The notes beneath the pieces were generated by a model. That model made no database searches. It saw nothing but the letters and a program-made list of their open reading frames with translations, and was not told where the DNA came from. The translations under genes and the position numbers were made by a program. A stretch of 64,000 nt of DNA from positions 452,948 to 516,947 of the forward strand of contig JAKITS010000001.1 of assembly GCA_021648085.1 (NCBI GenBank), written 5' to 3'. The DNA comes from Candidatus Magasanikiibacteriota bacterium (GTDB lineage Bacteria > Patescibacteriota > Patescibacteriia > Magasanikbacterales > UBA922). Each line of letters starts with the position of its first letter. Within the stretch, counting starts at the first letter, position 1. This document shows, piece after piece, positions 1 through 64,000 of this stretch.

Positions 1-176
1 AAACTATAGGAGTTATCAAAACCCTAAAAGCTGTTATTTTGTTTGGTGTCCAAGTTTTTGGCCACTTCTTCATAAAAACTCTATACAAAAATTTATCGTG
101 TGGATGCACCTCTTGTGCCTTTTGAAACCTAAATAAATCTTTGTGAGTTTTTACATAATGGTTGAAAATTCTCATA
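1..176 (-). CDS. partial CDS (N-terminal ~58 codons, continues past window start); hypothetical protein
   Basis: Minus-strand frame open from ATG (rc) at 174-176 (MRIFNHYVKTHKDLFRFQKAQEVHPHDKF...) to the window edge without a stop. An alternative internal start at 72-74 (MKKWPKTW...) would leave a more plausible ~120-nt divergent promoter region. Not in the supplied ORF track because it is truncated at the edge. Confidence 0.3.
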
Positions 177-195
177 ACTCTGCTAAAATATAAAA

Positions 196-2286
196 ATGAA
201 GTATATCAATAATTTAAAGTATATCACTTTTTCACTACTAATTTCAACAGTTGTGTTGTTTTCACTTTGGAAAATAACAAATCCCTATTTAAGCACAGTT
301 ATTTTTTTAATATTTTTAATATTTTTTGGTTATAAATTTGGAAAATTTTTTGTGTTGAAATGCAAACTGTGGCAAACTTTTTTCGGTATAATTTCTGTTT
401 TATTATTACTAATCTCTATTCTCACCATTATTTATTGGTTCTACGAAATAAATATAAACACAGTTTCATTTTCAATTTTATCTATTACCTTAATTTCATT
501 TTTTTTAAATTCTAAAAAAAGTAAATGTCATTTACTAAAAAAATTATCCGAAGTTTCATTTCAAGAAAAGATTAGTTTATTTTCTAAAACACTATTCACA
601 TCATTTGTTATCTTATCTTTTGTACTTTTTTATACACTTCTTACAAAAAATTATGGTGACACACTAAGCTCTCCGTGGACTATTATTGGTCCAAAATTTT
701 TTATAGTTTTCACACTTACCTCTTTTTTACTACTTTTACTTTTGCAAACTGCAAAAAATAAAATTATAAAAATATTTTCAACTACAATTTATTTTGCACT
801 ATTTTTAAGTGTAGCTATAATTATTTTTAAATACGGTTTTGGTTTTGACCCGTTTATTCACCAAGCTGCAGAAAAATTTATCAAAGAAAATGGTGCAATT
901 TATCCAAAACAACCATACTATCTTGGGCAATACTCCTTAGTTTTACTTATTCATTTTCTCACAAATTTCTCTATAGAAATTATAGACAAAGCCTTAGTTC
1001 CAATTTCTTCTGCAATTTTAATTCCACTTTCTACTTATTTTACTTTCAAAAAATTAGAATTTAAAAAATTTACTATCATCTCTATTGCTCTAATTCCACT
1101 TTTTCCACTTTCATTTTTTATACAAACCACACCAAACAGCTTGAGCTTATTACTTTTTTATGTTGTAATTCTCTGGATTTGGAAAGAATTCAAAGAAACT
1201 AATTGGCGTTCAAATTTATTTGGAATTTTAACCAGTCTTACAATCTGCCTAATTCACCCACTTATTGGAATTCCAACTCTAATTATTTATATATTCTCAC
1301 TTTTGGATAAAAATAATAAAATATTTTCAAAAATGTACGGAGTACTTCTTGTGCTCGCTATTCCAACCACACTTATTGCAAGCAGTTTACTTTCTTCAGG
1401 AAAACCAAATATACATTTTAATCCAACCAACTTTTTAGAATTATTCAAACAACCATTTTGGTATATTTTTGAAAACGCACCTATTATTTGGCGACTCTTA
1501 TATTTTGCAAAATCTTTACTAATTCCAACTATTATTTTAATTGCTATTTATGGTTTTTTTATAACAACTCAAAAATACAAATTTACAAAAGCAAACTTTT
1601 TTGCAAAAACAATTGTATATTTATTTATTTCTGCTTTTATAACAAGTTCTGTTTTATTTTTTACAGATGTAATCTCGTACGAACAGGCAAATTATGCAAA
1701 AAGAATTTTAACAATGGTATCTCTAATTTTAATTCCTTTTATTGCAATTTCATTTCGTGAATTTTTTATTAAATTTTCCACAACTATTTTCAAAAAAGTA
1801 ATTATTTCTATTTTAGGATCTATTTTTCTACTTGGCTCATTTTATTTTACATATCCAACTCGCGACAAAGTTTCATTTTATACAGGTTTTACCGTTCGCG
1901 ATGCAGACATAGAAGTTGTAAATTTTATAGAAAACAGAAACAAAGACCAAGACTATATAGTAATCACAAATCAAATAATTTCTGCTGCAGCTATCCATGA
2001 GTTTGGATTTAAAAAATATTACAATACTGTAGAAGGAGAACAGTTTTTTTACTCAATACCTACCGGCGGACCAATGTACAAATTCTTTGGCAAAATGGTT
2101 TACGAGGATGCCAAAAAAGAATGGATGATAGAAGCTATGGATTTTATGGGAGTAGACAAGGCATACTTTGTACACACCAGCTACTGGGCTCCAGCTGGAG
2201 AAATTCGTGACAAAGCAAAACTAGAAGCCGACGCTTGGTGGGAGTTTGGACCAATGCAACTCTGGGTTTATGAGTACACAAGATAA
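196..2286 (+). CDS. polytopic integral membrane protein (>=12 hydrophobic helices) with ~190-aa C-terminal soluble domain; possibly a GT-C-type membrane glycosyltransferase
   Basis: 696-aa ORF. The N-terminal ~500 aa are almost entirely hydrophobic helices; the C-terminal ~190 aa are hydrophilic (…TRDKVSFYTGFTVRDADIEVVNFIENRNKDQDYIVITNQ…). Function inferred only from architecture. Confidence 0.5.
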   Translation: MKYINNLKYITFSLLISTVVLFSLWKITNPYLSTVIFLIFLIFFGYKFGKFFVLKCKLWQTFFGIISVLLLLISILTIIYWFYEININTVSFSILSITLISFFLNSKKSKCHLLKKLSEVSFQEKISLFSKTLFTSFVILSFVLFYTLLTKNYGDTLSSPWTIIGPKFFIVFTLTSFLLLLLLQTAKNKIIKIFSTTIYFALFLSVAIIIFKYGFGFDPFIHQAAEKFIKENGAIYPKQPYYLGQYSLVLLIHFLTNFSIEIIDKALVPISSAILIPLSTYFTFKKLEFKKFTIISIALIPLFPLSFFIQTTPNSLSLLLFYVVILWIWKEFKETNWRSNLFGILTSLTICLIHPLIGIPTLIIYIFSLLDKNNKIFSKMYGVLLVLAIPTTLIASSLLSSGKPNIHFNPTNFLELFKQPFWYIFENAPIIWRLLYFAKSLLIPTIILIAIYGFFITTQKYKFTKANFFAKTIVYLFISAFITSSVLFFTDVISYEQANYAKRILTMVSLILIPFIAISFREFFIKFSTTIFKKVIISILGSIFLLGSFYFTYPTRDKVSFYTGFTVRDADIEVVNFIENRNKDQDYIVITNQIISAAAIHEFGFKKYYNTVEGEQFFYSIPTGGPMYKFFGKMVYEDAKKEWMIEAMDFMGVDKAYFVHTSYWAPAGEIRDKAKLEADAWWEFGPMQLWVYEYTR

Positions 2287-2325
2287 TAACAATTAAAAAA
2301 GTCTTGCATAAAATACAAGACTTTG

Positions 2326-2592
2326 TTATTCACAACAATATTCAGCAAAAATATCAACATACTTATCTATTATTTCCCCACGGTATACAGATTTTCTAAC
2401 CTTACTGCTAAAGTTAGAATAATGCTCCATTATATCAGTTAGACTATCATTGAAACCATACTCATCTAGACCGCTCAACCTCAAAGCTTCGTTCAATAGC
2501 TCTAGTTCAATTTCTAAAAGTCTATCGAAGTTTTGCGTGATTGCCGCATCATGCAACAATTCACTAAGTTCTTCTTTTTTCATCTCAATCAC
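2326..2592 (-). CDS. hypothetical acidic protein (~85 aa), second gene of coupled pair
   Basis: ORF MIEMKKEELSELLHDAAITQNFDRLLEIELELL…, rich in E/D. Its start overlaps the stop of the upstream ORF. Confidence 0.45.
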   Translation of the reverse strand: MIEMKKEELSELLHDAAITQNFDRLLEIELELLNEALRLSGLDEYGFNDSLTDIMEHYSNFSSKVRKSVYRGEIIDKYVDIFAEYCCE

Positions 2593-2908
2593 CGTGCAGT
2601 GGGCGGATCATATAATTCCAATTTTCCAAAAATCTATTCTCTATTTCCTCTCTTTCAGACATTTTTGCAGTTTTATACCTTCTCACCAATCCCCAAAATT
2701 TTACCTTAAAATTTGACCTTCTTATTGCTCTCTCATTTTCTGGAATTCTGTTTGCCAAAAAGTCTACAAAAATACCCTCCAACATTTTATCAAATTTTTC
2801 AACAGCTTCTATATGATTTTTTCTTGATGTTCTTACAATATCTCTAAATTTATTTATTCTTTCCTTATTTACAGAATCAGAGCCTGGATACCTAAAAGAA
2901 TTTTGCAT
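2585..2908 (-). CDS. hypothetical protein (107 aa), first gene of a translationally coupled pair
   Basis: ORF with no recognisable motif. Its stop TGA overlaps the GTG/ATG start region of the downstream ORF (GGTGATTGAGATG). Confidence 0.45.
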   Translation of the reverse strand: MQNSFRYPGSDSVNKERINKFRDIVRTSRKNHIEAVEKFDKMLEGIFVDFLANRIPENERAIRRSNFKVKFWGLVRRYKTAKMSEREEIENRFLENWNYMIRPLHGD

Positions 2909-3046
2909 TACACCACCTCCTATTTTATTTTGTGATTTACTGATGTTTTTTTACTTCTTTTTGCTCTACGAACAGAATGATTGTGTGCCATTTTTTACCT
3001 CCAAATGTAAAGAACCTCTTAAATCTTACCAGATTATACTATTTTT

Positions 3047-4111
3047 TCAAATATTTAAAATTAAATTAGCCAAAGATCTAGCGTCCCCAGGCTTGTACAT
3101 TTTTCCAGTTTTTCTATTCAAAAGCTCGCCAACTCCACCAGTATTTGATGCTATCACACTTAAATTATTTTCCAAAGCTTCCAATATTACATTTGGTTTA
3201 TTTTCCAAACAAACAGAGCAAAAAACAAGTGTATCGCATTTTTTATACATTTTATTCAAATCTTCTTTTCCAAGCTTTCCATATACAAAAACTCTCTTAT
3301 CCTCTTTTTTCAATTTAAAATTATCTTTTACCATTGGTCCATCTCCCACAATATGAAGTTCAACTTTTTTTTCTTTTGAAATCATACGCCAAGCATCCAA
3401 TAAAACTTGAACTCCTTTATTTTTATTCAAAGTACCTACAAATAAAAATTTATTATTTTTAACTTTCTTTTTTAAATTACTAGTTTTTCTAAACTCATTA
3501 TTAGTTTTTCTCCACAAACTCTCTTCAAAAAAACCCCTACTTTTATAAAAATTCTTTATAAATTCAGACGGGTAAAATACAAAATTAGGACTTCCAATTT
3601 TCTTCTTCACAAAAAAACTATAAATTTTTTGATGGATTAAATCTTTTTTATGATTCCATTTCAAAATCCCGCTTGGTTCTACTAATTGAACATCGTGCAA
3701 TGTATGAATATGCTCTATTTTCAAACTATCAATTAACTTTGGAATAAAAAATCCAAGCCCAGTCAAATTGTGAGTATGCACAGTATCTGGATTGGTTTCT
3801 ATAAAAATTCTTTCAATTTCTTTTTTACCCCAAAAACTAAACTTATCAAGAAAATGCCAAACAAATTTATGTAAAAAGTTTTTTGATGATAATTCTTTAT
3901 AACCAAAAATATTAAACTTTGGAATTCTATAAACACTAATTCCATCTTCCTCTATTTTTGTTGTTTTATTATTATCATCACAATTCAAAGTTATAATAAA
4001 AACTTTTCTACCTTTATTTTTATGCTTTTTTGCAATCTTAAAAACAACTGTTTCAGCTCCTCCAACCGAATTTGGTGGATATAAATTGTTTACCAAACAA
4101 ATCTTTTTCAT
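3047..4111 (-). CDS. glycosyltransferase family 1 (GT4-type)
   Basis: N-terminus MKKICLVNNLYPPNSVGGAETVV is typical of the Glyco_transf_4 N-domain. C-terminal GT1 motif …TLVFCSVCLENKPNVILEALENNLSVIASNTGGVGELL. Confidence 0.8.
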   Translation of the reverse strand: MKKICLVNNLYPPNSVGGAETVVFKIAKKHKNKGRKVFIITLNCDDNNKTTKIEEDGISVYRIPKFNIFGYKELSSKNFLHKFVWHFLDKFSFWGKKEIERIFIETNPDTVHTHNLTGLGFFIPKLIDSLKIEHIHTLHDVQLVEPSGILKWNHKKDLIHQKIYSFFVKKKIGSPNFVFYPSEFIKNFYKSRGFFEESLWRKTNNEFRKTSNLKKKVKNNKFLFVGTLNKNKGVQVLLDAWRMISKEKKVELHIVGDGPMVKDNFKLKKEDKRVFVYGKLGKEDLNKMYKKCDTLVFCSVCLENKPNVILEALENNLSVIASNTGGVGELLNRKTGKMYKPGDARSLANLILNI

Positions 4112-4204
4112 ATCTTATATTCTGTCAACACCTATTTATTAACACATTTTACACAGTTTATCAACTTGTGGCAAAACAAAAAGTAGGATACCATACGAAT
4201 TGTT

Positions 4205-5641
4205 ATGATAAAACAAACAGAATTAGGAAGAATTCCACCGCAAAACCTTGATGCCGAAAAATCTTTAATCGGTTCTATTTTGGTTGATCCAAATGCAATG
4301 CTAAAAATTGCAGACATGATTGAGGCAGATGATTTTTACAAAAGAGCTCATGCAAAAATATTTGAATCGATCTCCGAACTATACTCAAAAAATGAGCCCG
4401 TAGACCTACTTGTATTGAGCAATAAGCTCGAAGAGAAGGGAATACTAGAAAACATAGGCGGAAAATCTTATTTAGCTCAACTGTCCAATTCTGTACCCAC
4501 ATCATCACACGCAAAACATTATGCAGAAATAATAAAAAGAAAAGCAACACTTAGGAAACTAAGTGAGGTTAGCGAAAAAATTAGCGACCTAGTTTTTGGA
4601 GAAGAGACTGATGATGTGGAAGCAGTATTAGACAATGCCCAGCAATTGATGTACGGCGTCACAGAAAAACATTTAAAACAAAATTTCTCGCCAATTAGAT
4701 CCATTCTTAGTGACACATTTGAAAGAATAGATGAGCTGCACAGAGATAAAGGTAAAATGCGTGGAGTCCCAACTGGTTTTACAGATTTAGACAAACTATT
4801 GGCAGGACTACAAAAATCTGACCTAATTATTTTGGCAGCCCGCCCTTCTGTCGGAAAGACTTCTTTTGCTTTAGATATTGCCAGAAACGCAGCTGTGCAA
4901 GCCAAAGTTGGAGTTGGTCTTTTTTCATTGGAGATGAGCAAAGAACAACTTGTAGACCGTATGCTATGTGCACAAGCAAATATAAACTTGTGGAAAATGA
5001 GAAATGGAAGTTTGTCCGACAGTCCAGACAGTGATGACTTCAAAAAAATTGGCTCAGCGATGGGAGTTTTGTCCGAAGCTCCAATTTTTATAGACGACAG
5101 TGCTGGCGCAAATATAACTCAAATAAGAACCAAAGCTAGAAGATTAAAAACAGAACACGATATAGGACTTATTGTAATAGACTATTTGCAGTTGATGAGT
5201 AGTGCAGGCAGAAGATCTGACAATCGTGTTCAAGAAGTCGCTGATATGAGTCGTGGATTGAAACTTCTCGCTCGTGAATTAAATATTCCACTTCTTGTGC
5301 TTTCTCAGCTTTCCCGTGCAGCAGAACAAACTAAACCAGCAATACCAAAACTTTCTCATTTGCGTGATTCAGGAAGTATTGAGCAGGATGCTGATGTTGT
5401 TATTTTTTTATATAGAAAAGCAACCGACAGAAACTATAGACCAGAAGACATAACACCGCAAGAAAGATCTATCGCAGAAGTACACATCGCCAAACACAGA
5501 AATGGACCAGTTGGAATGATAAAAACATTTTTTGATGAAACTCAAGCCAGTTTCAAAAACTTAGACACAAGGTTTCAAACCACAGAACCACCCCAACAAC
5601 ATCAAGGAAGTGCACCCGTTCCAGAGGCTCCGCCGTTTTAA
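4205..5641 (+). CDS. dnaB: replicative DNA helicase DnaB
   Basis: N-terminal DnaB domain (PQNLDAEKSLIGSILVDP). Walker A ARPSVGKTSFALDIA. RecA-like motifs IVIDYLQLM and SQLSRAAEQ; H-motif …HRNGP. Confidence 0.95.
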   Translation: MIKQTELGRIPPQNLDAEKSLIGSILVDPNAMLKIADMIEADDFYKRAHAKIFESISELYSKNEPVDLLVLSNKLEEKGILENIGGKSYLAQLSNSVPTSSHAKHYAEIIKRKATLRKLSEVSEKISDLVFGEETDDVEAVLDNAQQLMYGVTEKHLKQNFSPIRSILSDTFERIDELHRDKGKMRGVPTGFTDLDKLLAGLQKSDLIILAARPSVGKTSFALDIARNAAVQAKVGVGLFSLEMSKEQLVDRMLCAQANINLWKMRNGSLSDSPDSDDFKKIGSAMGVLSEAPIFIDDSAGANITQIRTKARRLKTEHDIGLIVIDYLQLMSSAGRRSDNRVQEVADMSRGLKLLARELNIPLLVLSQLSRAAEQTKPAIPKLSHLRDSGSIEQDADVVIFLYRKATDRNYRPEDITPQERSIAEVHIAKHRNGPVGMIKTFFDETQASFKNLDTRFQTTEPPQQHQGSAPVPEAPPF

Positions 5642-5667
5642 AATAACTAATTATAAAAATAAATTAT

Positions 5668-5697
5668 CCCCTGGGCAAAAGCCCCAGGGTATTTTTT
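5668..5697 (+). terminator. Rho-independent terminator after dnaB
   Basis: Hairpin ccctggg-caaaagc-cccaggg followed by tattttttg. A second hairpin (acaccgagg…cctcggtgt, 5713-5734) lacks a T-run. Confidence 0.55.
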
Positions 5698-5856
5698 GTT
5701 TTAATTGTTTCCACACCGAGGCAAGCCTCGGTGTATTACTATGAATTAAACAAGAGATGCACTTCTCTTATTTTTTTTTAATTCCATAAAAAACTAGACA
5801 AAAAGCAGGTTTTTAGCTAAGATAGAGACTATATAACATTTTTAATTATAAATATT

Positions 5857-6159
5857 ATGTTTAACAAACTGAAACAATTCAAAGATTTGAGAGACAAGGC
5901 AAAAGAACTACAAAAAGAATTGGAAAAAGAAACAATTACAGTAAATTCTGCTAGTGGAAAAGTAACACTTGTGATGGACGGAACTATGGCAATGAAAGAT
6001 TTGCAAATAGATGCAGAAATGCTTTCACCAGACAAAAAAGAAAAACTTCAAAACGCTATAAAAGATGCACACAAAGATGCAATGAAAAAAATGCAGCGCA
6101 TAATGGCAATGAAAATGAAAGATATGGGGGGATTACCGAATATTCCAGGTCTGAATTAG
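5857..6159 (+). CDS. ybaB: nucleoid-associated protein YbaB/EbfC
   Basis: 100-aa protein with MFNKLKQFKDLRDKAKELQKELEKE…VTLVMDGTMAMKDLQID, the typical YbaB/EbfC pattern. Sits in the classic position upstream of recR. Confidence 0.9.
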   Translation: MFNKLKQFKDLRDKAKELQKELEKETITVNSASGKVTLVMDGTMAMKDLQIDAEMLSPDKKEKLQNAIKDAHKDAMKKMQRIMAMKMKDMGGLPNIPGLN

Positions 6160-6185
6160 AGCTCTAATTACAGAAAAACGGATCT

Positions 6186-6812
6186 TTGTATGAACAAGGA
6201 TTACGAACGAAAATAATGTATCCTCAACCAATTCACAGACTCAAAAATGCACTAAAAAAATTACCAGGCGTAGGCCATAGAACTGCTGAACGCTATATTT
6301 TTTATTTGTTAAAATCTGGAAAAGGTGAGGTTGCAGAGCTTATAAATGCACTGAACAATGTCATACAAAATGTAAAAAGTTGTCAAATTTGTTGGGATTT
6401 TGGAAATACTGACCCCTGCTCAATCTGTATGAATCCCAAAAAAGATAGGACAAAAATTTGTGTCGTTGCAGAATCGCAACACACAAAAACAATACTAAAC
6501 ACAACTAAATACAATGGGCTTTTTCATGTATTACGAGGAACTCTTAGTTCTGAAGTGGACAATTTAGAGCAGTTAAAAATTGAAAGTCTACTAAAAAGAA
6601 TAATAATGAACCCGCAAGTAAATGAAATAATTCTTGCATTAAACCCAGATTTAGAAGGTGAGACTACAATTTTGTATTTATCCAAAAAAATACACGAAAT
6701 AAGAGAAATTAAAATAACTCGTTTGGCTCGTGGACTTCCAATGGGAAGTGATATGCTTTATGCGGACGACATTACACTATCAAATGCATTAGACAACAGA
6801 ACAGTAAGTTAA
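6186..6812 (+). CDS. recR: recombination protein RecR
   Basis: HhH motif LPGVGHRTAERY. C4 zinc finger CQICWDFGNTDPCSIC. Toprim region ICVVAESQHTKTI. The true start may be the internal ATG at 6216 (MYPQPIHRL…). Confidence 0.9.
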   Translation: MYEQGLRTKIMYPQPIHRLKNALKKLPGVGHRTAERYIFYLLKSGKGEVAELINALNNVIQNVKSCQICWDFGNTDPCSICMNPKKDRTKICVVAESQHTKTILNTTKYNGLFHVLRGTLSSEVDNLEQLKIESLLKRIIMNPQVNEIILALNPDLEGETTILYLSKKIHEIREIKITRLARGLPMGSDMLYADDITLSNALDNRTVS

Positions 6813-6831
6813 AAAAATCAAACCTGTCAAC

Positions 6832-6860
6832 ACAAAAACCCGCATTTCGCGGGTTTTTTT
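6832..6860. terminator. bidirectional Rho-independent terminator (A-run/hairpin/T-run)
   Basis: aaaaa-cccgc-atttc-gcggg-ttttttt lies immediately 3' of both recR (+) and the giant surface protein gene (-). It is also part of duplicated segment copy 1. Confidence 0.65.
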
Positions 6861-6866
6861 ATGTTT

Positions 6867-9800
6867 TTATTTTAACTCTTTTCCTATTTCGTATTCTTCA
6901 TCATTTTTTATCGTCACTATTCTATCCCACCTAAAATTCAATCTACTAAAGGCTTCCTCGTTTTTAATATGTCTTTTTACTTGTTTTGTCTGGTCTGTTA
7001 GGTCTGGCTCTAGCCTAAATACTTCTGGGTTATTTTCATATTTAACAAGTGTGTAGTTTGGATGGCGATTTGTATAATCTATTATCTCACCAATTGTGTA
7101 TTTATTGAGAAGTCTTGGGTCAATATCTTCTATCCAATTCCAACTATAGTTTAGCTTATTAAATACTTCTTCAGAGTCTATCCAATATTTTTGATTACCA
7201 AGAAGTAGGTACACCATTGGATCTGTTGTTATTTTTACGAGAGCACCATATTTTGGATCATATTTTGGACCCCAAGGCATAAAACCTAAAGTGTCATCTT
7301 CTACTGTTTCTAGTCTTTTCTCTTCTACTATCTCCACATTATTCCAAGAGTCAAAGTATGTGTAGAAAACATCTGCCCTACTAAAAGCTCTTTTTTTACA
7401 GTCTGGTGTAACAAGATATACGGCAGAAGAGTTTGGTGTTTTATATACTCCACCTTCTTTTAGACTGCAGTCTGAACCTTGTTTTTCTGTTTGAGTATCA
7501 GTCTCAGTTTCTGTATTTAACTCATTTAACAGAATTGTGTCAAAATATGTTGATGCTGTTCCACCGCTTGAAAGAAATTTAGAATAAACAGTTTTTTCTC
7601 CATTTCCAGAAGGCAGTTTCCAGTTTAATTTTGAGGTAAATGGTGTAAATACTGAACCAGCAAAATCTTTTGAATTTGAAACTGCCATTCTATCTGCATC
7701 TAATATGTTAAAAGTTATAGTTACATCTCTTGACTCTGTTGTATAAGCTCCATAATTTATTACAACTGGATTAGAAATTTCTGATTCATCTGTTAAATTT
7801 ATTAGATTAATTTTCACAGAATCATAATTTAAAAACTCTGCATACTCTATTTCCAAATCTAAAACTCCATCTTTGTTTGTGTCTACTTTTTGACTCACAC
7901 CCTTTATTAGGTTCAATATAATTGGGTCTGACTCAATTGTTACCGTAATACTCTCTTTTGCTATTCTAGAGACAAACACACTATGAAAAGAAGCTCCAAC
8001 TTCTGCAGATTTTTCTTCTTGCAGGAAAAACTCTGTAAATAATAATCCTGACGATACACTTTCCGTAGCTGGAGTTTTGGATGGAGTTGGTGGTGGTGCA
8101 AAGAATCCACCGCCGGTAGACGCAACATCGTCATCTGTAATAGTTGCGGTTACACTTGCGATAGTTAAGCTGTCAAAGTTAGAGTCTGAGCTTGCAGATG
8201 TGTTTGAGATTATAGTTGTAGTCTCGCCATCAACCTCGCTATCATCTGTAGCTGTGACTGTCACAGTTTGTTCTGTATCCCAATTTGCATTTGTAAAGGT
8301 GAGGTCAGAGGAAGAAAGACTAACTTCTGAGTTTGATAGTGCGGCTGACACAGTTACATCGTCCGTAGGTTGTGCGTCTAAAACCGCAGTGTATGTGTCA
8401 GTTGTTGACCCTTCTGTCACAGAAACAGACGAAAGAGAGATTGTAACTCCTGCTGTATCATTGTTTGTAATTGTATATGTGTAAGTTGTAGTAGAACCTA
8501 GCGAACCTCCAACAGGGTTTGATATTGTTATTATTAGAGTTTCATCATTTTCAACCAAGTCATCATCTACTACAACCAAACTCAAAGAAGTTGTTGTGTT
8601 TCCATTTGTAATTGAAGCCGTTCCGCTAGAAAGTGTGTAATCTGTTCCACTTCCTGTTGCTGTTCCTCCTGTTATTGCATAATCTACTGAGACATCACTT
8701 ACTACACTTTGATCTGAAGAAATTAAGACAGAGACTGCTGTTGTTCCCTCATCTCCAGAAGCTGTGGTTGCAGAAAAATTAATCTCATAATCAAACTGCC
8801 AACGAGTATTATTTCCAGAATCACTACAACCGGTTGTACATACTATTTGTGTACTACTTAAGTTATTATTATCTTTTACATCTAGATATTGTGCGCTCGT
8901 TGTACTTTTTGGATCAAACTTTGTCTGTGTTCCAGAGCTACTACTTCTTAGGCTCAAAAGATTTCCAGATGTTCCTGCCAAAGTTAGAGTTCCATTTACT
9001 GTTGTGGTCGTACTAGCTGGAAGTGTAAAAGTGTTTGCAGATGAGTCTGTTTTAGTTAGGTTATAAAAAGTATTTGCACCAGAAATTGTCTGGCTTGCGC
9101 CAACAAAGTCTACCGTACTTGAGTTTGGTGTAAGTGTACCTCCTGTGTTTAGGAAGTCTCCTGTTATATTTAATGTTCCAGTTGCTGAATATATTCCAGA
9201 TGCCAAAGTTATATCATTATTTATATTTGTTGTTGCAACACTCGGAGCCAAACTATCTCCAGAATCTGTAAAATTTATAGAAATATCATAAAAATCCACA
9301 ATAGAAGTAGAATAAGCATCTGAACTTGCATCACCATTTCCAACATATTCTACTGTTCCTGAATCTGTGTCATTTGTAAGTGTTACAGTCTCACCTCCTT
9401 GAATACGAAGTGTTCCATCGTTGCTAAATGTACTTGAAACAGTTAAATTATTTCCATTTAATGCGACTGTTCCAGAGCTAATTGTCATTGTGCTTGTAGC
9501 TACCGTACTCGTATTGAATGTATATGTTCCACCTCCTGTGAAAGAAACATCATAAAAAGTTGAAAAACTTGGAAGAGTGTATGAACTAGCTCCATAAAAT
9601 ATAGCTGAACTTCCAGAGCTAAAACTAGGATAAGTTGCGTTTGTTGTAACAGTCTCACCACCTTGCATTTTTAAAATTCCACCATCTTGTACCACTACTG
9701 TTCCAGAAGATCCATTTACTATTAAAGTATTTCCGTTTAGGTCTAAGGTTCCTTCTATTATGTTTAAATCTGTATTCGCATAATCCATTGTTAAACCAGA

Positions 9801-12248
9801 ATTTAATGTGACAGTTCCTGATGATTTATTTATGTTTATATCTGAATTTATTTTATCTTCCACTCCTGTTAAATCTATTGTCTGATCTTGGGTTCCCGTT
9901 AGGTTGAATGTGGCCACATCTAAATTGTCAAATGTGCTGGCCATTGAAAAGTTTGTTCCAGTAAATTCTAATATATTACCAGGCATCCTACCATCAATAA
10001 GATTTAAAGTAGAAGAAACTACTAATGTATCTCCTGAAGCAATAGTGACTGTTTGACCACTATCTCCTTCTATTGTTAAGTTTGTAAAAGTAAAAGTTGT
10101 TGGTACATCTATAGTTGCTGATGTTGAATGAGTATAATATAATGTAGTTCCATTTTCATAAACAGTAGCACCAGCTCCAATAGTAAGATTGTAAACAAGA
10201 CTTGTTGTTCCGGTTGGGAATGTAAAAGTTCCGCCTGTAATAAAAAGACCCTCGTAAATATATGTGATTGAAAGATCACCTGTTCCACCATCGAAAGTAC
10301 CTCCAGAAACTATTAAAGCCCTATAACTTTCCATTAATGCACTTTGCATATTGAAAGTTCCACCAGAGATATTTATAGCATAGGAGTTAAAATCCAAATA
10401 GTTTGAATTTTGAGCATCAAAAGTTCCTCCTGTCATTGTAAAAGCACCGTTAAACACAATGTCAGTAGAACTTGCGTTTATTGTTCCAGCTTCTAAATTT
10501 AAAGTACTTTCAAAAGTAGTAGAAGCTACACCAGAAAATTCTATTGTTGTATTCGTTGCGTTTAGTGTAAATTTAGGCATATCGACATCTGCTGGAATTA
10601 TTATATTCCTTGTGTCTGTTCCTGTTATTTTGAGAAGTCCTGTTCCACCATCAAATGTAGTGGCCATAGAAAATCCACTTCCAGGACCTATAAATTCAAA
10701 AGTACCTGAACCATCCAAAGCACCATCAACTAAATTTAAAGTAGAAGAAACTACTAATGTATCTCCTGAAGCCATGCTCACTGTTTGATTAGTACTTCCA
10801 TCAATTATAAAGTTTGTAAAAGTAAAAGTTGTTGGTACATCTATAGTTGCTGATATTGAATGAGTATAATATAATGTAGTTCCATTTTCATAAACAGTAG
10901 CAGTTGCACCAATTGTTAAATTTCTTTTTAAAGTTGTTGTTCCTGTTGGGAATGTAAAAGTTCCTCCTGAAATTGTAAGATTTGCATATGTATATTGAAT
11001 TGTAAGATTTCCTGTTCCACCATCGAAAGTTCCTCCAGAAACTGTTAAAGTGTTATAACTTTCCATTAATGCACTTTGTAAACTAAAAATACCACCTGAT
11101 ATAGTGGTAGAGCCATTAATATCCAAATAATTTGAGTTTTGTGCATCAAAAGTTCCTCCTGTCATTATAATAGATTTAAAGCTTATATCCGTAGAGCTTG
11201 CATTTATAGTACCAGCATCCAAATATAAATAACCTTCAAAAGTTGTAGACGCTACTCCAGAAAATTCTATTGTTGTGTTTACTGCGTCCAATCTAAGTAA
11301 AGGAAGCTTAACATTTGCATCAAGTATAATATTTCTTGTTTCTACTCCTGATATCTTAAGCTGTCCAGATGATGCAGAAGATCCGCCATCAAATGTTGTA
11401 GCCAAAGAAAAACCACTCCCAGGACCTGTAAATTCTAAAACTCCAGTGCCATCTAGCTCTCCGTCTATAAGCGTAAGAGTGGAAGAGACTATTACAGTGT
11501 CACCAGTATAAATAGCTAACCGCTGACCGCTTCCACCAGCAATTGTAAGGTTTGTAAAAGTAAAAGTTGTTGGAACATTTAAAACAGCACTAGTTATAAA
11601 AGTCATTATCAAATTTGTGCCATTTTCATATACAGTAGCACCAGCTCCAATAGTTAAATCGTCTGTAATAGTTGTTGTTCCGGTTGGGAATGTAAAAGTT
11701 CCACCTGAAATTGTAAGATCTGCATAACTATACTGGAATATCATAGTTCCTGTTCCACCATCGAAAGTACCTCCTGAGAAAACGAAATTATTATATGGTT
11801 CGAATACTGAAGATTGCATATTAAATGTACCTCCTGAAATTGTAGTAGATCCATTAATATCAATAATCGTATCCCCTGCATTAAATGTGCCATCAGCCTG
11901 TGTAAAATTTCCAGTAGTAAGCGTAACACCTGTTGCAACAGTAATAGTCCCAGAATAACCAGCATCTATTTGAAAAGTTGTGACAGTAGAATCAACATCA
12001 ATAGTTGCATTGTCCACATCTCCACCATCAAAAATAGCTATGTCTCCAGAAATAGGATGAGTAGTATCATTTGCCCCACCGGTTGTGGTGGACCAATTTG
12101 TGTCAGCAGAAAAATTTCCTCCAGAAGTTCCTATCCAATATTTGGTGGCTGCTTGTGACGCCGTAGGAATTAGTGAAAAAAATAAAAATAAAAAAATAAA
12201 AAAGAATAATTTTCTATACAAAAAATTATTTTTAGGTTTAGCTATCAT
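6867..12248 (-). CDS. giant secreted repeat protein (1793 aa): signal peptide, 4x ~190-aa beta-helix-like GGTF repeats, Calx-beta-like domains, Pro-rich linker, ~400-aa C-terminal domain; putative adhesin/surface protein
   Basis: N-terminal signal peptide MIAKPKNNFLYRKLFFFIFLFLFFSLIPTASQA. Repeated blocks ISGGTF(N/D)…GGTG…LTISGGTFTFPTGTT…LTIGAGATVYENGT. Calx-beta-like segment …LVVVDDDLVENDETLIITISNPVGGSLG. Linker GGGFFAPPPTPSKTP. Confidence 0.85.
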   Translation of the reverse strand: MIAKPKNNFLYRKLFFFIFLFLFFSLIPTASQAATKYWIGTSGGNFSADTNWSTTTGGANDTTHPISGDIAIFDGGDVDNATIDVDSTVTTFQIDAGYSGTITVATGVTLTTGNFTQADGTFNAGDTIIDINGSTTISGGTFNMQSSVFEPYNNFVFSGGTFDGGTGTMIFQYSYADLTISGGTFTFPTGTTTITDDLTIGAGATVYENGTNLIMTFITSAVLNVPTTFTFTNLTIAGGSGQRLAIYTGDTVIVSSTLTLIDGELDGTGVLEFTGPGSGFSLATTFDGGSSASSGQLKISGVETRNIILDANVKLPLLRLDAVNTTIEFSGVASTTFEGYLYLDAGTINASSTDISFKSIIMTGGTFDAQNSNYLDINGSTTISGGIFSLQSALMESYNTLTVSGGTFDGGTGNLTIQYTYANLTISGGTFTFPTGTTTLKRNLTIGATATVYENGTTLYYTHSISATIDVPTTFTFTNFIIDGSTNQTVSMASGDTLVVSSTLNLVDGALDGSGTFEFIGPGSGFSMATTFDGGTGLLKITGTDTRNIIIPADVDMPKFTLNATNTTIEFSGVASTTFESTLNLEAGTINASSTDIVFNGAFTMTGGTFDAQNSNYLDFNSYAINISGGTFNMQSALMESYRALIVSGGTFDGGTGDLSITYIYEGLFITGGTFTFPTGTTSLVYNLTIGAGATVYENGTTLYYTHSTSATIDVPTTFTFTNLTIEGDSGQTVTIASGDTLVVSSTLNLIDGRMPGNILEFTGTNFSMASTFDNLDVATFNLTGTQDQTIDLTGVEDKINSDININKSSGTVTLNSGLTMDYANTDLNIIEGTLDLNGNTLIVNGSSGTVVVQDGGILKMQGGETVTTNATYPSFSSGSSAIFYGASSYTLPSFSTFYDVSFTGGGTYTFNTSTVATSTMTISSGTVALNGNNLTVSSTFSNDGTLRIQGGETVTLTNDTDSGTVEYVGNGDASSDAYSTSIVDFYDISINFTDSGDSLAPSVATTNINNDITLASGIYSATGTLNITGDFLNTGGTLTPNSSTVDFVGASQTISGANTFYNLTKTDSSANTFTLPASTTTTVNGTLTLAGTSGNLLSLRSSSSGTQTKFDPKSTTSAQYLDVKDNNNLSSTQIVCTTGCSDSGNNTRWQFDYEINFSATTASGDEGTTAVSVLISSDQSVVSDVSVDYAITGGTATGSGTDYTLSSGTASITNGNTTTSLSLVVVDDDLVENDETLIITISNPVGGSLGSTTTYTYTITNNDTAGVTISLSSVSVTEGSTTDTYTAVLDAQPTDDVTVSAALSNSEVSLSSSDLTFTNANWDTEQTVTVTATDDSEVDGETTTIISNTSASSDSNFDSLTIASVTATITDDDVASTGGGFFAPPPTPSKTPATESVSSGLLFTEFFLQEEKSAEVGASFHSVFVSRIAKESITVTIESDPIILNLIKGVSQKVDTNKDGVLDLEIEYAEFLNYDSVKINLINLTDESEISNPVVINYGAYTTESRDVTITFNILDADRMAVSNSKDFAGSVFTPFTSKLNWKLPSGNGEKTVYSKFLSSGGTASTYFDTILLNELNTETETDTQTEKQGSDCSLKEGGVYKTPNSSAVYLVTPDCKKRAFSRADVFYTYFDSWNNVEIVEEKRLETVEDDTLGFMPWGPKYDPKYGALVKITTDPMVYLLLGNQKYWIDSEEVFNKLNYSWNWIEDIDPRLLNKYTIGEIIDYTNRHPNYTLVKYENNPEVFRLEPDLTDQTKQVKRHIKNEEAFSRLNFRWDRIVTIKNDEEYEIGKELK

Positions 12249-12337
12249 ATATAAAAATCTCTATTAATCTTTTAATTATATCTTTTAATTACAATAATAT
12301 CAAATTGGGAATTGTGAATAAAAAATTATTAAAAATA

Positions 12338-12364
12338 AAAAAAGACGCTCAGCGTCTTTTTTTT
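12338..12364. terminator. Rho-independent terminator of rplU (hairpin gacgc-tca-gcgtc flanked by A- and T-runs)
   Basis: aaaaaaagacgctcagcgtctttttttt, 12 nt 3' of the rplU stop. This is the last element inside duplication copy 1. Confidence 0.6.
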
Positions 12365-12377
12365 AACTGAAATATTT

Positions 12378-12704
12378 TTAAGCGATTTCAGTAATTTTAA
12401 TTTTTGTAAAATGTTGTCTGTGTCCAAAAACTTTTTTATAGCGTATTTTTCTTTTGTATTTTACTACACGAACTTTTTTACTACGACCGTTTTCTTCTAC
12501 TGTAGCTTTTACAATAGCACCTTCAACAATAGGTGTTCCAACTTTTACATCTCCACCCTCTTCGTTTGCAAGCAAGTAAACTTTATCAAAAGTAACTTCC
12601 TCACCTTCATTTATATCTAATTTTTCTACTTTTAGAACGCTTCCCACCTTCACAAGGTATTGCTTTCCACCAGTTTCTATAACTGCAATCATATACGTAA
12701 ACAT
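12378..12704 (-). CDS. rplU: 50S ribosomal protein L21
   Basis: MIAVIETGGKQYLVKVGSVLKVEKL…VRVVKYKRKIRYKKVFGHRQHFTKIKI matches the L21 family throughout. No rpmA (L27) follows it. Confidence 0.9.
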   Translation of the reverse strand: MFTYMIAVIETGGKQYLVKVGSVLKVEKLDINEGEEVTFDKVYLLANEEGGDVKVGTPIVEGAIVKATVEENGRSKKVRVVKYKRKIRYKKVFGHRQHFTKIKITEIA

Positions 12705-12910
12705 TTAATTTAATCCGCCAAATAGGCCATTATGTAATTGCTTTTAGTTAGAATTTAATAAAATTTAAGCGAAAACAATTTTTTATTAATAAACTTTATA
12801 AATATAAGGTGTTTAAGAAAAAATAGTTTGTAGCTAAATTTTATAAATTATGGGCTAAAATGAATTACACAATGGGTCTATAATACATTATTTTTTTATT
12901 TTAGTCAAGC

Positions 12911-13387
12911 CTATTTGTCGGAAACAGTCAAAATATCACCTATTTTAAGATTATTTTGCTCTGCCCAGTTTGCTGGTAATTCCAAAACCATGTTTGAGTC
13001 TTTTCTTGGATAATACACCATAAGCTCAGTGTTTGATATATTTTCAGGTTGCAAATTTGGTGCAATATCTACTACTTTCCCACTATTAAACCAAACAATA
13101 TCTATTGAAAACTCCATATCCCTCATTACAAAACCATGTCTGTCAAAATTATCAAATAAAAACATCATTCCATCGAATTTTCCAAAATCTTTCCGATTAC
13201 TTAGACCTTTATATCTTGTAGATTTTGTATTGGAAACCATTACATTCAGATTTTTATCTTGCAAAACAACTACCGCACTCGGCGTACGCAAGTTCCAAAC
13301 AGATAATACTGAAAATGCTACAAAAAATATACCTAAAAATATTAAATTTATTTTTTTAAATGCACCCTTCTTTTTTTTAATGCCCAT
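12911..13387 (-). CDS. DUF192-family secreted/membrane-anchored protein
   Basis: N-terminal TM/signal. DUF192-like pattern GMMFLFDNF…FVMRDMEFSIDIVWFNSGKVVDI…MVLELPANWAEQNNLKIGD. Confidence 0.55.
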   Translation of the reverse strand: MGIKKKKGAFKKINLIFLGIFFVAFSVLSVWNLRTPSAVVVLQDKNLNVMVSNTKSTRYKGLSNRKDFGKFDGMMFLFDNFDRHGFVMRDMEFSIDIVWFNSGKVVDIAPNLQPENISNTELMVYYPRKDSNMVLELPANWAEQNNLKIGDILTVSDK

Positions 13388-13411
13388 ATTTTTTGTTTTA
13401 TTATTTAAATT

Positions 13412-14479
13412 TTATTTTTTTCCTGCTTCTTGTTTTTTGTTTATTTTTGTAAACCTAAACGCTAACAAAAGCATTAAAATAAACAGTAAGACAAGTGCAA
13501 TTAGTTTCTGACTACTTTGTAAAAACAATGCTGTTAACCCAAACAAAATTGCTATAGTATAAAAAAATAATACTGCCTGTTTTTGTGAAAAACCAGACTC
13601 CAAAAGTTGAAAATGTAAATGCTCCCTATCCCCCAAAAATACCGACTTCTTTTTTTGTATTCTACGAATTATCACCCTACCAATATCTAGCATTGGCACA
13701 CCAACAACCAAAAGTGTGATGGCTATTTTACTTCCAGAAATAATTGCCAAAGATCCAAGAATAAAACCAACAAACAAACTTCCCCCTTCACCCAAAAATA
13801 TTTTTGCCGGTGAAAAATTCCACACCAAAAAACCCAAACAAGCACCAGCAAAAACAATAGATATAACTGCAATCTCAGGCTGAAACCAAATTGTATAAGT
13901 AGAAAAAGAAAATATCATCAAAGCACCAATAAACACCAAGCCAGTGACCAAACCATCTAAACCATCTAAAAGTTTTGTGGTATACATCATTGCCATAAGC
14001 CAAAAAAATACTATAATATCTGCCAAAATAGCCCAATCACCAAAAGAACCAAAAGAAACTTTAAATAAACTTAAATCAAAAACTCCACCAAAAGGATTTG
14101 TGATTATATGTGGCCCAACTCCAAAAAATATCACAACTAAAACCGCAAAAATAGGAAAAACTATTTGGGTTTTTGCTTTTAAATTATACTTATCGTCTAA
14201 AAAACCGCCAATGATTAAAATTAAACTCCCCACAAAAAGCCCAATGAATTTTCTAAAACCTACATTTAGACCTAAAATTCCATTATAATAAAGCGAAAAA
14301 GAAACGATAAAAAAACTAATCATAATCGCCAAACCACCACCAAGTGGAATCTTTTTTTTATGCCTTTTTCTTTTTCCGTGCGGAATATCCATGACATTCA
14401 TTTTCTTCATCAAAACCAAAACAACCTTCGATAAAGAAAGTGACAAAATAAATGTTATAAAAAAATATATTAAAAGCAT
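13412..14479 (-). CDS. polyprenyl-phosphate N-acetylhexosamine-1-phosphate transferase (MraY/WecA glycosyltransferase family 4)
   Basis: ~10 TM helices. Signature LLDGLDGLVTG and DDKYNL loop motif typical of MraY/WecA/WbpL. Confidence 0.8.
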   Translation of the reverse strand: MLLIYFFITFILSLSLSKVVLVLMKKMNVMDIPHGKRKRHKKKIPLGGGLAIMISFFIVSFSLYYNGILGLNVGFRKFIGLFVGSLILIIGGFLDDKYNLKAKTQIVFPIFAVLVVIFFGVGPHIITNPFGGVFDLSLFKVSFGSFGDWAILADIIVFFWLMAMMYTTKLLDGLDGLVTGLVFIGALMIFSFSTYTIWFQPEIAVISIVFAGACLGFLVWNFSPAKIFLGEGGSLFVGFILGSLAIISGSKIAITLLVVGVPMLDIGRVIIRRIQKKKSVFLGDREHLHFQLLESGFSQKQAVLFFYTIAILFGLTALFLQSSQKLIALVLLFILMLLLAFRFTKINKKQEAGKK

Positions 14480-14545
14480 AATTTGGACGGTCTATAATTA
14501 TCTGATAAAATAACATTATGTAAAGAAACAAACAAGGAGGGCATT

Positions 14546-14911
14546 GTGTCTATATCGTTCATTACAAAAACAGCTTGGGTGATAAATCCAGACGACCCAT
14601 CACAAATAGAATATTTTTTGTTTCTAAATGCAGAGAAAATGGAAGCTGACCAAAATTTTAAAGATTTTTTAGGAGAAGAGTATTCTGTTGTGGACTTGGG
14701 AGAATATGTAAATGATTTACTTGATTTTATACTTGTAAATTGCATACAGACTTTTGATTTTATATATAGCAAACAGCAGGAAAATTATGCAATTGCAGCT
14801 TTAGATATAAGTCAAAGAGATGAAAACAATGTATCTACAGACTTTTTATTTATTATAGTTTTAGAAAAAATAGATTCAGATAAAAAAAATCATCTCAAAT
14901 TAGTAGAATAA
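14546..14911 (+). CDS. hypothetical acidic protein (121 aa)
   Basis: Strong RBS acaaggaggg 5-7 nt upstream of a GTG start. No recognisable motif. Confidence 0.5.
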   Translation: MSISFITKTAWVINPDDPSQIEYFLFLNAEKMEADQNFKDFLGEEYSVVDLGEYVNDLLDFILVNCIQTFDFIYSKQQENYAIAALDISQRDENNVSTDFLFIIVLEKIDSDKKNHLKLVE

Positions 14912-14921
14912 GGAGTATAAA

Positions 14922-15224
14922 ATGTCCATCGTCAAAAATATAGTCTTACTAGAATATAAAGACAATTCTTCAGAAATAGATATTATTGTCACTCTAAGTA
15001 AAATATTAATGGCGTTAAGTTCAGAATGTAAAAAAGCTTTAGGAATAAACCCGTCTTTGAGACTTTTGACCATCTTTATTTTGCAAAATTTTCCAGAAGT
15101 ATCAGGTATTTTAAGTGAAAAAATATCAGAAGGTTGTGAGTTGAAACACATAAACATAGAGGTAGGTAGTACAAGCAATCCTTTAATGTTGTTAATTTTT
15201 ACACTGAAAAAACCAACAAGTTAA
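14922..15224 (+). CDS. hypothetical protein (100 aa)
   Basis: Strong RBS aaggag 7 nt upstream of ATG. No recognisable motif. Confidence 0.5.
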   Translation: MSIVKNIVLLEYKDNSSEIDIIVTLSKILMALSSECKKALGINPSLRLLTIFILQNFPEVSGILSEKISEGCELKHINIEVGSTSNPLMLLIFTLKKPTS

Positions 15225-15228
15225 TCTA

Positions 15229-15262
15229 AAACTACACACTTAAGGGTGTAGTTTTTTATTTA
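15229..15262. terminator. bidirectional terminator hairpin (aaactacac…gtgtagtttttt)
   Basis: Inverted repeat ctacacac/gggtgtag with flanking A/T runs, between the convergent genes 14922-15224 (+) and clp (-). Confidence 0.5.
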
Positions 15263-17985
15263 ATCTCTAACTCTAAACCTCTCCCCAAAATCACGACATC
15301 TCCCCTATTTAATTTATCTTCCAAAAACAAATCTGCCAACTTATTTTCTACATTGTCTTGAATAGCTCTTCGCATTGGTCGTGCTCCAAAATCTGGATCA
15401 TAGCCAATATCAGCTAATTCTTCTAGTGCAATACTCTCCACTTTAAACTCAAAACCTTTCTCTTCCAATTGTACACCAACTTGTTTTAACATCAAACTTG
15501 CAATTTGTTTTATCTCTTCTTTTTCTAAAGTTTTGAACAAAACTATAGCATCAAACCTATTTAAAAACTCTGGTGCAAAATATTCACGAAGCTCATTTCG
15601 CATCATTTTTTGCCGAACCTCTTCTACCTCTACACCACTATTTAATTGTTCTTGTGCAAAAGCTGTGCCAGCGTTTGAAGTAGAAATTATAATTGTATTT
15701 GTAAAATCTACCGTTCTACCAACACTATCTGTAAGACGCCCGTCATCAAAAACCTGTAAAAATAAATTTAAAACATCTTTGTGTGCTTTTTCTAATTCGT
15801 CTAGCAAAACAAGTGAGAAAGGTTGTTTCATTACAGCTTCGGTGAGAATTCCTGTTCCTTGTTTTTCTGGTTGCCCAATCAATCTGTAAATACTATTTGG
15901 CTCTTGGTACTCACTCATATCTATTCTTATCATATTGTTTTCTGAGCCAAAATAATTATTTGCAATTGTTTTAGCAAGTTCTGTCTTTCCTACTCCGGTT
16001 GGACCTAAAAATAAAAACACAGAAATTGGCTTTTTCTCACTCCGCATACCAGCTCTTGCGCGCTTTAGTGCGTTTGCAACAAGCTCAACAGCATCGTCCT
16101 GACCAATTACCCTTTTGTGCATTTCATCTCCCAAATTCATCAACTTACTCTTTTCTTCACTTGTTACAGAAACCGCTGGAATTCCAGTCTTGCTTTTTAT
16201 AATATATCCAATATCTTCCTCGGTCACCAGCTGAGAATTTGGTTTTGAGTGAACATAAGAACCAGCTTCATTTACAATTTCTAGCGCACTTCCTGGTAAA
16301 CTCTTGTTGTTTATAAACTTCCTTGCCAAAACTACAGATTGTTCAATTGCAGAATAAGAAAAAAATACTTTATTTTTACTTTCAACTCCCCCAATTTTGG
16401 ATTCTACCACTTGAATTGCCTGATTATTATCCAATTCTTTTATGTCCACAGTTTCAAAAACAGAGCTTAAATTACTTCCAGAAATAAATTTTTTATAGCC
16501 ACTATTTGTACTTGTTGCAAAAGTTAAAATACTTCCACCACTCAAATGTTCGCTTAGGCTATTTGCAACTTCATTTGCCAACTCACTAGCCTCTGTATTC
16601 AATAATTCATCTAAATTTTCTAAAAATAAAATTACATTTCCAGCTCTAGCTACTTCACTCATAATTGTTAGAACCCTTTCTTTTGCCCCACTCGGCGTAG
16701 TGCCAGCGGTTAGTGAGCTCATAGAAATTTTTACCAATCTTTTGTCAAATAATCTTTCTGGAACATTGTTTTCTATCATTTTTCTTGCAAGCCCTTCTAC
16801 TAATGTTCTTTTGCCAACACCATAATCTCCCACAAGTAAAATACTAGACCTACCACTATCCACAACTCTAAAAATTTCTTCGAATTCTTTTTTTCTGCCA
16901 ATACATGGTGCAATTGCCCCATATTTTGCCATTGCAGTGAGATCTTCGCTAAATCTATTTAAATAGGGAGTAGAGACCGCAGTCATAGCTCTATCAATTC
17001 CATGTTTACTACGGAAAGATCCTGCTTTTTTAAGTTCTTTGTACTCTTCTCGCAATTTTTCTCGCAAAGAAAACCAAGCCGTCACATTTTCTAATTTATC
17101 ACTGTCAATTTTTAAATCATACAAAATTTCTTGTAACCTCTCTGATTGTTCCAAAGTACAGACTAACAAATCCAAAACACCAACATATTTTTGACCATTT
17201 TTGAAAGCTAATTCATAAGCTTTGAAAATAATCTGATAAAAATCCTCTCTAAACTCTGGTAAATGCACACTTTTTCCAGGTGTCAGAAGTAAATCCTGAT
17301 ATTGCTCTTTGAAAAATTTTGTCGGTACTTCAAGCCGAAGCATTGAAGAAGAGACAAGTTTAGAGTCTAATAGTCCCATAAATAAATACTCCGAATTTAC
17401 CTCTACTGATTTTTTATTTTTAGCTGTCAAATATACTTTTCCCAAAACATCTAGTGCGTCTTCCGTAAAACTTTTTGATATGTCTTTTTGTTGAGTTTTT
17501 TTAAACTTATCGACAATACTCCAATCTGATGAAGTAAGGTTTGAAAATTCTTGCTTTTCAAACTCTAATTTCTTTTTATAATTATAACTCTCAACTTTTC
17601 CAGCCTTTTTACCAAAAACCATTGTTCTATAAATAAAATAGCAAAAAAAGAAAATAGAAATTAAAAACAAAGCAACCAAATAATTACCAGAACCAAACCA
17701 AAAATCTGAAGTAAAAAAAGAAATAACTTCTAAATCTCTATAAAGAAAAAAAGAGAGTAATCCAAAGAAGATAAACGATAGAAACAAAGAAAGCGTTATT
17801 CTAATTTTATCCAAAACCTTTCTTCCTTTTTTAAGTTTTATATTATATTCAGTTATTTCGCTACCCCAATTTAACAATAAATTTCTACGGACCAAAACAG
17901 CCAAAAATCCACTGCAAGCAGTTTTGAATTTTCCCGGATCAGAACAGATTATAACTGGTAATTGTTCACCTTTTTGAAACTTCAT
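15256..17985 (-). CDS. Clp/Hsp100-family AAA+ ATPase (ClpC/ClpA-like, short M-domain) with N-terminal transmembrane anchor and apparently degenerate D1 ATP site
   Basis: Two hydrophobic helices at aa ~63-83 and ~100-120. Clp_N repeats (EDALDVLGKVYLTAKNKK…, …YQIIFKAYELAFKNGQKYVG). D1 Walker A reads GDYGVGKRT instead of GxPGVGKT, and D1 Walker B reads ILFLENLDEL instead of ILFIDELH. D2 is canonical (GPTGVGKT; LLDELEKAH). Confidence 0.85.
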   Translation of the reverse strand: MKFQKGEQLPVIICSDPGKFKTACSGFLAVLVRRNLLLNWGSEITEYNIKLKKGRKVLDKIRITLSLFLSFIFFGLLSFFLYRDLEVISFFTSDFWFGSGNYLVALFLISIFFFCYFIYRTMVFGKKAGKVESYNYKKKLEFEKQEFSNLTSSDWSIVDKFKKTQQKDISKSFTEDALDVLGKVYLTAKNKKSVEVNSEYLFMGLLDSKLVSSSMLRLEVPTKFFKEQYQDLLLTPGKSVHLPEFREDFYQIIFKAYELAFKNGQKYVGVLDLLVCTLEQSERLQEILYDLKIDSDKLENVTAWFSLREKLREEYKELKKAGSFRSKHGIDRAMTAVSTPYLNRFSEDLTAMAKYGAIAPCIGRKKEFEEIFRVVDSGRSSILLVGDYGVGKRTLVEGLARKMIENNVPERLFDKRLVKISMSSLTAGTTPSGAKERVLTIMSEVARAGNVILFLENLDELLNTEASELANEVANSLSEHLSGGSILTFATSTNSGYKKFISGSNLSSVFETVDIKELDNNQAIQVVESKIGGVESKNKVFFSYSAIEQSVVLARKFINNKSLPGSALEIVNEAGSYVHSKPNSQLVTEEDIGYIIKSKTGIPAVSVTSEEKSKLMNLGDEMHKRVIGQDDAVELVANALKRARAGMRSEKKPISVFLFLGPTGVGKTELAKTIANNYFGSENNMIRIDMSEYQEPNSIYRLIGQPEKQGTGILTEAVMKQPFSLVLLDELEKAHKDVLNLFLQVFDDGRLTDSVGRTVDFTNTIIISTSNAGTAFAQEQLNSGVEVEEVRQKMMRNELREYFAPEFLNRFDAIVLFKTLEKEEIKQIASLMLKQVGVQLEEKGFEFKVESIALEELADIGYDPDFGARPMRRAIQDNVENKLADLFLEDKLNRGDVVILGRGLELEIK

Positions 17986-18341
17986 AATAAACCAATAGAG
18001 CTAATAAAAACTACAAGTAGTACAGATGGGAAACTAATCCAAAACAAAACAAAAACCCCAACAATCCAAATCCAACCGATGACCAAAAATCCACGAACAA
18101 CCCCATTTACAAGTCGCATAAAAAAACTCATAATTCTACCCTGCAAATCATACTGCCCAAACATTGGCACAAAGAGATTTTTAAACCACAAAAGTGGAGC
18201 TAAGCGTAAATTTGCCTGCCCAACCAAATTATAAGAAAAAATCAAAATCTGCTGTAAACCTTTTGTAAACCACCAAACTGGAAAATACAAAAAATCTAGC
18301 AGAAAATCTATAATTAATTTTTGTATAATTGCTATCCACAT
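17982..18341 (-). CDS. small integral membrane protein (119 aa), start overlaps clp gene (ATGA)
   Basis: Hydrophobic ORF. 4-nt overlap with the downstream clp start suggests co-transcription. Confidence 0.5.
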   Translation of the reverse strand: MWIAIIQKLIIDFLLDFLYFPVWWFTKGLQQILIFSYNLVGQANLRLAPLLWFKNLFVPMFGQYDLQGRIMSFFMRLVNGVVRGFLVIGWIWIVGVFVLFWISFPSVLLVVFISSIGLL

Positions 18342-18443
18342 ACATATATAATACCATATTTTTAGAGGTGGAACTAACTTGACCTTTTTATAAAAAATAA
18401 TGTACTATATTTCTATACGATCATTACAATAAGAGGGGTAAAA

Positions 18444-19211
18444 ATGAACAGAGAGGAGAGTGTCTATTCTTGGGAAAATGATTATAATATTTCTTCACAA
18501 AATTTAATAGCACAAAATAAAAGTGGTAAAATTATATCTTTATTAGTAGTGTGCAATAACGAATATGGTAAATATTTTTTAATTAGATTTGTACAACCAA
18601 ATATAGACAAAGAAGTATGGAAAAAAATACAAACAGGTATGCAAAAATATTGTGTAGAGAGTAATGAGGAAATTTCTTTTATTTTTAGTACTTACGAAAA
18701 TGGTAAACAAAAATCTTTGGAGTTGGCAAACAAAATTCTACAAAGTGCTGGTTTTGTTTTAGAAGAAAAATTAAAAGTTCAAAAAGAGTTTAAAACACTT
18801 TATAATACATGTTCAAATATAAGTCCTGAAACATTTGAAAATTTTTTAAAAAAAATTTATTTTTGGAAAATACTTACACCAACAATATATACGGCTTGCC
18901 AAAAAAATGGGGCTCAACTATTGTTTATATGTCAAAACAATAGCGGATACTGGCGAGTATCCCTAAATATAAAATATTTAGAGATACTTTTGCAAAAAAA
19001 TTATACAGAATTATTAGAACTAATTTCAAACTTATTTGAAAATTCTCCGATATCAACCCTATTTCCAGTTTTTCAAATACAAATGAATTATTTATACAAG
19101 GAGTGGAATATCGGCCCTTTTGAAGATCCTGAAAAAGGCTTAAAACAAATTCAAAATGTTTTTGACAAAGTTCTACATAAACTAGGTTTTATTCTTTATC
19201 CTCATAAATAA
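18444..19211 (+). CDS. hypothetical protein (255 aa)
   Basis: ORF with RBS agagggg upstream. No recognisable motifs. Confidence 0.5.
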   Translation: MNREESVYSWENDYNISSQNLIAQNKSGKIISLLVVCNNEYGKYFLIRFVQPNIDKEVWKKIQTGMQKYCVESNEEISFIFSTYENGKQKSLELANKILQSAGFVLEEKLKVQKEFKTLYNTCSNISPETFENFLKKIYFWKILTPTIYTACQKNGAQLLFICQNNSGYWRVSLNIKYLEILLQKNYTELLELISNLFENSPISTLFPVFQIQMNYLYKEWNIGPFEDPEKGLKQIQNVFDKVLHKLGFILYPHK

Positions 19212-19217
19212 AAATAA

Positions 19218-19246
19218 ACCACACTTTTCAAAAGTGTGGTTTTTTA
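19218..19246. terminator. bidirectional terminator (aaccacacttttcaaaagtgtggtttttt)
   Basis: Perfect 9-bp stem ccacacttt/aaagtgtgg between the convergent gene ends. Confidence 0.55.
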
Positions 19247-19264
19247 AATTATATTTTTATTTTT

Positions 19265-19630
19265 CTACCTTCTAGCAAAAACTCCAGCAGTCACATCCAC
19301 ATAATCAATTTTGGAAATAGGAATCATCTCCAATTCTTGTAAACGATCTTGGATACTATGCATAGAACGATATTGTGAAATCTCAAAACTTAATTTATCA
19401 TTTTCACGCTCTAGTGATACTAGTTGTTTTTCCAAATCAGCAATTTGATAACCTTTTGTAGCCACAGAATTAACACTTCCCAAATACATAATCCCAAAAA
19501 AAGCAATCAAACAGAAAAGGAGTGCGCGAGTAGTTTTTGTCATAAACCACTTTCGAGCTTTCAATTTCTCGTCTCGCATTGCATGATTTTTATTGTGATT
19601 GTTTACACGCATATTATATTTTTTCTGCAA
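19265..19630 (-). CDS. ftsL: FtsL-like cell division protein (single TM + coiled coil)
   Basis: Position immediately downstream of rsmH (17-nt overlap). One TM helix (ALLFCLIAFFGIMYLG) followed by a coiled-coil segment (LEKQLVSLERENDKLSFEISQY). Confidence 0.6.
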   Translation of the reverse strand: MQKKYNMRVNNHNKNHAMRDEKLKARKWFMTKTTRALLFCLIAFFGIMYLGSVNSVATKGYQIADLEKQLVSLERENDKLSFEISQYRSMHSIQDRLQELEMIPISKIDYVDVTAGVFARR

Positions 19631-20507
19631 CTCTTAATTTTGCACTTCTAGCTCGCCTATTTTCATTTAATTCTTCTTGTCCTGGCGAAACTGGCTTTTT
19701 TGTAATAATTTTCAACTTATTTTGCTGTGATTTGAAAAAATGTTTTACAACCCTATCTTCCAAAGAATGAAAACTTATAACAGCCAGTCTTCCGCCTGTT
19801 TTCAAATTTTCTACAGCTTGAGGAAGTACATCTTTCAAAATACGGATCTCATCGTTTACAGCAATTCGCAGTGCTTGTAAAATTCTAGTTGCCGGATGTA
19901 TTTTTTCTCTTGAACCCTTCTTTTTGTAAATATCCATTGCAATTTCTACCAACTGACCTGTTTTAGAAAATTTTTCTTTTCTTCTTTTTTCAATTACAAC
20001 TTTTGCAATATCTTTGGCAAATCTCTCTTCACCATATTCACGAAAGATTTTCTCCAATTCTTCAAAACTCGCATTGTTTAATATATCTGCTGCTGTTTCA
20101 GAATTTTCATGATCTTGGGCATTTCCACCAAACCTCATATCTAACAGTTCATCTTTTTGAAAAGAAAATCCACGACCACGCTCTTCAAACTGTGGACTAG
20201 ACCAGCCTAAATCAAACAAGATTGCATCCACTTCTTTAAAAACCTCTTTTTCCAAAATCTTGCTAAAGTTAGAAAAATTATCTCTGACCAATACAACATT
20301 TTCTTCTGAAGATTCTAAAAATTTTTTTGCACGCAAAATTGCCTCGGGATCCATATCTATCCCAAGCAATTTTCCATTTGGTAAAATCTTTTCTAAAATG
20401 AGCTCCGAATGCCCTGCATCGCCAAGCGTCCCATCCACGACCTTCATTCCAGACTTCAAATTTAACAACTCTACCACCTCATTCACTAATACTGGTTTAT
20501 GTCTCAT
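19614..20507 (-). CDS. rsmH: 16S rRNA (cytosine1402-N4)-methyltransferase RsmH
   Basis: MRHKPVLVNEVVELL…VDGTLGDAGHS… matches the conserved RsmH/MraW N-terminus and SAM-binding region. Confidence 0.9.
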   Translation of the reverse strand: MRHKPVLVNEVVELLNLKSGMKVVDGTLGDAGHSELILEKILPNGKLLGIDMDPEAILRAKKFLESSEENVVLVRDNFSNFSKILEKEVFKEVDAILFDLGWSSPQFEERGRGFSFQKDELLDMRFGGNAQDHENSETAADILNNASFEELEKIFREYGEERFAKDIAKVVIEKRRKEKFSKTGQLVEIAMDIYKKKGSREKIHPATRILQALRIAVNDEIRILKDVLPQAVENLKTGGRLAVISFHSLEDRVVKHFFKSQQNKLKIITKKPVSPGQEELNENRRARSAKLRVAEKI

Positions 20508-20518
20508 ACTTCCTTATT

Positions 20519-20950
20519 TTATACCCCCAAATCCGCCATCTGCTCTGCTATTTCACTACTTTCTTGTTCTGCTTTTGTAGTATATTCCACCCACTTTTCC
20601 TGATCCCAAATCTCCAATCTATTGTACAAACCTGCCACAATAGTTGTTTTTTTGAGCCCAGCAAAACTGCGCAAATATTCTGGCAAAACTATTCTTCCCT
20701 GCTTGTCTATATCCACATCCATTGCTCCAGCCAACATAAGTCTAGAAAACGCACGACTCTTGGCCTGACTAAAAGGCAAAGAAGCAAGTTTTTCCGCTAG
20801 CTTTTCCCATTCTTTTTTTGTATAAAGAAATAAACAATTGTCCAATCCACGAGTAATTACTGCACCACCTTTTAGATCTTCTCTAAATTTCTTTGGCACA
20901 GCCATTCTCCCCTTCTCGTCTAAATTGTGCTTGTATTCTCCAATAAACAT
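20519..20950 (-). CDS. mraZ: transcriptional regulator MraZ
   Basis: MFIGEYKHNLDEKGRMAVPKKFRE…; duplicated MraZ domain (DKQGRIVLPEYLR). Confidence 0.9.
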   Translation of the reverse strand: MFIGEYKHNLDEKGRMAVPKKFREDLKGGAVITRGLDNCLFLYTKKEWEKLAEKLASLPFSQAKSRAFSRLMLAGAMDVDIDKQGRIVLPEYLRSFAGLKKTTIVAGLYNRLEIWDQEKWVEYTTKAEQESSEIAEQMADLGV

Positions 20951-20984
20951 AATTTTTTTAATGAGGCAAACCTCTTTGTGGTGT

Positions 20985-21223
20985 CAATCCTAATTTGAGT
21001 GATATAACCTATTGGTTAGTATTTTTTCAAACTAGTGAAAGAGCAAACGCTCAAATTAGGATTGGGGGCTATCACCAAATATTATTTTGTTGGCTAAATC
21101 TTCAAATTTTGAGCGGGACGAAAAGAAAAAATCTTTGCCCTGCCATAGCATCGGAAATATTTTTTCTTAAAGTCGCAGTCAAAATTTGAAGATTTAGGTA
21201 GAAATAGTGTTTGGTGATAGCCC
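20985..21223. other. two adjacent long imperfect palindromes (hairpin 1: 20985-21064 with 16/17-bp stem; hairpin 2: 21066-21223, ~70-bp imperfect arms incl. perfect 13-bp ggctatcaccaaa/tttggtgatagcc) - candidate structured RNA / regulatory element in mraZ leader
   Basis: Seen directly. caatcctaatttgagtg…cgctcaaattaggattg; ggctatcaccaaat…ggctaaatcttcaaattttgagcgg… mirrored by …cgcagtcaaaatttgaagatttaggtag…atttggtgatagcc. The two track ORFs here (20995-21189 + and 21102-21299 -) give mirror-image peptides, as expected for a palindrome. Confidence 0.6.
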
Positions 21224-21350
21224 TATAGTAGGAAGACAAGCATTTTCCCCACTTCTCACCACTTATATCCATTATATACCACTTCCGCACATTTCTCAAC
21301 CATACTTATCCACAGGGTAGAAAATCATGATGCACGATACAGATAACATG

Positions 21351-21557
21351 AGGCAAAAAACACACATCATCCTGAGCGAAATGGAGCAAAGCGGAATGCA
21401 GTCGAATGCCTGCCGGCAGGCAGGGATCTTGAAATAGTTTCACTAAATTAAGAATTAACAAAGAATAAAAAAGACGGGCTAAAGTTTTATTTTAATTATT
21501 TATACTTTGATTATGTTGTACGGGGATCCGTTCGACTCCACTTCGTTTCGCTCAGGA
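21351..21557. repeat. MITE-like element: 21-bp terminal inverted repeats cacacRtcatcctgagcgaaa flanking AT-rich core
   Basis: Left end cacacatcatcctgagcgaaa (21351-21371); right end tttcgctcaggatgacgtgtg (21537-21557). Also contains the perfect 14-bp palindrome gcctgccggcaggc. Confidence 0.6.
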
Positions 21558-21565
21558 TGACGTGT

Positions 21566-21652
21566 GTTAATTTATCATTCTCAGCTTGACTTAGGAATCC
21601 AGAATCTCCAAATAAGAACATTGATTCAAACCTTAAAACCACAATCAAGTTG
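21566..21652. repeat. MITE-like element (~87 bp) with TIRs tcattcYcaRcttgaYt, related to elements at 27399-27424 and 29639-29729
   Basis: atcattctcagcttgacttaggaatcc … caatcaagttgggaatgac (rc gtcattcccaacttgattg). Confidence 0.55.
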
Positions 21653-21682
21653 GGAATGACAAAAAAGGAACACAGGACATTC

Positions 21683-21716
21683 TACAAAAAATAAAAAAAA
21701 CCGTTAGTTTTACCTA
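21683..21716. terminator. bidirectional terminator (A8-ccgttag-ttttac-ctaacgg-ctttt), probably the uvrC terminator
   Basis: Perfect 7-bp stem with an 8-A run on the plus strand (U-run on the minus strand). Confidence 0.5.
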
Positions 21717-21951
21717 ACGGCTTTTAAAAAACCGATGTCTTTTTTCAAAAAAAGTATATGGAATTTTGCTCAATAAAAAAAATAGAAATAAACCAGGTAA
21801 AAATCCTACGACAAATAGAACACTCCCCCTTCACCCCTAAAGCCTTAAATTTTGTAGCCATTACTTCCTCCTTTAGGAAAAGTATTGAAAAATGAACTAA
21901 AAACTACTAACTCAGAATTATATCCTATTTTACTCCTTTTGTCAGCCTTTT

Positions 21952-23211
21952 TTACCTTATTTTCCTCAACTTCCTCTGATAATTTATTGCAAACCTGTGC
22001 GCCTCATCGCGCACTTTTATGAAAGTTTCTTTGTTTTCTTCTACCAACTTATAATTTATCTGATCAAAAATAAATTCATTCTTTTTTCGTTTGGCGCCTT
22101 TTGCGATTCCAACCACAGGAATTTCTACACTAAATTCCTTCAAAATCTTTTTTACTCTGTTTACTTGCGGTTTTCCACCGTCTATTAGAAATACATTCGG
22201 CAAAAGCCACTTGTCATTACTCTGCTCATCTATGTCCACTGCCCCAGAATGGCGAAGCCTTCTTCTTATTACTTCTTCCAAACAAGCTGTATCGTTTTGT
22301 CCTTTTACAGTTCTTATTTTAAATTTTCTATATTTACTTTTGTTTGCTTCACCGTTTTCAAACACAACCATAGAGCCAACTTTGCCAGTTTCACCCAGAT
22401 TAGAAATATCATAACCTTCTATTCTTTTTAATTTTTTCTCATCTTCAATGTTTGCCACAAAACTTTTGTTTATAAGTGCAATATCACGAATTTCTTGAAG
22501 AGAAAAAATCTGATTGCGAAGTCTGCGCGCCTCCTCGAACTCTTCTTTTTTTGCACTCTCTTTCATCCTTATTTTTAGCTGTTTTATCAAAATCTTCTTT
22601 TTTCCATTCAAAAATAATCCAAGCGGATTTACAATTTTTCTTTTATAATCTTTTGCAGAAATTTCACCTACACAAACACCTTCGCACTGATGCATTTGAT
22701 AATACATACAAGATCGTTTTGCGTTTGGTTTGCACACAGAAAAATGAAAGATCCTACGAAGTACTGCTAAAGTTTCCTTAGATTTTAATCCAGGAAAAGG
22801 CCCAAAAATTTTTAAATATTTCTTTTTTATTTCTTTTTCAGAAAATTGCTTGAAAGTGTGCTGACGCAAAGTCAAAACACGCGAAAATTCATCTTTTGTA
22901 AAAATTATATAATTCCAACTTTTATCGTCCTTCCCTTTTACATTATATTTTGGCTCATACTTTTTTATATAAATTGCCTCCAAAATCACTGCTTCCAGTA
23001 CAGAATCAGTTTGCTTGTATTTTATATTTTTTACCTCGTGAATCAACTCTTCTATTGGTCTAGAAGTTCTTTGCCCAGCAAAATAACTACGCACACGACT
23101 TTTGAGCGAAGTCGCCTTTCCTACATATATAAGCTGTTTTTTTACACAATAAAAAAGATAAATTCCTGGTTTATCTGGTAAATTTTGGATTTTTTTCTTT
23201 ATATTCTGCAT
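21952..23211 (-). CDS. uvrC: excinuclease ABC subunit C (short form, 419 aa, lacks C-terminal (HhH)2 domain)
   Basis: GIY-YIG motif GIYLFYCVKKQLIYVGKATSLKSRVRSYF. UVR motif EEFEEARRLRNQIFSLQEI. RNase H-like endonuclease region IEGYDISNLGETGKVGSMVVFENG. The protein ends ~180 aa earlier than canonical UvrC. Confidence 0.9.
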   Translation of the reverse strand: MQNIKKKIQNLPDKPGIYLFYCVKKQLIYVGKATSLKSRVRSYFAGQRTSRPIEELIHEVKNIKYKQTDSVLEAVILEAIYIKKYEPKYNVKGKDDKSWNYIIFTKDEFSRVLTLRQHTFKQFSEKEIKKKYLKIFGPFPGLKSKETLAVLRRIFHFSVCKPNAKRSCMYYQMHQCEGVCVGEISAKDYKRKIVNPLGLFLNGKKKILIKQLKIRMKESAKKEEFEEARRLRNQIFSLQEIRDIALINKSFVANIEDEKKLKRIEGYDISNLGETGKVGSMVVFENGEANKSKYRKFKIRTVKGQNDTACLEEVIRRRLRHSGAVDIDEQSNDKWLLPNVFLIDGGKPQVNRVKKILKEFSVEIPVVGIAKGAKRKKNEFIFDQINYKLVEENKETFIKVRDEAHRFAINYQRKLRKIR

Positions 23212-23248
23212 AACTTAAGACCTCTTCACTTGATTTTTCTATTATAAT

Positions 23249-23926
23249 ATGTTATTATCTTTTATTCAGTTCATTTCAACTCACCGATTAGGAGACATAA
23301 TGGAAAAACGACTTACAGACAGATTAAAAAATACAAATCCTTTTTTTGTTTACACGGCACTATTCATATTATATGAAGTATTATATGTAATTACAAACAG
23401 AATTCCAACTTTTTATGGGCCATTTGAATTGCCAAAAATATTTTACGAAGACCAAATCCCACTTATTCCAGAAACATCTTTGGTTTACATTTCTATCTTT
23501 GGTTTTATGGCTATTACAATTTGGATGTTGCCGAGAAAATACAAAAACCCAACAGCTATAATATTTATGTATTTACTGTTTATTCACACCTTCATATTCT
23601 TATTTTTTCCAACTATTTATCCGCGCGAAGAGATTACTAATAAATATGGAATATTCGATTGGCTTATGCACGATATAATTCAAGAGTTGGATACTCCACG
23701 AAACTGTTTCCCCTCTCTCCATGTTTCACTTCCGTTTACAATGGCTTTTGTCTGGTTAAAATTAAGTAAAAAAATTGGAATTGTTATACTTTTTATTGCG
23801 ACTTTAATTGCACTTTCAACACTCACTACAAAACAGCATTATTTGCTAGATGTGTTTAGTGCAATAGCAGTTTCATTTATTTTAGTACAGCTAAAGTTCA
23901 AAAATCCTCAAACCTCTTTCTATTGA
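23249..23926 (+). CDS. PAP2-superfamily membrane phosphatase-like protein
   Basis: 6 TM helices. PAP2-like motifs …CFPSLHVSL… and …TTKQHYLLDVFSAI (SRxxxxxHxxxD-like). Confidence 0.55.
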   Translation: MLLSFIQFISTHRLGDIMEKRLTDRLKNTNPFFVYTALFILYEVLYVITNRIPTFYGPFELPKIFYEDQIPLIPETSLVYISIFGFMAITIWMLPRKYKNPTAIIFMYLLFIHTFIFLFFPTIYPREEITNKYGIFDWLMHDIIQELDTPRNCFPSLHVSLPFTMAFVWLKLSKKIGIVILFIATLIALSTLTTKQHYLLDVFSAIAVSFILVQLKFKNPQTSFY

Positions 23927-23937
23927 AAGAGGTTTTT

Positions 23938-26517
23938 TTATTTTAAACTTCTTTTCAAATATTTTCCAGTGTGACTAAAACCATTCATCGCCACATCTTC
24001 TGGAGTGCCATATACTACAACTTCTCCACCTTTGTCTCCGCCATCTGGACCCAGATCAATTATCCAATCTGCACATTTTATCAAGTCCAAATTATGCTCT
24101 ATTATCATTACAGTATTTCCTTGAGACACAAGTCTTTGAAGTACAACTATCAATTTTTTTATATCATCATAATGAAGCCCCGTTGTAGGCTCATCTAATA
24201 AATACAAAGTTTTTGTGGTATTTCTTTTTGCCAATTCTTTACTCAATTTTATTCTCTGAGCCTCTCCACCAGAAAGCGTGGTTGCAGATTGCCCCAAAGT
24301 CAAGTAGTCCAAACCAACCTCATTTAAAACTTTTAGTTTGTCATAAATTTGTGGAATATCTTTAAAAAATTCTTCAGCTTCTGCAATTGTCATATTCAAA
24401 ATATCAGAAATATTTTTTCCTTTAAAATAAATTTTTAAAGTTTCATTGTCAAATCTGTGCCCACGACAAACATCACAATCCACCTGAACGCTTGGCAAAA
24501 AATGCATTTCAATAGTCAAAATACCCTTTCCTTCGCAATTTTCACATCTTCCGCCAACAGTATTAAAACTAAACCTTCCTTTTTTATAACCACGCATTCT
24601 AGCCTCTGGCGTAGATGCAAATAAATCACGAACATGGTCGAAAACTTTTGTATAAGTTGCAGGATTACTTCGAGGAGTTCTTCCAATTGCACGCTGATCT
24701 ATTTTAATTATCTTATCTATATATTCTGTATTCAAAACTTGCTTATATTTACCTGTTTTTTTCTTCACATGATTCAGCCTGTTTGCAACAGTTCTGTACA
24801 AAATATCATTCATCAAAGTAGATTTTCCAGATCCAGAAACACCAGTCAAACACACAAATCTGCGAAGTGGAATTTCTACATTTATATCTTTCAGGTTGTG
24901 CTCTTCTGCTCCTTTTATTTTAATTTTTGGAGTTGTTCTATCTACTTTTCTTCTTTTTTCTGGGACTTCTATTTTCAACTCCCCTCTTAAATATTTTCCG
25001 GTTAAACTATCTACTGTTCCACTCGCCGTACAGCCATAATTATTACTAATTTTGTGATTCTTTTTTGCATCCAGCAAATCATCTGTTCTACCAGAATAAA
25101 TTATATTTCCACCTTTTTTTCCTGCTTCTGGACCAATATCCACAACCCAATCACTCGCCAAAATTGTATCTTCATCATGCTCCACTACAATTACAGTATT
25201 CCCAATATCACAAAGCTGACGAAGTGTTGCAACTAGTTGTTCGTTGTCTTTTTGATGAAGCCCAATTGTAGGCTCATCCAAAACATAAAGTGCACCCACA
25301 AGCTTAGTGCCAACCTGTGATGCAAGGCGAATTCTCTGTGCTTCTCCACCACTCAAAGTCCCAGATCTGCGAGCCAAAGTTAGATAATGCAATCCAACAT
25401 TAAGCATAAAACTAAGTCGATTTTTTATTTCATTTAGTGCAGCAGAAACAATTTCAACCTCTTTCTCATTTAAACCATCCAAATTATTAAAAAAATCTGC
25501 CACATCTGCAATAGTCAAACTCACAAGTTCAAAAATATTTTTTCCACCAACTTTTACATTTAAAGCGTCATTATTCAATCTTCTACCTTCACAAACAGGG
25601 CAAACCTCTTCACTAAACAATTCTTTGGTTCCAAGTCCATGACAATATTTACAATAACCATAAGGACTATTGAAACTAAACATTCTAGGCTCAATTTCTG
25701 GAAAACTATAACTATCTACAGGACAAGAATATTCTGTACTATAAAGCGACTCATCTATATCTGGATAAACTACAATACAAAGTCCATTTGATAAATCAAC
25801 TGCATTTTCCACAGCTTCTGCCAAACGCTCTTTTGTTTCTTTATTTTGTACTTTTTCGTCCCCTGCCAAAGGAATTCTATCTACCACCACTTCTATAGTG
25901 TGTTTTTTCTTTTTTTCCAAAATTATTTGATCACGCAAACTTTTTAACCTTCCATCCACACGAACCTCTAAATATCCAGAGTTATATAAATCATAAAGCA
26001 TTTGATAATACTCCCCTTTTCTACCACGAACAACAGGAGAAAATATTACCAATTCCTGAGCTTTTATTTTTACATTTTTCTTTTTTAAAACCTCTACAAT
26101 TTTATCTACCATCTCGTCCACTGTCATCTTTTCTATTTTTGTATTACATTGCGGGCAGTATGGTTTCCCAATTCTTGCATAAATAACACGCAAATAATCA
26201 TAAATTTCTGTAATTGTAGCAACTGTAGAACGAGGATTTGCACTGTGAGTTTTTTGATCAATTGAGATAGCTGGAGAAAGTCCTTCTATTTCATCTACAT
26301 CTGGCTTTTGCATACTCCCCAAAAACTGCCGAGCATAAGAAGACAAACTTTCTATATATCTTCTCTGACCTTCTGCAAAAATAGTATCAAAAGCCAAAGA
26401 AGACTTCCCCGAACCAGAAAGACCTGTAAACACAATCATTTTGTTGCGCGGCAATTCTAAATTTATGTTTTTTAGATTATGCTCTCGTGCACCTTTTATA
26501 ACTATTTTTTCTTGCAT
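23938..26517 (-). CDS. uvrA: excinuclease ABC subunit A
   Basis: Two ABC ATPase modules ([15 protein letters not shown]…; [15 protein letters not shown]…; LSGGEAQRI x2). Zn-finger Cys clusters (CPQC, CPVCEG, CENCEG). 859 aa. Confidence 0.95.
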
Positions 26518-26609
26518 AGAAAACTAATTGTATCAGAAAAGTAGTATTTTGTAAATATAATTGAATTAAAATATACTTTATGCTAGATTTTAAATAAGCT
26601 CTTTCACAA

Positions 26610-27041
26610 ATGGAGGTAAAAATGGACACGCAGGTTGAATCAGTGGATTATATTTCTATTTTTCTAATGACTTTGGTAAATTCTTTAATAGAATCTACAT
26701 ATACAATTGCCATATATTTTTTATGTTTTTCTGTGTTTATCTTTTTTGTAGTATTTTTAGTTAGAGAAATACTCAAAAAAAGACTTAGGGAAGAAGTACT
26801 CATAATACTTTATCTAAACAGATGTTTTATAAATTCAGAAAAAAGTTTTCCTTTTACAAGAATAAGAAGTGAAATGAGTTTCAAAAAAGATATTAAACCA
26901 AAACAAATTGCAAAATTACTAGCAAATTTGATATATCGAGAGCTAATTCAAGAGGTAAAAGATAGAAAAAATAGTTTATATTGGAATGAAAAACACTACG
27001 CACTCACCCAAAAAGGTAGAAATTTGTTCATAAGTACTTGA
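26610..27041 (+). CDS. hypothetical small membrane protein with possible C-terminal winged-helix-like segment
   Basis: ORF with two hydrophobic helices, then …KQIAKLLANLIYRELIQEVKD…YALTQKGRNLF. Weak. Confidence 0.4.
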   Translation: MEVKMDTQVESVDYISIFLMTLVNSLIESTYTIAIYFLCFSVFIFFVVFLVREILKKRLREEVLIILYLNRCFINSEKSFPFTRIRSEMSFKKDIKPKQIAKLLANLIYRELIQEVKDRKNSLYWNEKHYALTQKGRNLFIST

Positions 27042-27219
27042 CAAATATTAAAAAATAGAGTAGTAAAGACTCACTACTTAGAATATCAAGATCATTTGAT
27101 AATTTAAGTAGGTACGAATACAAAAAACCTACAACCGACAGTCTTGTCTCTGGAATCTGTCATGGCTCCAAAGACAAAGCCCCGCTACTTTCTAGGTAGT
27201 GGGGTTCTTTTTTATTGTT

Positions 27220-27424
27220 ATCATATTGAGCGGAGTGAAACGGAGTTGAAAACCCAATGCACGTCATATTGAGTGGAGTGAAACGGAGTCGAAATATCTC
27301 GATTTAATTTCATTAGAACTTTGAATATTTTATGTTTTGGTGATGATACTGTCCCGAGATCCTTCGGCTTCGCTCAGGATGACGTGTGGGATTTTTGTCA
27401 TCCCCAACTTGATTGGGGATCCCC
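27220..27424. repeat. cluster of MITE-like repeats: partial copy 27220-27262, full ~130-bp element 27260-27390 (cacgtcatattgagYggagtgaaacggagtcgaaatatctcg … cgagatccttcggcttcgctcaggatgacgtgtg), solo gtcatccccaacttgattggggatcc 27399-27424
   Basis: Same termini (cacgtcat..tgagcg / cgctcaggatgacgtg) as the elements at 21351-21557 and 29740-29873. Confidence 0.6.
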
Positions 27425-27570
27425 GCCTACCGGCGGACAAACAAAATTTATATAATAGTGTAATTATTATAGTTTATATATTTTTATATAAAAATAATTC
27501 TGATTTGTAGACTCTGGATTCCCGATCGGGGTCGGGAATAACAATACATATCCAGTTTTATTTTCATGTC

Positions 27571-29625
27571 TTATACCTTTTCCTTATTCTTCCTATTTTG
27601 CTGTTTTTTAAGTAATTTTATTTCATCTCTCAAAACAGTTGCCAACTCAAACTGCAATTCTTTTGCAGCTTTTTTCATTTCAAATTCCTTTTCTCTTATT
27701 ATTTTCTCAATTGGCCTGTCATCCCCTTTCAATTCTAATTCCAAAACTTTTTCCTGCAAAGTTAATTTTTTTGTTTTTTTGGAACTCTTCTTTTTCGTTG
27801 TAATTCCAAATTCCTCCAGCAAATTCTTTATTTCTTTTTCAATTGTTTTTGGAGTTATTTTATGTTTTTTATTATAAGCAAGTTGAATTTTTCTTCTTCT
27901 GTCTGTTTCTTTTATTGCTCGCCCCATAGAACCTGTAATTCTATCGGCATAAAGTATTACTTGTCCATCTACATTTCTAGCAGCACGACCAATAGTTTGC
28001 ACCAAGCTTGTTTCACTTCTCAAAAATCCTTCTTTATCTGCATCTAAAATTGCAACCAAAGAAACTTCTGGAATATCCAAACCCTCTCTCAACAAATTTA
28101 TACCAACCAAAACATCAAATTCGCCTCTGCGCAAACCGGTAATTATTTCAATTCGCTCCATAGTTTTTATGTCGCTGTGCAAATATTTTACTTTTATTCC
28201 TTTTTCTTCCAGATATCCACTCAAATCTTCTGCCATTTTTTTTGTAAGTGTTGTCACCAAAATTCTTCCACCACTCTCAACTTTTTTATCAATCATTTTC
28301 ATTAAATCATCTATTTGAGAAATATTTTTTGCAGTTTCTGTGACAGGCTTAATGATAATTTCTGGATCAATTAAACCAGTTGGACGCACAATTTGCTCCA
28401 CTATTTGACCGCTTCTTTCTAATTCATATTCAGCAGGAGTTGCAGAAGAATAGATAACCTTATCAGTCCTTTTTTCAAACTCCTCAAATTTTAATGGTCT
28501 ATTGTCTCGTGCACTCGGAAGTCTAAAACCATATTCCACCAAATTGTCTTTTCTAGCTTTATCACCCATATACATTGCGCGGATTTGTGGCATTGTCACA
28601 TGAGATTCATCTATAATTGTCAAAAAATCCCCAACTCCGTGTGTGAAATAATCCATAAGAGTGGCAGGCGGTTCGCCTGGCGCGCGCCCATCAAAATGCC
28701 TAGAATAATTTTCAATTCCGTTACAATATCCCAAATTTTTGATCAATTCCAAATCATAATTTACCCTTCTCTTCAACCTTTCATATTCCAAAACTTTTCC
28801 TTGTTTTTTAAATTTCTTCAATTGTTCATCTGCTTCTTTTCGAATTGTTTTTAAAGCTCGCGCACGCAAATCTGACCCAACTACATAATGCTTTGCCGGA
28901 AAAAACCAAGAATCTTCTTGCTCGCGAATTATCTTTCGAGTTATAGGGTCAATTATTTCAATTTTATCTATTTTTTCACCAATTTCAAATCTATAAATTT
29001 TCTCCTCGTTTGCTGGCATAATCTCAAAAAACTGCCCACGCATTCGAAAAGTTCCTCTTTTCAGTTCCAAACTTGTTCGCTCAAACTGCATTTCTATAAG
29101 TTGAGCCAACATTCCCCTTCTATCCATTTTTTGCCCACAAGTGAGGTGAAGTACAATCCTCTCATATTCTGCGGGTGAACCCAAACCATAAATAGCCGAA
29201 ACAGACGCAACAATAATTACATCTTTTCTACTCAAAATAGCCTGTGTACAAGCATGGCGAAGTCGCTCTATCTCATCATTTATCTGAGCTTCCTTTTCTA
29301 TATAAGTGTCCGATCCAGAAAGATATGCTTCTGGCTGATAATAATCATAATAACTTACAAAATATTCCACTGCACTGTCTGGAAAAAAACCCCTAAACTC
29401 TGTACAAAGTTGCGCCGCCAAAGTTTTGTTATGCGCAATCACCAAAGTTGGCAAACCTGTTTTTTCTATCACATTTGCCAAAGTAAAAGTCTTTCCAGAA
29501 CCAGTAACACCTAGCAAAGTCTGGTGTTCAATATTTTTGTTCAAACCACTCACCAACTGCTTTATAGCTTTGGGCTGGTCTCCTGCTGGCTTGTATTTAG
29601 ATTTTATTTTAAATCCTTTTTTCAT
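27571..29625 (-). CDS. uvrB: excinuclease ABC subunit B
   Basis: Helicase motifs (GVTGSGKTFTLANVI; DESHVT; …TIGRAARN). C-terminal UVR domain (KELQFELATVLRDEIKLLKK). The longest-ORF start (29646) lies inside a repeat element, so start MKKGFKIKSKYKPAGDQP at 29625 is preferred. Confidence 0.93.
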   Translation of the reverse strand: MKKGFKIKSKYKPAGDQPKAIKQLVSGLNKNIEHQTLLGVTGSGKTFTLANVIEKTGLPTLVIAHNKTLAAQLCTEFRGFFPDSAVEYFVSYYDYYQPEAYLSGSDTYIEKEAQINDEIERLRHACTQAILSRKDVIIVASVSAIYGLGSPAEYERIVLHLTCGQKMDRRGMLAQLIEMQFERTSLELKRGTFRMRGQFFEIMPANEEKIYRFEIGEKIDKIEIIDPITRKIIREQEDSWFFPAKHYVVGSDLRARALKTIRKEADEQLKKFKKQGKVLEYERLKRRVNYDLELIKNLGYCNGIENYSRHFDGRAPGEPPATLMDYFTHGVGDFLTIIDESHVTMPQIRAMYMGDKARKDNLVEYGFRLPSARDNRPLKFEEFEKRTDKVIYSSATPAEYELERSGQIVEQIVRPTGLIDPEIIIKPVTETAKNISQIDDLMKMIDKKVESGGRILVTTLTKKMAEDLSGYLEEKGIKVKYLHSDIKTMERIEIITGLRRGEFDVLVGINLLREGLDIPEVSLVAILDADKEGFLRSETSLVQTIGRAARNVDGQVILYADRITGSMGRAIKETDRRRKIQLAYNKKHKITPKTIEKEIKNLLEEFGITTKKKSSKKTKKLTLQEKVLELELKGDDRPIEKIIREKEFEMKKAAKELQFELATVLRDEIKLLKKQQNRKNKEKV

Positions 29626-29638
29626 AAGGTAATTCTCA

Positions 29639-29939
29639 CACGTCATATTGAGCTTGACTGGGGATCCAGGGTTTATATCACAGTTCTATTTTGTATACTC
29701 TGGATTCCCAGTCAAGCTGAGAATGACAGAAAACTTTTTCATGTCATATTGAGCGGAGTGAAACGGAGTCGAAATATCTTGGGACTATATCATTAGAACT
29801 TTGAATATTCAGTCTTCTAATGTTTTTGTTTCGAGATTCTTCGGCTGTCGCTCAGGATGGCGTGATAGAAAGGTGATATTGTCTCGAGATCCATTCTACT
29901 TCATTCCACTTTGCCTCATTCCGCTCAGGATGACATGTG
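29639..29939. repeat. cluster of three MITE-like repeats: 29639-29729 (~91 bp, TIR cacgtcatattgagcttgactggggatcc / ggattcccagtcaagctgagaatgacag), 29740-29873 (~134 bp, near-identical to 27260-27390 element), partial 29883-29939
   Basis: Direct sequence comparison. These fill the whole uvrB-rnj intergenic region. Confidence 0.6.
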
Positions 29940-30011
29940 TTGAATTTTCTTATTTTCTTTTTTTACTTTTTAATTTATAAACTTTTTAACTTCCTTTCTC
30001 TATCTAATCTG

Positions 30012-31367
30012 CTACCCAATTTCTACTTCCTCCTCATATTCAGGAATAAACACTTTCAAATCATATTTATCTCGAAGTCTGTGTGAAAGCTCGGTTGCAG
30101 AATGCTCTTCACCGTGAACCAAATAAACTTTTTCTGGTTTTTTCTCTCCACTATTTATCCATTCCATCAACTTTTTTTGGTCACCGTGTGCAGAAAGTGA
30201 ACCTATTGCTTTTATTGTTGCTCTTACTTCCATATACTTACCCATTACTTTTACATTTTCTGCGCCTTCATAAAGTTTTCTACCCAAAGTTCCGTGAGCT
30301 TGATAACCCACAAAAATAAGAGTTGAGTTTGGATCATCCAAATAACGCACAGCGTGATGCAAAATTCTTCCACCATTCATCATTCCTGCGCCAGCAATTA
30401 TTATTTTTGCACCTTTTTTACTATTTATTCTTTTTGATTCATCTCTAGTGTGAGTAATTTTCAAATTTGGAAACTGCAAAAAATCACCTTCAGTTTGGTA
30501 TTCTCGCATTGCTTCTTCATCATAATATTCTGGAAAAAGTTTATAAACTTTTGTAGCTTTTATTGCAAGTGGGCTATCCAAATAAATAGGTACTTTTGGC
30601 AAGGTATGATCGTGTTCACTCATTTTATGGAGTTGAAATAAAATCTGCTGAGTTCTTTCCAAAGAAAAGGCTGGAATCATAATTGCACCACCACGCTTTA
30701 CCCCTTCTTGGATCATTTTCAAAAGTTCTGCATACCCCTCTTCCACTGGCTCGTGTATTCTATCTCCATAAGTCGACTCGCAAACCACAACATCTACATT
30801 ACTTAGATTTTGTGTATCTTTTAAAATTGGTACATCGTCATTTCCAACATCTCCAGAAAATGCAATTTTCTTTTTACCATCTGTAATTTCTATAAAAGAA
30901 GACCCATAAATATGTCCCATATCCTTAAAAATTGCAGAAATACCATCTCCCAAATCTACATTATCATTATAATTTACACCCTTACATCTAGCTTTTGCAG
31001 TTTCTATATCTGCCTCAGAATAAAGAATAGGCACTTGAAATTTTCTATTGTTATATTCCATTATTCTAAAAGCATCTTCCCAAATCAAAGTAGCAAAAGC
31101 ACAAGTTGCTTTTGTCATAAAAATATCACCACTAAAACCATCTCTTATCAACTTTGGAATTCTACCAATATGATCTAGATGTGCATGTGTCACCAAAACA
31201 ACATCAATCTCTTTTGGAACAAAAGGAAAATCATCATGATTTCTACCTTCATTGAAATTGGAACCCTGAAACATTCCACAATCTACTAAAATATTCTTTC
31301 CGTTCGCCTCCAAAAGATGTGCCGAACCTGTCACTTGTCTATTTGCTCCACAAAATTTTATTTTCAT
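30012..31367 (-). CDS. beta-CASP metallo-beta-lactamase ribonuclease (RNase J-like)
   Basis: MBL motif VLVTHAHLDHIGRIP. N-terminal MKIKFCGANRQVTGSAHLLEANGKNILVDCGMFQG is typical of RNase J/CPSF-like nucleases. Later His/Asp residues are beta-CASP-like. 451 aa is shorter than canonical RNase J. Confidence 0.75.
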   Translation of the reverse strand: MKIKFCGANRQVTGSAHLLEANGKNILVDCGMFQGSNFNEGRNHDDFPFVPKEIDVVLVTHAHLDHIGRIPKLIRDGFSGDIFMTKATCAFATLIWEDAFRIMEYNNRKFQVPILYSEADIETAKARCKGVNYNDNVDLGDGISAIFKDMGHIYGSSFIEITDGKKKIAFSGDVGNDDVPILKDTQNLSNVDVVVCESTYGDRIHEPVEEGYAELLKMIQEGVKRGGAIMIPAFSLERTQQILFQLHKMSEHDHTLPKVPIYLDSPLAIKATKVYKLFPEYYDEEAMREYQTEGDFLQFPNLKITHTRDESKRINSKKGAKIIIAGAGMMNGGRILHHAVRYLDDPNSTLIFVGYQAHGTLGRKLYEGAENVKVMGKYMEVRATIKAIGSLSAHGDQKKLMEWINSGEKKPEKVYLVHGEEHSATELSHRLRDKYDLKVFIPEYEEEVEIG

Positions 31368-31466
31368 AGCATTTATTAAATATAATATTAGTTTAACATA
31401 TATAAAAAAATATTCTCAAATTTTACTTTATTATTTTCCTACTTTTTGCTATAATTCAAAGAGCTT

Positions 31467-32108
31467 ATGCGACAAAAAATAGACAGTGTAGAAATAAAAC
31501 AACCGCCTATTGGTGGACTAAGAAAAAAACCATCTTGCATAAAGCGTGGCTGTTTTATGAGTTGTGGCTTAATTGTATTATTTTTAATAGCAATTTTAGT
31601 TATTTTAAAATTTACAACAACAGAAAGACCAAGAGAATTAAAAGAACTTCCAGAATTTTTTCCAATAGAAATACCCATTTACGATGCAGACAATGTAGAC
31701 ACAATTACACTTCAGTCTGAGCACAAAAAAAATAAAGAATTAGAATTGGTATTAATGTTACCAAAAATTATTGTTTCTCCTATAGTTATATTAAAATCTG
31801 AAAATAAAGAAAGTTCGTGGAAAACTTTTACAGAATTTATCACGAAACCAATTATTCCCACAAAAGAAAATGTGACGATAGAATGGTTTGATTTATCTGC
31901 AAGTTCAGACTTTTTACAAGAATATTATGCAAAAGAATTCAAGAAAAATAACTTTAAAGTTCTAATCTCCAAAGATAATGGAAATAGAAGGCAATTTAGT
32001 TTTAAAAAAGAAGGTGTAAGCGGATTATTTTTTATAAATGATTCACCAAAAACAGAAGGAACAGACTACCTGTCACTTTCTGTAAAAATAATAAATACTC
32101 CAAAATAA
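31467..32108 (+). CDS. hypothetical membrane-anchored protein (213 aa), likely co-transcribed with corA
   Basis: Single TM (GLIVLFLIAILVILKF). Stop 1 nt before the corA start. Confidence 0.45.
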   Translation: MRQKIDSVEIKQPPIGGLRKKPSCIKRGCFMSCGLIVLFLIAILVILKFTTTERPRELKELPEFFPIEIPIYDADNVDTITLQSEHKKNKELELVLMLPKIIVSPIVILKSENKESSWKTFTEFITKPIIPTKENVTIEWFDLSASSDFLQEYYAKEFKKNNFKVLISKDNGNRRQFSFKKEGVSGLFFINDSPKTEGTDYLSLSVKIINTPK

Positions 32109-32109
32109 T

Positions 32110-33030
32110 ATGGCAATTCGTGTAATAAAACAAAAAAACCTAACATGGATAAATATAGACAAGGTGGATGAAGAAGCTTTGAAATACTTAATGGAAAATC
32201 ATAATTTCCATCATTTGGACTTGGAAGACCTACAGAGTGAAGCACAGACTCCAAAATTAGATGTTTACAAAAACTATCTTTTTGTTGTATTACAATTTCC
32301 AACTTGGCAACCCCATTCAAAGAGTATTTCCACACAAGAAATAGATGTTTTTTTGGGAGATGGATATTTAATAACTATTCAACATACAAAATCCAAAGAA
32401 ATGAAAAACTTCTTCTTTAGATGTATGCGAAACAGAAAAATAAAATCCGACTGGATGAGTAAAAGTTCTGGATATTTATTAAACAAAATACTAGAATCAC
32501 TTTTTTCAAATTCACAACCTATTTTAAACAATATGGGTCGCCAAATTTCTAAACTAGAAGAAGAAATTTTCAGCAAAGAACCAGACGGAAAAATCGTAAA
32601 AGAGTTAGCAATTCACAGAAGAAATATATTAAACTTTCGTAGAATTATAGATCCGCAAAGATATTTAATCTCAAACCTATCACACACAAGAAAATCATTT
32701 TTAGATGAATCGCTTACACTTTATTTTGACAATGTAAATGACTTTTTATCCAAAATCTGGTCCATTATTGAAAACTACAAAGAAACAGTAGATGGATTAC
32801 ATGTTACAGTAGAATCTTTGATAGCTCGTCGCACAAACCGTGTAGTTGCAACTCTTACTGCTATTTCTGTAGCACTACTTCCACTTACTTTACTTTCTGG
32901 AATTTATGGTATGAATATAGACAGCCTCCCTTTTTCACACAATCCATTTTATGTGTGGTTAATGTTCTTAGGTCTTGCAACTTTTATAATTGCAATTCTA
33001 ATTATTCTAAAAAAGAAACGACTAATATAA
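32110..33030 (+). CDS. corA: CorA-family Mg2+/Co2+ transporter
   Basis: Two C-terminal TM helices with YGMNIDSLPF (GMN motif). Confidence 0.85.
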   Translation: MAIRVIKQKNLTWINIDKVDEEALKYLMENHNFHHLDLEDLQSEAQTPKLDVYKNYLFVVLQFPTWQPHSKSISTQEIDVFLGDGYLITIQHTKSKEMKNFFFRCMRNRKIKSDWMSKSSGYLLNKILESLFSNSQPILNNMGRQISKLEEEIFSKEPDGKIVKELAIHRRNILNFRRIIDPQRYLISNLSHTRKSFLDESLTLYFDNVNDFLSKIWSIIENYKETVDGLHVTVESLIARRTNRVVATLTAISVALLPLTLLSGIYGMNIDSLPFSHNPFYVWLMFLGLATFIIAILIILKKKRLI

Positions 33031-33046
33031 CCTATATACCACAAAT

Positions 33047-34660
33047 ATGATTCGCAGGCTTTTTTCTAGTCAAATTAAAAGCATAACTGGGGCTGCCATT
33101 CTACTTGGATCAGCTTCTTTTGTTAGTCGTATTATTGGAGTTTTGCGTGACAGGATTTTTGCACACGAATTTGGAGCAGGCCCAACATTAGACGCATATT
33201 ATGCAGCTTTTAGAATTCCAGACTTAGTTTACAATTTATTAGTTATCGGTGCACTTTCAGCTGGTTTTATTCCAGTATTTTTGAAAGTTTACGAAAAAAA
33301 TAAAAAGAAAGCTTGGGAAGTCACAAACGGAATAATTCATATTCTTGGACTTGGACTAATTATAACCTGCACAATTCTTTTTATTTTTACACCGCAAATA
33401 GTACCACTCTTAGTTCCTGGTTTTAGCGGAGAAAAATTGAAACTAACAATAATACTTACCCGCATAATGTTTTTTAGCCCATTTTTACTTGGGCTTAGTA
33501 GTGTTGTAAGTGGGGTTTTGCAAGCCACAAAATCTTTTTTTATTTATGCTCTAACTCCAATAATGTATAACTTGGGAATTATAGTTGGTGCTTTATTTTT
33601 TGTTCCTATTTTTGGTGAGATTGGCTTGGCATTTGGTGTAATTCTTGGAGCACTTATGCATTTACTTATCCAACTACCCACTTTTTTCAAACAAGGTTAT
33701 AGGTATAAATTTGTCTTCAACTTAAAAGATAAATTTGTACGAGAAATTGCAAAATTAATGGTTCCACGAACTTTAGGACTCGCCACAAGTCAACTTCATA
33801 TTTTAGTAATTACTTATCTTGCTTCCACACTTTCCGAAGGAAGTCTTACTATTTTCAACTTCGCAAATAACTTGCAACACTTCCCTATTGGAATTATCGG
33901 CTACTCTTTTGCAATTGCTGCGTTTCCAACACTTTCATATTTGGCAGCAAAAAATAAAAAAGAAGAAATTTCTCAACATATTTCTTCTACAACTCGACAA
34001 ATATTGTTTTTAATAATTCCACTCACTATTATATTCCTACTTTTGCGTGCTCAGATTGTACGCGTAGTTTTAGGAAGTGGCGCTTTCGATTGGACTGCCA
34101 CAATTTTAACTGCAAACACTTTAGCATTTTTCACACTTTCACTTTTTGCCCAATGTCTAATTCCACTTTTTGCCAGAACTTTTTATGCTTTAGAAGACAC
34201 AATGACGCCGTTTATAATTAGTTTTATTGCAGCTGGCGTAAATATAGCTTTGGGGATTTACCTCAAAGATATTTTAGGAGTTGCCGGTTTGGCCTTAGCC
34301 TTTTCCGCAGCAATGATAATTCAACTTTCATTTTTATGGTTATTTTTAAAATTAAAACTAGGAAGTTTGGGAGAAGTAGTTATTTTAAAATCTTTAAATA
34401 AAATAATCTTTTCCGCTTTTTGGATGGCAATTACAATTCAAGTATTAAAAACTCCTCTATCGAATATGTTTAATATGACTACTTTCAAAGGAATTTTAGC
34501 TCAAGGGTTTTTTGCAGGAATGTCTGGAATATTTGTTTATATTATAATATGCTATTTATTGAAATTACCAGAATTAAAACATATTCTAAGTAGTCTTACC
34601 AAAAAGTGGCTTAAACTTAGAAATGTCCAAGCCGAGATAAATGAGGCTGACGAGGTTTAA
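33047..34660 (+). CDS. murJ: lipid II flippase MurJ (MviN)
   Basis: N-terminus …AAILLGSASFVSRIIGVLRDRIFAHEFGAGPTLDAYYAAFRIPDLVYNLL is a hallmark of MurJ. 14 TM helices. Confidence 0.9.
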   Translation: MIRRLFSSQIKSITGAAILLGSASFVSRIIGVLRDRIFAHEFGAGPTLDAYYAAFRIPDLVYNLLVIGALSAGFIPVFLKVYEKNKKKAWEVTNGIIHILGLGLIITCTILFIFTPQIVPLLVPGFSGEKLKLTIILTRIMFFSPFLLGLSSVVSGVLQATKSFFIYALTPIMYNLGIIVGALFFVPIFGEIGLAFGVILGALMHLLIQLPTFFKQGYRYKFVFNLKDKFVREIAKLMVPRTLGLATSQLHILVITYLASTLSEGSLTIFNFANNLQHFPIGIIGYSFAIAAFPTLSYLAAKNKKEEISQHISSTTRQILFLIIPLTIIFLLLRAQIVRVVLGSGAFDWTATILTANTLAFFTLSLFAQCLIPLFARTFYALEDTMTPFIISFIAAGVNIALGIYLKDILGVAGLALAFSAAMIIQLSFLWLFLKLKLGSLGEVVILKSLNKIIFSAFWMAITIQVLKTPLSNMFNMTTFKGILAQGFFAGMSGIFVYIIICYLLKLPELKHILSSLTKKWLKLRNVQAEINEADEV

Positions 34661-34669
34661 AAAACAAAA

Positions 34670-34700
34670 AAAACCCTTGCAACCTGTTAAAGTCGCAAGG
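34670..34700. terminator. bidirectional terminator hairpin cccttgc…gcaaggg
   Basis: aaaaaaaacccttgcaacctgttaaagtcgcaagggtt lies between convergent genes. Confidence 0.5.
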
Positions 34701-34707
34701 GTTAGAA

Positions 34708-35037
34708 TCAGCACTCGTCCTTCTCCTCTTTGAAAAGCTCCAAAAGATCTTTTAGCTTTTGAGCATAATTACTAAAATTATACTTTTCAGTAAAAACTAG
34801 AAGTGATTCTAGCTCGCTGATAAGCACATCGAAATCTGTTTCATTATCTTGCACATTTGCAAGTAAAACGAAACAAATTTCCACTCTTATGATAAGCGGA
34901 TCAATAGTACATCCACCCTCAATCATTTTCAAAAAACAATAATCTAGAATTCCCAATACCATCTGAAACGCTGGAATTCTGTTATTATTTTTTTTCATTT
35001 TTTCCTCCTTTTTTGTAAAAATAAAAGAACTTATCAA
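34708..35037 (-). CDS. hypothetical protein
   Basis: ORF only. The start is probably the internal MKKNNNRIPAF. Confidence 0.4.
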   Translation of the reverse strand: MISSFIFTKKEEKMKKNNNRIPAFQMVLGILDYCFLKMIEGGCTIDPLIIRVEICFVLLANVQDNETDFDVLISELESLLVFTEKYNFSNYAQKLKDLLELFKEEKDEC

Positions 35038-35183
35038 TAAATCCTATCACAAAAAAACACTTTTGTCAAGTCAAGCCCTTGATTTTTATGTAAAAATAGG
35101 ATAACATAAGGACTACTACTATATACTTTTTTAGTAATAAAATTCCATATTTTTTGTAAAAAAATAGTATTAGTTTAAAATAT

Positions 35184-36974
35184 ATGAATGAGATAAAAAA
35201 CTTTTGCATAATTGCACATATTGACCATGGAAAGTCTACTTTGGCAGACCGTTTTTTGGAGATCACAAATACAATAGATAAAAGAAGGACAGGAACTCAG
35301 ATATTAGACACAATGGAGCTAGAACAAGAGCGTGGAATAACAATCAAACTTCAACCTGTGAGAATGCAATTTAAAAATCACACACTAAATCTAATCGACA
35401 CTCCTGGGCATGTAGACTTCACATACGAAGTCTCTAGGTCTCTTGCTGCGGTAGAGGGTGCAATTCTTTTGGTAGATGCATCGCAAGGCGTGCAGGCTCA
35501 AACTATTGGAAATCTATACCTTGCAATGGAGCAAGATTTGGAAATTATTCCAATTTTAAACAAAATAGACTTGCCAAATGCAGATGTGGAAAAAGTTAGT
35601 GAAGAAATTATACATCTTATTGGTTGCAGAAAAGAAGATATTTTAAAATGTTCAGCAAAAACAGGAGAAGGTGTTGAGCAAATTTTAGATAAAATTATAG
35701 AAAAAGTTCCAAGCCCAAAAACAGAACTAAAAGAAAAAATACTTCGAGCATTGATTTTTGACTCAACTTACGACGATTACCGCGGAGTTATAGCTTCTGT
35801 TAGGGTTGTTGATGGTGAGATGACGAAAGGGGATAAATTGAAATTTATAGGAACAAAAAATGAAGCAGAAGTTTTGGAAACTGGTTTTTATTCTCCAGAG
35901 CTTACACCATCTGAAAAATTAGAAAATGGACAAATTGGTTTTGTGGTCACAGGAATAAAAGATATTGGAAGTGTTCGCGTTGGAGATACAATTACATTCA
36001 AAAAAGAAGGTTCCATTGAAGGACTACCTGGATATAAAGAAGTAAAACCAATGGTTTTTGCTGGAATTTTTCCAAAAGAAGGTGATGACTATTCTACTCT
36101 TCGTGATGCAATGGACAGATTGAAATTGAGTGACTCTGCTTTAAGTTATGAGCCTGAACACTCCCAAGCTTTAGGTTTTGGTTTTCGTTGTGGTTTTTTA
36201 GGAATGCTTCATTTGGATATTTTCCAAGAAAGACTAAAAAGAGAGTTTGGTCTTCATATTATAGTCACGGTTCCAAGTGTTGCGTACGAAGTTTACAAAA
36301 CATCTGGCGATAATATTATTATCAAAAGTCCTCAAGATCTTCCACTCAGAACACAAATAAAATATATAAAAGAACCTTGGATGGTTGTGGATATAATTAC
36401 ACCAAGCAATTATATTGGAAATGTAATGGGTCTTGTTTCTGATAGAAAAGGAAGGTATTTGAATACAGAATACCTAAGTGCAGGAAATCAAAATCGTGCG
36501 ATGCTTCACTATGAAATGCCATTAGCTTCGCTTATCACGGATTTTTATGATAAACTAAAAACAGTGACAAGTGGTTATGCTTCACTAAATTACGAGCTAA
36601 AAAACTACGAAAAAGCAAATGTTGTGAAGCTAGATATTATAGTTTCAGAAGAACCAGTAGAATCACTTTCCACACTTGTGTGGGAAGGAGAAGCACATAA
36701 AATTGGAAAACAAATTGTAAAATCCCTAAGAGACACACTACCAAAACAGCAATTTGTCATAAAAATTCAAGCCGCAATTGGTGGAAAAATAGTTGCAGCA
36801 GAAAGAATTAGTGCACTTCGCAAAGATGTGACAGCAAAACTTTATGGTGGGGATGTCACAAGAAAACGCAAACTACTAGAAAAACAAAAAAAAGGTAAAA
36901 AAAGAATGCTCGCAATGGGAAAAGGTAAAGTAGATATTCCAACAGAAGCATATTTAGCAGTTCTTAAGCGTTAA
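35184..36974 (+). CDS. lepA: elongation factor 4 (LepA)
   Basis: G-domain motifs AHIDHGKST, DTPGHVDF, NKIDL. LepA-specific C-terminal domain. Confidence 0.95.
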   Translation: MNEIKNFCIIAHIDHGKSTLADRFLEITNTIDKRRTGTQILDTMELEQERGITIKLQPVRMQFKNHTLNLIDTPGHVDFTYEVSRSLAAVEGAILLVDASQGVQAQTIGNLYLAMEQDLEIIPILNKIDLPNADVEKVSEEIIHLIGCRKEDILKCSAKTGEGVEQILDKIIEKVPSPKTELKEKILRALIFDSTYDDYRGVIASVRVVDGEMTKGDKLKFIGTKNEAEVLETGFYSPELTPSEKLENGQIGFVVTGIKDIGSVRVGDTITFKKEGSIEGLPGYKEVKPMVFAGIFPKEGDDYSTLRDAMDRLKLSDSALSYEPEHSQALGFGFRCGFLGMLHLDIFQERLKREFGLHIIVTVPSVAYEVYKTSGDNIIIKSPQDLPLRTQIKYIKEPWMVVDIITPSNYIGNVMGLVSDRKGRYLNTEYLSAGNQNRAMLHYEMPLASLITDFYDKLKTVTSGYASLNYELKNYEKANVVKLDIIVSEEPVESLSTLVWEGEAHKIGKQIVKSLRDTLPKQQFVIKIQAAIGGKIVAAERISALRKDVTAKLYGGDVTRKRKLLEKQKKGKKRMLAMGKGKVDIPTEAYLAVLKR

Positions 36975-37444
36975 ATATTCACTTTCCTGTCATTTCGAAC
37001 TAAAGTGAGAAATCCCTTAAATGTTGATTTAAATATATTCTTTTTTAGCGATAACAACAAAATTCTCTTATCTTACATTTTGGCACCAAAAGATAATCAA
37101 AAGTGCCGAACGGTTGAAAATTTTAGGCTTAATTTCTTTTTAAAACTTATTTAACTCACCGCAGTTCGCTAAATTCGTTATTTTCTGTATCCTCAGAAAA
37201 CCATAAGTTTTGAAAATAAATTAGTCCAAAAATTTCAAATGTTCGGGAGGTTTAGAATAGGAAAAGAAAAGAACATTTCGAACAAGCGAAGCGATAGAAC
37301 AACTTTAACTTTAAAAAATATGAAACACAAAAGTAAAACATTTAAAATATTCTGGACAATCGTAAGTATTGTAATGATTGTAAGTATGGTTTTCTTTACT
37401 ATCTTGCCAGTCTTTTACTAATCTGAGTTTTTGTTCTAAAATAG

Positions 37445-37472
37445 ACAGACAATTAAAATTGTCTGTTTTTTA
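37445..37472 (+). terminator. terminator hairpin acagacaatt-aa-aattgtctgt + T6 downstream of a possible small membrane-peptide ORF (37323-37421)
   Basis: Perfect 10-bp stem and a T-run abutting the annotated recJ ATG. Confidence 0.45.
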
Positions 37473-39229
37473 TGGAAACACATTGGGATATAATGCCAAA
37501 AACTCCAGAGGATATTTTTGAGAAGTTAAATGCTTTGCCAAAATTAGTTTCCACACTCCTCTACAATAGAAATATAAAAACTACCAAAGAGGCAGATGAA
37601 TTTTTGAATCCTGTTTACTCCAAAAATGTTCATGATCCTTTCTTGTTTCAAGATATGCAAAAAGCTGTGGATAGAATTTTTATAGCAATAGAAAAAAAGG
37701 AGAACATAATAATATATGGAGACTACGATGCAGATGGAATTTCTAGTGCAATACTTTTAGACTCTATAATTGAAAAATTGGGAGGAGGAGTAAGTGTATT
37801 TTTACCGCACAGACAAAATGACGGATACGGGTTAAATATAAAAAATATTGAGCAATTTGCAAAAGATGAAGTAAACCTAATAATAACTTGCGACTGCGGG
37901 ATAAGTAACAGAAATGAAGTTAAAAAAGCAAAAAAACTAGGAATAGATACAATAATCACAGATCATCACACAGTTCCAGATATTTTACCAGATGCAGTTG
38001 CAGTAATTCATCCCGGTATAAAAAACACAACATATCCAGATAACACTTTGGCTGGTGCGGGTGTTGCTTTTAAACTTCTACAAGGACTTTTAAAACACCA
38101 CAAAAAAACAAACGAAGTCTTACCAGATGGAGAAAAACACGAAGCATTTGAAAAATGGTCACTTGATATGGTCGCGATTGCCACAGTTGCCGATATGGTC
38201 CCTTTGAAAGGAGAATCACGAACTTTAACCAAATATGGACTACTCGTACTAAACAAAACAAGAAGAGCTGGACTTCAAAAATTATATGTAGAAGCAAGGA
38301 TTGCAGAAGTAGATGGAAAACTGAAAAAAAGAATTACAGAAGAAACAATTGGTTTTTATATAGCACCTCGAATAAATGCTGCCGGAAGAATTTCACACCC
38401 AAAAATTGCCTTTGACTTATTAAAAACAAAAAGTAAAACAAATGCTGTAGACTTAGCCTATTTATTGGATACTCACAATAAAAATAGAAGGCAAGAAACA
38501 GAAATTATCTTAAAAGACGCACTTCATATTGTAGAAAAAGAACAATACGACAAAGAAGTTTTATGTGTAATTGGAAAAAATTGGTCTAGCGGACTAGTTG
38601 GGCTTGTTGCAAGCAAATTGAAAGAAAAATACAATAGACCTGCACTCGTTGTATCTCATACTCAATCTCTGGTTGGTTCTGGGAGAAGTATCACAGGCTT
38701 CAATATGATAGAAGCTATGCAAAAAATGCCAGAATTTTTTGTTAAATTTGGCGGACATCCTATGGCTTGTGGATTCACCTTAAAACACATTGATATTGTA
38801 GAAGATTTTCAAAATAGCTTAATAAAATATTTCCTAGAAACAGGAGACAAAGATAGACGAAAAGTAATCAAAATTGACACAGAAGTAGATTTGGAAAAAT
38901 TGGACTGGGATATGTACAATTATGTCCAAAGATTTGAACCTTTTGGAAAAGACAATGAAAAACCAAAATACCTTGCAAACGAACTTACAATTACACACAT
39001 ACAACAAATGGGAAAAGGTGGAAAACATGTTCGACTAATGGTAAAACACAGATCCCAAAGAATTTTTAAAGTAGTTGGTTGGAATTTATGTGGTAGAAAA
39101 GAAAAAGATTGGTGTCAAATTTTACGAATTGGTGATAAAATAGACATAGTTTTTGAACTTGGGATAAATGAGTGGAATGGAACAACAGAACTACAAAGAA
39201 CTATAATCGACATTAGAAAAACTACATAA
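37472..39229 (+). CDS. recJ: single-stranded-DNA-specific exonuclease RecJ
   Basis: DHH motifs (IIIYGDYDADGISS; ITDHH). DHHA1 region (GGHPMACG). C-terminal OB-fold region. Confidence 0.9.
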   Translation: METHWDIMPKTPEDIFEKLNALPKLVSTLLYNRNIKTTKEADEFLNPVYSKNVHDPFLFQDMQKAVDRIFIAIEKKENIIIYGDYDADGISSAILLDSIIEKLGGGVSVFLPHRQNDGYGLNIKNIEQFAKDEVNLIITCDCGISNRNEVKKAKKLGIDTIITDHHTVPDILPDAVAVIHPGIKNTTYPDNTLAGAGVAFKLLQGLLKHHKKTNEVLPDGEKHEAFEKWSLDMVAIATVADMVPLKGESRTLTKYGLLVLNKTRRAGLQKLYVEARIAEVDGKLKKRITEETIGFYIAPRINAAGRISHPKIAFDLLKTKSKTNAVDLAYLLDTHNKNRRQETEIILKDALHIVEKEQYDKEVLCVIGKNWSSGLVGLVASKLKEKYNRPALVVSHTQSLVGSGRSITGFNMIEAMQKMPEFFVKFGGHPMACGFTLKHIDIVEDFQNSLIKYFLETGDKDRRKVIKIDTEVDLEKLDWDMYNYVQRFEPFGKDNEKPKYLANELTITHIQQMGKGGKHVRLMVKHRSQRIFKVVGWNLCGRKEKDWCQILRIGDKIDIVFELGINEWNGTTELQRTIIDIRKTT

Positions 39230-39241
39230 TTATATTATACT

Positions 39242-39643
39242 ATGAAATTAAAAATTTATTCAGACGGTGGAGCAAGAGGAAATCCTGGTCCATCTGCAAC
39301 AGGAGTTGTAATAAAAAATAAAGCAGGGAAAATTGTTGCAGAATATGGTGAATATCTAGGAAAACAAACAAACAACTTTGCTGAGTATTCTGCTTTTATC
39401 TCTGGTCTAAAAAAAGCAAAGATACTCGGAGCAACCGAGGTAGAATCACTTGTGGATAGTCAGCTATTAGAAAAACAAATGAAAAGAGAGTGGAAAGTGA
39501 AAGAACCGACACTACAAAAACTTTTTGTAGAAGGCTGGAATGCAATGCAAGAATTCAAAAAAGTGGAAATAAAACACATTCGAAGAGAATTCAACAAAGA
39601 AGCAGACGCTTGGGTGAATAAAATTCTTGATCAACAAAAATAA
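39242..39643 (+). CDS. rnhA: ribonuclease HI-type (RNase H domain) protein
   Basis: DEDD-type residues in context (YSDGGARGNPGP; NNFAEYSA; LVDSQL; NKEADAW). Resembles compact archaeal/bacterial type 1 RNase H. Confidence 0.75.
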   Translation: MKLKIYSDGGARGNPGPSATGVVIKNKAGKIVAEYGEYLGKQTNNFAEYSAFISGLKKAKILGATEVESLVDSQLLEKQMKREWKVKEPTLQKLFVEGWNAMQEFKKVEIKHIRREFNKEADAWVNKILDQQK

Positions 39644-39649
39644 ACAAAA

Positions 39650-39682
39650 AAACAGTCAAAATTTTGACTGTTTTTTAATAAA
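39650..39682. terminator. bidirectional terminator aacagtcaaaattttgactgtttttt
   Basis: Perfect 8-bp stem cagtcaaa/tttgactg with flanking A/T runs. Confidence 0.55.
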
Positions 39683-39694
39683 AATAAGTTTAAG

Positions 39695-40174
39695 TTAAGA
39701 TAAATTTCCAAAAAATATAATAATAAGAAAAACAACACCAATTACAACTAAAATTTTCTGCAGCCAGTTAAATTTTTTAGGTTTTAATTTTGGATTTTCT
39801 ACTTTATAAAATCTATTCATATTTTTTACCAAAGGTAGTAACGGTATAAAAGTAAAAAATGAAATCATCCAAAAAGGATTTGGTAAGATATATAAAATTG
39901 ACAATATAAAATAAATCATACCTATATTTTTTGAATCGGATTTTTCTATTTTTAAATCTTTATCTTTTAAAAATTCTTGGAAATTCTTTGCAAAATCTCC
40001 AGCATAAAAAGGAGAAAAAAAAGCTCTCCAAAAAGGATTAATATTCATCTTCTTTTTATTTTTTAATAATTTCCAACCCCTATAAAACCAAACTAATTCG
40101 TAAATTCCAAAAGTTATAAGAGAGAGTAGAATAAAATTATTAATAGGAATAATTTTTACTTTTTGTTTTGGCAT
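39695..40174 (-). CDS. hypothetical integral membrane protein (4 TM)
   Basis: Hydrophobic ORF. No recognisable motif. Confidence 0.5.
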   Translation of the reverse strand: MPKQKVKIIPINNFILLSLITFGIYELVWFYRGWKLLKNKKKMNINPFWRAFFSPFYAGDFAKNFQEFLKDKDLKIEKSDSKNIGMIYFILSILYILPNPFWMISFFTFIPLLPLVKNMNRFYKVENPKLKPKKFNWLQKILVVIGVVFLIIIFFGNLS

Positions 40175-40249
40175 ATTTTAAATTATATAAACTACACTTA
40201 CATTATAACAATAAAAAAGATGCAAAAAAAATTGCATCTTATATTTTTA

Positions 40250-40753
40250 CTAAAGCTGTTTAAAACCAGCATCCCTAAACTCTTGCATTAAAACGACTAA
40301 AACAGAATCTAACTCTTTGGGCATATAATAAAAAATTATATCAAATTCATTATCCAAATAATCGAATTTTTTATGTAAAATAAACAAAGAAAACTTTGAA
40401 GCCTCAATTTCAAAATATACCATCTGTTCTTGGTACACATCTTCACTTATAAAATCGTCTGGCACATAATTTGTATGCCCTAAAGCGTGATGCCCCACTT
40501 CATGAAAAAAAACAAACCACTGAAACTCTTTTGGAAATCTTTTCAAATAATCTGGATTTAGAAATAAAAAAGGCACACTAGCCTCCCAATTAAAACTACA
40601 CCCAGCATTTGTATTATGACTATCTACAATTATCAATTTTGTACCTTCATAATTATAAAACTGCTCTTTTGGAATGTCAACCTCATAGTACAAATTTGCG
40701 GACGAACAACCAAATATAAAGATCGCGAACAGAACAAAAGTTACATTTCTCAT
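40250..40753 (-). CDS. putative zinc metallopeptidase lipoprotein (HExxH)
   Basis: Lipoprotein signal …LFAIFIFGCSS. Zincin motif FFHEVGHHALGH. Confidence 0.55.
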   Translation of the reverse strand: MRNVTFVLFAIFIFGCSSANLYYEVDIPKEQFYNYEGTKLIIVDSHNTNAGCSFNWEASVPFLFLNPDYLKRFPKEFQWFVFFHEVGHHALGHTNYVPDDFISEDVYQEQMVYFEIEASKFSLFILHKKFDYLDNEFDIIFYYMPKELDSVLVVLMQEFRDAGFKQL

Positions 40754-40873
40754 CTTTCACCTCCTACAAAACACATTAGCAAAAATCTACTATTTTGTCA
40801 ATCTAAGTTGACAAAACAAAAAAAATATGATACTGTTTTAATGTTCTTTTATACCCAAACTAGGAGAAGATAA

Positions 40874-41161
40874 GTGAAAATTTTACCAATAATCTCACCA
40901 AAAGTGCTTGCTATAAGACTTTTAAAAATTAGCGAGCAGATCTCAAATACAGAAGACAAGTTTGAAAAAATTCAAAAGCTATTAAATACACCCATTAATA
41001 TAACTTTAGAAATTTTATCTTTTTTAATCTTAATCACTATGGTTTTAGGAAATAAACCAAGATTTTTATTAAAATTCATAGAAATGTATGTTGAAAGTAT
41101 TATTTTTAACAAAAAACATGAGTTAGATAAATTTTTCAACAATGAGGTATGTAGACCATAA
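40874..41161 (+). CDS. hypothetical protein (95 aa)
   Basis: GTG start with RBS aggaga 7 nt upstream. Confidence 0.4.
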   Translation: MKILPIISPKVLAIRLLKISEQISNTEDKFEKIQKLLNTPINITLEILSFLILITMVLGNKPRFLLKFIEMYVESIIFNKKHELDKFFNNEVCRP

Positions 41162-41165
41162 AAAA

Positions 41166-41200
41166 TAAACCCTACACAAAAATGTAGGGTTTTTTATTGA
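41166..41200 (+). terminator. terminator aaaccctacacaaaaatgtagggttttttatt
   Basis: 8-bp stem ccctacac/gtgtaggg (with loop) followed by a T-run. Confidence 0.55.
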
Positions 41201-41261
41201 CTAAATCTACTTTTTTAGATACTCTATACTCAGTCGACCTTTACAAACAACGGAGTGAAAG

Positions 41262-41930
41262 ATGGAAAAATTACAAATTCTTATTGCACTTAGCGCAAAA
41301 GATAAAAAAAGTGATCCACTAAATCAATCATTAATTTTTACCGAGGATTTTAAAATTTTTGCTATTTTTAGCCAAGAACAATTCCAAAAACTAACATATT
41401 TGTACGAAATTAGTTTTGATAACACAGAAACACAAAACCTCTTACCTACTCATTCTGAAAAAGAGGTAATTGAGATAAATTGTGATCCAAACACAAACCC
41501 AGCACTATATTTAATGTTTATGGATTTGAGTGATCTGTACACAATAAGAGTAAAGATGGAAAAAGATTTAGGAAAAATATTAGGAATAGAAGCAAAAAAA
41601 ACTTATTTATTCAATACATTGTTCCCCTTAAAAACAGATTTTGACAAAGATGTTTCTGAAAATCCTATTCAAGATACTGAAATTCCAAAAGAAGTAAAGT
41701 TTGAAGAAACTCCATTTTGTAAATCTTGTGATAATTTAGAACCTTTTACACCAACAATAACACTAAATGTTGGAGAATTTTGCCTAAAATGTTGTGACTT
41801 CCCTATTGGAAATAGTATTGCAAAACAAAGAATAAAACTTGCAATAACAAAAAGAAGGGTTCAACTTCAAATGGATTATTACTATCTAAAAGCAGAAGGA
41901 TTAGAAATAGAACTTTCAGACCTTCCATAA
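41262..41930 (+). CDS. hypothetical protein with C-terminal Cys4 cluster (possible zinc ribbon)
   Basis: CKSCDN…(N17)…CLKCCDF near the C-terminus. Confidence 0.45.
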   Translation: MEKLQILIALSAKDKKSDPLNQSLIFTEDFKIFAIFSQEQFQKLTYLYEISFDNTETQNLLPTHSEKEVIEINCDPNTNPALYLMFMDLSDLYTIRVKMEKDLGKILGIEAKKTYLFNTLFPLKTDFDKDVSENPIQDTEIPKEVKFEETPFCKSCDNLEPFTPTITLNVGEFCLKCCDFPIGNSIAKQRIKLAITKRRVQLQMDYYYLKAEGLEIELSDLP

Positions 41931-41983
41931 ATCAAAAACCCTGCACAAATTGCGGGGTCTTTTTATTTTCAAATAAATTAATT

Positions 41984-43063
41984 TTACAATTCACTTTCCA
42001 ATTCTTTCAACAACTTTTTCGCTTTTCTGCTTACTCTTTTTGGAATGTTTACAATTACCTTCAAAAAGTGATCTCCTCTTCCAGATCTATTTAATCTGTG
42101 TGCACCTAAACCTCTCAAACGAATTTGCTGTCCAGACTGAGTTCCAGATGGTACTACCACTTTTTTCTTGCCATCCACTGTGTTTACCTCTACTGTCTCA
42201 CCCAAAACTGCCTGTGGATAATTTACAGTCAAATTAGAATAAATATCTGCCCCACTCCTTTTAAATTCTTTGTGAGATTTAACATGCACAACCACATACA
42301 AATCTCCAGAAGTCGCATTTTTACCTAAGTTCTCCCCTTTTCCAGAGATTCTTATAGTTTCACCGTTACTTATCCCAGCAGGAATTTTGAATTTATAGCT
42401 TGATGCACTTTTTTCAAAACCACGACCATTGCAGTGTTTACATTCTTTTTCTGCCTTATCCCCCACACCATTACAGCTTGAGCAAACTGCATTTGTTTGT
42501 ATGGCACCCAGAATTGTCTGTTGAACTCTAGAAACTTGTCCCTGTCCATTACACTCTCTACAAGTTTTTATATTTGAACCGGGTTCTGCACCACTTCCAG
42601 CACAAACATCACAATTATTATTTTTTGTTAAATTTATTTCTCTTTCAATTCCAAAAACTGCGTCTTCAAAACTAATCTCAATATCAACCTGAATATCTTT
42701 TCCTCTTTTTCCTTTTCTGTTTCTATTTCCTCCAAATCCAAACAAGTCTCCCACTATATCTCCAAAATCAAACTGAAATCCCCCTCCACTTTGTCCGCGA
42801 GAAGCATTCATAAAGTCTTCCCAACCAGCTCCACCACCAAATCCACCTTGCTGATCAAAATTAGACCCAAACTGATCATATTTTTGTCTTTTTTCTGGTT
42901 TACCCAAAACTTGGTAAGCCTCATTTACCTCCTTAAATTTAGCCTCGTCCCCAGTTTTTTTATCCGGATGAAACTTGTGCGCCAACTTACGAAAAGCCTT
43001 TTTCACTTCATCATCCGTTGCACTCTTCTCCACTCCTAGAATTTTATAATAATCTTTTGACAT
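41984..43063 (-). CDS. dnaJ: chaperone DnaJ
   Basis: J-domain with HPD (KLAHKFHPDKK). G/F-rich region. Four CxxCxGxG zinc-finger repeats. Confidence 0.95.
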   Translation of the reverse strand: MSKDYYKILGVEKSATDDEVKKAFRKLAHKFHPDKKTGDEAKFKEVNEAYQVLGKPEKRQKYDQFGSNFDQQGGFGGGAGWEDFMNASRGQSGGGFQFDFGDIVGDLFGFGGNRNRKGKRGKDIQVDIEISFEDAVFGIEREINLTKNNNCDVCAGSGAEPGSNIKTCRECNGQGQVSRVQQTILGAIQTNAVCSSCNGVGDKAEKECKHCNGRGFEKSASSYKFKIPAGISNGETIRISGKGENLGKNATSGDLYVVVHVKSHKEFKRSGADIYSNLTVNYPQAVLGETVEVNTVDGKKKVVVPSGTQSGQQIRLRGLGAHRLNRSGRGDHFLKVIVNIPKRVSRKAKKLLKELESEL

Positions 43064-43122
43064 AATTTATTTTAAAACCACGAACCCCGAGCAGTACTCA
43101 GGGTTCGGATGTTTTATGACGA

Positions 43123-45066
43123 TTATTTCTTTTCGTCTACTACTTCACCCTCAATTGTCTCACCTTCTTCTTTCTTTTCTTCTTTTCCTTCTGTTTTTGA
43201 AGTTTCAGCTTTTGCGTCTGCTTCCGTTTTAGCCTGTTCTTGTTGGTACATTTTTGTTCCAATAGCTTGTCCAGCAGTTGCCAAATCATCAGACGCTTTT
43301 TGAATAGCTTCCAAATCATCGCCATCTTTTACCTCTTTCAACTTCGCAAGTGATGCTTCTACACCTTTTTTCTCATCGTCTGTAAGTTCAATTTTCTTCT
43401 CTTCCACATCTTTCATCATTTTCTCAGTTGTGTACACCATTGTATCAGCTGTATTTTTTGCGTCAATTAGCTCACGCTTCTTTTTGTCGTCGTCTGCGTG
43501 TGCTTCTGCATCCTTTTTCATTCTTTCTATTTCCTCGTCAGAGAGACCGCTGGAAGCCTCAATACGAATTGACTGCTCTTTTCCTGTTGCCTTATCTTTT
43601 GCAGAAACATTCAAAATTCCATTTGCATCTATGTCAAAGTTTACCTCAATTTGTGGTACTCCGCGCGGTGCTGGTGGAATTCCATCCAACATAAACCTTC
43701 CCAAAGTCTTGTTGTCTCCTGCCATTTGTCTTTCACCTTGCAAAACATGAATTTCCACACTTGGCTGACTATCTGCTGCAGTTGAGAAAATCTGACTTTT
43801 TCCTGTAGGAATTGTTGTATTTCTCTCAATAAGTTTTGTCATTACAGAACCCATTGTCTCAATTCCAAGTGAAAGTGGAGTGACATCCAAAAGCAAAATC
43901 TCTTTGCCCAAATCACCTTGAAGCTGTCCAGCCTGAATTGCTGCTCCCAAAGCTACAACTTCATCTGGATTGATACTTACATTTGGTTTTTTACCAAAAA
44001 ATTCTTCTACTTTTTTCTGTACCAACGGCATACGAGTCATACCACCAACCAAAATCACTTCTTCAATATCTTTCTTATCATATCCAGAATCACTCAAAGC
44101 TTTTTTCACTGGCTCAAATGTTTTTTCTACCAACTCCATTACCAACTCTTCCAATTTAGCGCGAGTCAATTTCAATACCAAATGCTTTGGCCCATCTGTC
44201 CCAACTGTAATAAACGGCTCATTGATTTCTGTTTCTTTAGAGCTAGAAAGCTCAATTTTTGCTTTTTCTGCTGAATCCTTTACACGCTGAAGTGAAAGCG
44301 GATCATTTGATAAATCAATTCCCTCATTTTTCTTAAATTCACCTATAATCCAAGCAATAATCTTTTGGTCAAAGTCGTCTCCACCCAAATGAGTATCACC
44401 ACTTGTTGATTTTACCTCCACTGTAGAATTGTTGTCTTCCTTGTCATAAGAAATATCTAGAACTGAAACATCAAATGTTCCACCTCCCAAATCGTACACC
44501 AAAATCTGCTGGTCATTGTTCTTGTCAAAACCATACGCAAAAGCTGCTGCCGTTGGCTCGTTGATAATTCTACTCACCTTCAATCCTGCAATTTCTCCTG
44601 CATCTTTTGTTGCCTGTCTTTGTGAGTCGTCAAAATATGCTGGCACAGTAATAACTGCTTCTGTGATTTTTTCTCCCAATTTTTCTTCTGCGTCTGCTTT
44701 TAACTTTTGCAAAATCATTGCAGAAATTTCCTGTGGAGTATAAGTTTTATCACCCATTTTTACCTTTACTTTTTCACCGTCTGCTGTGATTTCGTAAGGC
44801 ACATGTTTTTTAATTTCATCCACTTCTTTATCTTTGATACTACGCCCAATAAGACGCTTGATAGAATAAAGTGTATTTTGTGGATTTGTGGTTCCTTGAC
44901 GCTTTGCAAGTTGCCCTGCCAAACGCTCACCACTCTTTGATACTGCGACCACAGACGGAGTGGTTCTGTTGCCCTCCTTACTTTCCAAAACTTTTGGCTG
45001 ACCACCTTCCACAATGGCCATACATGAATTAGTTGTTCCAAGGTCTATACCTAGAATTTTTCCCAT
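43123..45066 (-). CDS. dnaK: chaperone DnaK (Hsp70)
   Basis: [21 protein letters not shown], and acidic C-terminal tail. Confidence 0.97.
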
Positions 45067-45123
45067 ATAGTACTTTTACTTAATTTTTAAGGACTTGGCT
45101 GAAAATTTCAACCAAGAGACTTA

Positions 45124-45555
45124 CTAATTAATATTAATATCAATTTTCTTTATTTCTTTTTTTTCCTCCTTTATTGGACAGGTTATTTTCAAAACACCAT
45201 CTTTAAAATCTGCACTTATCTTTTCCTTATTTACAGTAGAAGGTAGAGAAATTTGCCTAAAAAACGAACCCATTCTTACCTCTTTTCTATAATAACTCTT
45301 ATCATCCACTTCATGCTCTTTTTTACTCTCACCTTTTATAGTTAGAACATTATCTTCCACAGAAATACTTACATCTTTTGGATTTATCCCTGCCAAAGGT
45401 GCTTCCACAACCACCCTTCCATTCTCCTCATAGACATCTACAGCTGGTATAAATGACTTTCTATTTATAGGGTTTCTATTTGGCAAAAAACGCTTCATCA
45501 TCTCTTCCATTTCTTCAAATGGATCTAACATTGGTCTCCACTTCATTATTGACAT
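45124..45555 (-). CDS. Hsp20/alpha-crystallin small heat-shock protein
   Basis: Alpha-crystallin domain with …ADFKDGVLKITCPIKEE… Sits inside the hrcA-grpE-dnaK-dnaJ cluster. Confidence 0.8.
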   Translation of the reverse strand: MSIMKWRPMLDPFEEMEEMMKRFLPNRNPINRKSFIPAVDVYEENGRVVVEAPLAGINPKDVSISVEDNVLTIKGESKKEHEVDDKSYYRKEVRMGSFFRQISLPSTVNKEKISADFKDGVLKITCPIKEEKKEIKKIDININ

Positions 45556-45559
45556 ATTT

Positions 45560-46033
45560 TTATTTATTTACTATCACTCTAGCAACTTTCAAAACCTTGT
45601 CGCCAACCTTATAACCAACACCAACTTCTTTCAAAATTTTTCCACTTTCAAACTCTTCTGAATCTTCCTCACTTACAGCCTCGTGAAATTCTGGATTAAA
45701 ATCTTCTCCAACAGTTTTTATTACTTCTATCCCATTTTGAGTCAAAATATCTTCAAACTGTTTCATTATAAATCCAATTCCTTTTGACCAACTCTCCCAA
45801 TTCTTGTCTTCTGGCAAATTGTCTTTATGTGCAAAAGCTGTTGTAAAATTATCAAATACTGGTAAAAAATCTTCTATTACTTGAACCTTACTCATCTTTG
45901 CCCAAACAATTCTTTGCTCAGAAACTTCCTTTTGCAAATTCTGATAATCAGCCTGCGCGCGTAAAGCCATATTTTTATATTCCTGTATTTTACTTTTCTT
46001 TTTTGCAGGTTTTATTATTTTTTCTTTTTTCAT
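45560..46033 (-). CDS. grpE: nucleotide exchange factor GrpE
   Basis: Coiled-coil N-terminal part. C-terminal …FEDILTQNGIEVIKTVGEDFNPEFHEAV…GYKVGDKVLKVARVIV is typical of GrpE. Confidence 0.85.
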   Translation of the reverse strand: MKKEKIIKPAKKKSKIQEYKNMALRAQADYQNLQKEVSEQRIVWAKMSKVQVIEDFLPVFDNFTTAFAHKDNLPEDKNWESWSKGIGFIMKQFEDILTQNGIEVIKTVGEDFNPEFHEAVSEEDSEEFESGKILKEVGVGYKVGDKVLKVARVIVNK

Positions 46034-46707
46034 AATTTACTAATCAAAAATTTTAATATAGCTATATTTTTCTCATAATCCATTCTAGTTGGACCAATCA
46101 ATATAAACAAACCCTCTTCTCCAAATCTTGCAATAATACTAGAGCAAGATGAGCCGAGCGGATTTTCTCTACCTATTAAAACACTCGTTTTATTCTGCTC
46201 TATTTTACCCAAAAGATTATAAACTATTTCTTCACATTTATCAAACATTACAGATGTGTTTAGAGTATTTATATGATTTTTAAATTCTGGCTGTGAAAAT
46301 AAATTGGAAATTCCTGTGTAGTAAACAGAATTACTATTAAAAGCCACAAAAACGGCATTGTTTAAAAATTCTGCAACCTCTTGAGCTATTTTTTTTACCC
46401 TATCGCAACCTTCAAAATTCACTATTTCACTTTTTTCCAACACTTCCTTAAACTCACCAATTCCTACTGGTTTTATTATATTCTCAACATAAAACTTATA
46501 CCCTTTTTCTGTAGGAATTCTTCCTGCAGAAGTATGAGGATGAGTCAAAAATCCTTCAGATTCAAGCTCTCGCATCTCATTTCGAACTGTCGGTGCACTT
46601 ACATCCAAACTCCCGCTGTTTGCTAAGAATTTAGATCCAACTGGCTCTACAGTTTTTATATAATTTTCTATGATAAGTTTTAGTAATTTTTTCTTTCTTT
46701 CTTTCAT
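46030..46707 (-). CDS. hrcA: heat-inducible transcription repressor HrcA (short form)
   Basis: N-terminal wHTH …VEPVGSKFLANSGSLDVSAPTVRNEMRELESEGFLTHPHTSAGRIPTEKGY. Its position upstream of grpE (4-nt overlap). Confidence 0.8.
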   Translation of the reverse strand: MKERKKKLLKLIIENYIKTVEPVGSKFLANSGSLDVSAPTVRNEMRELESEGFLTHPHTSAGRIPTEKGYKFYVENIIKPVGIGEFKEVLEKSEIVNFEGCDRVKKIAQEVAEFLNNAVFVAFNSNSVYYTGISNLFSQPEFKNHINTLNTSVMFDKCEEIVYNLLGKIEQNKTSVLIGRENPLGSSCSSIIARFGEEGLFILIGPTRMDYEKNIAILKFLISKL

Positions 46708-46710
46708 ATA

Positions 46711-46737
46711 TTATCACTCTAACCTATTGAGTGATAA
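46711..46737 (-). promoter_or_regulatory. CIRCE operator variant TTATCACTC-N9-GAGTGATAA (HrcA binding site)
   Basis: Perfect 9-bp inverted repeat with a 9-nt spacer, 3 nt upstream of the hrcA ATG. One substitution per arm relative to canonical TTAGCACTC-N9-GAGTGCTAA. Confidence 0.7.
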
Positions 46738-46764
46738 TATATCACATCTATTTTTTAGTGTCAA
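46736..46764 (-). promoter_or_regulatory. sigma70-type promoter of hrcA operon (TTGACA-17 nt-TATATT) overlapping CIRCE
   Basis: The minus strand reads cTTGACActaaaaaatagatgtgaTATATTatcactc…. The -10 element overlaps the left arm of CIRCE. Confidence 0.5.
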
Positions 46765-46815
46765 GAAAAAATAATAATAGAGTATTTTACAAACTCTATT
46801 ATTAATAAAAACATA

Positions 46816-49800
46816 AAAAAACCCGCATTTCGCGGGTTTTTTATGTTTTTATTTTAACTCTTTTCCTATTTCGTATTCTTCATCATTTTTTATCGTCACT
46901 ATTCTATCCCACCTAAAATTCAATCTACTAAAGGCTTCCTCGTTTTTAATATGTCTTTTTACTTGTTTTGTCTGGTCTGTTAGGTCTGGCTCTAGCCTAA
47001 ATACTTCTGGGTTATTTTCATATTTAACAAGTGTGTAGTTTGGATGGCGATTTGTATAATCTATTATCTCACCAATTGTGTATTTATTGAGAAGTCTTGG
47101 GTCAATATCTTCTATCCAATTCCAACTATAGTTTAGTTTATTAAATACTTCTTCAGAGTCTATCCAATATTTTTGATTACCAAGAAGTAGGTACACCATT
47201 GGATCTGTTGTAATTTTTACAAGAGCACCATATTTTGGATCATATTTTGGACCCCAAGGCATAAAACCTAAAGTGTCATCTTCTACTGTTTCTAGTCTTT
47301 TCTCTTCTACTATCTCCACATTATTCCAAGAGTCAAAGTATGTGTAGAAAACATCTGCCCTACTAAAAGCTCTTTTTTTACAGTCTGGTGTAACAAGATA
47401 TACGGCAGAAGAGTTTGGTGTTTTATATACTCCACCTTCTTTTAGACTGCAGTCTGAACCTTGTTTTTCTGTTTGAGTATCAGTCTCAGTTTCTGTATTT
47501 AACTCATTTAACAGAATTGTGTCAAAATATGTTGATGCTGTTCCACCGCTTGAAAGAAATTTAGAATAAACAGTTTTTTCTCCATTTCCAGAAGGCAGTT
47601 TCCAGTTTAATTTTGAGGTAAATGGTGTAAATACTGAACCAGCAAAATCTTTTGAATTTGAAACTGCCATTCTATCTGCATCTAATATGTTAAAAGTTAT
47701 AGTTACATCTCTTGACTCTGTTGTATAAGCTCCATAATTTATTACAACTGGATTAGAAATTTCTGATTCATCTGTTAAATTTATTAGATTAATTTTCACA
47801 GAATCATAATTTAAAAACTCTGCATACTCTATTTCCAAATCTAAAACTCCATCTTTGTTTGTGTCTACTTTTTGACTCACACCCTTTATTAGGTTCAATA
47901 TAATTGGGTCTGACTCAATTGTTACCGTAATACTCTCTTTTGCTATTCTAGAGACAAACACACTATGAAAAGAAGCTCCAACTTCTGCAGATTTTTCTTC
48001 TTGCAGGAAAAACTCTGTAAATAATAATCCTGACGATACACTTTCCGTAGCTGGAGTTTTGGATGGAGTTGGTGGTGGTGCAAAGAATCCACCGCCGGTA
48101 GACGCAACATCGTCATCTGTAATAGTTGCGGTTACACTTGCGATAGTTAAGCTGTCAAAGTTAGAGTCTGAGCTTGCAGATGTGTTTGAGATTATAGTTG
48201 TAGTCTCGCCATCAACCTCGCTATCATCTGTAGCTGTGACTGTCACAGTTTGTTCTGTATCCCAATTTGCATTTGTAAAGGTGAGGTCAGAGGAAGAAAG
48301 ACTAACTTCTGAGTTTGATAGTGCGGCTGACACAGTTACATCGTCCGTAGGTTGTGCGTCTAAAACCGCAGTGTATGTGTCAGTTGTTGACCCTTCTGTC
48401 ACAGAAACAGACGAAAGAGAGATTGTAACTCCTGCTGTATCATTGTTTGTAATTGTATATGTGTAAGTTGTAGTAGAACCTAGCGAACCTCCAACAGGGT
48501 TTGATATTGTTATTATTAGAGTTTCATCATTTTCAACCAAGTCATCATCTACTACAACCAAACTCAAAGAAGTTGTTGTGTTTCCATTTGTAATTGAAGC
48601 CGTTCCGCTAGAAAGTGTGTAATCTGTTCCACTTCCTGTTGCTGTTCCTCCTGTTATTGCATAATCTACTGAGACATCACTTACTACACTTTGATCTGAA
48701 GAAATTAAGACAGAGACTGCTGTTGTTCCCTCATCTCCAGAAGCTGTGGTTGCAGAAAAATTAATCTCATAATCAAACTGCCAACGAGTATTATTTCCAG
48801 AATCACTACAACCGGTTGTACATACTATTTGTGTACTACTTAAGTTATTATTATCTTTTACATCTAGATATTGTGCGCTCGTTGTACTTTTTGGATCAAA
48901 CTTTGTCTGTGTTCCAGAGCTACTACTTCTTAGGCTCAAAAGATTTCCAGATGTTCCTGCCAAAGTTAGAGTTCCATTTACTGTTGTGGTCGTACTAGCT
49001 GGAAGTGTAAAAGTGTTTGCAGATGAGTCTGTTTTAGTTAGGTTATAAAAAGTATTTGCACCAGAAATTGTCTGGCTTGCGCCAACAAAGTCTACCGTAC
49101 TTGAGTTTGGTGTAAGTGTACCTCCTGTGTTTAGGAAGTCTCCTGTTATATTTAATGTTCCAGTTGCTGAATATATTCCAGATGCCAAAGTTATATCATT
49201 ATTTATATTTGTTGTTGCAACACTCGGAGCCAAACTATCTCCAGAATCTGTAAAATTTATAGAAATATCATAAAAATCCACAATAGAAGTAGAATAAGCA
49301 TCTGAACTTGCATCACCATTTCCAACATATTCTACTGTTCCTGAATCTGTGTCATTTGTAAGTGTTACAGTCTCACCTCCTTGAATACGAAGTGTTCCAT
49401 CGTTGCTAAATGTACTTGAAACAGTTAAATTATTTCCATTTAATGCGACTGTTCCAGAGCTAATTGTCATTGTGCTTGTAGCTACCGTACTCGTATTGAA
49501 TGTATATGTTCCACCTCCTGTGAAAGAAACATCATAAAAAGTTGAAAAACTTGGAAGAGTGTATGAACTAGCTCCATAAAATATAGCTGAACTTCCAGAG
49601 CTAAAACTAGGATAAGTTGCGTTTGTTGTAACAGTCTCACCACCTTGCATTTTTAAAATTCCACCATCTTGTACCACTACTGTTCCAGAAGATCCATTTA
49701 CTATTAAAGTATTTCCGTTTAGGTCTAAGGTTCCTTCTATTATGTTTAAATCTGTATTCGCATAATCCATTGTTAAACCAGAATTTAATGTGACAGTTCC

Positions 49801-52357
49801 TGATGATTTATTTATGTTTATATCTGAATTTATTTTATCTTCCACTCCTGTTAAATCTATTGTCTGATCTTGGGTTCCCGTTAGGTTGAATGTGGCCACA
49901 TCTAAATTGTCAAATGTGCTGGCCATTGAAAAGTTTGTTCCAGTAAATTCTAATATATTACCAGGCATCCTACCATCAATAAGATTTAAAGTAGAAGAAA
50001 CTACTAATGTATCTCCTGAAGCAATAGTGACTGTTTGACCACTATCTCCTTCTATTGTTAAGTTTGTAAAAGTAAAAGTTGTTGGTACATCTATAGTTGC
50101 TGATGTTGAATGAGTATAATATAATGTAGTTCCATTTTCATAAACAGTAGCACCAGCTCCAATAGTAAGATTGTAAACAAGACTTGTTGTTCCGGTTGGG
50201 AATGTAAAAGTTCCGCCTGTAATAAAAAGACCCTCGTAAATATATGTGATTGAAAGATCACCTGTTCCACCATCGAAAGTACCTCCAGAAACTATTAAAG
50301 CCCTATAACTTTCCATTAATGCACTTTGCATATTGAAAGTTCCACCAGAGATATTTATAGCATAGGAGTTAAAATCCAAATAGTTTGAATTTTGAGCATC
50401 AAAAGTTCCTCCTGTCATTGTAAAAGCACCGTTAAACACAATGTCAGTAGAACTTGCGTTTATTGTTCCAGCTTCTAAATTTAAAGTACTTTCAAAAGTA
50501 GTAGAAGCTACACCAGAAAATTCTATTGTTGTATTCGTTGCGTTTAGTGTAAATTTAGGCATATCGACATCTGCTGGAATTATTATATTCCTTGTGTCTG
50601 TTCCTGTTATTTTGAGAAGTCCTGTTCCACCATCAAATGTAGTGGCCATAGAAAATCCACTTCCAGGACCTATAAATTCAAAAGTACCTGAACCATCCAA
50701 AGCACCATCAACTAAATTTAAAGTAGAAGAAACTACTAATGTATCTCCTGAAGCCATGCTCACTGTTTGATTAGTACTTCCATCAATTATAAAGTTTGTA
50801 AAAGTAAAAGTTGTTGGTACATCTATAGTTGCTGATATTGAATGAGTATAATATAATGTAGTTCCATTTTCATAAACAGTAGCAGTTGCACCAATTGTTA
50901 AATTTCTTTTTAAAGTTGTTGTTCCTGTTGGGAATGTAAAAGTTCCTCCTGAAATTGTAAGATTTGCATATGTATATTGAATTGTAAGATTTCCTGTTCC
51001 ACCATCGAAAGTTCCTCCAGAAACTGTTAAAGTGTTATAACTTTCCATTAATGCACTTTGTAAACTAAAAATACCACCTGATATAGTGGTAGAGCCATTA
51101 ATATCCAAATAATTTGAGTTTTGTGCATCAAAAGTTCCTCCTGTCATTATAATAGATTTAAAGCTTATATCCGTAGAGCTTGCATTTATAGTACCAGCAT
51201 CCAAATATAAATAACCTTCAAAAGTTGTAGACGCTACTCCAGAAAATTCTATTGTTGTGTTTACTGCGTCCAATCTAAGTAAAGGAAGCTTAACATTTGC
51301 ATCAAGTATAATATTTCTTGTTTCTACTCCTGATATCTTAAGCTGTCCAGATGATGCAGAAGATCCGCCATCAAATGTTGTAGCCAAAGAAAAACCACTC
51401 CCAGGACCTGTAAATTCTAAAACTCCAGTGCCATCTAGCTCTCCGTCTATAAGCGTAAGAGTGGAAGAGACTATTACAGTGTCACCAGTATAAATAGCTA
51501 ACCGCTGACCGCTTCCACCAGCAATTGTAAGGTTTGTAAAAGTAAAAGTTGTTGGAACATTTAAAACAGCACTAGTTATAAAAGTCATTATCAAATTTGT
51601 GCCATTTTCATATACAGTAGCACCAGCTCCAATAGTTAAATCGTCTGTAATAGTTGTTGTTCCGGTTGGGAATGTAAAAGTTCCACCTGAAATTGTAAGA
51701 TCTGCATAACTATACTGGAATATCATAGTTCCTGTTCCACCATCGAAAGTACCTCCTGAGAAAACGAAATTATTATATGGTTCGAATACTGAAGATTGCA
51801 TATTAAATGTACCTCCTGAAATTGTAGTAGATCCATTAATATCAATAATCGTATCCCCTGCATTAAATGTGCCATCAGCTTGTGTAAAATTTCCAGTAGT
51901 AAGCGTAACACCTGTTGCAACAGTAATAGTCCCAGAATAACCAGCATCTATTTGAAAAGTTGTAACAGTAGAATCAACATCAATAGTTGCATTGTCCACA
52001 TCTCCACCATCAAAAATAGCTGTGTCTCCAGAAACAGGATGAGTAGTATCATTTGCCCCACCGGTTGTGGTGGACCAATTTGTGTCAGCAGAAAAATTTC
52101 CTCCAGAAGTTCCTATCCAATATTTGGTGGCTGCTTGTGACGCCGTAGGAATTAGTGAAAAAAATAAAAATAAAAAAATAAAAAAGAATAATTTTCTATA
52201 CAAAAAATTATTTTTAGGTTTAGCTATCATATATAAAAATAAATAAAAATCTCTATTAATCTTTTAATTATATCTTTTAATTACAATAATATCAAATTGG
52301 GAATTGTGAATAAAAAATTATTAAAAACAAAAAAAGACGCTCAGCGTCTTTTTTTTA
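46816..52357. repeat. segmental duplication copy 2 (~5.54 kb) of 6834-12364
   Basis: Same as copy 1. Includes a second copy of the rplU-type terminator hairpin (52336-52357) although no rplU is nearby. Confidence 0.9.
46849..52230 (-). CDS. giant secreted repeat protein, paralog 2 (1793 aa; 2 aa substitutions vs copy 1)
   Basis: Identical architecture to 6867-12248. The differences I could find are I66V and I70T plus synonymous changes. Confidence 0.85.
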   Translation of the reverse strand: MIAKPKNNFLYRKLFFFIFLFLFFSLIPTASQAATKYWIGTSGGNFSADTNWSTTTGGANDTTHPVSGDTAIFDGGDVDNATIDVDSTVTTFQIDAGYSGTITVATGVTLTTGNFTQADGTFNAGDTIIDINGSTTISGGTFNMQSSVFEPYNNFVFSGGTFDGGTGTMIFQYSYADLTISGGTFTFPTGTTTITDDLTIGAGATVYENGTNLIMTFITSAVLNVPTTFTFTNLTIAGGSGQRLAIYTGDTVIVSSTLTLIDGELDGTGVLEFTGPGSGFSLATTFDGGSSASSGQLKISGVETRNIILDANVKLPLLRLDAVNTTIEFSGVASTTFEGYLYLDAGTINASSTDISFKSIIMTGGTFDAQNSNYLDINGSTTISGGIFSLQSALMESYNTLTVSGGTFDGGTGNLTIQYTYANLTISGGTFTFPTGTTTLKRNLTIGATATVYENGTTLYYTHSISATIDVPTTFTFTNFIIDGSTNQTVSMASGDTLVVSSTLNLVDGALDGSGTFEFIGPGSGFSMATTFDGGTGLLKITGTDTRNIIIPADVDMPKFTLNATNTTIEFSGVASTTFESTLNLEAGTINASSTDIVFNGAFTMTGGTFDAQNSNYLDFNSYAINISGGTFNMQSALMESYRALIVSGGTFDGGTGDLSITYIYEGLFITGGTFTFPTGTTSLVYNLTIGAGATVYENGTTLYYTHSTSATIDVPTTFTFTNLTIEGDSGQTVTIASGDTLVVSSTLNLIDGRMPGNILEFTGTNFSMASTFDNLDVATFNLTGTQDQTIDLTGVEDKINSDININKSSGTVTLNSGLTMDYANTDLNIIEGTLDLNGNTLIVNGSSGTVVVQDGGILKMQGGETVTTNATYPSFSSGSSAIFYGASSYTLPSFSTFYDVSFTGGGTYTFNTSTVATSTMTISSGTVALNGNNLTVSSTFSNDGTLRIQGGETVTLTNDTDSGTVEYVGNGDASSDAYSTSIVDFYDISINFTDSGDSLAPSVATTNINNDITLASGIYSATGTLNITGDFLNTGGTLTPNSSTVDFVGASQTISGANTFYNLTKTDSSANTFTLPASTTTTVNGTLTLAGTSGNLLSLRSSSSGTQTKFDPKSTTSAQYLDVKDNNNLSSTQIVCTTGCSDSGNNTRWQFDYEINFSATTASGDEGTTAVSVLISSDQSVVSDVSVDYAITGGTATGSGTDYTLSSGTASITNGNTTTSLSLVVVDDDLVENDETLIITISNPVGGSLGSTTTYTYTITNNDTAGVTISLSSVSVTEGSTTDTYTAVLDAQPTDDVTVSAALSNSEVSLSSSDLTFTNANWDTEQTVTVTATDDSEVDGETTTIISNTSASSDSNFDSLTIASVTATITDDDVASTGGGFFAPPPTPSKTPATESVSSGLLFTEFFLQEEKSAEVGASFHSVFVSRIAKESITVTIESDPIILNLIKGVSQKVDTNKDGVLDLEIEYAEFLNYDSVKINLINLTDESEISNPVVINYGAYTTESRDVTITFNILDADRMAVSNSKDFAGSVFTPFTSKLNWKLPSGNGEKTVYSKFLSSGGTASTYFDTILLNELNTETETDTQTEKQGSDCSLKEGGVYKTPNSSAVYLVTPDCKKRAFSRADVFYTYFDSWNNVEIVEEKRLETVEDDTLGFMPWGPKYDPKYGALVKITTDPMVYLLLGNQKYWIDSEEVFNKLNYSWNWIEDIDPRLLNKYTIGEIIDYTNRHPNYTLVKYENNPEVFRLEPDLTDQTKQVKRHIKNEEAFSRLNFRWDRIVTIKNDEEYEIGKELK

Positions 52358-52369
52358 TTTTTGTGTGTT

Positions 52370-52963
52370 TTATTCTGCTATTTTTTTGTATTCATTTACA
52401 CTTCCAATTTCACTTAAAAGTATATTTTCCACAAAAATTCCACGAGGGTAAAAAATTCTTTCTATTTCATTTTTTAATTCTGTCTCAACCTCATCTCTTT
52501 TTACACCTACTATTTCTTCTTGTGTAAATTTACTTGCAACCATTCGAATACGACTTCTTACAGTTGGACGAATTATTTTTATTACAAAATCTTCTCCTAT
52601 TGTTTGCCACAAAGATGGGATTTGTTGAATATCCAAACGAAGTAGAATTGTTCCCTCAAAAGCAATGCGTTTTGCATCTTTTGTGACAGCCGATATTGGA
52701 ATATCTCCCATTGCTTTTTCATGCTCTGGGTTAAATTTACGAGAAATTCCATACTCCAAAGTTTGTGTATTAAAAAGCTTGGCTTTTTGCCAAAATGGTA
52801 TTTTGAAATGTAATCCTGGAGTCAAAACCTTTTTCAATACTCCACGACCAAGATCATAAACACATGCAACATATCCAGGTGGTACATAAATAAAGAAGCC
52901 TTTTAGGACATCTTCCATTACAAATGAGTACATTAATTTATCTAGTGACTCTTCTTGAGACAT
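52370..52963 (-). CDS. SPFH/band-7 (prohibitin/stomatin-like) domain protein, possibly C-terminally truncated
   Basis: …VPPGYVACVYDLGRGVLKKVLTPGLHFKIPFWQKAKLFNTQTLE… is typical of the SPFH domain. The protein ends (…NEYKKIAE*) where the coiled-coil region normally begins. The stop lies 13 nt from the duplication boundary. Confidence 0.65.
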   Translation of the reverse strand: MSQEESLDKLMYSFVMEDVLKGFFIYVPPGYVACVYDLGRGVLKKVLTPGLHFKIPFWQKAKLFNTQTLEYGISRKFNPEHEKAMGDIPISAVTKDAKRIAFEGTILLRLDIQQIPSLWQTIGEDFVIKIIRPTVRSRIRMVASKFTQEEIVGVKRDEVETELKNEIERIFYPRGIFVENILLSEIGSVNEYKKIAE

Positions 52964-52997
52964 AATATTATTTTAAACTATTTTTCTAACAAATTTA

Positions 52998-53705
52998 CTA
53001 ACTGTCCTCCATCTTTTTTGGTGTAAAAACTACTTTAGTAAACTGGTGTACAATAACAGAAAATAGCAGAGATGTCAAGACAAAAAGTGCTTTCACCATT
53101 GGTAAAAACCATAAAATTAGAAATACTGAAAATGGAAACAAGAAGAAGTAAGCTAAATCTTTTTTTCTAACTTTTAGTTTTAATTTTTTATATTTCCTAT
53201 AAATTTCAAAAAATAACAACATTCCAACTAGTGCAGACCAAAAAAAACTATGGTTCATACCCAACTCAAAACCAAAAAAAATAGTATTTATATCTCCTGG
53301 TAACTCCACAGAAGGATACAAAAACTTTGCAATTTTATCTCCTGTAATACCACGCAGAAAAACCTGATAAATCAAAATTAAAACTACTGCTTGTATACCC
53401 AAAACAACGGCCTTTGCCCACGGCTGAACTCTGCGAAGTTTAAGCATTTTTCTTATCTCTTGCTTTTTTGTAATAGAATCCATGTGAACATTTTTCTGTA
53501 CAGCCTTCACATCTTTTATTAAAACCTCGTTTCTAACTCTATTTCTTTCGCTAACAAGAGTAAATGGTAATAATGCTATACGCAGCAAAATTGTCACATT
53601 TACAACCGCCCATCCAAGATTTTGGTTTGTCCAATTGTTATAAACCCAAATCAAAAAATTAAACAATGGTTTATATAGTAGGTCGTTCCAAATGGAAATT
53701 AACAT
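52998..53705 (-). CDS. yidC: membrane protein insertase YidC/Oxa1 (short form)
   Basis: 235 aa with 5 TM helices. Conserved …LLPFTLVSERNRVRNEV… (60KD_IMP-like) region. Confidence 0.7.
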   Translation of the reverse strand: MLISIWNDLLYKPLFNFLIWVYNNWTNQNLGWAVVNVTILLRIALLPFTLVSERNRVRNEVLIKDVKAVQKNVHMDSITKKQEIRKMLKLRRVQPWAKAVVLGIQAVVLILIYQVFLRGITGDKIAKFLYPSVELPGDINTIFFGFELGMNHSFFWSALVGMLLFFEIYRKYKKLKLKVRKKDLAYFFLFPFSVFLILWFLPMVKALFVLTSLLFSVIVHQFTKVVFTPKKMEDS

Positions 53706-53745
53706 ATTTTATAAAGCTTTTATTTTTAAAGTATACCACAAAAGT

Positions 53746-55185
53746 TTAAGTTTTTTCCCAATCTTCAACATCTTTTAAATATTCGTCTTTTATACTTAAA
53801 AAATACTTTTGTGCTGGCTCGTGTTCGTTTGGGATAACCCCATCCAAAATAGCTGTCTCTATCGCCTCTTTTATCTTACCGACCGTTGGACCTGGTTTTA
53901 ATGAACACAGCTCCATAATTTCCTCTCCACGAACTGGAGACTGAAAAGCTCTCAACTTATCTCTTTCTAACACCTCTTCAATTCTCTCTTCCAAGAAATC
54001 GTAGTTTTTAAGTCTGCGCTCTTTTTTTGATGGATTTCCTGTGGTAATATCACTTCTTCCTAATTTCAATAAATCCTCCAACTCTTCACCTGCATTTACA
54101 ATAAGACGACGCACCGCGCTGTCTGTAATTTTGTCATCCATAAGGCTTATTGGGTGTTGATGCCAACGCACAAGTTTTGCAGTATAAGCAATGTCTGTTT
54201 TTTTCATTCTAAGTCGCCTCCCTATGTTCCACACCATTTTTCTACCAAGCATTTCATGCCCATCAAATGTCCAACCTCTACCTTTTGTAAATCTTTTTGT
54301 TCCTGGCTTACCAATATCGTGCATAAGTGCCGAAAAACGCAACATTACATTATCAGTATATTTAGAGATGTTATCCACAACCTTAAATGTATGTGCTAAA
54401 TTATTTTTGTGGGTTTGCCCATAAACTTCTTCGACACCATACAAATCATTTATTTCTGGTAAAAAATAATTAAAAAGTTTTGTATTATAAAGAGCCCAAA
54501 GACCAACTGAAGGTTCTTTTGTTTTAAGAAGCTTAAAAAGCTCTTCATTTATCCTTTCTTTTGAAATTATTTTTAACCTTTCTGCATTTTTTTCTATCGC
54601 TCTATAAGTTCCTTCTTCAATCTCAAAATCAAGCTGCGCAGAAAATCGAACAGCTCGCATCATACGAAGTGGATCATCAAAAAAAGTTTTATTTGGATCT
54701 ATTGGTGTTTTTAAAATTCCACCTTCTAAGTCTGCAATTCCATTAAAATTATCAACTACATTTTCAATCTTTCCAACCAACAAATCTGCAACACCTAAAG
54801 CCATAGCGTTTACTGTAAAATCTCGTCTAGACAGATCGCTTTCTAAAGTTGCAGATACAACTTTTGGCTTGCGTGTATCCTCTTTGTATTCTTCGCTTCG
54901 AGCCCCAGCAAACTCCAACTCCAAACCATTATCAAATACATATCTAGCAGTATCAAAATCTTCAAACAAAACCAAAGACCCAACCTCACCCATAACTTTA
55001 TCTACTTTTTTTGCAAACTCAACACCACTTCCCAAAACAACAAAATCCACATCTTTTGTTTTAAGTTGTGTAAAATTACCATTTGGATTATCTTTTAAGA
55101 AACGAAGTAGATCACGAACAAACCCGCCAACAACATAAACCTTCCCCACTTTCTGAATTTCCTGTAAAACTTTCTTCAATTCCAT
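53746..55185 (-). CDS. cca: CCA-adding tRNA nucleotidyltransferase with HD domain
   Basis: Pol-beta-like NTase motif YVVGGFVRDLL…DVDFVV. HD motif …ALMHDIGKP…. Confidence 0.85.
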   Translation of the reverse strand: MELKKVLQEIQKVGKVYVVGGFVRDLLRFLKDNPNGNFTQLKTKDVDFVVLGSGVEFAKKVDKVMGEVGSLVLFEDFDTARYVFDNGLELEFAGARSEEYKEDTRKPKVVSATLESDLSRRDFTVNAMALGVADLLVGKIENVVDNFNGIADLEGGILKTPIDPNKTFFDDPLRMMRAVRFSAQLDFEIEEGTYRAIEKNAERLKIISKERINEELFKLLKTKEPSVGLWALYNTKLFNYFLPEINDLYGVEEVYGQTHKNNLAHTFKVVDNISKYTDNVMLRFSALMHDIGKPGTKRFTKGRGWTFDGHEMLGRKMVWNIGRRLRMKKTDIAYTAKLVRWHQHPISLMDDKITDSAVRRLIVNAGEELEDLLKLGRSDITTGNPSKKERRLKNYDFLEERIEEVLERDKLRAFQSPVRGEEIMELCSLKPGPTVGKIKEAIETAILDGVIPNEHEPAQKYFLSIKDEYLKDVEDWEKT

Positions 55186-55186
55186 A

Positions 55187-56200
55187 CTAAATCTTTTTTA
55201 AAAACATGTCTATCAGTTTTTTTTGTTTTATCTTTCCTGTAGTTTTTACACACTTTGAAACCAATTTTGCCAGAGGTAATTCTATTTTTTTTGTTTTTGT
55301 AATACTCAAAAGTGCTTTTACTGCAGAAACACCTTCCACAGTTTGTCCAACTTTTTTTATAGCATACTTTGGAGACATACCTTTTCCAAGTGCTTCACCA
55401 AAACTTCTATTTCTACCTTCTTTTGAAAATCCTGTAGTTATTAAATCTCCAATTCCTGCAAAACTGTAAACACTATCATCTTTTCCAAAAAATACCTTAT
55501 TTAATATACTCATCTCTTCTAAAGCTAACACAACAAAAACAGCTTTGGTATTTTCACTAAATCCAAGACCATCGCAAATACCCAGAATTATTGAATACAC
55601 ATTTTTTGTAAAACCACCCAACTCCACACCAACAATATCAGAAGTTGGATATAGTTTTAAAAAATCATTTTGCAAAACTGAACTCACCACTTTTATAGCT
55701 TTTTCATCTTTAGATGCGATATTCATAAAAGTATAATTTCTTGTTGCCATCTGCCTTGCGATAGCTGGACCAGAAATTGCAACGACACTTCCTTTAAACT
55801 CTTTATTTTTTTTCATTAACTCTGGAATAAATCCAAAAGTGTCAGGGCATACACCTTTCGAACTATCAACCACAATAGAATTTTTATTTAAAAATGGTAT
55901 TGTTTTTTTAAAATTACTCAATATAACATTTGTGGGTAGTGCAAAAATAACTATACTCGCACCACTTACTGCTTTTTCTAAGTCTTTTTCAGCTTTTATT
56001 TTTTTTGACAATTTTACACCTTTTAGATACTTTCTATTTTCCTGAAAACTAGCTATTTGAGTCAAAGGCTCAATATCCCCTTCCCAATTCCATATTTTTA
56101 CATTAAATCCATTTTCTGCAACTACCTGGGCCAATGCTGTACCCATATTTCCTGCACCTATTACTGTTACTGTTTTGTTAGACATAAATATTTTAAACAA
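55187..56200 (-). CDS. gpsA: NAD(P)H-dependent glycerol-3-phosphate dehydrogenase
   Basis: Rossmann motif VTVIGAGNMGTALAQV. GpsA-type C-terminal domain. Confidence 0.85.
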   Translation of the reverse strand: MFKIFMSNKTVTVIGAGNMGTALAQVVAENGFNVKIWNWEGDIEPLTQIASFQENRKYLKGVKLSKKIKAEKDLEKAVSGASIVIFALPTNVILSNFKKTIPFLNKNSIVVDSSKGVCPDTFGFIPELMKKNKEFKGSVVAISGPAIARQMATRNYTFMNIASKDEKAIKVVSSVLQNDFLKLYPTSDIVGVELGGFTKNVYSIILGICDGLGFSENTKAVFVVLALEEMSILNKVFFGKDDSVYSFAGIGDLITTGFSKEGRNRSFGEALGKGMSPKYAIKKVGQTVEGVSAVKALLSITKTKKIELPLAKLVSKCVKTTGKIKQKKLIDMFLKKI

Positions 56201-57017
56201 AATATAAAATTAAAATTAAAGCACCCAATACAAATCTATAAATTGCAAAATCTTTGAAAGTTCTTTTTTGTATAAACCGCATCAAAAAGCAAATAGCAAA
56301 AAAACCACTTACAAATGCTGATATAAATCCTACAAAAAGATGAGAGACAGAAATGGTTTCTAAACTAGATTTGGTAATATCTAAAAAAGTCAAAAGCCCT
56401 GCGCCAAAAATTACAGGAATACTCATCAAAAAAGAAAAACTCGCCGCATCCTTCCTATTCATTCCTTTTAAAAGTCCCGCACTTATCGTAATTCCAGACC
56501 TGCTCGTACCTGGAATTAAAGCTATTGCTTGGGCAAAACCTATGAACAATGTATCTTTCCAGTTTAAGTCATTGTGTGTTTTTTGTGTTTTATGATGTCT
56601 GGATTTCCAATCTGCAAACCACAATACCCCACCCCAAAAAATAAGACCAAAAGCAACAACCAAAACAGATCTTAGACTATTTTCCACAAAATCTTTTATT
56701 AAAAAACCTACCAATACTGCTGGTAAAGTAGAAATAGCGAGCAGAAAAATAAACCTCCTTTCTTCTTTGTTATCTTCTGTTTTTCCAAAAATAGAAAATA
56801 ACAATGATAAAAGTTTTTTACGAAAATAAAATACAACAGCTAGTAAACTTCCTAAATGCAGGACAACATCGAAAAACAACCCCTGATCAGACCAGTTAAG
56901 CCAATTAGAGAGTAATATTAGATGTCCTGAAGATGAAATTGGCAAAAATTCAGCAACACCTTGCAGTATTCCTAAAAAAAATGCCTGAAAAAATGTAGTC
57001 ATAAAATCTAAAACCAC
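56193..57017 (-). CDS. uppP: undecaprenyl-diphosphatase UppP/BacA
   Basis: Motifs …LPISSSGHLIL… and …IPGTSRSGITI…. Confidence 0.9.
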   Translation of the reverse strand: MVLDFMTTFFQAFFLGILQGVAEFLPISSSGHLILLSNWLNWSDQGLFFDVVLHLGSLLAVVFYFRKKLLSLLFSIFGKTEDNKEERRFIFLLAISTLPAVLVGFLIKDFVENSLRSVLVVAFGLIFWGGVLWFADWKSRHHKTQKTHNDLNWKDTLFIGFAQAIALIPGTSRSGITISAGLLKGMNRKDAASFSFLMSIPVIFGAGLLTFLDITKSSLETISVSHLFVGFISAFVSGFFAICFLMRFIQKRTFKDFAIYRFVLGALILILYFV

Positions 57018-58150
57018 TTTAAAATACTATAGACAATACCACCAGAAAGAGTTAAAAGAAGTATTATAATTAAAAATAAGACATGATGCAACTTAAATCT
57101 ACCAGTTTTAAGATCTCCGAGTTGTTTTGCACGCCAATAAATCAACAAAACCAAAAGCATTTGTGAACTCAAAAATACACCTCCTATTACATCTATTGTC
57201 TGAATAAACCCCCTTATTCCAGCCAAAAATAATATAATTGGTAATACGGAGACAATAATGGAAGCTAGTAATTTAGGCATTTTAAAATCCCACATAAACG
57301 AATCTTTGAGAGCAAGACCGGTAAGCAAAAAACTATTTCCCATAGCAGTAACCGCAAAAACATTACCCAAAATCAACATTATTGGACCAACTTTATACCC
57401 CAAACCAATTGTTGCAATTTCTGTAGTGTCTGCACCAGTCACACCCACTACCACAAGAGTAAAAAGAGAGTAAATCAAGATATTTATTAATCCTGCTAAA
57501 ATTATAGATTTTTTAAAAATTCTTTTATCTCCTTTTATAATACTCTTTGCTTCTGGAATTGTAGCTAAACCACTATAAGCAAAAAGTAGCACACCGTAAG
57601 GCACAAATAAAAACTTCCAATTTACATATACTAAATTTTGAACTTCAAAATGAGAAAAATTTAAAAAAACTATTAAAACTACAATTAAAATTAAACCCAA
57701 ACTTGTAATAAGTTCAACTTTTTTAATAACGCCCATTCCAACAAAAATTAAAGCTGTTGCAAAAACAAAAAATAAAATACTCCAAATAAAAATACTACCA
57801 CCAAACAAAGTTGCAAGAGCTTGCCCTTCTCCTATTATATATACAACTAGCACCCCAAAAGCCATAGAATAAACCAACGACATCATTAAAAATTCACCAA
57901 ATCTTCCCAAATACTTTCGTGCCAAACCAACGAGTTGTAAATTAGTTTTCAACTTAGACAAAACCTCTCCAATTAAAAGATTTAACCCTGTCATAAGCAC
58001 ACCAAACACAACTATATAGACTAGACCAACCATAAGACCAACTTTTGCAACAACAAAAGGTATCCCCAAAACTCCAGCACCAACAGTACCACTAACTATC
58101 AAAGCCGTGGACTCATACAGGTTTAGTTGTTTTCTATTTTTATCTTTCAT
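57008..58150 (-). CDS. amino-acid transporter-like permease (APC/AAAP-type, ~11 TM)
   Basis: MKDKNRKQLNLYESTALIVSGTVGAGVLGIPF resembles the N-terminus of Trp/Tyr and other amino-acid permeases. Start chosen at the internal MKDKNRK; the ORF extends to 58189. Confidence 0.55.
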   Translation of the reverse strand: MKDKNRKQLNLYESTALIVSGTVGAGVLGIPFVVAKVGLMVGLVYIVVFGVLMTGLNLLIGEVLSKLKTNLQLVGLARKYLGRFGEFLMMSLVYSMAFGVLVVYIIGEGQALATLFGGSIFIWSILFFVFATALIFVGMGVIKKVELITSLGLILIVVLIVFLNFSHFEVQNLVYVNWKFLFVPYGVLLFAYSGLATIPEAKSIIKGDKRIFKKSIILAGLINILIYSLFTLVVVGVTGADTTEIATIGLGYKVGPIMLILGNVFAVTAMGNSFLLTGLALKDSFMWDFKMPKLLASIIVSVLPIILFLAGIRGFIQTIDVIGGVFLSSQMLLVLLIYWRAKQLGDLKTGRFKLHHVLFLIIILLLTLSGGIVYSILKWF

Positions 58151-58213
58151 ATTTACTCTTAAATTATAACACAAAAAAAACAAACGCAACCTACGCTTGT
58201 TTTTTGTTTTTAC

Positions 58214-58729
58214 CTATCTACTCAGCTCTACCTCTGCGCTAAGCTCGTGCTCACAAGCACGAATAGTCACAAGATCTGCAGATGATTTTTCCAGAGTATA
58301 ACCTGTAATAGATGCAGACCAAGCACCGTCTCCATTTGGACTAATAGGGATTGAGCCCAAGTATCCCTGTGTCACCATATCTGAAATATCCACACAGACA
58401 GACTGTGTTGGATCTGTAGTACAAAAACTTGTCACATTTGAAGCTGTAGCCCCAGTCACACAAGTTCCGATAAGATAAACCTGCCCAACAGTTGTGTTTG
58501 TAATTGTAGTAAGGTATGTACCGCCGTTGTCAATTTGATCCACCTTAACAGCCTGAAGAATGTTATTTACATCTGAAAATCTTCTTGCATCTCTTGCATC
58601 TTTAAAACGCTTTGCAGGATTTAGAGCTACAAAAATTAAAAGAGCCAGAATTGCAATAATTGCAATAACTAAAAGTAATTCGATTAAAGTAAAACCTTTT
58701 CTTTTTTCTAAGTACTCTTTAATTTTCAT
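58214..58729 (-). CDS. type IV pilin-like protein (class III signal peptide)
   Basis: MKIKEYLEKRKGFTLIELLLVIAIIAILALLIFVAL is a prepilin cleavage/methylation motif G|FTLIELL. C-terminal Cys pair. Confidence 0.8.
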   Translation of the reverse strand: MKIKEYLEKRKGFTLIELLLVIAIIAILALLIFVALNPAKRFKDARDARRFSDVNNILQAVKVDQIDNGGTYLTTITNTTVGQVYLIGTCVTGATASNVTSFCTTDPTQSVCVDISDMVTQGYLGSIPISPNGDGAWSASITGYTLEKSSADLVTIRACEHELSAEVELSR

Positions 58730-58849
58730 AAAAAAATAACGAAATAATAATACATACATTATACCACAAAATAAAAAATATTTAAATTTATAAGACAAAA
58801 CAAAAAACAAGCCTTATGCTTGTTTTTTGTTTTTGAAGTTTTTTGAAAA

Positions 58850-59365
58850 CTAACGAGTTAAAGTAATCTCTGTTGTGTTCTCATCTTCACAAGCTCTAAT
58901 AGTTACAGACCCATTTGCAGCTTTTGCAATAGTGTATCCTGTGTTTGCAGCTGACCATGTTGCGGTACCATCAGGACTTATAGGAATAGATCCTAAATAA
59001 CCATCTGTCACAAGTCCGGTTAAGTCTGCACAAGCATCTTGAGTTGGTTCTGTTGTACAAAGATAATTTGTTACTGTGGTTGTTGCTCCAGTAGTACAAG
59101 TACCGACCATATAAACCTCGGAAGCTGTCGCACTAGTAATACTAGCTAGGTACGGACCTTTATTATCCACCTGGTCAACCTTAATTGCGGTCAAAATATT
59201 ATTTACATCCGAGAACCTTCTTGAATCACGAGCGTCTGCAAACCTAGTTGCAGGATCTAACGCTACAAAAATTAAAAGAGCCAAAATCGCAATAATTGCG
59301 ATTACCAAAAGCAATTCGATTAAAGTGAAACCTTTTGCTTTTGCCAAAGTTTTTTTCATTTGCAT
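58850..59365 (-). CDS. type IV pilin-like protein, paralog of 58214-58729
   Basis: MQMKKTLAKAKGFTLIELLLVIAIIAILALLIFVAL. Same N-terminal 40 aa as its neighbour but a divergent C-terminal domain. Confidence 0.8.
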   Translation of the reverse strand: MQMKKTLAKAKGFTLIELLLVIAIIAILALLIFVALDPATRFADARDSRRFSDVNNILTAIKVDQVDNKGPYLASITSATASEVYMVGTCTTGATTTVTNYLCTTEPTQDACADLTGLVTDGYLGSIPISPDGTATWSAANTGYTIAKAANGSVTIRACEDENTTEITLTR

Positions 59366-59684
59366 ATGCTATGAATTATATAAATAATAATTAATAAATA
59401 ATCTTACGAATTTAATTATACCATATTTATTAATTTTTTTTATATTAGACTTGTGTATAACTTACAAATTCTCCTCGTATAGATGCATTTCTAGACTATT
59501 AAAATAAACTGATTTTTTAGTATGTTTTTATATTATAATTGTGCATTTCATAAACATAGATAATACATATAATTTATAAAATTTTATTTATAAGTTCTAT
59601 TCAAGAAACTATCAAAAAAATATCCTGTTGGATATTTTTGTACACTCCAAAAGAATCTCACTACTCACCTCTTCGGGTTGCGCT

Positions 59685-59824
59685 CCTAAGAACCTTCAGG
59701 TTCTTAGGAAAACCTCCTCTACAAGTAGGGGAAAGTTTTCCCCTACCACCCCTTAGTTCGAATCCCTTGGCGTCAAAAAAATACCATTTCAGGTATTTTG
59801 TTTGTACACGCCAAGGGATTCGAA
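59685..59824. other. hairpin-rich non-coding element with inverted 17-bp tRNA T-arm/acceptor-like repeats (ttcgaatcccttggcgt / acgccaagggattcgaa); degenerate tRNA-derived sequence or att-like site
   Basis: Perfect hairpins cctaagaacc-ttca-ggttcttagg (59685-59708), gtagggg-N8-cccctac (59725-59746) and aaatacc-N5-ggtattt (59779-59799). GGTTCGAATCC-like T-loop strings occur in both orientations. No cloverleaf can be completed (see rejected). Confidence 0.35.
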
Positions 59825-59972
59825 CCCGAATATGCAGGTTTTGAAATGTCACTTAACCTAGCAAAATTGCTAAAATAAGCGAAATTTACGACTTCGCTAA
59901 AATCTCAATTTTCGCTGAAAAACGACAAAAACTGAATTTTTGGGCAGATTTTGGGCAGATTGATCTCAAAAC

Positions 59973-60003
59973 AAAACACCACTCTATTTTGAAGTGGTGT
60001 TTT
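59973..60003 (-). terminator. terminator for 60039-60578 gene (aacaccact…agtggtgtt + A/T runs)
   Basis: Perfect 9-bp stem with a U-run on the minus strand. Confidence 0.5.
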
Positions 60004-60038
60004 GTTTTTGTTTGAATATCGAGATAGCTTCCGAGCTT

Positions 60039-60578
60039 TTATTTTGTGATTTGTTTAAAACTTTCAAGCATTGTTTTTGCAAATTCTTTTGGATTTTCTA
60101 CTTCTCTACTAATATTAAACTCAAAATATTCATTTGTGTTTTCTGGAGTAAAGATTAGAATTGTACCTAAACCATGTGTAATTACTGAAGCGTTCCATGC
60201 AAGATCTTCTTTTTCTTCTACAAGAACAGGATCTCCTTTGTGGTAATCTTCAAACTTTTCAAACACACCAGCGTTATAAGAATCTACATGGAAAATAAAC
60301 ACACCTCTTTTATCATCTTTTTCAAAGTAAATACTATCTCCGACAGGTCCACCCTCAGAATATAACTTCACGTCATTTCTTTCTTCTTTAAATTCAAAAT
60401 TCTTAGGAATGTTTACAGTAAACCCAATTTTGTTATTTGTGTATTCACCATTATCAACTACCACGTCATTTGGCACTTCATCCATTTGTTGGTTATCCAA
60501 AGAATTGAAGTATAGAAAACCTCCAACAGCAGTTACAGCCACAATAAATGCAATAATAATTTTTATTTTTTTATTCAT
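60039..60578 (-). CDS. hypothetical secreted/membrane-anchored protein (179 aa)
   Basis: N-terminal hydrophobic anchor KIKIIIAFIVAVTAVGGFLYF. No recognisable motif. Confidence 0.5.
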   Translation of the reverse strand: MNKKIKIIIAFIVAVTAVGGFLYFNSLDNQQMDEVPNDVVVDNGEYTNNKIGFTVNIPKNFEFKEERNDVKLYSEGGPVGDSIYFEKDDKRGVFIFHVDSYNAGVFEKFEDYHKGDPVLVEEKEDLAWNASVITHGLGTILIFTPENTNEYFEFNISREVENPKEFAKTMLESFKQITK

Positions 60579-60669
60579 AATTTTTTATTAGTTTCATAAT
60601 TTGTTAAAAGATACACTAAAGCATAAAAAAAGTCAACAAAAAACCCGCCTTTTTAAGACCGGTTACAGT

Positions 60670-61583
60670 TTAGTAAGGTACATTTATGGGTACATAATCT
60701 AAATATTCCCAATCATCATCGTCATCATCTATAGTATCAACGTAAACATCTGCTTGGTATGTTCCTGCTTGACTTAGATGTAAAGAATGCCATGTATACC
60801 CATGCTCCCAAACATAAGGGCTGACGGAATTCCATCCAGAAGTTTGGGTCGCATATACTTCGTCATTACGGTAAAAAATTGTCTTAAATCTATGTTCTTC
60901 TCGGATATTATGAATACCTGATAAAACATAAACTGTTTGACCTGTATAATAAGTATATGTTTCTGTTGTACAAGAGTAAACCCAGTTTGTTGATGAGCTT
61001 CCAGTTATACCTCTACAGGCTTTGGTACTCCAATCACTTTCCAACTGCCTATATTCATTAAAAACATATTCGTTTTCAGTTGTGGAGCCTAGTCTATACA
61101 CGTGAAGGTATAAAGTTGAATAAGTGTCCATCCAAGAATCTATATCCCAGTCATGCACACCAACCGTATTGCTAGAAACAAAATTAGCATCTACTACTCT
61201 GATAACGCCACTACCAAGGTCTTCCAAAAAAAAATGGCTGTGTGCATGCCTGTTACAAAAGTCGTGTTATTATATGCACTACAAGATTCATAACCTGAAG
61301 ATGTATTAATTTGAATCACATCGCCTAGTTGGGCGTTTGTAATTCCACCAGACACTTCAGAACCAAGATCAAGATAAGCTTGGCAATATCCTGTACCAAG
61401 AGTAGCACCTAATTCTTGGTTGATTACTTGTTGAACAAACCCCTTACACTCAAAAGGGTAAACATTTTCAGTGTCATAGCTAAGAGCAGTGCCAGCTAAT
61501 TCATCATTGGTAAAAGCATATACACTTGAAACACAAAAAAACATAACACAAAATAAAATAAAGATTTGTGCGTACTTTCTCAT
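60670..61583 (-). pseudogene. secreted protein gene split by frameshift at T9 homopolymer (coding strand) - pseudogene or phase-variable gene
   Basis: ORFs 61194-61583 (signal peptide MRKYAQIFILFCVMFFCVSSVYA…) and 60670-61227 overlap at A9/T9 (61226-61234). Adding one T joins them in frame (…TGMHTAIFFLEDLGSGVIRVVDANF…) to give a ~305-aa protein. Confidence 0.6.
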
Positions 61584-61746
61584 TTTCTCTCTCCTCTGCT
61601 CGGTTTTGGGTTGTTGTGAAGGAACATTTTTTCCGAGCGTTGGCAGCAGTTTAAACTATTTTTTATTAGTTGTCAAGTCTTTTTTAACAAATAGTATTTT
61701 TTTGTTTTTAATTTATAAGAATTCTATTTGAATTATTTAATACATT

Positions 61747-62337
61747 TTATTTTAAAGGCAATTCAATTGTACGTAAACTTAAATTTTTATCATTACACTC
61801 TGTGCCTAATTTCAAACTGTCTGGATTTTTTACACATTCACTTTCTAAGAAAACTGCCTTTGTTCCATCATTTGAGATTATGATAAGTTTACCTCTGGTT
61901 GGCAATTCTTCTGTCTTTCTAGTGTTAAAATCTAAATGATAATTGAAAAATGGCCCATTATTTAATTTGGAATCTTTTGGCCATTGCCAAGCAGATCCAA
62001 TTAAAGTATTTTCAGTTAAAGATGTAAGAATAGGATCAATATGCCTAGTATAAAACCCTAGAGAATCTTTTATTTCATTATTTTTCATAATTCTAGTCCA
62101 ACCTACATCTCCTTCCTTACCAAACCCTATATGATCAAAGGTAAATATGTTTTTATTATCATCTAACGTTGAGGTACACGGCACATTTTTACTATTCATC
62201 CAGTCCAACAAGCGATTTAATTGACGATTTGTTTCAATAAATTTACGCTGAATAAAATAATTGTATGAAAGGGCTATAAAAAATACTAATATTATTGCTG
62301 ATATAACTACTACTTTTTGTTTTTTGTTGTTTAACAT
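61747..62337 (-). CDS. hypothetical membrane-anchored protein (196 aa), third gene of accessory operon
   Basis: N-terminal TM VVVISAIILVFFIALSYNYFI. 1-nt gap from the upstream gene. Confidence 0.5.
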   Translation of the reverse strand: MLNNKKQKVVVISAIILVFFIALSYNYFIQRKFIETNRQLNRLLDWMNSKNVPCTSTLDDNKNIFTFDHIGFGKEGDVGWTRIMKNNEIKDSLGFYTRHIDPILTSLTENTLIGSAWQWPKDSKLNNGPFFNYHLDFNTRKTEELPTRGKLIIISNDGTKAVFLESECVKNPDSLKLGTECNDKNLSLRTIELPLK

Positions 62338-62338
62338 A

Positions 62339-62833
62339 TTAAAATAATTTTTTATTTAATTTTGTAATAGAAGAAATTTTTTCAATTAAAGTATTATGTA
62401 TTATTACAGGAATTTCTTTTTCACCTAAATGAAAAGCTACTATTGTTCTATGGCGTCCATCATTAAAAGAAATATTAGGTAAATTATTTATGAAAATTTC
62501 TGGTGGATCAATAAATCCCCCATCACCCCAATGTTCTAACAATTTTGCGATTCTAAAATCACGTTCGTCGATACCATTAAATAATATATCGGGTTTTAAC
62601 TTTGTATGACCCATTTCTCCAAAATCTGCTTTATTGATTAATTCTTTTGTATTTACAAGATATATAGAATAATCTTTTAAACCAATAAGCTTGTAATACT
62701 TAGATAAATATTTTTTATTAGTCCCATAAGCCCACTTAACAATGATTTTATTAATTTCAAATAAACTTTTATTTTTATATGAATCAATATAATTTATGAT
62801 TTCTTTTGACAACTTCACTTTTGTGTTTTGCAT
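62339..62833 (-). CDS. ParB/sulfiredoxin-like nuclease-domain protein (164 aa)
   Basis: C-terminal motif FNDGRHRTIVAFHLGEKEIPVIIHN matches the ParB N-terminal domain signature (DGxHRxxAxxxLGxxxIPVxI). No parA nearby. Confidence 0.55.
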   Translation of the reverse strand: MQNTKVKLSKEIINYIDSYKNKSLFEINKIIVKWAYGTNKKYLSKYYKLIGLKDYSIYLVNTKELINKADFGEMGHTKLKPDILFNGIDERDFRIAKLLEHWGDGGFIDPPEIFINNLPNISFNDGRHRTIVAFHLGEKEIPVIIHNTLIEKISSITKLNKKLF

Positions 62834-62870
62834 ACAAAAATAACAATAAAATCTTTTTGACTAATTTTAG

Positions 62871-63710
62871 TTAAATTTTTTCATAATTGGAAAAATAATT
62901 TAATAAATTATTTTCTTCATCTTCTTTAATTAATTTTATACAAATTAAATTTTTAACGGCTCTTGAACAGGCAACATAAAACAATTTCTGATTTTTAAGT
63001 TTTTTCTCTAATTCTTCATCGCTAAAAATAATTTGAAAATCATATTGATTCCAAAAAAATTCGTCTAAGACAATCATTACATTTTCAATTTCTCCACCTT
63101 TTGTTTTATGCATGGTTATATATTCAGATTTGATATTTTCATCTATATATTCTTGATAATTAATAATTTCTTTAAAAGACACCTTTTTATTTTTAAATAA
63201 ATCAAAATAAAATAGTTCCTTGTTATATTTTCGCAAAAATTCATTAAATAATTCTTTATCAACTTTCATTTGTTTTGCTGTTGTGTTACCGCTTTTATAA
63301 GAAGTTTTACGATCATGATAATCTTTATCTATACTTAATTCTCTTAAAAATTCATCTTTATTCTCAATGTAATAATTATAAGAACTAGTTTTTTTTACAA
63401 ACTTATTTTCAAAAGCTTTTCCAACTGCTTTTATACAATCTATTTCACCTATAATCAATTCATTAAAAAAATTGGACACTGTTTCTTGATCTTCGATTTT
63501 TATTAACTTGAATCCTGACTTATTTATTGTTGTTAATACTTTATTATAATTTCTATTTTTAAAATCAATACATAATTTAGCTAAGTCATTAATGCCTAGT
63601 CTATCAAAATCTTTTTTTATAAGTTCATTAATTTCCCAGGTTCTTAAGCTATACAAATTATATAAATTACTAAAACCTAATTCATTCGCAATAGATTTAT
63701 TAGTAAGCAT
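62871..63710 (-). CDS. protein with UvrD/PcrA-helicase C-terminal-like domain (motifs V-VI) and novel N-terminal region (279 aa)
   Basis: TMHKTKGGEIENVMIVLDEF (motif V-like TxHKSKGLEFxxVxL) and LFYVACSRAVKNLICI (motif VI-like LLYVAxTRAKxxL). No Walker A/B in the N-terminal 200 aa. Confidence 0.5.
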   Translation of the reverse strand: MLTNKSIANELGFSNLYNLYSLRTWEINELIKKDFDRLGINDLAKLCIDFKNRNYNKVLTTINKSGFKLIKIEDQETVSNFFNELIIGEIDCIKAVGKAFENKFVKKTSSYNYYIENKDEFLRELSIDKDYHDRKTSYKSGNTTAKQMKVDKELFNEFLRKYNKELFYFDLFKNKKVSFKEIINYQEYIDENIKSEYITMHKTKGGEIENVMIVLDEFFWNQYDFQIIFSDEELEKKLKNQKLFYVACSRAVKNLICIKLIKEDEENNLLNYFSNYEKI

Positions 63711-63952
63711 TAATTTTGTATATTTCTGCTCTTCTCTATCTTCGGCTTTTTTTATTAGTTCAGATAACTTTAATAAATATTGATCTTTTTCTTCCTGAGG
63801 ACTAAAAACGTTAGGTTTATTTTTACTATAAATTGAATAATATAATTTAACAATTCCTTTTCTATCATCTACAGTCTGTCCATCTTTTAACGCAACTTTT
63901 TGTTTTTATTTATGCTAGTCATGAAAGTCGCTGTATTCTTTAGATTTTAAAT

Positions 63953-64000
63953 ATGATTACCATAATTACAGGAAAACCTGGAGCTGGAAAAACCTTGTTC
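63953..64000 (+). CDS. partial CDS (N-terminus): P-loop NTPase, Walker A GKPGAGKT; continues past window end
   Basis: ATG at 63953 followed by MITIITGKPGAGKTLF. Divergent from the accessory operon. Confidence 0.45.
   Translation, partial: MITIITGKPGAGKTLF

Follow-up and report, generated by a model that had tools for sequence, protein, structure and literature searches.

GTC-tagged hairpin repeats of two classes form inverted pairs around uvr genes in a Candidatus Magasanikiibacteriota bacterium

The palindromic elements clustered around uvrC and uvrB in this 64-kb stretch of DNA (the window) from a Candidatus Magasanikiibacteriota bacterium, initially annotated as MITE-like, consist of short hairpin repeats with a GTC tag, joined in inverted pairs and falling into two classes. 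Class B is a member of the CGTC-tagged REP superfamily, with a likeness to the Ssn-related motif (SRM) known as NTS in Neisseria, and class A fits no published definition, matching neither the SRM pattern nor the rules for CGTC-REPs. The units probably act as single-stranded DNA (ssDNA) hairpins, with class B cut by an Ssn-type GIY-YIG nuclease and class A handled by an analogous enzyme, and cut-and-repair or template switching would reshuffle them.

RESULTS

Organization of the repeats in the window

The basic unit is a tagged hairpin of 25 to 45 nt, composed of GTC, an imperfect palindrome that begins and ends with AT, and a trailing C; the 90- to 200-nt "elements" are two units of one class in inverted orientation with their tags facing outward (Table 1). 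There are about 16 tagged hairpin copies or remnants in the region, the majority in inverted pairs, with both orientations present at every locus and classes A and B side by side in all window loci, as they also are in the loci of relatives. Class B units have an 8-bp stem, a CTTGA loop, and a CCA tail. Class A units, the commoner class in the window and the carriers of the "TGAGCG" termini described earlier, have the same GTC tag and trailing C, but their stem, which covaries, is 5 bp long and encloses a GAGCG...CGA core. In all intact units of both classes in the window, GTC lies immediately 5' and C immediately 3' of the palindrome, and the class B stems are preceded by tttGTC, tctGTC, and cacGTC. 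Several units have mutated tags (ATC, GCC, or GTT) or broken stems, and many may thus be inert relics.

The description of a noncoding, hairpin-forming, multicopy family holds up well. A search with CACGTCATCCTGAGCG (≤3 mismatches) gives eight matches, all within the three loci where the family was first noticed and none in 100 shuffles, and the second reported end type gives three matches where none are expected. The regions 27260-27390 and 29740-29873 are indeed copies, with 87% identity over the first 70 nt; the similarity between the A2 and A3 pairs that they contain runs from CAYGTCAT to ATGRCGTG and ends sharply in unrelated flanks. Folding into long hairpins, which had been ascribed to every copy, is predicted for the paired elements (-21.8 to -78.5 kcal/mol) but not for the partial copies at 27220-27259 and 29885-29939; these energies use RNA parameters, whereas single units were folded as ssDNA with nearest-neighbor DNA energies. 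The proposed uvrB start at 29625 is also supported, as conservation with a relative sharing 91% UvrB identity starts exactly at this ATG (MKKGFKIKSKY...), and the upstream sequences are unrelated.

Other aspects of the initial annotation require revision. The remaining ∼60 kb is not free of the family, as it contains a solo unit (36986-37017) and two decayed hairpins with (A)TTTGAGYG cores (∼20984-21065 and ∼21094-21197), and the presumed solo end at 27399-27424 is part of B2, which extends to 27542 and has a decayed unit with a GTT tag as its right arm. Nor are the uvr genes dispersed; uvrC, uvrA, and uvrB lie within 8 kb and their order is the same in a 74% relative. We note that the assignment of 20984-21065 to class A is tentative, as this hairpin is not detected by R1, a covariance model made solely from units of other organisms.

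Table 1. Tagged hairpin pairs, units, and possible relics in the window
Feature	Position	Strand	Sequence features	Evidence
Decayed hairpin, possible old class A relic	20984-21065		Arms tcaatcctaatttgagtg / cgctcaaattaggattg, (A)TTTGAGYG core, no GTC tag	Read from sequence
Decayed hairpin, possible relic of class A pair	21094-21197		50-nt arms; contains caaATTTTGAGCGggacgAAAAg	Repeat search, arms 80% complementary; weak, hairpin-only Rfam match
A1, class A inverted pair	21363-21564		202 nt, long AT-rich spacer	-78.5 kcal/mol
A1 left unit		+	Tag mutated to ATC	
A1 right unit	21522-21564	-	GTC ATCCT GAGCGAAACGAAGTGGAGTCGAAC GGAT C	R1 E=0.0075
B1, class B inverted pair	21574-21660		Two decayed units	-21.8 kcal/mol
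B1 left unit	21574-21602	+	Tag ATC	R1 E=0.36
B1 right unit	21640-21660	-	GTC ATTCCCAA CTTGA TTGTGG	
A2p, solo class A unit, decayed	27220-27259	+	Tag ATC; 3' stem AAACC, not AATAT	Repeat search (family D12); no fold
A2, class A inverted pair	27260-27386		Sharp boundaries	-45.4 kcal/mol
A2 left unit	27260-27301	+	GTC ATATT GAGTGGAGTGAAACGGAGTCGA AATAT C	R1 E=0.002
A2 right unit	27355-27386	-	GTC ATCCT GAGCGAAGCCGA AGGAT C	R1 E=5e-9
B2, class B inverted pair	27394-27542		89-nt AT-rich spacer	
B2 left unit		+	GTC ATCCCCAA CTTGA TTGGGGAT CCC; perfect 8-bp stem, 5-nt loop	As ssDNA, -7.4 kcal/mol, z=-2.5
B2 right unit	27514-27542	-	GTT ATTCCCGA CCCCGA TCGGGAAT CCAG; tag mutated, decayed	
B3, class B inverted pair	29639-29730		Immediately upstream of uvrB	-50.8 kcal/mol
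B3 left unit		+	Chimeric: 5' arm resembling class A (ATATTGAG), loop and 3' arm of class B	
B3 right unit		-	GTC ATTCTCAG CTTGA CTGGGAAT CCAG	As ssDNA, z=-1.9
A3, class A inverted pair	29740-29864		Dispersed copy of A2	-51.7 kcal/mol
A3 right unit			Tag mutated to GCC, one stem mismatch	
A4p, solo long-loop class A unit	29885-29939	-		84% complementary to A1 left arm
Solo class A unit	36986-37017	+	cctGTC ATTTC GAACTAAAGTGA GAAAT Cc; lepA-recJ spacer, 12 nt past lepA stop	R1 30 bits, E=1.2e-6; outer stem and inner A-T pair compensated relative to consensus

Class A is a structured unit outside published definitions

Covariation establishes class A as a real structured unit. The stem triplets are complementary in 122 of 131 class A units, using eight pair types (shuffles average 51 and never exceed 67), and the inner pair, which was left out of the selection, also covaries (GC in 23, AU in 4, GU in 1); the C after the palindrome is present in 124 of the 131. 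Nearest-neighbor DNA energies predict no stability for single class A units (z≥0). With its 5-bp Watson-Crick stem, structured core of 11 to 30 nt (GAGCG...CGA), and CTC tail, class A lies outside the CGTC-REP rules, which specify an 8- to 9-bp stem and a 4- to 5-nt loop, and what it has in common with those repeats is limited to the tag, a stem starting with AT, and the trailing C. The published SRM pattern, HGTCWYN(0-2)YYVSBRHN(0-5)WNVSBRGN(0-2)RNCYNB, has no match on either strand of the window, because the inner stems of the window units are AA/TT or GA..GA and not G+C-rich.

Class B belongs to the CGTC-REPs and is widespread

Class B has the unpaired CGTC/TGTC/CCTC tag at one end, the 8- to 9-bp stem starting A-T, T-A, the 4- to 5-nt loop, and the usual CCA tail of CGTC-REPs, with ATCCCCAA-CTTGA-TTGGGGAT-CCC and ATTCTCAG-CTTGA-CTGGGAAT-CCA as the window stem-loops. 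The organization also corresponds: CGTC-REPs are mostly inverted dimers (often heterodimers) and transposase free, and B1, B2, and B3 are all inverted pairs in a transposase-free window. CGTC-REPs, of which Neisseria dRS3 and the Rickettsia elements RPE-4 and RPE-6 are examples, were described in five phyla, with CPR not among them (Di Nocera, De Gregorio & Rocco 2013, BMC Genomics 14:522).

Class B has a wider distribution: the 23-mer ATYCYCARCTTGAYTGGGRATCC is present in ∼20 phylum-level groups among the matches listed (grouped by record titles), many of them Patescibacteria, compared with the five published phyla; closely similar sequences across phyla are a trait that class B shares with CGTC-REPs. 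The matches listed, from one-genome-per-species contigs, include more than 120 stretches with this 23-mer, where we estimate fewer than one by chance. Within these listed loci tGTC and cGTC are the main tags and cCTC is also seen, 138 of 186 perfect units end in a CCA tail, and 43 of 128 class B matches have an inverted tagged partner no more than 110 nt away (median spacer, 24 nt).

Ssn-like GIY-YIG genes adjoin class B units in other genomes

Six of the at least 120 listed class B loci contain a gene coding for a GIY-YIG protein of 94 to 108 aa. In five of these the gene is closely preceded by an NTS-type unit and closely followed by a class B unit, and in the sixth (L132) the class B unit is upstream and the NTS-type unit downstream. 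CPR members are represented among the six by Peribacteria (L132), Saccharibacteria (L212), and Daviesbacteria (L219), and further CPR GIY-YIG cassettes have tagged units on both sides. Class B is found beside such genes in CPR and in other phyla. At E≤1e-10 the small GIY-YIG family counts at least 7,997 members, with 70 to 100% identity among the top matches. Y6, Y17, and E64, which were mutated in the SsnA of Neisseria, are all present in the 94-aa protein of L219, and from the Pfam GIY-YIG assignment, protein size, and these three residues, the genes beside class B units look like Ssn, with putative membership of cd10448.

Ssn is a tiny single-strand DNA nuclease that cuts repeats in Neisseria (PMC11893778), where cleavage requires the three bases upstream of the NTS palindrome and binding of SsnA requires the trailing C. 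The window units, like NTS, have the form GTCAT, hairpin, and ATC(C)AG, with GTC and the trailing C at these key positions, although they match none of the NTS/SRM patterns (Chenal et al. 2025, Nat Commun 16:2388). NTS clusters lie on either side of particular genes (NTS-gene-NTS), and units bracket uvrB of the 91% relative in this manner; mosaic arrays are a further shared feature. The intergenic mosaic elements of Neisseria are related to NTS. Whereas the Neisseria system is one of proteobacterial symbionts and pathogens, the host here is a small-genome CPR bacterium, and tblastn and hmmsearch --max find neither an Ssn gene nor any other small GIY-YIG gene in the 64 kb of the window; nor is one present in the contigs fetched from the 91% relative's sample.

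Units turn over rapidly between relatives

A motif search finds copies beyond the three loci, both in relatives and much further afield, and this excludes a purely local tandem duplication. In the 91% relative the same classes are present and bracket uvrB in a reshuffled arrangement, with contigs breaking at the repeats, and the 81% and 74% relatives have no units beside uvrB. One block of ∼156 nt, holding an NTS-type and a class B unit, distinguishes two CPR genomes that share the same Ssn protein and flanks. The units thus turn over rapidly between close relatives. The association with uvr genes that was originally emphasized is therefore local and not specific, given this reshuffling, the additional solo unit at 36986-37017, and contigs from the 91% relative's sample in which clusters adjoin polA/holA, gdh/trx, or a methyltransferase/truB pair.

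DISCUSSION

We propose that the units act as single-stranded DNA, with the hairpin forming when DNA becomes single stranded during replication, repair, or the entry of transforming DNA. An Ssn-family single-domain GIY-YIG nuclease (∼95 aa) would bind the hairpin and nick a few nucleotides 5' of the tag; by cutting there it would limit recombination across the flanked genes, and cut-and-repair or template switching at the hairpins could multiply and reshuffle the units. This genome presumably codes for an Ssn outside the window, which would cut the class B units, and class A may be handled by an enzyme analogous to Ssn. The earlier idea of an enzyme specific for single-stranded hairpins was a useful pointer, but the best candidate is the GIY-YIG Ssn nuclease and not TnpA.

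The non-autonomous transposons first envisaged, either MITEs moved by DDE enzymes or hairpin-ended elements and REPINs moved by Y1 TnpA/RAYT, would account for dispersed, sharply bounded, noncoding copies with inverted-repeat ends, and classical MITEs (e.g., Correia elements) and IS200/IS605-derived palindromic elements are likewise 90 to 200 nt and multicopy. REPINs also resemble the units, being short tagged palindromes in intergenic inverted doublets that can fold into one long hairpin and presumably act at the ssDNA level, and Y1 enzymes do act on ssDNA hairpins. We nonetheless regard a transposon origin as improbable. There are no target-site duplications flanking A2 or A3, none of the 56 window ORFs is a transposase or matches Y1_Tnp, the IS200/IS605 Y1 enzyme included, and the window has no parent IS. 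The supposed termini are self-contained tagged hairpins that also occur solo, and near-identical units across ∼20 phylum-level groups among the matches listed are unlike MITE families. The GTC-AT tag differs from the GTAG tag of REPINs (GT[AG]G at the foot of RAYT-linked REPs), no transposase gene was found flanked by CGTC-type repeats (Di Nocera et al. 2013), and the gene associated with the units, where known, codes for a GIY-YIG nuclease. Yet more remote is a role as cis-regulatory or terminator hairpins of the uvr operons, such as transcript-stabilizing or damage-responsive RNA structures. Units do flank uvrC and uvrB on the 5' and 3' sides, repair genes (uvrB, uvrC, recJ, and polA) repeatedly adjoin them, and REPs elsewhere can stabilize mRNA or terminate transcription, but the lack of units beside uvrB in two relatives (81% and 74%), the different arrangement in the 91% relative, the clusters beside unrelated genes in contigs from its sample, and the presence of both orientations at each locus make this very hard to credit. 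The units also lack T-tails, separate canonical terminators sit elsewhere (21696-21725 and 27178-27206), and the hairpins have no Rfam match at the gathering threshold, only microRNA-like hairpin matches at chance level.

An alternative that concerns class A only, and which we think possible if doubtful, is that it is an undescribed GTC-tagged hairpin class with its own enzyme, co-resident with an Ssn-type class B. Pairing is strictly class specific, with class A kept apart from class B and NTS-type units (43 A-A, 95 B-B, and 1 mixed), and class A units abound in 1.1 Mb of contigs from a viral collection where class B and NTS-type units are nearly lacking. Class B adjoins Ssn-like genes elsewhere, whereas neither the 17 distinct cassettes nor the further CPR ones have class A flanking an Ssn-like gene; our literature search found no paper printing a class A sequence in a relevant context, and, as described above, class A conforms neither to the SRM pattern nor to the stem and loop rules of CGTC-REPs. 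Against this, the GTC tag, AT-first stem, and trailing C are those of NTS and class B, the short-form class A core, GCGAAGC flanked by tandem G.A, is close to the NTS core GCGAAAGC, and class A is enriched in loci chosen for class B only (21 units in 0.81 Mb) and adjoins it at each locus of the window and of relatives. Furthermore, no recurrent adjacent protein family was found in class A neighborhoods, and three scans for gene-sized cassettes of the form class A-gene-class A found none. We favor Ssn-type repeats, with class B probably cut by a GIY-YIG nuclease and class A perhaps handled by an analogous enzyme.

A broader proposition, which we consider unlikely, is that class A hairpins are near-universal, unrecognized ssDNA tagged hairpins with their own nuclease distinct from canonical Ssn, and that in small CPR genomes classes A and B together preferentially fence genome-maintenance genes. 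If so, the class A form GTC-AT-NNN-GAGCG...CGA-N'N'N'-AT-C would be processed by its own nuclease, and the fencing could shield the flanked genes from replacement by incoming single-stranded DNA. The genome-maintenance genes that adjoin units here are uvrC, uvrB, recJ, and polA.

Tagged hairpin units in the spacers around the uvr genes

The repeats occupy intergenic spacers of a bacterium of the candidate phyla radiation (CPR) with low G+C content; by UvrB, its closest named relatives are Candidatus Magasanikbacteria (top match, 91% identity). The repeat family is real, but the initial annotation, which described MITE-like elements, had filed it under the wrong heading. Allowing up to three mismatches, the terminal motif CACGTCATCCTGAGCG has eight matches in the 64-kb window, all at the three loci originally reported, and none in 100 dinucleotide-preserving shuffles of the window; the second reported end type has three matches with none expected. 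When trained solely on class A units from other organisms, a covariance model detects nine window units with E<1, eight inside the three loci and the ninth a solo unit elsewhere, so the family is not confined to the three loci as had been supposed, and two further decayed hairpins were found (table).

The units form two tagged hairpin classes with covarying stems and same-class inverted pairs. What had been called termini are self-contained units, each with the tag GTC, a palindrome with AT first and AT last, and then C. The class B unit, GTC ATCCCCAA CTTGA TTGGGGAT CC(A), has an 8-bp stem and a 5-nt loop and is clearly stabler as ssDNA than shuffles (z=-2.5 and -1.9). Class A, which bears the 'TGAGCG' termini and makes up the majority of the finding, reads GTC AT-NNN GAGCG...CGA N'N'N'-AT C(TC), with stems ATCCT/AGGAT and ATATT/AATAT in the window and ATCCC/GGGAT in a close relative. 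Among class A units from all fetched DNA, the triplets are perfectly complementary in 122 of 131, with eight pair types (shuffles: mean 51, maximum 67), and the C directly 3' of the palindrome is present in 124 of 131. The inner pair of the 28 short class A units, which was not a selection criterion, also covaries (GC in 23, AU in 4, GU in 1, unpaired in none); their outer stem was pre-selected, and its 100% pairing therefore carries no weight. Nearest-neighbour energies predict no stability for single class A units. The short core has GCGAAGC flanked by tandem G.A, a DNA mini-hairpin known for its unusual stability, and nearest-neighbour models miss that stability.

The 90-200-nt elements are inverted pairs of same-class units (A1 to A3 for class A, B1 to B3 for class B), with tags outward and an A+T-rich spacer of 35-130 nt. 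Several window units have decayed, with the tags ATC, GCC or GTT or with broken stems. Folding into a long hairpin, proposed for every element, is borne out for the paired elements A1, A2, A3, and B3, but both partial copies fail to fold. A2 and A3 are indeed dispersed copies of one element (87% identity across the first 70 nt), with similarity that starts at CAYGTCAT and stops at ATGRCGTG within unrelated flanking DNA. B2 extends beyond its annotated right end, and the uvr genes, described as dispersed, are not: uvrC, uvrA, and uvrB together span no more than 8 kb, and a 74% relative has them in the same order (the 91% relative is named here by its UvrB identity). The proposed shift of the uvrB start is upheld, as conservation with the closest relative opens exactly at that ATG. 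Terminator-like hairpins with T-tails occupy other positions in the same spacers, and the units are without T-tails; no Rfam family covers the units in the window, in the region at relaxed E-value, or in seven foreign loci with the motif.

We note that two short G+C-rich palindromes lie just inside units, gcctgccggcaggc at the first unit of A1 and ccgcctaccggcgg at that of B2, and resemble nested G+C-rich insertions in unit loops elsewhere (e.g., locus L212 from Saccharibacteria, and L147). In locus L223 (Firestonebacteria; ∼4920-5020, minus strand), three class A units (GTCATCCTGAGCGAAGCGAAGGATCTGCGCGAAGC) follow one another head to tail every 35 nt, and class A thus forms direct tandem arrays besides inverted pairs.

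Features of the window, with positions and folding energies or flanking genes
Feature	Position	Details
Spacer with units 1		mraZ / uvrC
Spacer with units 2		hypothetical gene / uvrB
Spacer with units 3		uvrB / beta-CASP RNase
Spacer with extra solo unit		lepA / recJ
A1		-78.5 kcal/mol
A2	27260-27386	-45.4 kcal/mol
A3	29740-29864	-51.7 kcal/mol
B3		-50.8 kcal/mol
B2, right limit	27542	
Solo unit	36986-37017	E=1e-6 (covariance model)
Decayed hairpins	∼20984-21065; 21094-21197	
uvrB start	29625	
Palindrome gcctgccggcaggc	21408-21425	
Palindrome ccgcctaccggcgg	27423-27440	
Segments matched by L169 and L224	21072-21230; 5652-5749	
Repair/replication gene sites	21952-23211; 27571-29625; 37472-39229	
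Direct duplicate	6834-12365; 46817-52357	5,542 bp
1793-aa ORFs	6867-12248; 46849-52230	minus strand
Pilin-type ORFs	58214-58810; 58850-59365	

Class B and its association with Ssn-like genes

Class B fits the description of the CGTC-tagged REPs, which combine the tag CGTC/TGTC/CCTC with a stem of 8-9 bp that starts AT, a loop of 4-5 nt, and a CCA tail, occur mostly as dimers in five phyla with no dedicated transposase, and take in Neisseria dRS3 and Rickettsia RPE-4 and RPE-6 (Di Nocera 2013, BMC Genomics 14:522). It is a CPR addition to an already known kind of repeat. The degenerate 23-mer ATYCYCARCTTGAYTGGGRATCC has at least 120 matches in one-genome-per-species contigs, where we estimate fewer than one by chance, and by record title the matches listed fall in ∼20 phylum-level groups, including Patescibacteria lineages, Bacteroidota, Planctomycetota, Chloroflexota, Proteobacteria, Armatimonadota, and Zixibacteria. 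The usual context is tGTC-ATTCCCAACTTGATTGGGAAT-CCAG, 10-40 nt, and CTGG-ATTCCCGCTTTCGCGGGAAT-GACa; among the matches listed, 43 of 128 have an inverted partner, and 138 of 186 units at their loci end in the CCA tail.

Tagged hairpin repeats have long been an orphan feature of bacterial genomes, and work on Ssn, a small GIY-YIG ssDNA nuclease, has supplied a biochemical partner for one branch of them (Chenal et al. 2025, PMC11893778). SsnA, a single-domain enzyme of 94 aa, binds the Neisseria repeat NTS, CGTCATTCCCGCGMAVGCGGGAATCYRG, in the form of an ssDNA hairpin, cuts a few nucleotides upstream of the hairpin, and is inactive on dsDNA and RNA; cleavage depends on the three bases 5' of the palindrome and binding on the C just 3' (Chenal et al. 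2025, PMC11893778). The ssn genes typically have such motifs on their flanks, and the Ssn and NTS pair reduces transformation by NTS-bearing DNA (PMC11893778).

Class B units adjoin Ssn-like genes in CPR. A gene for a 94-108-aa GIY-YIG protein is present in 6 of 120 fetched class B loci, three of the six being CPR, and five have an NTS-type unit just upstream of the gene and a class B unit just downstream; the sixth, L132 from Peribacteria, has the reverse arrangement. Additional CPR cassettes carry tagged units on either side of the gene, and in the viral collection 11 cassettes have NTS-type units on their flanks. The small GIY-YIG protein family is very large and strongly conserved, and the 94-aa protein of L219 (Daviesbacteria) has Y6, Y17, and E64, positions at which the Neisseria enzyme was mutated; judged by sequence, the CPR genes look Ssn-like, and PDB and NCBIfam hold no entry named SsnA to anchor them. 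The published Ssn-related motif pattern matches none of the window units, neither the window nor the contigs fetched for the sample of the 91% relative contain an Ssn gene, and the sole GIY-YIG domain among the 56 window ORFs is that of UvrC. The Ssn-type branch is now seen in CPR, flanking Ssn-like genes in three lineages; with the phylum-level spread of the 23-mer among the matches listed, this widens the known host range of the system.

Half-unit tandem arrays border the CPR ssn genes of L269 (1630-1740 and 2040-2230) and likewise L270, with three copies of GTCATtcctaattatctcact upstream and seven to eight of cgggaATGACaaagagaag downstream, and L265 and L267 (∼2300-2530) share the same Ssn protein and flanks and differ by a ∼156-nt block that contains an NTS-type unit plus a class B unit. 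The arrays and the indel look like the trace of unit multiplication.

Class A as a candidate second system

Class A shares its tag, AT-first stem, and trailing C with class B and NTS, and its core GCGAAGC resembles the NTS core GCGAAAGC; it falls outside both published definitions. It is at least as widespread as class B. Loci picked solely by their class B sequence are enriched in it (21 units in 0.81 Mb), and each cluster in the window and in its relatives has both classes side by side. Against a shared system, unit pairing is strictly class specific (A-A 43, B-B 95, mixed 1), and class A is abundant in 1.1 Mb of viral-collection contigs nearly devoid of class B and NTS-type units. BLAST of a class A pair finds four cyanobacterial records among annotated plasmids and no match in cultured phages, and a literature search with both strands returned unrelated primers and no relevant context.

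The search for a partner of class A was negative throughout. No class A unit flanks Ssn in the cassettes examined; clustering of ORFs within 300 nt of 121 class A units gave clusters from related phage-like contigs alone and no recurrent neighbour; and no gene recurs between class A(+)...class A(-) pairs separated by 200-2500 nt. The pattern GTCATCCTGAGCG-N(320-412)-CGCTCAGGATGAC had no match in three viral-collection scans, nor did a second small GIY-YIG type, that of L131, lead to useful loci. Given the features shared with class B and NTS on one side, and on the other the class-specific pairing, the contigs with class A in near absence of class B, the lack of an Ssn flank, and this failed search, we treat class A as a sister class, for which an analogous ssDNA-hairpin mechanism is proposed. 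The tag and trailing C are kept, the published definitions are escaped, and no partner was found, which makes class A a concrete candidate for a second pairing of enzyme and site, one that can be tested.

Turnover among relatives

Units are gained, lost, and reshuffled rapidly and are widely spread across phyla. Four contigs with a 91%-identical UvrB end ∼150-500 nt from the gene, inside the same two repeat classes. Inverted class A units bracket uvrB in the 91% relative, in which unit arrangement and subtypes are unlike those of the window, and the sole unit recognisable as an ortholog is of class A and lies upstream of uvrB; L122 has tandem arrays of a ∼80-nt module downstream of uvrB, and the 81% and 74% relatives have no units at uvrB. 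Two longer contigs from the sample of the 91% relative have mixed class A and class B clusters adjoining polA/holA, gdh/thioredoxin, and a methyltransferase/truB pair, and a lineage-specific metagenome scan returned only five stretches. The differing relatives and the clusters beside other genes indicate that the family is dynamic on a short evolutionary scale, and the repeats are no conserved regulatory feature of the uvr genes.

In the 74% relative, ∼2 kb separate the beta-CASP RNase and uvrB (L126, 8017-10000), with one 45-aa ORF called, a tRNA-like segment near 8020-8110, and no GTCAT units. Non-coding stretches of the window have 77-81% identical counterparts on contigs L169 and L224 (CAZHUL01, under the title 'uncultured Gammaproteobacteria bacterium'), which also have class B pair spacers in common with the 91% relative; this MAG is probably a CPR relative under a wrong taxonomic label.

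Mechanism and significance

In Neisseria, Ssn binds the hairpin in ssDNA only and nicks 5' of the tag, and nicking lowers recombination of incoming DNA across NTS-bracketed genes (PMC11893778). By extension, an ssn gene would be carried elsewhere in this genome, with the class B units of the window as its substrates; class A could be processed by Ssn or by another hairpin-specific nuclease, and units may spread via nick-and-repair or template switching at hairpins. The half-unit arrays and the ∼156-nt indel fit such a process.

Mobilization by a transposon, as a MITE or by IS200/IS605 or RAYT, is disfavoured: inspection of the A2 and A3 flanks found no target-site duplication, the 56 window ORFs include no transposase, the tag is wrong, units are common to many phyla, and the gene that accompanies them encodes a GIY-YIG nuclease. 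Specific regulation of the uvr genes is likewise disfavoured, as placement is not conserved and clusters also lie beside unrelated genes. The main live alternative has class A as a system of its own. Purely local tandem duplication was ruled out by copies elsewhere.

REP-like repeats alone are unsurprising to a specialist. What stands out is class A with no known partner, together with the keeping, in both classes and across phyla, of the tag and trailing-C positions, whose relevance to SsnA was established on the Neisseria NTS. Enzyme-and-site pairs have practical interest as site-specific ssDNA cutters, and for annotation the units matter in that they break assemblies, yield spurious ORFs, and pull start-codon calls upstream, as for uvrB here.

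The genes that adjoin clusters are often ones for DNA repair or replication (uvrC, uvrB, recJ, and polA/holA), as at L261 6657-8693, L273 2343-3760, and the window sites in the table; one CPR ssn gene adjoins NUDIX and DinB, and REPs inside uvrA and uvrB are listed by Di Nocera et al. 2013 (BMC Genomics 14:522). The sample is small and the hint post hoc, and we give it little weight. The window also has an apparent direct duplicate (99.66% identity), each copy with a 1793-aa ORF with a Calx-beta match and internal tandem repeats of ∼732-738 nt; it may be either a real duplication or an assembly artefact. Two adjacent ORFs have a type IV pilin N-terminal methylation motif and 72% identical nucleotide stretches, and may bear on DNA uptake and hence on a role for ssDNA-cutting sites.

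Follow-up and report, generated by a model that had tools for sequence, protein, structure and literature searches.

A near-identical, terminator-bounded 5.5-kb duplication of a large surface-protein gene in a Candidatus Magasanikbacteria genome

The repeat pair and its genes

The 64,000-nucleotide stretch of DNA analysed here (the window) belongs to a GenBank metagenome-assembled genome, 'Candidatus Magasanikbacteria bacterium' (locus tags L3J07_, 984,181-bp contig), a record that supports the first-pass annotation's assignment of the DNA to a reduced-genome CPR bacterium. Comparison of the window with itself by BLASTN and MAFFT reveals two direct repeats of about 5.5 kb lying 39,982–39,992 bp apart, each containing one complete 5,382-nt ORF, here called the giant gene (Table 1). 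The gene order assigned by Pfam is ybaB, recR, copy 1 and rplU at one site, and hrcA, grpE, copy 2 and an SPFH gene at the other. Copy 1 sits immediately downstream of rplU. Scans of the window for Rfam families and tRNAs gave no hits, nor did a motif search for rpmA (L27).

Table 1. Positions within the window of the two cassettes, their parts and their flanking genes.
Feature	Coordinates	Strand	Basis
recR, left flank of copy 1	6186..6812	+	Pfam
Copy 1, 5.5-kb cassette between recR and rplU	6834..12365	-	Repeat alignment; relatives with empty site
Hairpin 1 of copy 1, predicted bidirectional terminator A5-CCCGC-ATTTC-GCGGG-T7; ends giant gene, now also serves convergent recR	6834..6858	.	
ORF of copy 1, 5,382 nt, 1,793 aa, L3J07_02335, MCF6276666.1	6867..12248	-	
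C-terminal conserved module, residues 1590-1793; three [beta-beta-beta-alpha-beta-alpha] units, two invariant Cys; putative cell-wall-binding anchor	6870..7481	-	
Central 4,658 bp, 100% identical to 47222-51879; putative gene-conversion tract or technically collapsed interior	7240..11897	-	
Calx-beta domain, residues 1156-1262	8463..8783	-	Pfam E=6.9e-12
Three tandem units, ~732-738 nt each (~245 aa), 69-88% nucleotide identity; GGTF-rich, beta-helix-like N-terminal region	9990..11861	-	
Promoter of copy 1, TTGATA-17 nt-TATAAT, 11/12 consensus positions	12275..12303	-	
Hairpin 2 of copy 1, A7-GACGC-TCA-GCGTC-T8, shortly downstream of rplU stop codon	12337..12363	.	
rplU, right flank of copy 1	12378..12704	-	Pfam
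hrcA, downstream of copy 2; promoter 46764 to 46736; CIRCE-like inverted repeat 46713-46737	46030..46707	-	Pfam
Hairpin 1 of copy 2, upstream of hrcA promoter; positional orthologue of relatives' giant-gene terminator ACCGC-TTGAGG-GCGGT	46816..46842	.	
Copy 2, 5.5-kb cassette between SPFH gene and hrcA	46817..52357	-	Repeat alignment; relatives' gene order, spacer alignments
ORF of copy 2, 5,382 nt, 1,793 aa, L3J07_02505, MCF6276700.1	46849..52230	-	
10-bp quasi-tandem insertion, 5' untranslated region of copy 2, between -10 box and directly adjoining ATG	52233..52242	-	
Promoter of copy 2, same sequence as promoter of copy 1	52267..52295	-	
Hairpin 2 of copy 2, shortly downstream of SPFH stop codon; relatives' SPFH terminator equally placed	52329..52355	.	
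SPFH/Band-7 gene L3J07_02510, upstream of copy 2	52370..52963	-	Pfam

The copies are 99.66% identical over 5,542 alignment columns (99.86% counting substitutions only), homology is lost abruptly at each repeat edge, and a 5.5-kb repeat with this degree of sequence identity cannot arise by chance. Ten sites distinguish them, all adjoining unique flanks: eight substitutions (at 7155, 7230, 7239, 11898, 11982, 12040, 12053 and 12336), a T7/T6 indel at 6854, and the 10-bp insertion of copy 2. Seven of the eight substitutions are transitions. Between the ORFs there are two replacements, I66V and I70T, and five further changes that are synonymous. The four junctions are distinct, each with its own unique flank. 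Two direct, near-identical and complete copies, with this same list of differences, had been described in the first-pass annotation, and both descriptions are borne out by the alignments and the two ORFs; its coordinates were essentially right, the error being at most 1 nt.

Each copy is arranged in the order bidirectional terminator hairpin 2, near-consensus sigma-70-type promoter, 5.4-kb gene, bidirectional terminator hairpin 1. The hairpins, CCCGC-ATTTC-GCGGG and GACGC-TCA-GCGTC, each lie between an A-run and a T-run, which is the general style of terminators throughout this genome. Both had already been noted in both copies, as had the flanking genes, whose identities Pfam confirms. Within the promoter, CAATTTGATA and GATA.AAT are unchanged in all of the relatives included in the spacer alignment.

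The encoded 1,793-residue protein comprises, from N to C terminus, a signal peptide, the three beta-helix-like repeats, a conserved middle region, Calx-beta and Ig-like domains, and the C-terminal module. The Calx-beta match (PF03160) scores 45.9 bits against a gathering cut-off of 27, and this region also has PDB sequence matches to CBD domains of Na/Ca exchangers. The C-terminal module has no match in Pfam although it is represented in 1,724 clusters; its structural model (pLDDT 71) resembles the cell-wall-binding folds of PlyCB, endolysin and EccB with modest scores, and the module probably has a PlyCB-like fold that binds the cell wall. A 399-residue model is poor (pLDDT 59), and its Foldseek comparison with the PDB gives generic Ig/FnIII matches only. 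The repeat sequence, and N-terminal homologues that carry PF05860 or PF12951, suggest a right-handed beta-helical passenger. Overall the product is predicted to be a secreted, adhesin-like, wall-anchored surface protein, which supports what had been proposed for it, and it may mediate cell contact. The gene is the fastest-evolving in its neighbourhood (53–64% amino-acid identity vs 80–95% for its neighbours), and the protein is modular, with internal repeats and with LamG or Calx-beta-like indels in relatives.

Gene order in relatives and the polarity of the duplication

The first-pass annotation took copy 1 to be ancestral and copy 2 to be derived, on the argument that the GACGCTCAGCGTC hairpin belongs to rplU. 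Examination of single- and double-copy states in relatives, where the giant gene lies at the SPFH locus and the recR|rplU site is empty, reverses this polarity. There are three components to the evidence. First, the order cca-yidC-SPFH-giant, matching copy 2, recurs in relatives, on at least 13 contigs drawn from 10 metagenomes or more (L026-L039), and the giant gene adjoins hrcA on two contigs of relatives; contig L016 has giant-hrcA-grpE (hrcA at 80% amino-acid identity) and contig L030 the entire SPFH-giant-hrcA locus. (Contigs L034 and L036, which part from the window sequence ~1.4 kb into the giant gene, were left out for the hrcA side.) Second, both intergenic spacers of copy 2 align with those of the relatives, in which hairpin 2 with the promoter, and hairpin 1, are equally positioned. 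Third, on eight contigs of relatives (L018-L025) recR and rplU are separated by 29–58 nt with one terminator, and the giant gene is absent. These empty sites lie in the synteny dnaB-ybaB-recR/rplU-DUF192-GT4-clpB (80–88% amino-acid identity) and are seen in closer and more distant relatives alike (RecR 88% and 70% identical); the same four samples yield both the empty site and the SPFH-giant locus. The resident recR/rplU terminator of the relatives is missing at the copy 1 site, where hairpin 2 takes its place.

The empty recR|rplU site and the conserved SPFH-giant(-hrcA) order together indicate that copy 1 is a derived insertion, one that displaced the resident terminator. We regard copy 2 as very probably ancestral, and the rplU-side copy is thus the new one. 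The opposite polarity, with copy 1 ancestral, hairpin 2 native to rplU and copy 2 derived, is highly improbable. It draws on the location of hairpin 2 shortly after the rplU stop codon and on the resemblance of its stem and loop to the recR/rplU terminator of contig L024 (10/13 positions), a likeness that may point to a less simple history; the stem is also unlike that of the relatives' SPFH terminator (TCCGTC...GACGGA). However, hairpin 2 lies as near the SPFH stop codon in copy 2 as it does the rplU stop codon in copy 1, and the hairpin argument therefore does not discriminate polarity. Hairpins of this style are moreover generic in the genome, the promoter region joined to hairpin 2 has its homologue in the SPFH-giant spacer of the relatives, and the opposite polarity is at odds with the eight empty sites, the 13 SPFH-giant contigs and the two giant-hrcA contigs.

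A possible second giant locus in relatives, beside an aldose epimerase gene on contig L017, was rejected as unproven. This contig is 94–96% identical to L016, its homology to the SPFH locus begins ~96 nt past the SPFH stop codon, its coverage is only 3.5x, and its 3' end may be chimeric.

The collections searched contained no conspecific genome. Identity is 88% for the nearest RecR and 64% for the nearest giant protein, and the timing of the duplication therefore rests on fairly distant relatives. Protein searches that included JGI data gave no conspecific sequence; exact matching of the two window proteins, and of P0001, gave no encoding contig and no second assembly; and a scan of GTDB genomes returned only paralogues of the C-terminal module, without shared synteny.

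The identical core and the origin of the second copy

The differences between the copies are confined to 406 bp at one repeat edge and 468 bp at the other. The largest substitution-free gap covers 4,659 of 5,532 bp (P ~4e-6 for eight randomly placed substitutions), and the central region has no substitutions where 42.6 are expected at the rate of the edges (P=3e-19). A check of substitution classes on the base-by-base alignment, as recommended in the first-pass annotation, gives two non-synonymous and five synonymous coding differences (P=0.012–0.047), a pattern of purifying selection, and therefore an argument that the differences are real mutations and the genes functional. Divergence at the repeat edges is 0.92%, against just 53–64% protein identity for the relatives' giant orthologues, and the duplication is therefore judged to be young. 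A recent duplication and/or gene conversion, as had been suggested, fits the data. With 99.9% identity to each other, against 53–64% amino-acid identity to the giants of the closest relatives, the copies have apparently evolved in concert since the duplication, and long-lasting concerted evolution has been described for other prokaryotic duplicate genes (PMC6053082).

The explanation that we favor for the whole, and consider likely, is that a self-contained expression cassette was recently duplicated to a distant site and later underwent gene conversion. The comparative data show the ancestral cassette to be, very probably, the one between the SPFH gene and hrcA, and show its copying about 40 kb away, in direct orientation, into the 30–60-nt spacer of the convergent recR and rplU genes. 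On arrival it displaced the single resident bidirectional terminator, and the imported hairpins now terminate recR and rplU. The junctions coincide with the outer limits of the A-run and T-run, their sequences contain no target-site duplication, and terminal inverted repeats are absent, the ends being two unrelated hairpins. Pfam scans found no transposase, integrase or recombinase in the unit (one ORF, Calx-beta only), in the flanking recR, rplU, hrcA and SPFH genes, or in the interval. To judge from the junction anatomy, either of two routes would give this product. In one, replication would switch templates, or ends would be joined illegitimately, where hairpins and homopolymers offer microhomology. 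The other would begin with a 40-kb tandem duplication that joins hairpin 2 to the rplU flank, after which the redundant 34 kb would be deleted and the recR flank joined to hairpin 1. Because the ORF is intact and the promoter identical in the two copies, the immediate effect is probably a doubled dose of a major surface-protein gene. After about 0.9% divergence, a non-crossover conversion of at least 4.66 kb could have homogenised the interior, with the outer 406 and 468 bp keeping their differences. In Salmonella tuf genes, conversion starts anywhere and is limited by the ends of homology (PMC5485169); on this model the edges are the least often converted. If the direct repeats crossed over, rplU, murJ, dnaK, clpB and others would be lost, and only conversion products should therefore survive. 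Both recR and recJ are present.

Is the repeat pair a product of assembly? It is improbable that there is only one genomic copy, or a cassette of polymorphic position, that an assembler or curator placed twice. The source is a metagenome-assembled genome, and a 5.5-kb repeat at 99.9% identity is hard for short reads. Against this stand the four junctions with unique flanks, the 10 differing sites adjoining those flanks, differences that look like purifying selection and not like random error, and the missing recR|rplU terminator, which a spurious assembler insertion would leave in place; we are accordingly confident that the two copies are real. Less easily set aside, though still the less likely account of the core, is that the duplication is real and the 4.66-kb identical interior technical, the repeat having been assembled or polished there as a single consensus, with only the outer 400–470 bp phased by reads that reach unique sequence; the copies may then differ by ~1% throughout, with conversion unnecessary. 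All 10 differences lie within 406/468 bp of the edges, which is the scale of paired-end inserts, and ~470 bp is roughly how far paired short reads can extend from an anchor in unique flank. However, conversion bounded by the ends of homology yields the same pattern (PMC5485169). The 984-kb contig implies long reads or manual curation, and long reads, if used, would normally keep ~40 interior differences. On balance we lean towards a biological cause of the identical core rather than a technical one.

Two further readings concern the differences themselves and the use to which the copies are put. Error-prone repair synthesis near breakpoints has been proposed for microhomology-mediated break-induced replication (MMBIR), and a single very recent duplication of this kind could account for the edge differences with no conversion at all. 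The differences do cluster close to both junctions, which are at homopolymer and hairpin sequence and without target-site duplication, but five of the seven coding differences are synonymous, suggesting that selection has filtered them over time, and seven of the eight substitutions are ordinary transitions; it seems quite unlikely that this is the explanation. Nor does it seem that the copies are recombination substrates for programmed antigenic or host-range variation, an idea to which we attach very little credence, although the first-pass annotation had invoked antigenic or host-attachment variation. The rapid evolution of the giant gene and its modular structure, with internal repeats and indels in relatives, would suit such a role. 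A difference of two residues is nonetheless no reservoir of diversity, and both copies are full-length with their own, identical promoters. The only length changes between them are the T7/T6 difference in the terminator and the 10-bp insertion in the 5' untranslated region, and neither silent or diverged donor cassettes, nor an invertase, an invertible promoter or a long simple-sequence tract was found in the copies examined.

Significance and comparison with known systems

This is an ordinary gene duplication, clearly documented, and the current understanding of duplication and gene conversion is unchanged by it. It is nonetheless a clean, datable gene-family expansion in an otherwise streamlined ~1-Mb genome, in which the fastest-evolving gene of the neighbourhood was duplicated as an insulated cassette landing exactly on a convergent terminator. 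In practical terms, a near-exact 5.5-kb repeat pair will confuse read mapping, binning and SNP calling, and a widespread surface-anchor module without a Pfam match could merit description. Two bolder proposals, which we put forward as doubtful ones, are that hairpin-mediated template switching copies terminator-bounded cassettes between terminator sites, and that the C-terminal module is an undescribed envelope or host-wall anchor. If the first is true, 'plug-and-play' cassettes, promoter included and closed off at both ends by bidirectional terminators, would provide recombinase-free gene-family expansion in streamlined CPR genomes, and a symbiont could double, and later diversify, a host-contact protein without disturbing neighbouring operons. 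If the second is true, surface proteins across Patescibacteria would very widely share this module for binding the envelope or the host wall.

Several known systems resemble this one in part. In Salmonella and E. coli, tandem duplications are remodelled by join-point deletion, and short-junction duplications form at palindromic or homopolymer sequences. A direct dispersed repeat would likewise result from such a process, its breakpoints falling where hairpins and A/T-runs provide microhomology, also without a target-site duplication or recombinase; the intermediate is not observed here, and the product would be no different after a one-step template switch. Helicobacter babA/babB, Neisseria pilE/pilS, Mycoplasma genitalium MgPa/MgPar and Anaplasma msp2 are also duplicated surface-protein genes, and vary by intragenomic gene conversion in host-associated bacteria. 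Those adhesin systems hold diverged or silent donors, in contrast to the complete, 99.9% identical and promoter-bearing copies described here.

The tufA/tufB genes of Salmonella are likewise two full-length, functional and distant paralogues, kept near-identical by RecA-dependent conversion (PMC5485169), and the likeness extends to conversion bounded by the ends of homology and to crossovers that are counter-selected by the essential genes lying between the copies. The present pair differs in being young (relatives with 88% RecR identity have an empty site), in being a direct repeat of a 5.4-kb surface-protein gene rather than of a housekeeping gene, and in that its conversion is deduced from one genome and could be technical.

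At the protein level, PlyCB (4f87), the enterococcal endolysin binding domains (6ist/7d55) and the EccB1 repeats (3x3m; PMC4769845) have no detectable sequence similarity to the C-terminal module, and unlike PlyCB-type domains its three tandem units and conserved Cys pair form a single module. The N-terminal region is repetitive and rich in T/S/G/N, as are those of FHA/two-partner-secretion proteins and autotransporter passengers, and its homologues include PF05860/PF12951 carriers or proteins named by JGI as FHA-family or autotransporter adhesins. The C-terminal anchor differs from that of these adhesins; Pfam and NCBIfam find only Calx-beta in the protein, with neither a TPS domain (PF05860) nor a C-terminal beta-barrel translocator. 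By the standard of the very large CPR and Omnitrophota proteins (bioRxiv 10.1101/2023.11.21.568195), a protein of 1,793 aa is large but not 'giant'. Calx-beta and Ig-like stalk domains are a further feature that the protein described here has in common with those beta-helical adhesins and very large proteins.

Structure of the duplicated cassette

Alignment of the two direct repeat copies, together with ORF prediction and Pfam annotation of their flanks, bears out the first-pass description of the pair, its edges, its ORFs and its differences. Similarity stops sharply at both edges, and the repeat boundaries are the outer ends of an A-run and a T-run. The copies differ by eight substitutions (7155, 7230, 7239, 11898, 11982, 12040, 12053 and 12336), one T7/T6 indel at 6854, and a second length difference, a 10-bp quasi-tandem insertion at 52233-52242; the encoded giant proteins differ only by I66V and I70T, the remaining five coding changes being synonymous. 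Copy 1 is flanked by ybaB and recR (+) on one side and by rplU, DUF192 and a GT4 gene (-) on the other, and copy 2 by grpE and hrcA (-) and by SPFH, yidC and cca (-). The GenBank proteins are MCF6276666.1 (L3J07_02335) and MCF6276700.1 (L3J07_02505), from a Candidatus Magasanikbacteria MAG (984,181-bp contig), and since the SPFH neighbour is L3J07_02510, L3J07_02505 is copy 2. Exact-sequence look-ups found no second assembly of the source organism in the searched collections, where the next-best matches are 88% (RecR), 95% (SPFH) and 64% (giant protein) identical.

On the gene strand each copy reads hairpin 2, promoter, a short 5′ untranslated region with the ORF, and hairpin 1. Both hairpins score positive as terminators, in copy 2 on both strands, and the A-run/hairpin/T-run arrangement is the general terminator style across this genome.

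Features of the duplicated cassette (window positions)
Feature	Position	Strand or orientation	Description
Copy 1	6834-12365	giant gene on minus strand	repeat alignment
Copy 2	46817-52357	direct relative to copy 1	repeat alignment
Giant ORF, copy 1	6867-12248	minus	5,382 nt
Giant ORF, copy 2	46849-52230	minus	5,382 nt
Promoter, copy 1	12303->12275		TTGATA-17 nt-TATAAT; region's best sigma-70-type match
Promoter, copy 2	52295->52267		TTGATA-17 nt-TATAAT; region's best sigma-70-type match
Hairpin 1, both copies		read on gene strand	A-run-CCCGC-GAAAT-GCGGG-T-run
Hairpin 2, both copies	12344-12356; 52336-52348 (stem and loop)	read on gene strand	A-run-GACGC-TGA-GCGTC-T-run
C-terminal module	6870-7481		residues 1590-1793; last 204 residues (~200 aa)

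Elsewhere in the window, two small paralogous genes in tandem (58214-58810 and 58850-59365; ~72% nucleotide identity) are each followed by a similar terminator, and relatives' counterparts of the pair (region 58214-59366) carry an N_methyl (type IV pilin-like) motif. Scans of the 64-kb window for tRNA genes and for Rfam families were both empty.

Origin of the copy between recR and rplU

Copy 1 had earlier been taken as ancestral, with hairpin 2 as rplU's own terminator; but in copy 2 hairpin 2 lies equally near the SPFH stop codon, so the argument does not discriminate. The relatives point the other way. In 13 contigs from at least 10 metagenomes, cca-yidC-SPFH is followed ~205 nt on by a giant homologue (53-61% identical), and the SPFH protein is 95% identical to that of the window. 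The closest giant homologue (P0002, on contig L016; 64% identical) is followed by same-strand hrcA (80% amino acid identity) and the start of grpE, and contig L030 carries the complete SPFH-giant-hrcA locus. In the SPFH-giant spacer, relatives have a hairpin terminator directly after SPFH and then invariant CAATTTGATA and GATA.AAT blocks; hairpin 2 and promoter, in copy 1 as in copy 2, can be aligned with this spacer. In the giant-hrcA spacer, the terminator that relatives have behind the giant gene is the positional orthologue of hairpin 1; at copy 2 the conserved hrcA promoter comes next, with a CIRCE-like inverted repeat.

The recR-rplU site of relatives, where dnaB-ybaB-recR faces rplU-DUF192-GT4...clpB, is empty in six contigs with RecR 88% identical (L018-L023) and in two with RecR 70% identical (L024 and L025). 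These match window 4205-17985 gene for gene (80-88% amino acid identity), and their recR-rplU spacer is just 58 nt or 29 nt with one bidirectional terminator; in four samples the empty site was recovered along with the SPFH-giant locus. Because the SPFH-giant-hrcA locus is conserved and the recR-rplU site is empty in relatives, copy 2 is very probably ancestral and copy 1 an insertion. The insertion replaced the resident recR/rplU terminator, leaving ~21 nt and ~12 nt of original flank, and the two imported hairpins now stand behind recR and rplU. No rpmA follows rplU (12378-12704), either in the window or at the relatives' empty site.

The CIRCE-like repeat, TTATCACTC-N9-GAGTGATAA at 46713-46737, overlaps the hrcA promoter (46736-46764, TTGACA-17-TATATT); it is conserved in L016 and L030 and differs from canonical CIRCE, TTAGCACTC-N9-GAGTGCTAA. 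The stretch from hairpin 1 to the hrcA promoter also contains, immediately beyond the left edge of copy 2, an AT-rich inverted repeat, AATAATAGAGT-N9-ACTCTATTATT (~46771-46801), that is absent from the same spacer of L016 and L030.

A mobile element was ruled out, its defining features having been sought and not found; neither Pfam searches nor the junction sequences revealed a recombinase gene, terminal inverted repeats or a target-site duplication in the unit or its junctions. The break points of the insertion are hairpins with homopolymer runs alongside. Two routes, between which the sequence does not discriminate, would yield the observed product, and each takes two illegitimate joints. 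One is a template switch or insertion at the terminator in a single step; the other is a 40-kb tandem duplication joining the hairpin 2 T-run to the rplU flank, after which deletion of the redundant 34 kb would join the recR flank to the hairpin 1 A-run. Hairpin 2 (GACGC-TCA-GCGTC) matches the empty-site recR/rplU terminator of L024 (positions 1963-1975, GAGGC-TTA-GCCTC) at 10 of 13 positions, the differences including one compensatory pair, and is closer to it than to the relatives' SPFH terminator (TCCGTC-loop-GACGGA), with whose stem its own stem does not agree. This likeness may be chance, or the trace of a joint inside similar hairpins later spread by conversion. The SPFH terminator loop itself is inverted between relatives (AAGA versus TCTT).

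The giant protein and its C-terminal module

The N-terminus of the giant protein – basic residues, a hydrophobic stretch and then ASQA|A, identified by eye – reads as a signal peptide. Residues ~130-750 form three ~245-aa repeats rich in T, S, G and N, and Calx-beta at residues 1156-1262 is the sole curated domain. Homologues in Patescibacteria, Omnitrophota and other groups share the repeat region and a conserved middle region, and among them are proteins with PF05860 or PF12951 and proteins annotated as FHA-family or autotransporter adhesins. The protein is only 53-64% identical to its relatives, with LamG and Calx-like indels, as against 80-95% for neighbouring genes, which fits a surface-exposed protein. 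Orthologues also differ in their modules: a LamG insertion is present in L030 and L017, P0002 carries several additional Calx/cadherin-like repeats, and the L030 orthologue begins at the equivalent of residue 365; the locus is structurally plastic. The protein probably acts in the manner of a beta-helical surface adhesin but falls outside the two-partner-secretion and autotransporter families.

The C-terminal module is strongly conserved, has two invariant cysteines and no Pfam match, and occurs in several proteins per Magasanikbacteria genome (loci L002-L013). In an exhaustive search the module turned up in 1,724 representative clusters, 251 of them at E<=1e-30; it is C-terminal in proteins that range from 230 to 4,666 aa, or it comes immediately behind a signal peptide. 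Its AlphaFold2 model (pLDDT 71; 80-89 over the first 135 residues) has three [beta-beta-beta-alpha-beta-alpha] units in a predicted PlyCB/EccB-like fold, and in some paralogues (L002, L004, L005 and L007) a PG_binding_1-like tail follows it. Given this conservation, modelled fold and tail, the module is best read, with moderate confidence, as a non-covalent cell-wall anchor.

Probable homogenisation of the two copies

The ten differences are confined to the outermost 406 bp on the left and 468 bp on the right; the 4,658-bp core between them is identical in the two copies. Eight random substitutions would leave a gap this long with P ~4e-6, and at the edge divergence of 0.92% the core should hold 42.6 substitutions where none is observed (P=3e-19). 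From this distribution we therefore infer at least two events, a duplication and then homogenisation of at least 4.66 kb; the recent duplication and/or conversion proposed in the first-pass annotation fits these data. An interior merged into one consensus during assembly or polishing would be indistinguishable from a converted one, since the zone that bears the differences has roughly the width of a paired-end insert. The coding differences show a bias to synonymous changes (two non-synonymous, five synonymous; P=0.012, or 0.043-0.047 counting transitions only), which fits real mutations in two functional genes.

Between the copies lie rplU, an MraY-like GT4 gene, clpB, rsmH, mraZ, uvrABC, murJ, lepA, recJ, dnaJ, dnaK, grpE and hrcA. 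With rplU, murJ, dnaK and others in this interval, a crossover of the direct repeats would be expected to kill the cell, leaving non-crossover products as the only ones to persist. The same interval holds an inverted repeat upstream of mraZ-rsmH (21094-21197; 50-nt arms, 80% complementary, 4-nt spacer), and the intergenic regions flanking uvrB (27041-27570 and 29647-30011) are full of short interspersed repeats, including GTCATATTGAGCGGAGTGAAACGGAGTCGAAA (three copies), CTCGAGATCC...CGCTCAGGATGAC (three copies) and ACTCTGGATTCCC (two copies), which resemble REP- or MITE-type elements and match no Rfam family.

Copy 1 is now directly downstream of rplU. The most likely immediate effect of the duplication is a doubled dose of a major surface protein. 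Antigenic or host-attachment variation, also suggested earlier, did not hold up: the defining features of an antigenic-variation cassette system were tested for and are lacking, and such a system was ruled out. What is useful here is the corrected polarity, the exact terminator replacement, a signature that resembles conversion but carries a technical caveat, and a widespread, Pfam-unmatched putative anchor module. The phenomenon is of a known kind, dispersed gene duplication followed by concerted evolution. Measurements on the tuf genes of Salmonella show that conversion may begin at any point and extends no further than the homology (PMC5485169), and the differences between the two copies form the pattern expected under conversion of that type.

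Follow-up and report, generated by a model that had tools for sequence, protein, structure and literature searches.

What does the hairpin-dense, non-coding spacer between the pilin genes and the accessory genes of this Candidatus Magasanikbacteria genome represent: the eroded boundary of acquired DNA, marked by remnants of tRNA-derived attachment (att) sites, or the gene of a structured small RNA (sRNA)? A preliminary description of the window (the entire 64-kb stretch of DNA analyzed here) had offered both explanations. Our analyses favor the former: we estimate a probability of roughly 80% that repeated site-specific integration at a tRNA-Val(UAC) gene has left a composite scar here. The region comprises att-site and tRNA remnants at the edge of an island with a Gabija gene fragment, and as such is a known kind of feature and not a new RNA gene.

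Composition of the spacer

The hairpins, the tandem repeat, and the inverted repeat given in the preliminary description were all located where it had placed them, far above chance, and one further 10-bp hairpin was added (T3; Table 1). A 411-nt stretch proved much more stably folded than its shuffled versions (z = -11.0, plus strand; z = -13.3, minus strand). The region is indeed non-coding: the only open reading frames (ORFs) overlapping the spacer, of 42 to 68 amino acids (aa), are generated by the palindromes and were rejected as genes because they are by-products of these, and the NCBI locus tags, which rise in steps of 5 (permease, L3J07_02535; 179-aa gene, L3J07_02550; with 02540 and 02545 assigned to the two pilins), suggest that the annotation has no gene in the interval from the pilin to the 179-aa gene. 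In line with the preliminary description, it holds no intact tRNA gene: ARAGORN found no tRNA or tmRNA gene in the whole 64-kb window. No model of Rfam release 15 matched the window at its gathering threshold. At E < 10, the best matches were to miRNA or IS128 models (25 to 26 bits versus thresholds of 80 to 86), with no tRNA, tmRNA, YrlA, or rtT match.

Read on the minus strand, the accessory genes are followed by a block X, the 3'-terminal 23 nt of tRNA-Val, hairpin T2, a segment B, a decayed tRNA copy with hairpin T3, an AT-rich spacer, and the putative pilin promoter. Within X, the TGGGCAGA repeats and hairpin T1 belong to what is left of the 3' end of an integrase gene, which precedes ~75 nt of element end; B consists of an inverted copy of the tRNA end (a') and then two palindromes (H2 and H1). 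The predicted promoter element, TGGTATAAT, recurs upstream of the pilin gene in the relatives L002 and L012, and as TGGTATACT in L001, and would mark the return of conserved core sequence.

Table 1. Features of the region in minus-strand order; positions are those of the window.
Feature	Position	Strand	Remarks
Accessory block upstream of X, probable cargo of integrated DNA	60039-63710	-	Five ORFs plus part of GajB
Block X, conserved end of integrated element	59828-60013	-	Abuts tRNA fragment; twice in L005
Relic of tyrosine-integrase gene 3' end and its hairpin	59904-60003	+	Envelope of profile match; contains TTTTGGGCAGA x2 and T1 (59968-60008)
Hairpin T1	59968-59983/59993-60008		16 bp, perfect
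Tandem repeat TTTTGGGCAGA x2	59938-59959		
Hairpin inside X	59878-59898	-	AGCGAA/TTCGCT
tRNA-Val(UAC) gene 3' fragment, att core remnant	59801-59827	-	tRNA positions 51-73 plus trailer
T2, terminator-like hairpin natively after tRNA-Val	59775-59802 (arms 59775-59785/59792-59802)	.	AAATACC/GGTATTT; A-run on one side, T-run on the other
Segment missing in closest relatives	59464-59775	.	a', H2, H1, a'', T3, and 150-nt AT-rich spacer
Inverted copy a' (T-loop, T-stem 3' strand, and acceptor 3' strand of tRNA-Val)	59756-59773	+	Perfect
Palindromes H1 (59684-59709) and H2 (59725-59746), body of segment B	59684-59746	.	Core CCTACTTGnnGnGGAnnTTTTCC between them
Hairpin H2	59725-59734/59737-59746		10 bp, perfect
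Hairpin H1	59684-59695/59698-59709		12 bp, perfect
Decayed second tRNA-Val 3' half (a'', 59676->59637) and terminator copy T3 (hairpin 59616-59639)	59609-59676	-	
Hairpin T3	59616-59625/59630-59639		10 bp, perfect; absent from the preliminary description
Putative extended -10 element TGGTATAAT of pilin gene (58850-59365)	59415-59423	-	

The tRNA-Val fragment at the synteny break

The arms of the inverted repeat had been likened to the T-loop and 3' acceptor strand of a tRNA, which can now be identified as the 3' end of tRNA-Val(UAC). The minus-strand fragment comprises part of the T-stem, the T-loop TTCGAAT, the acceptor 3' strand, the discriminator A (59805), and a 4-nt trailer, CAAA; the tRNA's 5' 50 nt are missing. 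From 59827 to 59801, all 27 positions agree with the terminus of the intact tRNA-Val of L011, and the match to the tRNA-Val ends in L013 to L015 is 31 of 32. In six metagenome contigs, intact tRNA-Val(tac) genes end in the 18-mer TCCCTTGGCGTGTACAAA, and ARAGORN placed tRNA-Val(tac) at the matching places in L006, L010, L011, L013 to L015, L023, L025, and L027. Intact parental genes with this T-arm and acceptor are hence present in relatives, and the proposed tRNA origin stands. As expected of an att remnant, the match begins at the canonical crossover place (T-stem/T-loop) and runs to the tRNA end.

The inverted repeat is perfect over 18 bp (59756-59773/59808-59825). Its 17-mer has two occurrences only in the 64 kb, even when 3 mismatches are tolerated; 0.10 occurrences were expected from 100 shuffles, none of which had at least two matches. 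Only the minus-strand arm is the original tRNA end; the 18-mer on the plus strand is its inverted mirror copy, on the other side of the tRNA's own terminator hairpin. Together with 59794-59825, a' forms a ~70-bp quasi-palindrome centered on the loop of T2. L010 has an imperfect counterpart downstream of its intact tRNA-Val and T2; there, the sequence of a' is GGACTCGAACC, which matches that tRNA's GAGT T-loop.

The T2 hairpin is also found after the tRNA end or fragment in L001, L002, L005, L010, and L012, in L010 after the intact tRNA-Val, and T1-like hairpins follow integrase genes. T2 would thus appear to be the tRNA's own terminator and looks usable in both directions. Stem-loops with T-runs are visible at T1, T2, and T3, suggesting that all three may act as terminators, yet a consensus terminator scan did not list them, probably because their stems hold too few G-C pairs.

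The fragment sits exactly where synteny with relatives ends, i.e., at the border between conserved chromosome and variable DNA, in agreement with the location at the edge of an acquired block suggested previously. On the left side, L001, L002, and L012 have the pilins, permease, BacA, GpsA, and CCA-adding enzyme in collinear order (76 to 79% nucleotide identity); on the right side, the cargo upstream of X differs between the window, L012, and L005. In the window, the five accessory ORFs gave no Pfam match, and the 179-aa protein had one distant homolog, in an unrelated context. The GajB (Gabija) helicase is represented by its C-terminal part (62871-63710; E = 3.9e-79; profile positions 383-665 of 669). 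The GC content falls to 0.24 at 62-64 kb, and the island continues beyond position 64000, with no intact tRNA-Val in the 64-kb window. Exact look-ups with the window's pilin, 179-aa protein, and permease matched no contigs, a permease scan of the genome collection returned no relatives, and scans of viral collections gave chance coding matches only.

In relatives, elements with an excisionase and a tyrosine integrase occupy the 3' end of the intact tRNA-Val gene. In L025 and L027, an excisionase gene, an integrase gene, two copies of TGGGC(A/C)GA, a hairpin, and an intact tRNA-Val lie beside the permease, BacA, and CCA-adding enzyme. The same excisionase/integrase/tRNA-Val layout is found at a different locus in L006 and L023, where the ORF belongs to the Phage_integrase family (E = 1.6e-36). 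L010 and L023 are 96% identical until 6 nt beyond the tRNA and then diverge, as would be expected for an empty and an occupied site. Homologous integrases are located on tRNA-Glu in L028 and L029; a second direct repeat of the tRNA end was not found within 10 kb of these. The tRNA-Val of L025, L027, L013, and L015 is directed away from the permease and the window fragment towards it, so that a rearrangement must be assumed.

Block X, segment B, and the integrase-gene relic

The 3' ends of five integrase genes abutting tRNA genes were used to build a profile, and this matched X at 59925-59982 on the plus strand (E = 7e-6), its sole match in the 64 kb. The repeat and hairpin are found at the terminus of 5 of 5 integrase genes. 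The tandem repeat TTTTGGGCAGA x2 and the "terminal" hairpin noted previously are therefore present as described but have to be reread: by homology, they are the leftover of an integrase gene 3' end. Apart from this ~60-100-nt relic, no integrase homolog was found in the 64-kb window, and the tRNA similarity of the 90 nt upstream of T1 was not significant in the window, L012, or L005.

Across X, the tRNA fragment, and T2 (59774-60013), the window and L012 share 95% identity over 240 nt, compared to 76 to 79% between the window and relatives for the pilin/permease DNA flanking X. The X copies are 92.5 to 96.3% identical to each other, with the first ~110 nt almost invariant. The hairpin inside X has lost its pairing in L002 and in the second copy, X2, of L005 (ATCGAA...TTCTCT), indicating that its structure is not conserved. 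In L005, the two X copies lie on either side of HicA-containing cargo, which points to tandem remnants. X has the att core on one side only, and its tandem copies in L005 fit an accretion array. No homologs of the body of X or B were found at integrase-bearing loci, and no further copies of either were detected within the 64-kb window.

In L001, L002, L005, and L012, homology to the window from 59463 downwards begins ~24 nt after T2. The decayed copy a'' begins at the anticodon-stem 3' strand and aligns without gaps to tRNA-Val positions 38-78 (28/40 identical, equalled in 0 of 2,000 shuffles); the alignment runs on through the hairpin for ~70 nt with a score of 45, equalled in 0 of 5,000 shuffles. 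The rest of B had no significant similarity to the tRNA 5' half, and for this reason B was rejected as a full tRNA-Val pseudogene. The core CCTACTTGnnGnGGAnnTTTTCC is common to the window, L010, and L005; H1 differs from its L005 counterpart by one compensated pair (A-T to G-C), and H2 corresponds to a shorter hairpin in L010. The core pattern had no match in 185,579 species genomes, and the H1/H2 segment had none in Rfam.

Probable origin of the region and competing explanations

A lambda-type tyrosine-integrase pathway could have given rise to this arrangement. An element bearing a tRNA 3' segment would recombine inside the tRNA gene, with the crossover here at the T-loop; this would rebuild an intact tRNA at one element end and leave the displaced 3' fragment at the other, beside the original downstream DNA. 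Remnants would then pile up (tandem accretion) as the rebuilt gene received new insertions and older elements suffered internal deletions. We infer the order of these events, and also that an intact tRNA-Val lies past position 64000, on the minus strand, with the repeat TTCGAATCCCTTGGCGTGTA. The scar is supported directly by the identity of the fragments, by the synteny break, by integrase elements that occupy the intact gene of relatives, and by the homology between X and the 3' ends of integrase genes.

The perfect inverted 18-mer would most simply be a fold-back (template-switch) duplication centered on the T2 palindrome, with hairpin-directed correction possibly keeping it identical to its partner. 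Extension and correction of quasipalindromes by template switching at hairpins are known as Ripley-type mutations. As in these, an existing palindrome (T2) would have been extended by an exact inverted copy of its flank, to a ~70-bp near-perfect palindrome, although here the fold-back event is deduced from the sequence. The imperfect mirror in L010 makes the duplication old, so that continued homogenization must be assumed as well.

Alternatively, the integrase itself may have made the inverted 18-mer and B, by a wrong-orientation recombination placing tRNA ends tail-to-tail, B being the rump of such an element. We consider this rather unlikely. The palindromic T-loop TTCGAA as overlap would not fix the orientation, the outer edge of the inverted copy (between G and TTCGAA) lies within 1-2 nt of the X/fragment junction, the presumed crossover, and the tRNA 3' end with T2 and the decayed 3' half with T3 bracket B like att repeats around a mini-element. 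However, this route predicts head-to-head arms joined at TTCGAA, whereas those observed are tail-to-tail and mirrored about the T2 loop; moreover, the symmetry runs through the A/T runs and the T2 stem, as fits a fold-back duplication centered on T2.

The other explanation raised at the outset, structured sRNA genes, would have B (multi-hairpin and bounded by T2/T3), the ultra-conserved 110 nt of X (plus strand, with transcription running into T1), or both, expressed as RNA, the tRNA-like pieces being incidental. Consistent with this are the strong folding (z of -11 and -13 for the whole region and of -4.5 to -5.0 for B alone), the terminator-like hairpins on both sides of B, the compensated pair in H1 relative to L005 and the hairpin still formed by H2 in L010, the 95% conservation of X versus 78% in its flanks, and a TGcTAAAAT extended -10-like motif on the plus strand (59868-59876). 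This motif, however, is gone from both L005 copies of X, and no promoter motif conserved across copies was seen in the sequences read. B is missing from the closest relatives L001, L002, and L012, its core is without a match among the 185,579 species genomes, and the X-internal hairpin is not conserved. Perfect palindromes with 2-4-nt loops and no G-U pairs are more typical of DNA-level palindromes or recent duplication, the stems were compared across 2-3 homologs only, and Rfam gave no family at threshold and miRNA-type noise only at E < 10. On balance, sRNA genes appear improbable here.

Several observations count against the scar. The 64-kb window has neither an intact tRNA-Val nor an integrase homolog, the far end of the island lying outside it; L028 and L029 gave no second direct repeat within 10 kb; and the orientation of the fragment calls for a rearrangement. 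In addition, simple integration does not yield an inverted core copy, the conservation of X far exceeds that of its flanks, and the palindromes H1 and H2 show no mispairing and a single compensated change. Since plain decay does not predict the conservation of X or the perfect H1/H2, a retained function could exist, as protein-binding sites or as RNA. It is conceivable, but hardly probable, that a miniature integrative element of candidate phyla radiation (CPR) bacteria, integrase-less but maintained, is made up of X, the core, and T2 and perhaps also of B. In such an element, the near-invariant 110-nt relic (TGGGCAGA repeats plus hairpin) could provide putative arm-type binding sites or a gene-3'-end sRNA, the inverted core could be a second recombinase site or a hairpin restoring a duplex core in single-stranded DNA, and full-length elements of the same family would move it in trans.

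It is very unlikely that a miniature inverted-repeat transposable element (MITE) with no connection to tRNA integration accounts for B or X. The ends of B do pair with each other, the genome has other palindromic repeat families, and X is duplicated in L005, but B and X are single in the 64-kb window, every copy of X is a direct repeat linked to the tRNA core, tRNA-Val sequence makes up the "terminal repeats" of B, and no target-site duplication is visible.

A functional tRNA-like RNA, i.e., a permuted or two-piece tmRNA, a split tRNA, or a Y-RNA-like molecule with a T-arm, is effectively refuted by the negative models and by L002, L005, and L012, which read GCATTCGAGTCCC or GTATTCGAGTCCC in place of the T-arm. 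Its appeal lies in the minus-strand order of T-arm plus acceptor, hairpin, and GACGCC...GGATTCGAAC, which we take to be superficially like the permuted tmRNA order with the tmRNA 5' motif GGAUUCGAC. ARAGORN, which also covers permuted tmRNA genes, found neither a one-piece nor a permuted tmRNA nor a complete cloverleaf with an anticodon, and Rfam had no tmRNA, tRNA, or YrlA match at E < 10; the T-stem has 3 pairs only, the 18-bp complementarity would ruin a tRNA-like fold, and there is no tag reading frame. Analogies to a two-piece tmRNA, a permuted tRNA, a retron msr/msd, or a primer-binding site were rejected, having no model support, no reverse transcriptase, and an unconserved T-arm.

Read as an integration scar, the locus has close parallels among known systems. 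Fragments of tRNA genes are routine products of element integration (PMC9897764), and decay with later accretion at att sites has been described, along with the tandem accretion of ICESt1-related elements in Streptococcus thermophilus and their decay into cis-mobilizable elements (CIMEs) that lack an integrase (PMC5704250). For Dehalococcoides, one report describes genomic islands integrated at the tmRNA gene ssrA (PMC3146451). As in CIMEs and accretion arrays, serial att-core remnants with differing cargo occur at one site (in L005, two X copies and HicA) and the element is cut to its ends, X keeping the last ~100 nt of the integrase gene; unlike in CIMEs, one remnant is inverted and the elements are tiny (X, ~190 bp; B, ~165 bp).

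Reiter in 1989 and Williams in 2002 reportedly described tRNA gene fragments of the attR type flanking islands, prophages, and ICEs with tyrosine integrases. Such fragments, like the one studied here, hold the 3' segment from the T-loop through the acceptor end and lie at the border of core genes and variable cargo, with relatives that have integrase and excisionase on the intact gene. In contrast to these, the window shows no intact partner tRNA and no live integrase, there are three remnants, one of them inverted, and the host is a CPR bacterium. In the Escherichia coli tyrT operon, the rtT repeats, which lie downstream of the tRNA genes, each include the 3'-terminal ~19 nt of tRNA-Tyr. The tRNA 3' end is likewise reiterated just downstream of the tRNA gene here, but rtT repeats are direct and transcribed with the tRNA, and no Rfam rtT match was obtained.

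The scar fixes the right-hand boundary of an acquired island with a Gabija gene fragment in a near-complete Magasanikbacteria genome, and one tyrosine-integrase family uses tRNA-Val repeatedly, and in other contigs tRNA-Glu, in these reduced-genome bacteria. To our knowledge, the mobile elements of CPR bacteria have been thinly described. For annotators, the locus is a worked example of an "sRNA-like," hairpin-dense spacer that can be explained by tRNA fragments, a gene stub, and terminators. It is unusual in two respects only: the att core is also present as a perfect inverted copy, and the integrase-tail relic is conserved to an unexpectedly high degree.

tRNA-Val remnants at a synteny break

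The spacer between the pilin-like gene and the gene for the 179-aa protein L3J07_02550 is inferred to contain no annotated gene because locus tags step by 5, and its ORFs (42 to 68 aa) are generated by palindromes. The hairpins of the preliminary description were all present as described, and its tandem repeat was confirmed with an 11-nt unit; the inverted repeat, given as 17 bp, is perfect but actually 18 bp long. The 17-mer had no further match in the window with up to three mismatches allowed, two matches occurred in no shuffle, and the folding z-scores of the 411-nt core were -11 (plus strand) and -13 (minus strand), so that these features are confirmed and beyond chance. No part of the spacer has further copies elsewhere in the window.

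Coordinates of the features in the window
Feature	Position	Strand	Remarks
5.5-kb direct duplication	6834-12365, 46817-52357		99.66% identical
ORF-poor gap	20951-21951		1 kb
Quasi-palindrome in gap	21066-21223		160 bp, 77.5% self-complementary
Further copies of gap repeats	27369-27422, 29653-29941		
Permease gene	57008-58189		L3J07_02535; protein 100% identical to one of a Candidatus Magasanikbacteria MAG
Type IV pilin-like gene	58850-59365	minus	N_methyl motif
Spacer	59366-60038		
Pilin extended -10	59423->59415	minus	TGGTATAAT
Extra segment	59464-59775		312 nt
Older copy of tRNA 3' half	59676->59637	minus	
a', inverted 18-mer	59756-59773		
T2, fragment, and block X	59774-60013		240 nt
tRNA-Val fragment	59827->59801	minus	GGGTTCGAATCCCTTGGCGTGTA + CAAA
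18-mer in fragment	59808-59825		
Extended -10-like motif	59868-59876	plus	TGcTAAAAT
Integrase 3'-end match	59925-59982	plus	E = 7e-6
Tandem repeat	59938-59959		
179-aa gene	60039-60578	minus	no family match
GajB-like ORF	62871-63710	minus	profile 383-665 of 669, E = 3.9e-79
Region upstream of GajB-like ORF	63711-64000		290 nt, stops in all three frames

The likeness of the 17-mer to a tRNA T-loop and acceptor strand was borne out. The 18-mer that the window shares with its two closest relatives was found at 13 loci in a metagenome scan. In six of them (L006, L010, L011, and L013 to L015) it forms the 3' end of an intact tRNA-Val(UAC), GCACGCCTAGCTCAGTTGGTTAGAGCACCTCGTTTACACCGAGGGGGTCAGGGGTTCGAGTCCCTTGGCGTGTA, the kind of gene that the preliminary description had suggested seeking in relatives. 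The window fragment is identical to L011 at 27/27 positions and corresponds to tRNA positions 51 to 73, the sequence upstream of it having no tRNA similarity. That no intact tRNA is present here agrees with an ARAGORN tRNA/tmRNA search of the whole 64 kb, which found none. At the fragment's place, three relatives (L002, L005, and L012) read G(C/T)ATTCGAGTCCC, so the three pairs left of a "T-arm" in the window are not conserved. In L014 (150-245), a 5' tRNA-Val fragment with a 16-nt palindromic insert in the D-arm (GCACGCCTAGCTCA[TCCGCCAGCTGGCGGA]GGTTAGAGCACCTCGTTTACA) lies directly upstream of the intact tRNA-Val.

The fragment locus is a synteny break. Leftwards from the predicted pilin promoter, whose extended -10 is the gene's own and is conserved in relatives, L001, L002, and L012 share the window's gene order at 76 to 79% nucleotide identity (pilins, permease, then GpsA or BacA, CCA-adding enzyme, and YidC). 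Hairpin T2, the fragment, and block X, the conserved element end abutting the fragment, are together 95% identical to L012. Upstream of X the genes differ: five ORFs of no known family plus the C-terminal 280 aa of a GajB helicase in the window, 224-aa and 107-aa ORFs in L012, and, in L005, two X copies 1,454 bp apart on either side of a HicA toxin gene. GC content falls to 0.24 at 62 to 64 kb, and the island's other end lies beyond the window. The GajB (Gabija helicase) ORF corresponds to the C-terminal part of the protein alone and, given the stops upstream of it, may belong to a truncated or frameshifted gene. Between the L005 X copies (1893-2454), hicA is overlapped by an upstream 109-aa ORF which has no Pfam match and may encode the antitoxin.

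Segment B and the inverted tRNA end

The segment by which the window exceeds L001, L002, and L012 consists, in minus-strand order, of a', palindrome H2, a conserved core, palindrome H1 (a' to H1 being segment B), and a stretch that aligns ungapped with tRNA-Val positions 38 to 78 at 28/40 positions, a score reached by 0/2,000 shuffles. Once hairpin T3 is added, the alignment of this stretch with the tRNA and T2 spans about 70 nt (0/5,000 shuffles); the tRNA 3' half and its terminator are present here a second time, as an older copy. This arrangement recurs in L010, where the intact tRNA is followed by T2, an imperfect a', an H2-like hairpin, the core, and a hairpin resembling a terminator, and L005 starts within a B-like segment. 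The remainder of B has no tRNA similarity and no homologs in the integrase loci or in a 185,579-species genome collection; only two to four homologs of X and B were available for comparison.

There is a small chance that B or X acts as an sRNA, in favor of which the folds are strong, H1 contains one compensated pair, and X is conserved. Against it, there is no conserved promoter, B is absent from the nearest relatives, and Rfam gave no match at gathering thresholds, with only miRNA-type noise at E < 10. The tmRNA and tRNA-like RNA readings were rejected on the ARAGORN and Rfam results.

Both 18-mer arms, the A/T runs, and the T2 stem form a ~70-bp quasi-palindrome centered on the T2 loop. The L010 mirror is imperfect (about 27/33 positions, counted manually), and its a' (GGACTCGAACC) agrees with the GAGT T-loop of its own tRNA, as the window a' (GGATTCGAAC) does with GAAT; the inverted duplication is therefore old, and the arms co-vary. 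We infer that a' was copied by fold-back or template switching that started at the terminator palindrome, and that the two arms were later corrected against each other. In a rival account the integrase itself made the copy. The outer edge of a' does fall at the presumed crossover place in palindromic TTCGAA, but this account calls for head-to-head arms, and those observed lie tail to tail.

Integrases and an integrase-tail relic

Within ~95 nt after the intact tRNA-Val, L006 and L023 carry two copies of TCTGCCCAAAA and a convergent tyrosine recombinase of 384 to 401 aa (Phage_integrase family, E = 1.6e-36). L010 is 96% identical to L023 until 6 nt beyond the tRNA, past which it carries T2 and a B-like segment where L023 has the integrase; the two look like an empty/occupied site pair. 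L025 and L027 have an integrase and HTH_17 excisionase against tRNA-Val, beside permease, BacA, and CCA-adding enzyme genes, and L028 and L029 have homologous integrases against tRNA-Glu, all four integrases being 57 to 64% identical to that of L006. The tRNA-Glu genes (CTC and TTC) lie at L028 11209-11281 and L029 11179-11251, and their abutting integrases share 57 to 60% identity with the one associated with tRNA-Val. The stop codon of the L029 integrase overlaps the end of the tRNA, and the L028 element also holds a REP_ORF2-G2P-like replication gene.

The integrase gene 3' ends (5/5) contain TGGGC(A/C)GA twice and then a AAAACACA...TGTGTT hairpin. The repeat period differs, 11 nt in L023 and L025 versus about 12 nt in L027, L028, and L029 (manual count), so the repeat is a DNA feature rather than a protein constraint. 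A profile of these five ends has a sole match in the window, within X. The tandem repeat and "terminal terminator" of the preliminary description thus both exist, but as the stub of an integrase gene end; the window contains no remaining integrase homolog. Also inside X, the extended -10-like motif is directed at hairpin T1, with a predicted ~130-nt transcript spanning the relic; the motif is kept in L012 and lost from both L005 X copies.

Proposed history and other repeats

The locus, from a CPR bacterium, bears the classic marks of integration into a tRNA gene, with remnants in tandem. With tRNA-Val 3' fragments at the synteny break and integrases on the intact gene, the earlier suggestion of att-site or decayed-tRNA remnants at the edge of acquired DNA is supported. 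The fragment identities, synteny break, occupied and empty sites in relatives, and integrase-tail relic are observed; the steps between them follow the established tyrosine-integrase pathway and an accretion model (PMC9897764, PMC5704250). B would be left from an early event in which the tRNA 3' half was copied; later, elements of the L006-type integrase family would have inserted at the T-loop, one of them decaying to X, and newer cargo, from the 179-aa gene through GajB, would have stacked upstream of X. The working tRNA-Val should then lie beyond position 64000, and T1, T2, and T3 probably act as terminators insulating the pilin operon.

The tRNA core is also where contig L001 begins and where contig L026 stops; assembly breaks tend to fall at sequence repeated in a genome, and these ends lend the proposed history weak, indirect support. 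The perfect inverted core copy and near-invariant integrase-tail relic are unusual details, and there is a small residual chance that they mark a maintained miniature element. A MITE reading of B or X was rejected.

Elsewhere in the window, the copies of the 5.5-kb duplication lie about 40 kb apart, each with a 1,793-aa ORF containing internal ~1.1-kb repeats at 77% identity. The ORF-poor gap lies between genes that we take, from their translations read by eye, to be MraZ-like and UvrC-like. Its quasi-palindrome and repeats had no Rfam match; together with the further copies they look like a MITE-like family, and homologs of the quasi-palindrome lie directly upstream of the permease in L012 (3981-4141) and L002 (1457-1605).

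Follow-up and report, generated by a model that had tools for sequence, protein, structure and literature searches.

A predicted secreted CHAP-type hydrolase gene split at a T9 homopolymer in a Candidatus Magasanikbacteria genome: frameshift, switch, or consensus error?

Two open reading frames (ORFs) that overlap on the minus strand of the 64-kb stretch of DNA analyzed here (the window) raise the question of whether they are two genes or two parts of a single one and, if the latter, what has divided it. Both are annotated as separate hypothetical proteins of a Candidatus Magasanikbacteria MAG, on a contig of 984,181 bp, and they meet at a run of exactly nine T, where the minus strand reads GCC ATT TTT TTT TGG AAG. 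The upstream ORF (ORF-N) continues for 11 residues out of frame beyond the run and terminates at TAG TAG; the downstream one (ORF-C), which lies in the -1 frame relative to ORF-N, starts with a TTG within the run and contains the sequence TIDDDDDDWEY. The original prediction took the pair for one secreted-protein gene interrupted at the homopolymer, to be repaired by a single additional T, and offered slipped-strand phase variation of a surface protein, a pseudogene, or a sequencing error as explanations. The features of the locus and the orthologues of the joined product are listed in Table 1.

Table 1 Features of the split gene (positions in the window) and orthologues of its joined product
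Feature	Position	Strand	Remarks
Promoter-like TTGACA-17-TAAACT	61648-61676	-	Upstream of the gene; putative, a consensus match only (10 of 12 positions)
Shine-Dalgarno-like AGAGGAG	61591-61597	-	Candidate site read from the sequence; 7 nt ahead of the ATG at 61583
ORF-N, 129 aa	61194-61583	-	NCBI MCF6276711.1, L3J07_02560; signal peptide and N-terminal half of the CHAP domain
Predicted signal peptide, aa 1-23, MRKYAQIFILFCVMFFCVSSVYA	61515-61583	-	Cleavage predicted before FTNDE, from sequence features
CHAP/NlpC-P60-like papain-fold domain	61078-61514	-	Spans the frameshift
Predicted catalytic Cys46 codon (ECKGF)	61446-61448	-	Invariant in the 18-sequence alignment; N-terminus of model helix 23-35
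Predicted catalytic His114 codon (GMHTAI)	61242-61244	-	Invariant in the 18-sequence alignment; starts model strand 91-100
T9 homopolymer	61226-61234	-	Frame-change site; T7 is the canonical length, and both T7 and T10 restore the frame
Asp-Ala-Asn codons (VVDANF)	61183-61191	-	Third catalytic position; +17 and +19 from His (T7 numbering)
ORF-C, 185 aa	60670-61227	-	NCBI MCF6276710.1, L3J07_02555; C-terminal third of the CHAP domain and Ig-like domain
C-terminal Ig-like beta-sandwich module	60673-61030	-	No Pfam family; 2-5 copies in other proteins
Orthologue P0001, 300 aa			68% identity
Orthologue P0003, 298 aa			65% identity
Orthologue P0004, 354 aa			62% identity

A search with the joined product yielded three distinct intact orthologues of 298-354 aa (DNA recovered as L001/L002, L003, and L004/L005), which are 62-68% identical to it, cover 92-97% of it, and read straight through the junction as a single ORF. 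ORF-N aligns with these orthologues through GMHTAIF and ORF-C from LEDLG onward, which places the change of frame within the T run, and on this alignment ORF-N and ORF-C are to be regarded as one gene. The arithmetic of the tract agrees with this: when its length was varied, addition of one T (T10) produced an ORF of 304 aa and removal of two (T7) one of 303 aa, whereas T8 and T9 were both out of frame. The interruption of one gene at T9 and the continuous product of about 305 aa that had been predicted are thus borne out by the orthologues, by the overlap of the ORFs, and by the change of frame at the run. The promoter-like site and the AGAGGAG sequence were found ahead of ORF-N only, and ORF-C has neither a Shine-Dalgarno sequence nor a signal peptide of its own. 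The N-terminal segment MRKYAQIFILFCVMFFCVSSVYA shows the n, h, and c regions of a Sec-type signal peptide with Ala at position -1 and Ala or Val at -3, and the same pattern is kept in orthologues (…NARA before FTNDE, …SAHA before FTGDE), which supports the earlier assignment of the product as secreted.

The function of the gene is less directly accessible, because the repaired protein has no match in Pfam (E-values up to 1), NCBIfam, or PHROG and no significant sequence match in the PDB; its domains were therefore identified via homologues, profiles, and structure prediction. A HMMER profile search collected 343 relatives with E ≤ 0.001 that match either the N-terminal domain or the C-terminal module. 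Dozens of proteins contain the N-terminal domain (profile positions 7-168) as a single uninterrupted unit, some of them in fusion with VWA, PKD/fn3, dockerin, or SH3 domains, and the C-terminal module (profile positions 185-285) is present in 2-5 copies in other proteins. The CHAP family PF05257 matches across its whole model in five of the N-domain homologues, one of them (P0038) above the curated cut-off with 27.3 bits against 26 and the other four below it with 17.5-21.5 bits; the window protein itself fails the curated threshold of the CHAP and NlpC/P60 families, and a profile search of the PDB matched NlpC/P60 proteins at E-values of 0.2-0.7 only. In an alignment of 18 sequences, C23, H91, and N110 (domain numbering) are invariant and D108 is nearly so. 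AlphaFold2 modeled the CHAP-like domain from this alignment with a pLDDT of 91.2 and a pTM of 0.87, and the model has the arrangement of a papain-like fold, with the Cys at the N-terminus of a helix, the His at the start of a strand, and the Asp/Asn in the next strand. The top 24 matches of Foldseek against the PDB were all enzymes of the CHAP/NlpC-P60 superfamily, for the most part cell-wall hydrolases, among them Ly7917, PlyPy, LysK CHAPK, LysGH15, NlpC1/2, Tae3, and PcsB (probability up to 1.00, query-normalized TM 0.39-0.61, E-values down to 2e-5). The C-terminal module was modeled as an Ig-like beta-sandwich (pLDDT 89.2) whose closest folds are the Wzt O-antigen carbohydrate-binding domain, CARDB, and GH2 Ig-like domains at a TM of about 0.55; as the Ig-like fold is generic, a role of this module in glycan binding is a tentative proposal. 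Taken together, the gene would most likely encode a secreted enzyme that acts on peptidoglycan as an amidase or endopeptidase and carries a targeting domain, the activity being deduced from fold and conserved residues. An origin as phage endolysin was considered and rejected in view of the missing PHROG match and the absence of phage structural genes from the orthologue neighborhoods, in which PfkB, 2-Hacid_dh, Peptidase_M50, and AdoMet_dc are encoded. A paralogue of the split gene was sought within the 64-kb window and none was found.

The position of the break is decisive for what the assembled allele can do. The T run codes for the residues directly following the catalytic His (H-T-A-I-F/L-E-D), and the frame is lost four residues past this His and ahead of the Asp-x-Asn, which is encoded solely in the ORF-C frame. 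Since the break falls between these catalytic positions, neither ORF is functional alone: the ORF-N product would comprise a signal peptide and a half-domain devoid of three core strands, and ORF-C has no Cys, no His, no export signal, and no ribosome-binding site. The locus as assembled is thus a null allele. The native length of the tract can be read from a MAFFT alignment of 34 N-domains, in which HTAI is separated from the next Leu or Val by exactly one residue in all 33 homologues and no homologue has an indel anywhere between the His and the D-x-N. It follows that the native allele is T7 (ATT TTT TTG) and that T9 corresponds to T7 plus two. Repair to T10 generates Phe-Phe, that is, an insertion into an otherwise indel-free strand, with the junction peptide TAIFFLEDLGSGVIR in place of the TAIFLEDLGSGVIR of the T7 product. 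The single-T repair of the original prediction therefore joins the frames arithmetically, but it introduces a Phe that is missing from 33 of 33 homologues, and the canonical form is T7. In orthologue DNA the site reads ATT TTC TTG or ATC TTC CTA with at most four consecutive T; as there is no homopolymer at this site, the tract appears to be lineage-specific, in a comparison whose orthologues are only 62-68% identical and which lies outside the range of sister strains. It probably arose by a synonymous change of TTC to TTT in a genome of 32.5% GC.

Apart from the tract, the gene gives no sign of decay. Of the positions invariant in the three orthologues, the window protein has kept 94.6% in its N part and 86.1% in its C part, and the orthologues themselves score 78% to 96% on the same measure. 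No second lesion was detected; the promoter-like site, the Shine-Dalgarno-like sequence, and the conserved residues are retained, and the frame downstream of the break is open for 185 codons in spite of the low GC content. Retention of the conserved positions together with the lack of a second lesion implies that the frameshift is recent, not real, or compensated.

The window also permits an estimate of how unusual such a run is. A/T runs of 5, 6, 7, 8, 9, and at least 10 nt were observed 549, 270, 105, 32, 2, and 0 times, respectively, against 433, 181, 74, 31, and 12.5 expected for lengths 5 to 9 and 5.3 to about 9 for at least 10 nt under a first-order Markov model. From 5 to 8 nt the counts are therefore at or above expectation, whereas for 9 nt or more there are two observed versus 21 expected. 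The other 9-nt run is a T9 at 5771-5779 on the plus strand, located between the ORFs 4187-5638 and 5821-6156; given that only two such runs exist in 64 kb and the second is intergenic, the association of the frame switch with a T9 run is beyond chance. When all homopolymers of at least seven A/T or six G/C were screened for a frame switch, the run at 61226-61234 was the sole one in the window with a genuine signature. Two apparent switches, at 27766-27780 and 29383-29389, were dismissed as the antisense shadow of a 704-aa gene, and the other overlapping or adjacent ORF pairs on the same strand turned out to be complete separate genes, such as those for MraZ, MraW (model positions 2-309 of 309), an FtsL-like protein, MraY, and a DUF192 protein. 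Selection against slippery runs with a threshold at 9 nt has been reported for many bacteria (Baranov et al. 2005, PMC1088944), and 114-153 coding tracts of 9 or more were counted in Blochmannia genomes (PMC3017870). Judging from the window spectrum, this small AT-rich genome seems to be under strong selection against slippery tracts; those of at least 9 nt would be costly, which makes a T9 slippery but speaks against a genome in which such tracts serve as switches.

For the quality of the assembly, a direct duplication of 5.5 kb is of relevance, the two copies of which (6834-12365 and 46817-52357) are 40 kb apart and 99.66% identical. They differ by eight mismatches and two indels, namely T7 versus T6 at 6854 and, near 12251, an indel of 10 nt. 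The minus strand of each copy contains an ORF (of 1797 and 1804 aa, respectively) in which there are a Calx-beta domain and internal repeats of 1.1 kb with 77% identity, and either a recent duplication or a gene conversion of a giant surface protein accounts for the pair. That a repeat of this length and identity has been resolved on the contig hints at the use of long reads in its construction.

Four explanations of the split have to be weighed, two of which would give the tract a function. In the first of these, the locus is an adaptive contingency locus whose tract walks by slipped-strand mispairing between ON (T7, T10) and OFF (T8, T9) lengths and toggles a secreted cell-wall hydrolase within the population. 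A 9-nt homopolymer in the coding sequence of an exported protein, the length of which sets the frame and from which ON is one step (T10) or two (T7) away, is what would be expected, and two steps from T7 in a gene with no other lesion imply a tract that mutates far faster than its surroundings. Among the tracts known to switch phase, a T9 ranks near the lower limit of length. However, the C-interrupted site of the three orthologues holds no tract that could vary in length, the tenfold depletion of A/T runs of at least 9 nt is the opposite of what a tract-exploiting genome should display, the closest ON state (T10) puts a residue into the indel-free catalytic strand, and the protein appears to be a housekeeping-like enzyme outside the known classes of phase-variable surface antigen. 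Exact-pattern scans for T6-T11 alleles in GTDB genome contigs and JGI metagenome contigs gave no match, a protein-pattern scan retrieved no relative from the genome contigs and only a copy of the P0004-encoding gene from the metagenome contigs, and exact-protein look-ups of ORF-N, ORF-C, and both neighboring genes led to no other contig. We consider phase variation improbable, and the surface protein of the original prediction has given way to a CHAP-type hydrolase with no recognizable adhesin or antigen, tract-free orthologues, and a scarcity of long A/T tracts around it. In the second functional explanation, maintained recoding supplies the full-length enzyme by programmed U9-to-U10 transcriptional slippage or by -1 frameshifting at U UUU UUU and would hold a potentially lytic activity at a low level. 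T9 is a length at which bacterial RNA polymerase slips efficiently (PMC1088944), the run lies at the frameshift of an otherwise intact gene, and the 0-frame codons ATT TTT TTT TGG contain a heptamer that conforms to the X_XXZ_ZZN definition of slippery motifs (PMC4066793) and is in phase for a -1 shift, the one required. A -1 ribosomal slip, the insertion of one U into the transcript, and a T10 allele in the DNA would all result in the same Phe-Phe product, with its non-canonical extra residue near the catalytic His. The orthologues, though, have neither tract nor frameshift, and the 96 nt after the run fold with -15.8 kcal/mol compared to a mean of -19.9 for shuffled sequences (z = +1.46), i.e., less stably than these. 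As no stimulatory RNA structure is found downstream and the site is not conserved, programmed recoding is unlikely, and maintained recoding of either sort ranks as the least probable reading of the four. A broader proposal, that the T tract acts as a hypermutable or slippery switch at the level of DNA (T7-T10) or RNA (U9-U10) in an episymbiont of the Patescibacteria (candidate phyla radiation, CPR), where it would turn on and off or limit the production of a secreted CHAP hydrolase with a possible use against the host cell wall, is speculative, and we give it little credence; none of the findings puts a switch ahead of a simple recent frameshift or an error in the consensus.

A consensus error, by which a true in-frame tract (T10 with the extra Phe, or the canonical T7) was miscounted as T9, is a possibility of greater weight, though still a doubtful one. 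The run shares with one other the rank of longest homopolymer in the window, the gene is otherwise wholly intact and conserved, the resolution of the 5.5-kb repeat on a MAG contig of 984 kb points to long reads, for which homopolymer length is the main type of error, and one of the ten differences between the repeat copies is itself a T6/T7 length difference. On the other hand, the window contains 137 A/T runs of 7-8 nt free of frame breaks and the neighboring genes are full length, so that a systematic homopolymer error is absent; starting from T7 the miscount must amount to +2, unusual on any platform, and an error of -1 presupposes that the true allele is T10, with an inserted Phe that occurs in none of the 33 homologues. 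The explanation we prefer, and to which we would assign about an even chance, is a young frameshift from T7 to T9 that created a null allele, possibly a leaky one, of a secreted CHAP hydrolase. It is not free of difficulties either: a net gain of two bases requires either two separate slips or a single slip by two bases, which is rarer, T9 as one of the two longest homopolymers of the window is the most error-prone position for any platform, and the well-resolved repeat with its hint of long-read data weighs against it as well. The pseudogene and the sequencing error of the original prediction thus remain the leading explanations.

The young frameshift would have come about as follows. A gene whose product combines a signal peptide of the Sec type with a divergent CHAP/NlpC-P60 domain (Cys-His-Asp/Asn active site) and an Ig-like domain that possibly binds glycans would have carried the ancestral ATT TTC TTG (Ile-Phe-Leu), presumably converted to a T7 tract in the low-GC lineage. 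By replication slippage this tract would have grown by two bases to T9, which would break the frame at a distance of four residues from the catalytic His, ahead of the strand with the Asp-x-Asn, leaving a truncated half-domain predicted to be unable to fold and an ORF-C with neither ribosome-binding site nor export signal. A minor full-length product with one extra Phe might still be formed if RNA polymerase adds one U on U9 or the ribosome slips by -1. Such incidental leaky expression via slippage on U9 is plausible; it would represent an accident of the tract and not a selected switch.

Several further elements were noted in the window. In a 670-bp intergenic gap, a GC-rich and extremely structured element of 215 nt (59636-59850) contains three perfect hairpins and folds with minimum free energies of -95.6 and -83.2 kcal/mol on the two strands (z = -8.7 and -8.9); strings resembling tRNA 3' ends (GGTTCGAATCCCTTGGCG) form inverted-repeat arms in it. 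ARAGORN predicted no tRNA in this element, and its Rfam matches were sub-threshold, far below the gathering score, and to unrelated families; possible interpretations are an undescribed ncRNA, the remnant of an attachment site derived from a tRNA, and a repeat element. Type IV pilin-like genes occur as a tandem pair (58217-58813 and 58850-59365, minus strand); both have N-terminal methylation motifs, and they are 80% identical across 175 nt at their 5' ends. The similarity of an ORF of 279 aa (62871-63710, minus strand) to UvrD-like or phage DNA helicases is confined to the C-terminal part of the latter (positions 136-346 of 350 in the UvrD_C model; phrog_1967 positions 497-675 of 776), and this ORF may be a truncated remnant. 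Beside it, a 164-aa ORF (62339-62833) matches phrog_31328, a family of no known function, and a divergent P-loop gene (MITIITGKPGAGKTLF…) begins at about 63953 on the plus strand and runs past the window end at 64000. The region of the helicase-like and P-loop genes may constitute a mobile or defense islet adjoining the hydrolase gene. An intact fragment of the division and cell-wall (dcw) cluster at 12914-20983 (minus strand) comprises MraZ, MraW, an FtsL/DivIC-like gene, MraY (Glycos_transf_4) at a position further downstream, and the DUF192 gene.

As an event, an ordinary recent frameshift would be a new instance of a well-known kind. With regard to annotation, L3J07_02555 and L3J07_02560, now hypothetical proteins, should be merged into one frameshifted gene for a predicted secreted CHAP-type hydrolase, and both the CHAP sub-family and the Ig-like repeat module delimited here are missed by current Pfam, NCBIfam, and PHROG models. 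The loss of A/T runs at 9 nt and above indicates that slippery tracts have apparently been purged, in contrast to the situation in decaying insect endosymbionts. If the tract should prove to vary, it would provide a rare handle on the regulation of cell-wall-acting enzymes in ultrasmall episymbionts, and with a true switch the candidate phyla radiation would gain its first described locus of the contingency type or under the control of slippage.

Among known systems, the predicted enzyme finds its closest counterparts in the CHAP/NlpC-P60 hydrolases (PF05257; LysK CHAPK 4csh, Ly7917 5d74, PlyPy 5udm, PcsB 4cgk, and Tae3 4hz9). In its predicted structure it shares their fold and the layout with the Cys at a helix and the His at a strand, followed in the window protein by an acidic residue and an Asn at +17 and +19; it differs in its sequence, which is only 9-18% identical to those of the solved structures and matches no Pfam, NCBIfam, or PHROG model, and in being joined to an uncharacterized Ig-like repeat module. 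With the contingency loci of Campylobacter, Neisseria, Haemophilus, and Helicobacter the locus has in common a coding mononucleotide tract in the gene of an exported protein and a length that toggles the frame, but its tract is not common to the orthologues, and long tracts are depleted and not over-represented in the window. In mxiE of Shigella flexneri, RNA polymerase inserts one nucleotide at a U run and thereby fuses two overlapping ORFs (PMC1088944). The arrangement at the T9 run is alike in that one additional U in the transcript would join the ORFs; in mxiE, however, it represents the normal functional state, whereas here it is seemingly lineage-specific and splits a catalytic domain that is unbroken in all relatives. 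Rescue of homopolymer frameshifts by transcriptional slippage has been described, besides mxiE, for "pseudo pseudogenes" (Baranov et al. 2005, PMC1088944) and for genes of Blochmannia and Buchnera (Tamas et al. 2008; Williams & Wernegreen 2010, PMC3017870), in which a single indel lies in an A/T run of at least 9 nt. The endosymbiont genes and the T9 gene are otherwise intact, have single-ORF orthologues, and belong to small AT-rich genomes. In the T9 gene, however, the change is a net +2, so that a slip of +1 would leave one extra residue and a non-native protein, and, unlike Blochmannia, the window is nearly devoid of tracts of 9 or more; the 9-nt threshold of the slippage-rescue systems is nevertheless visible in its run-length spectrum.
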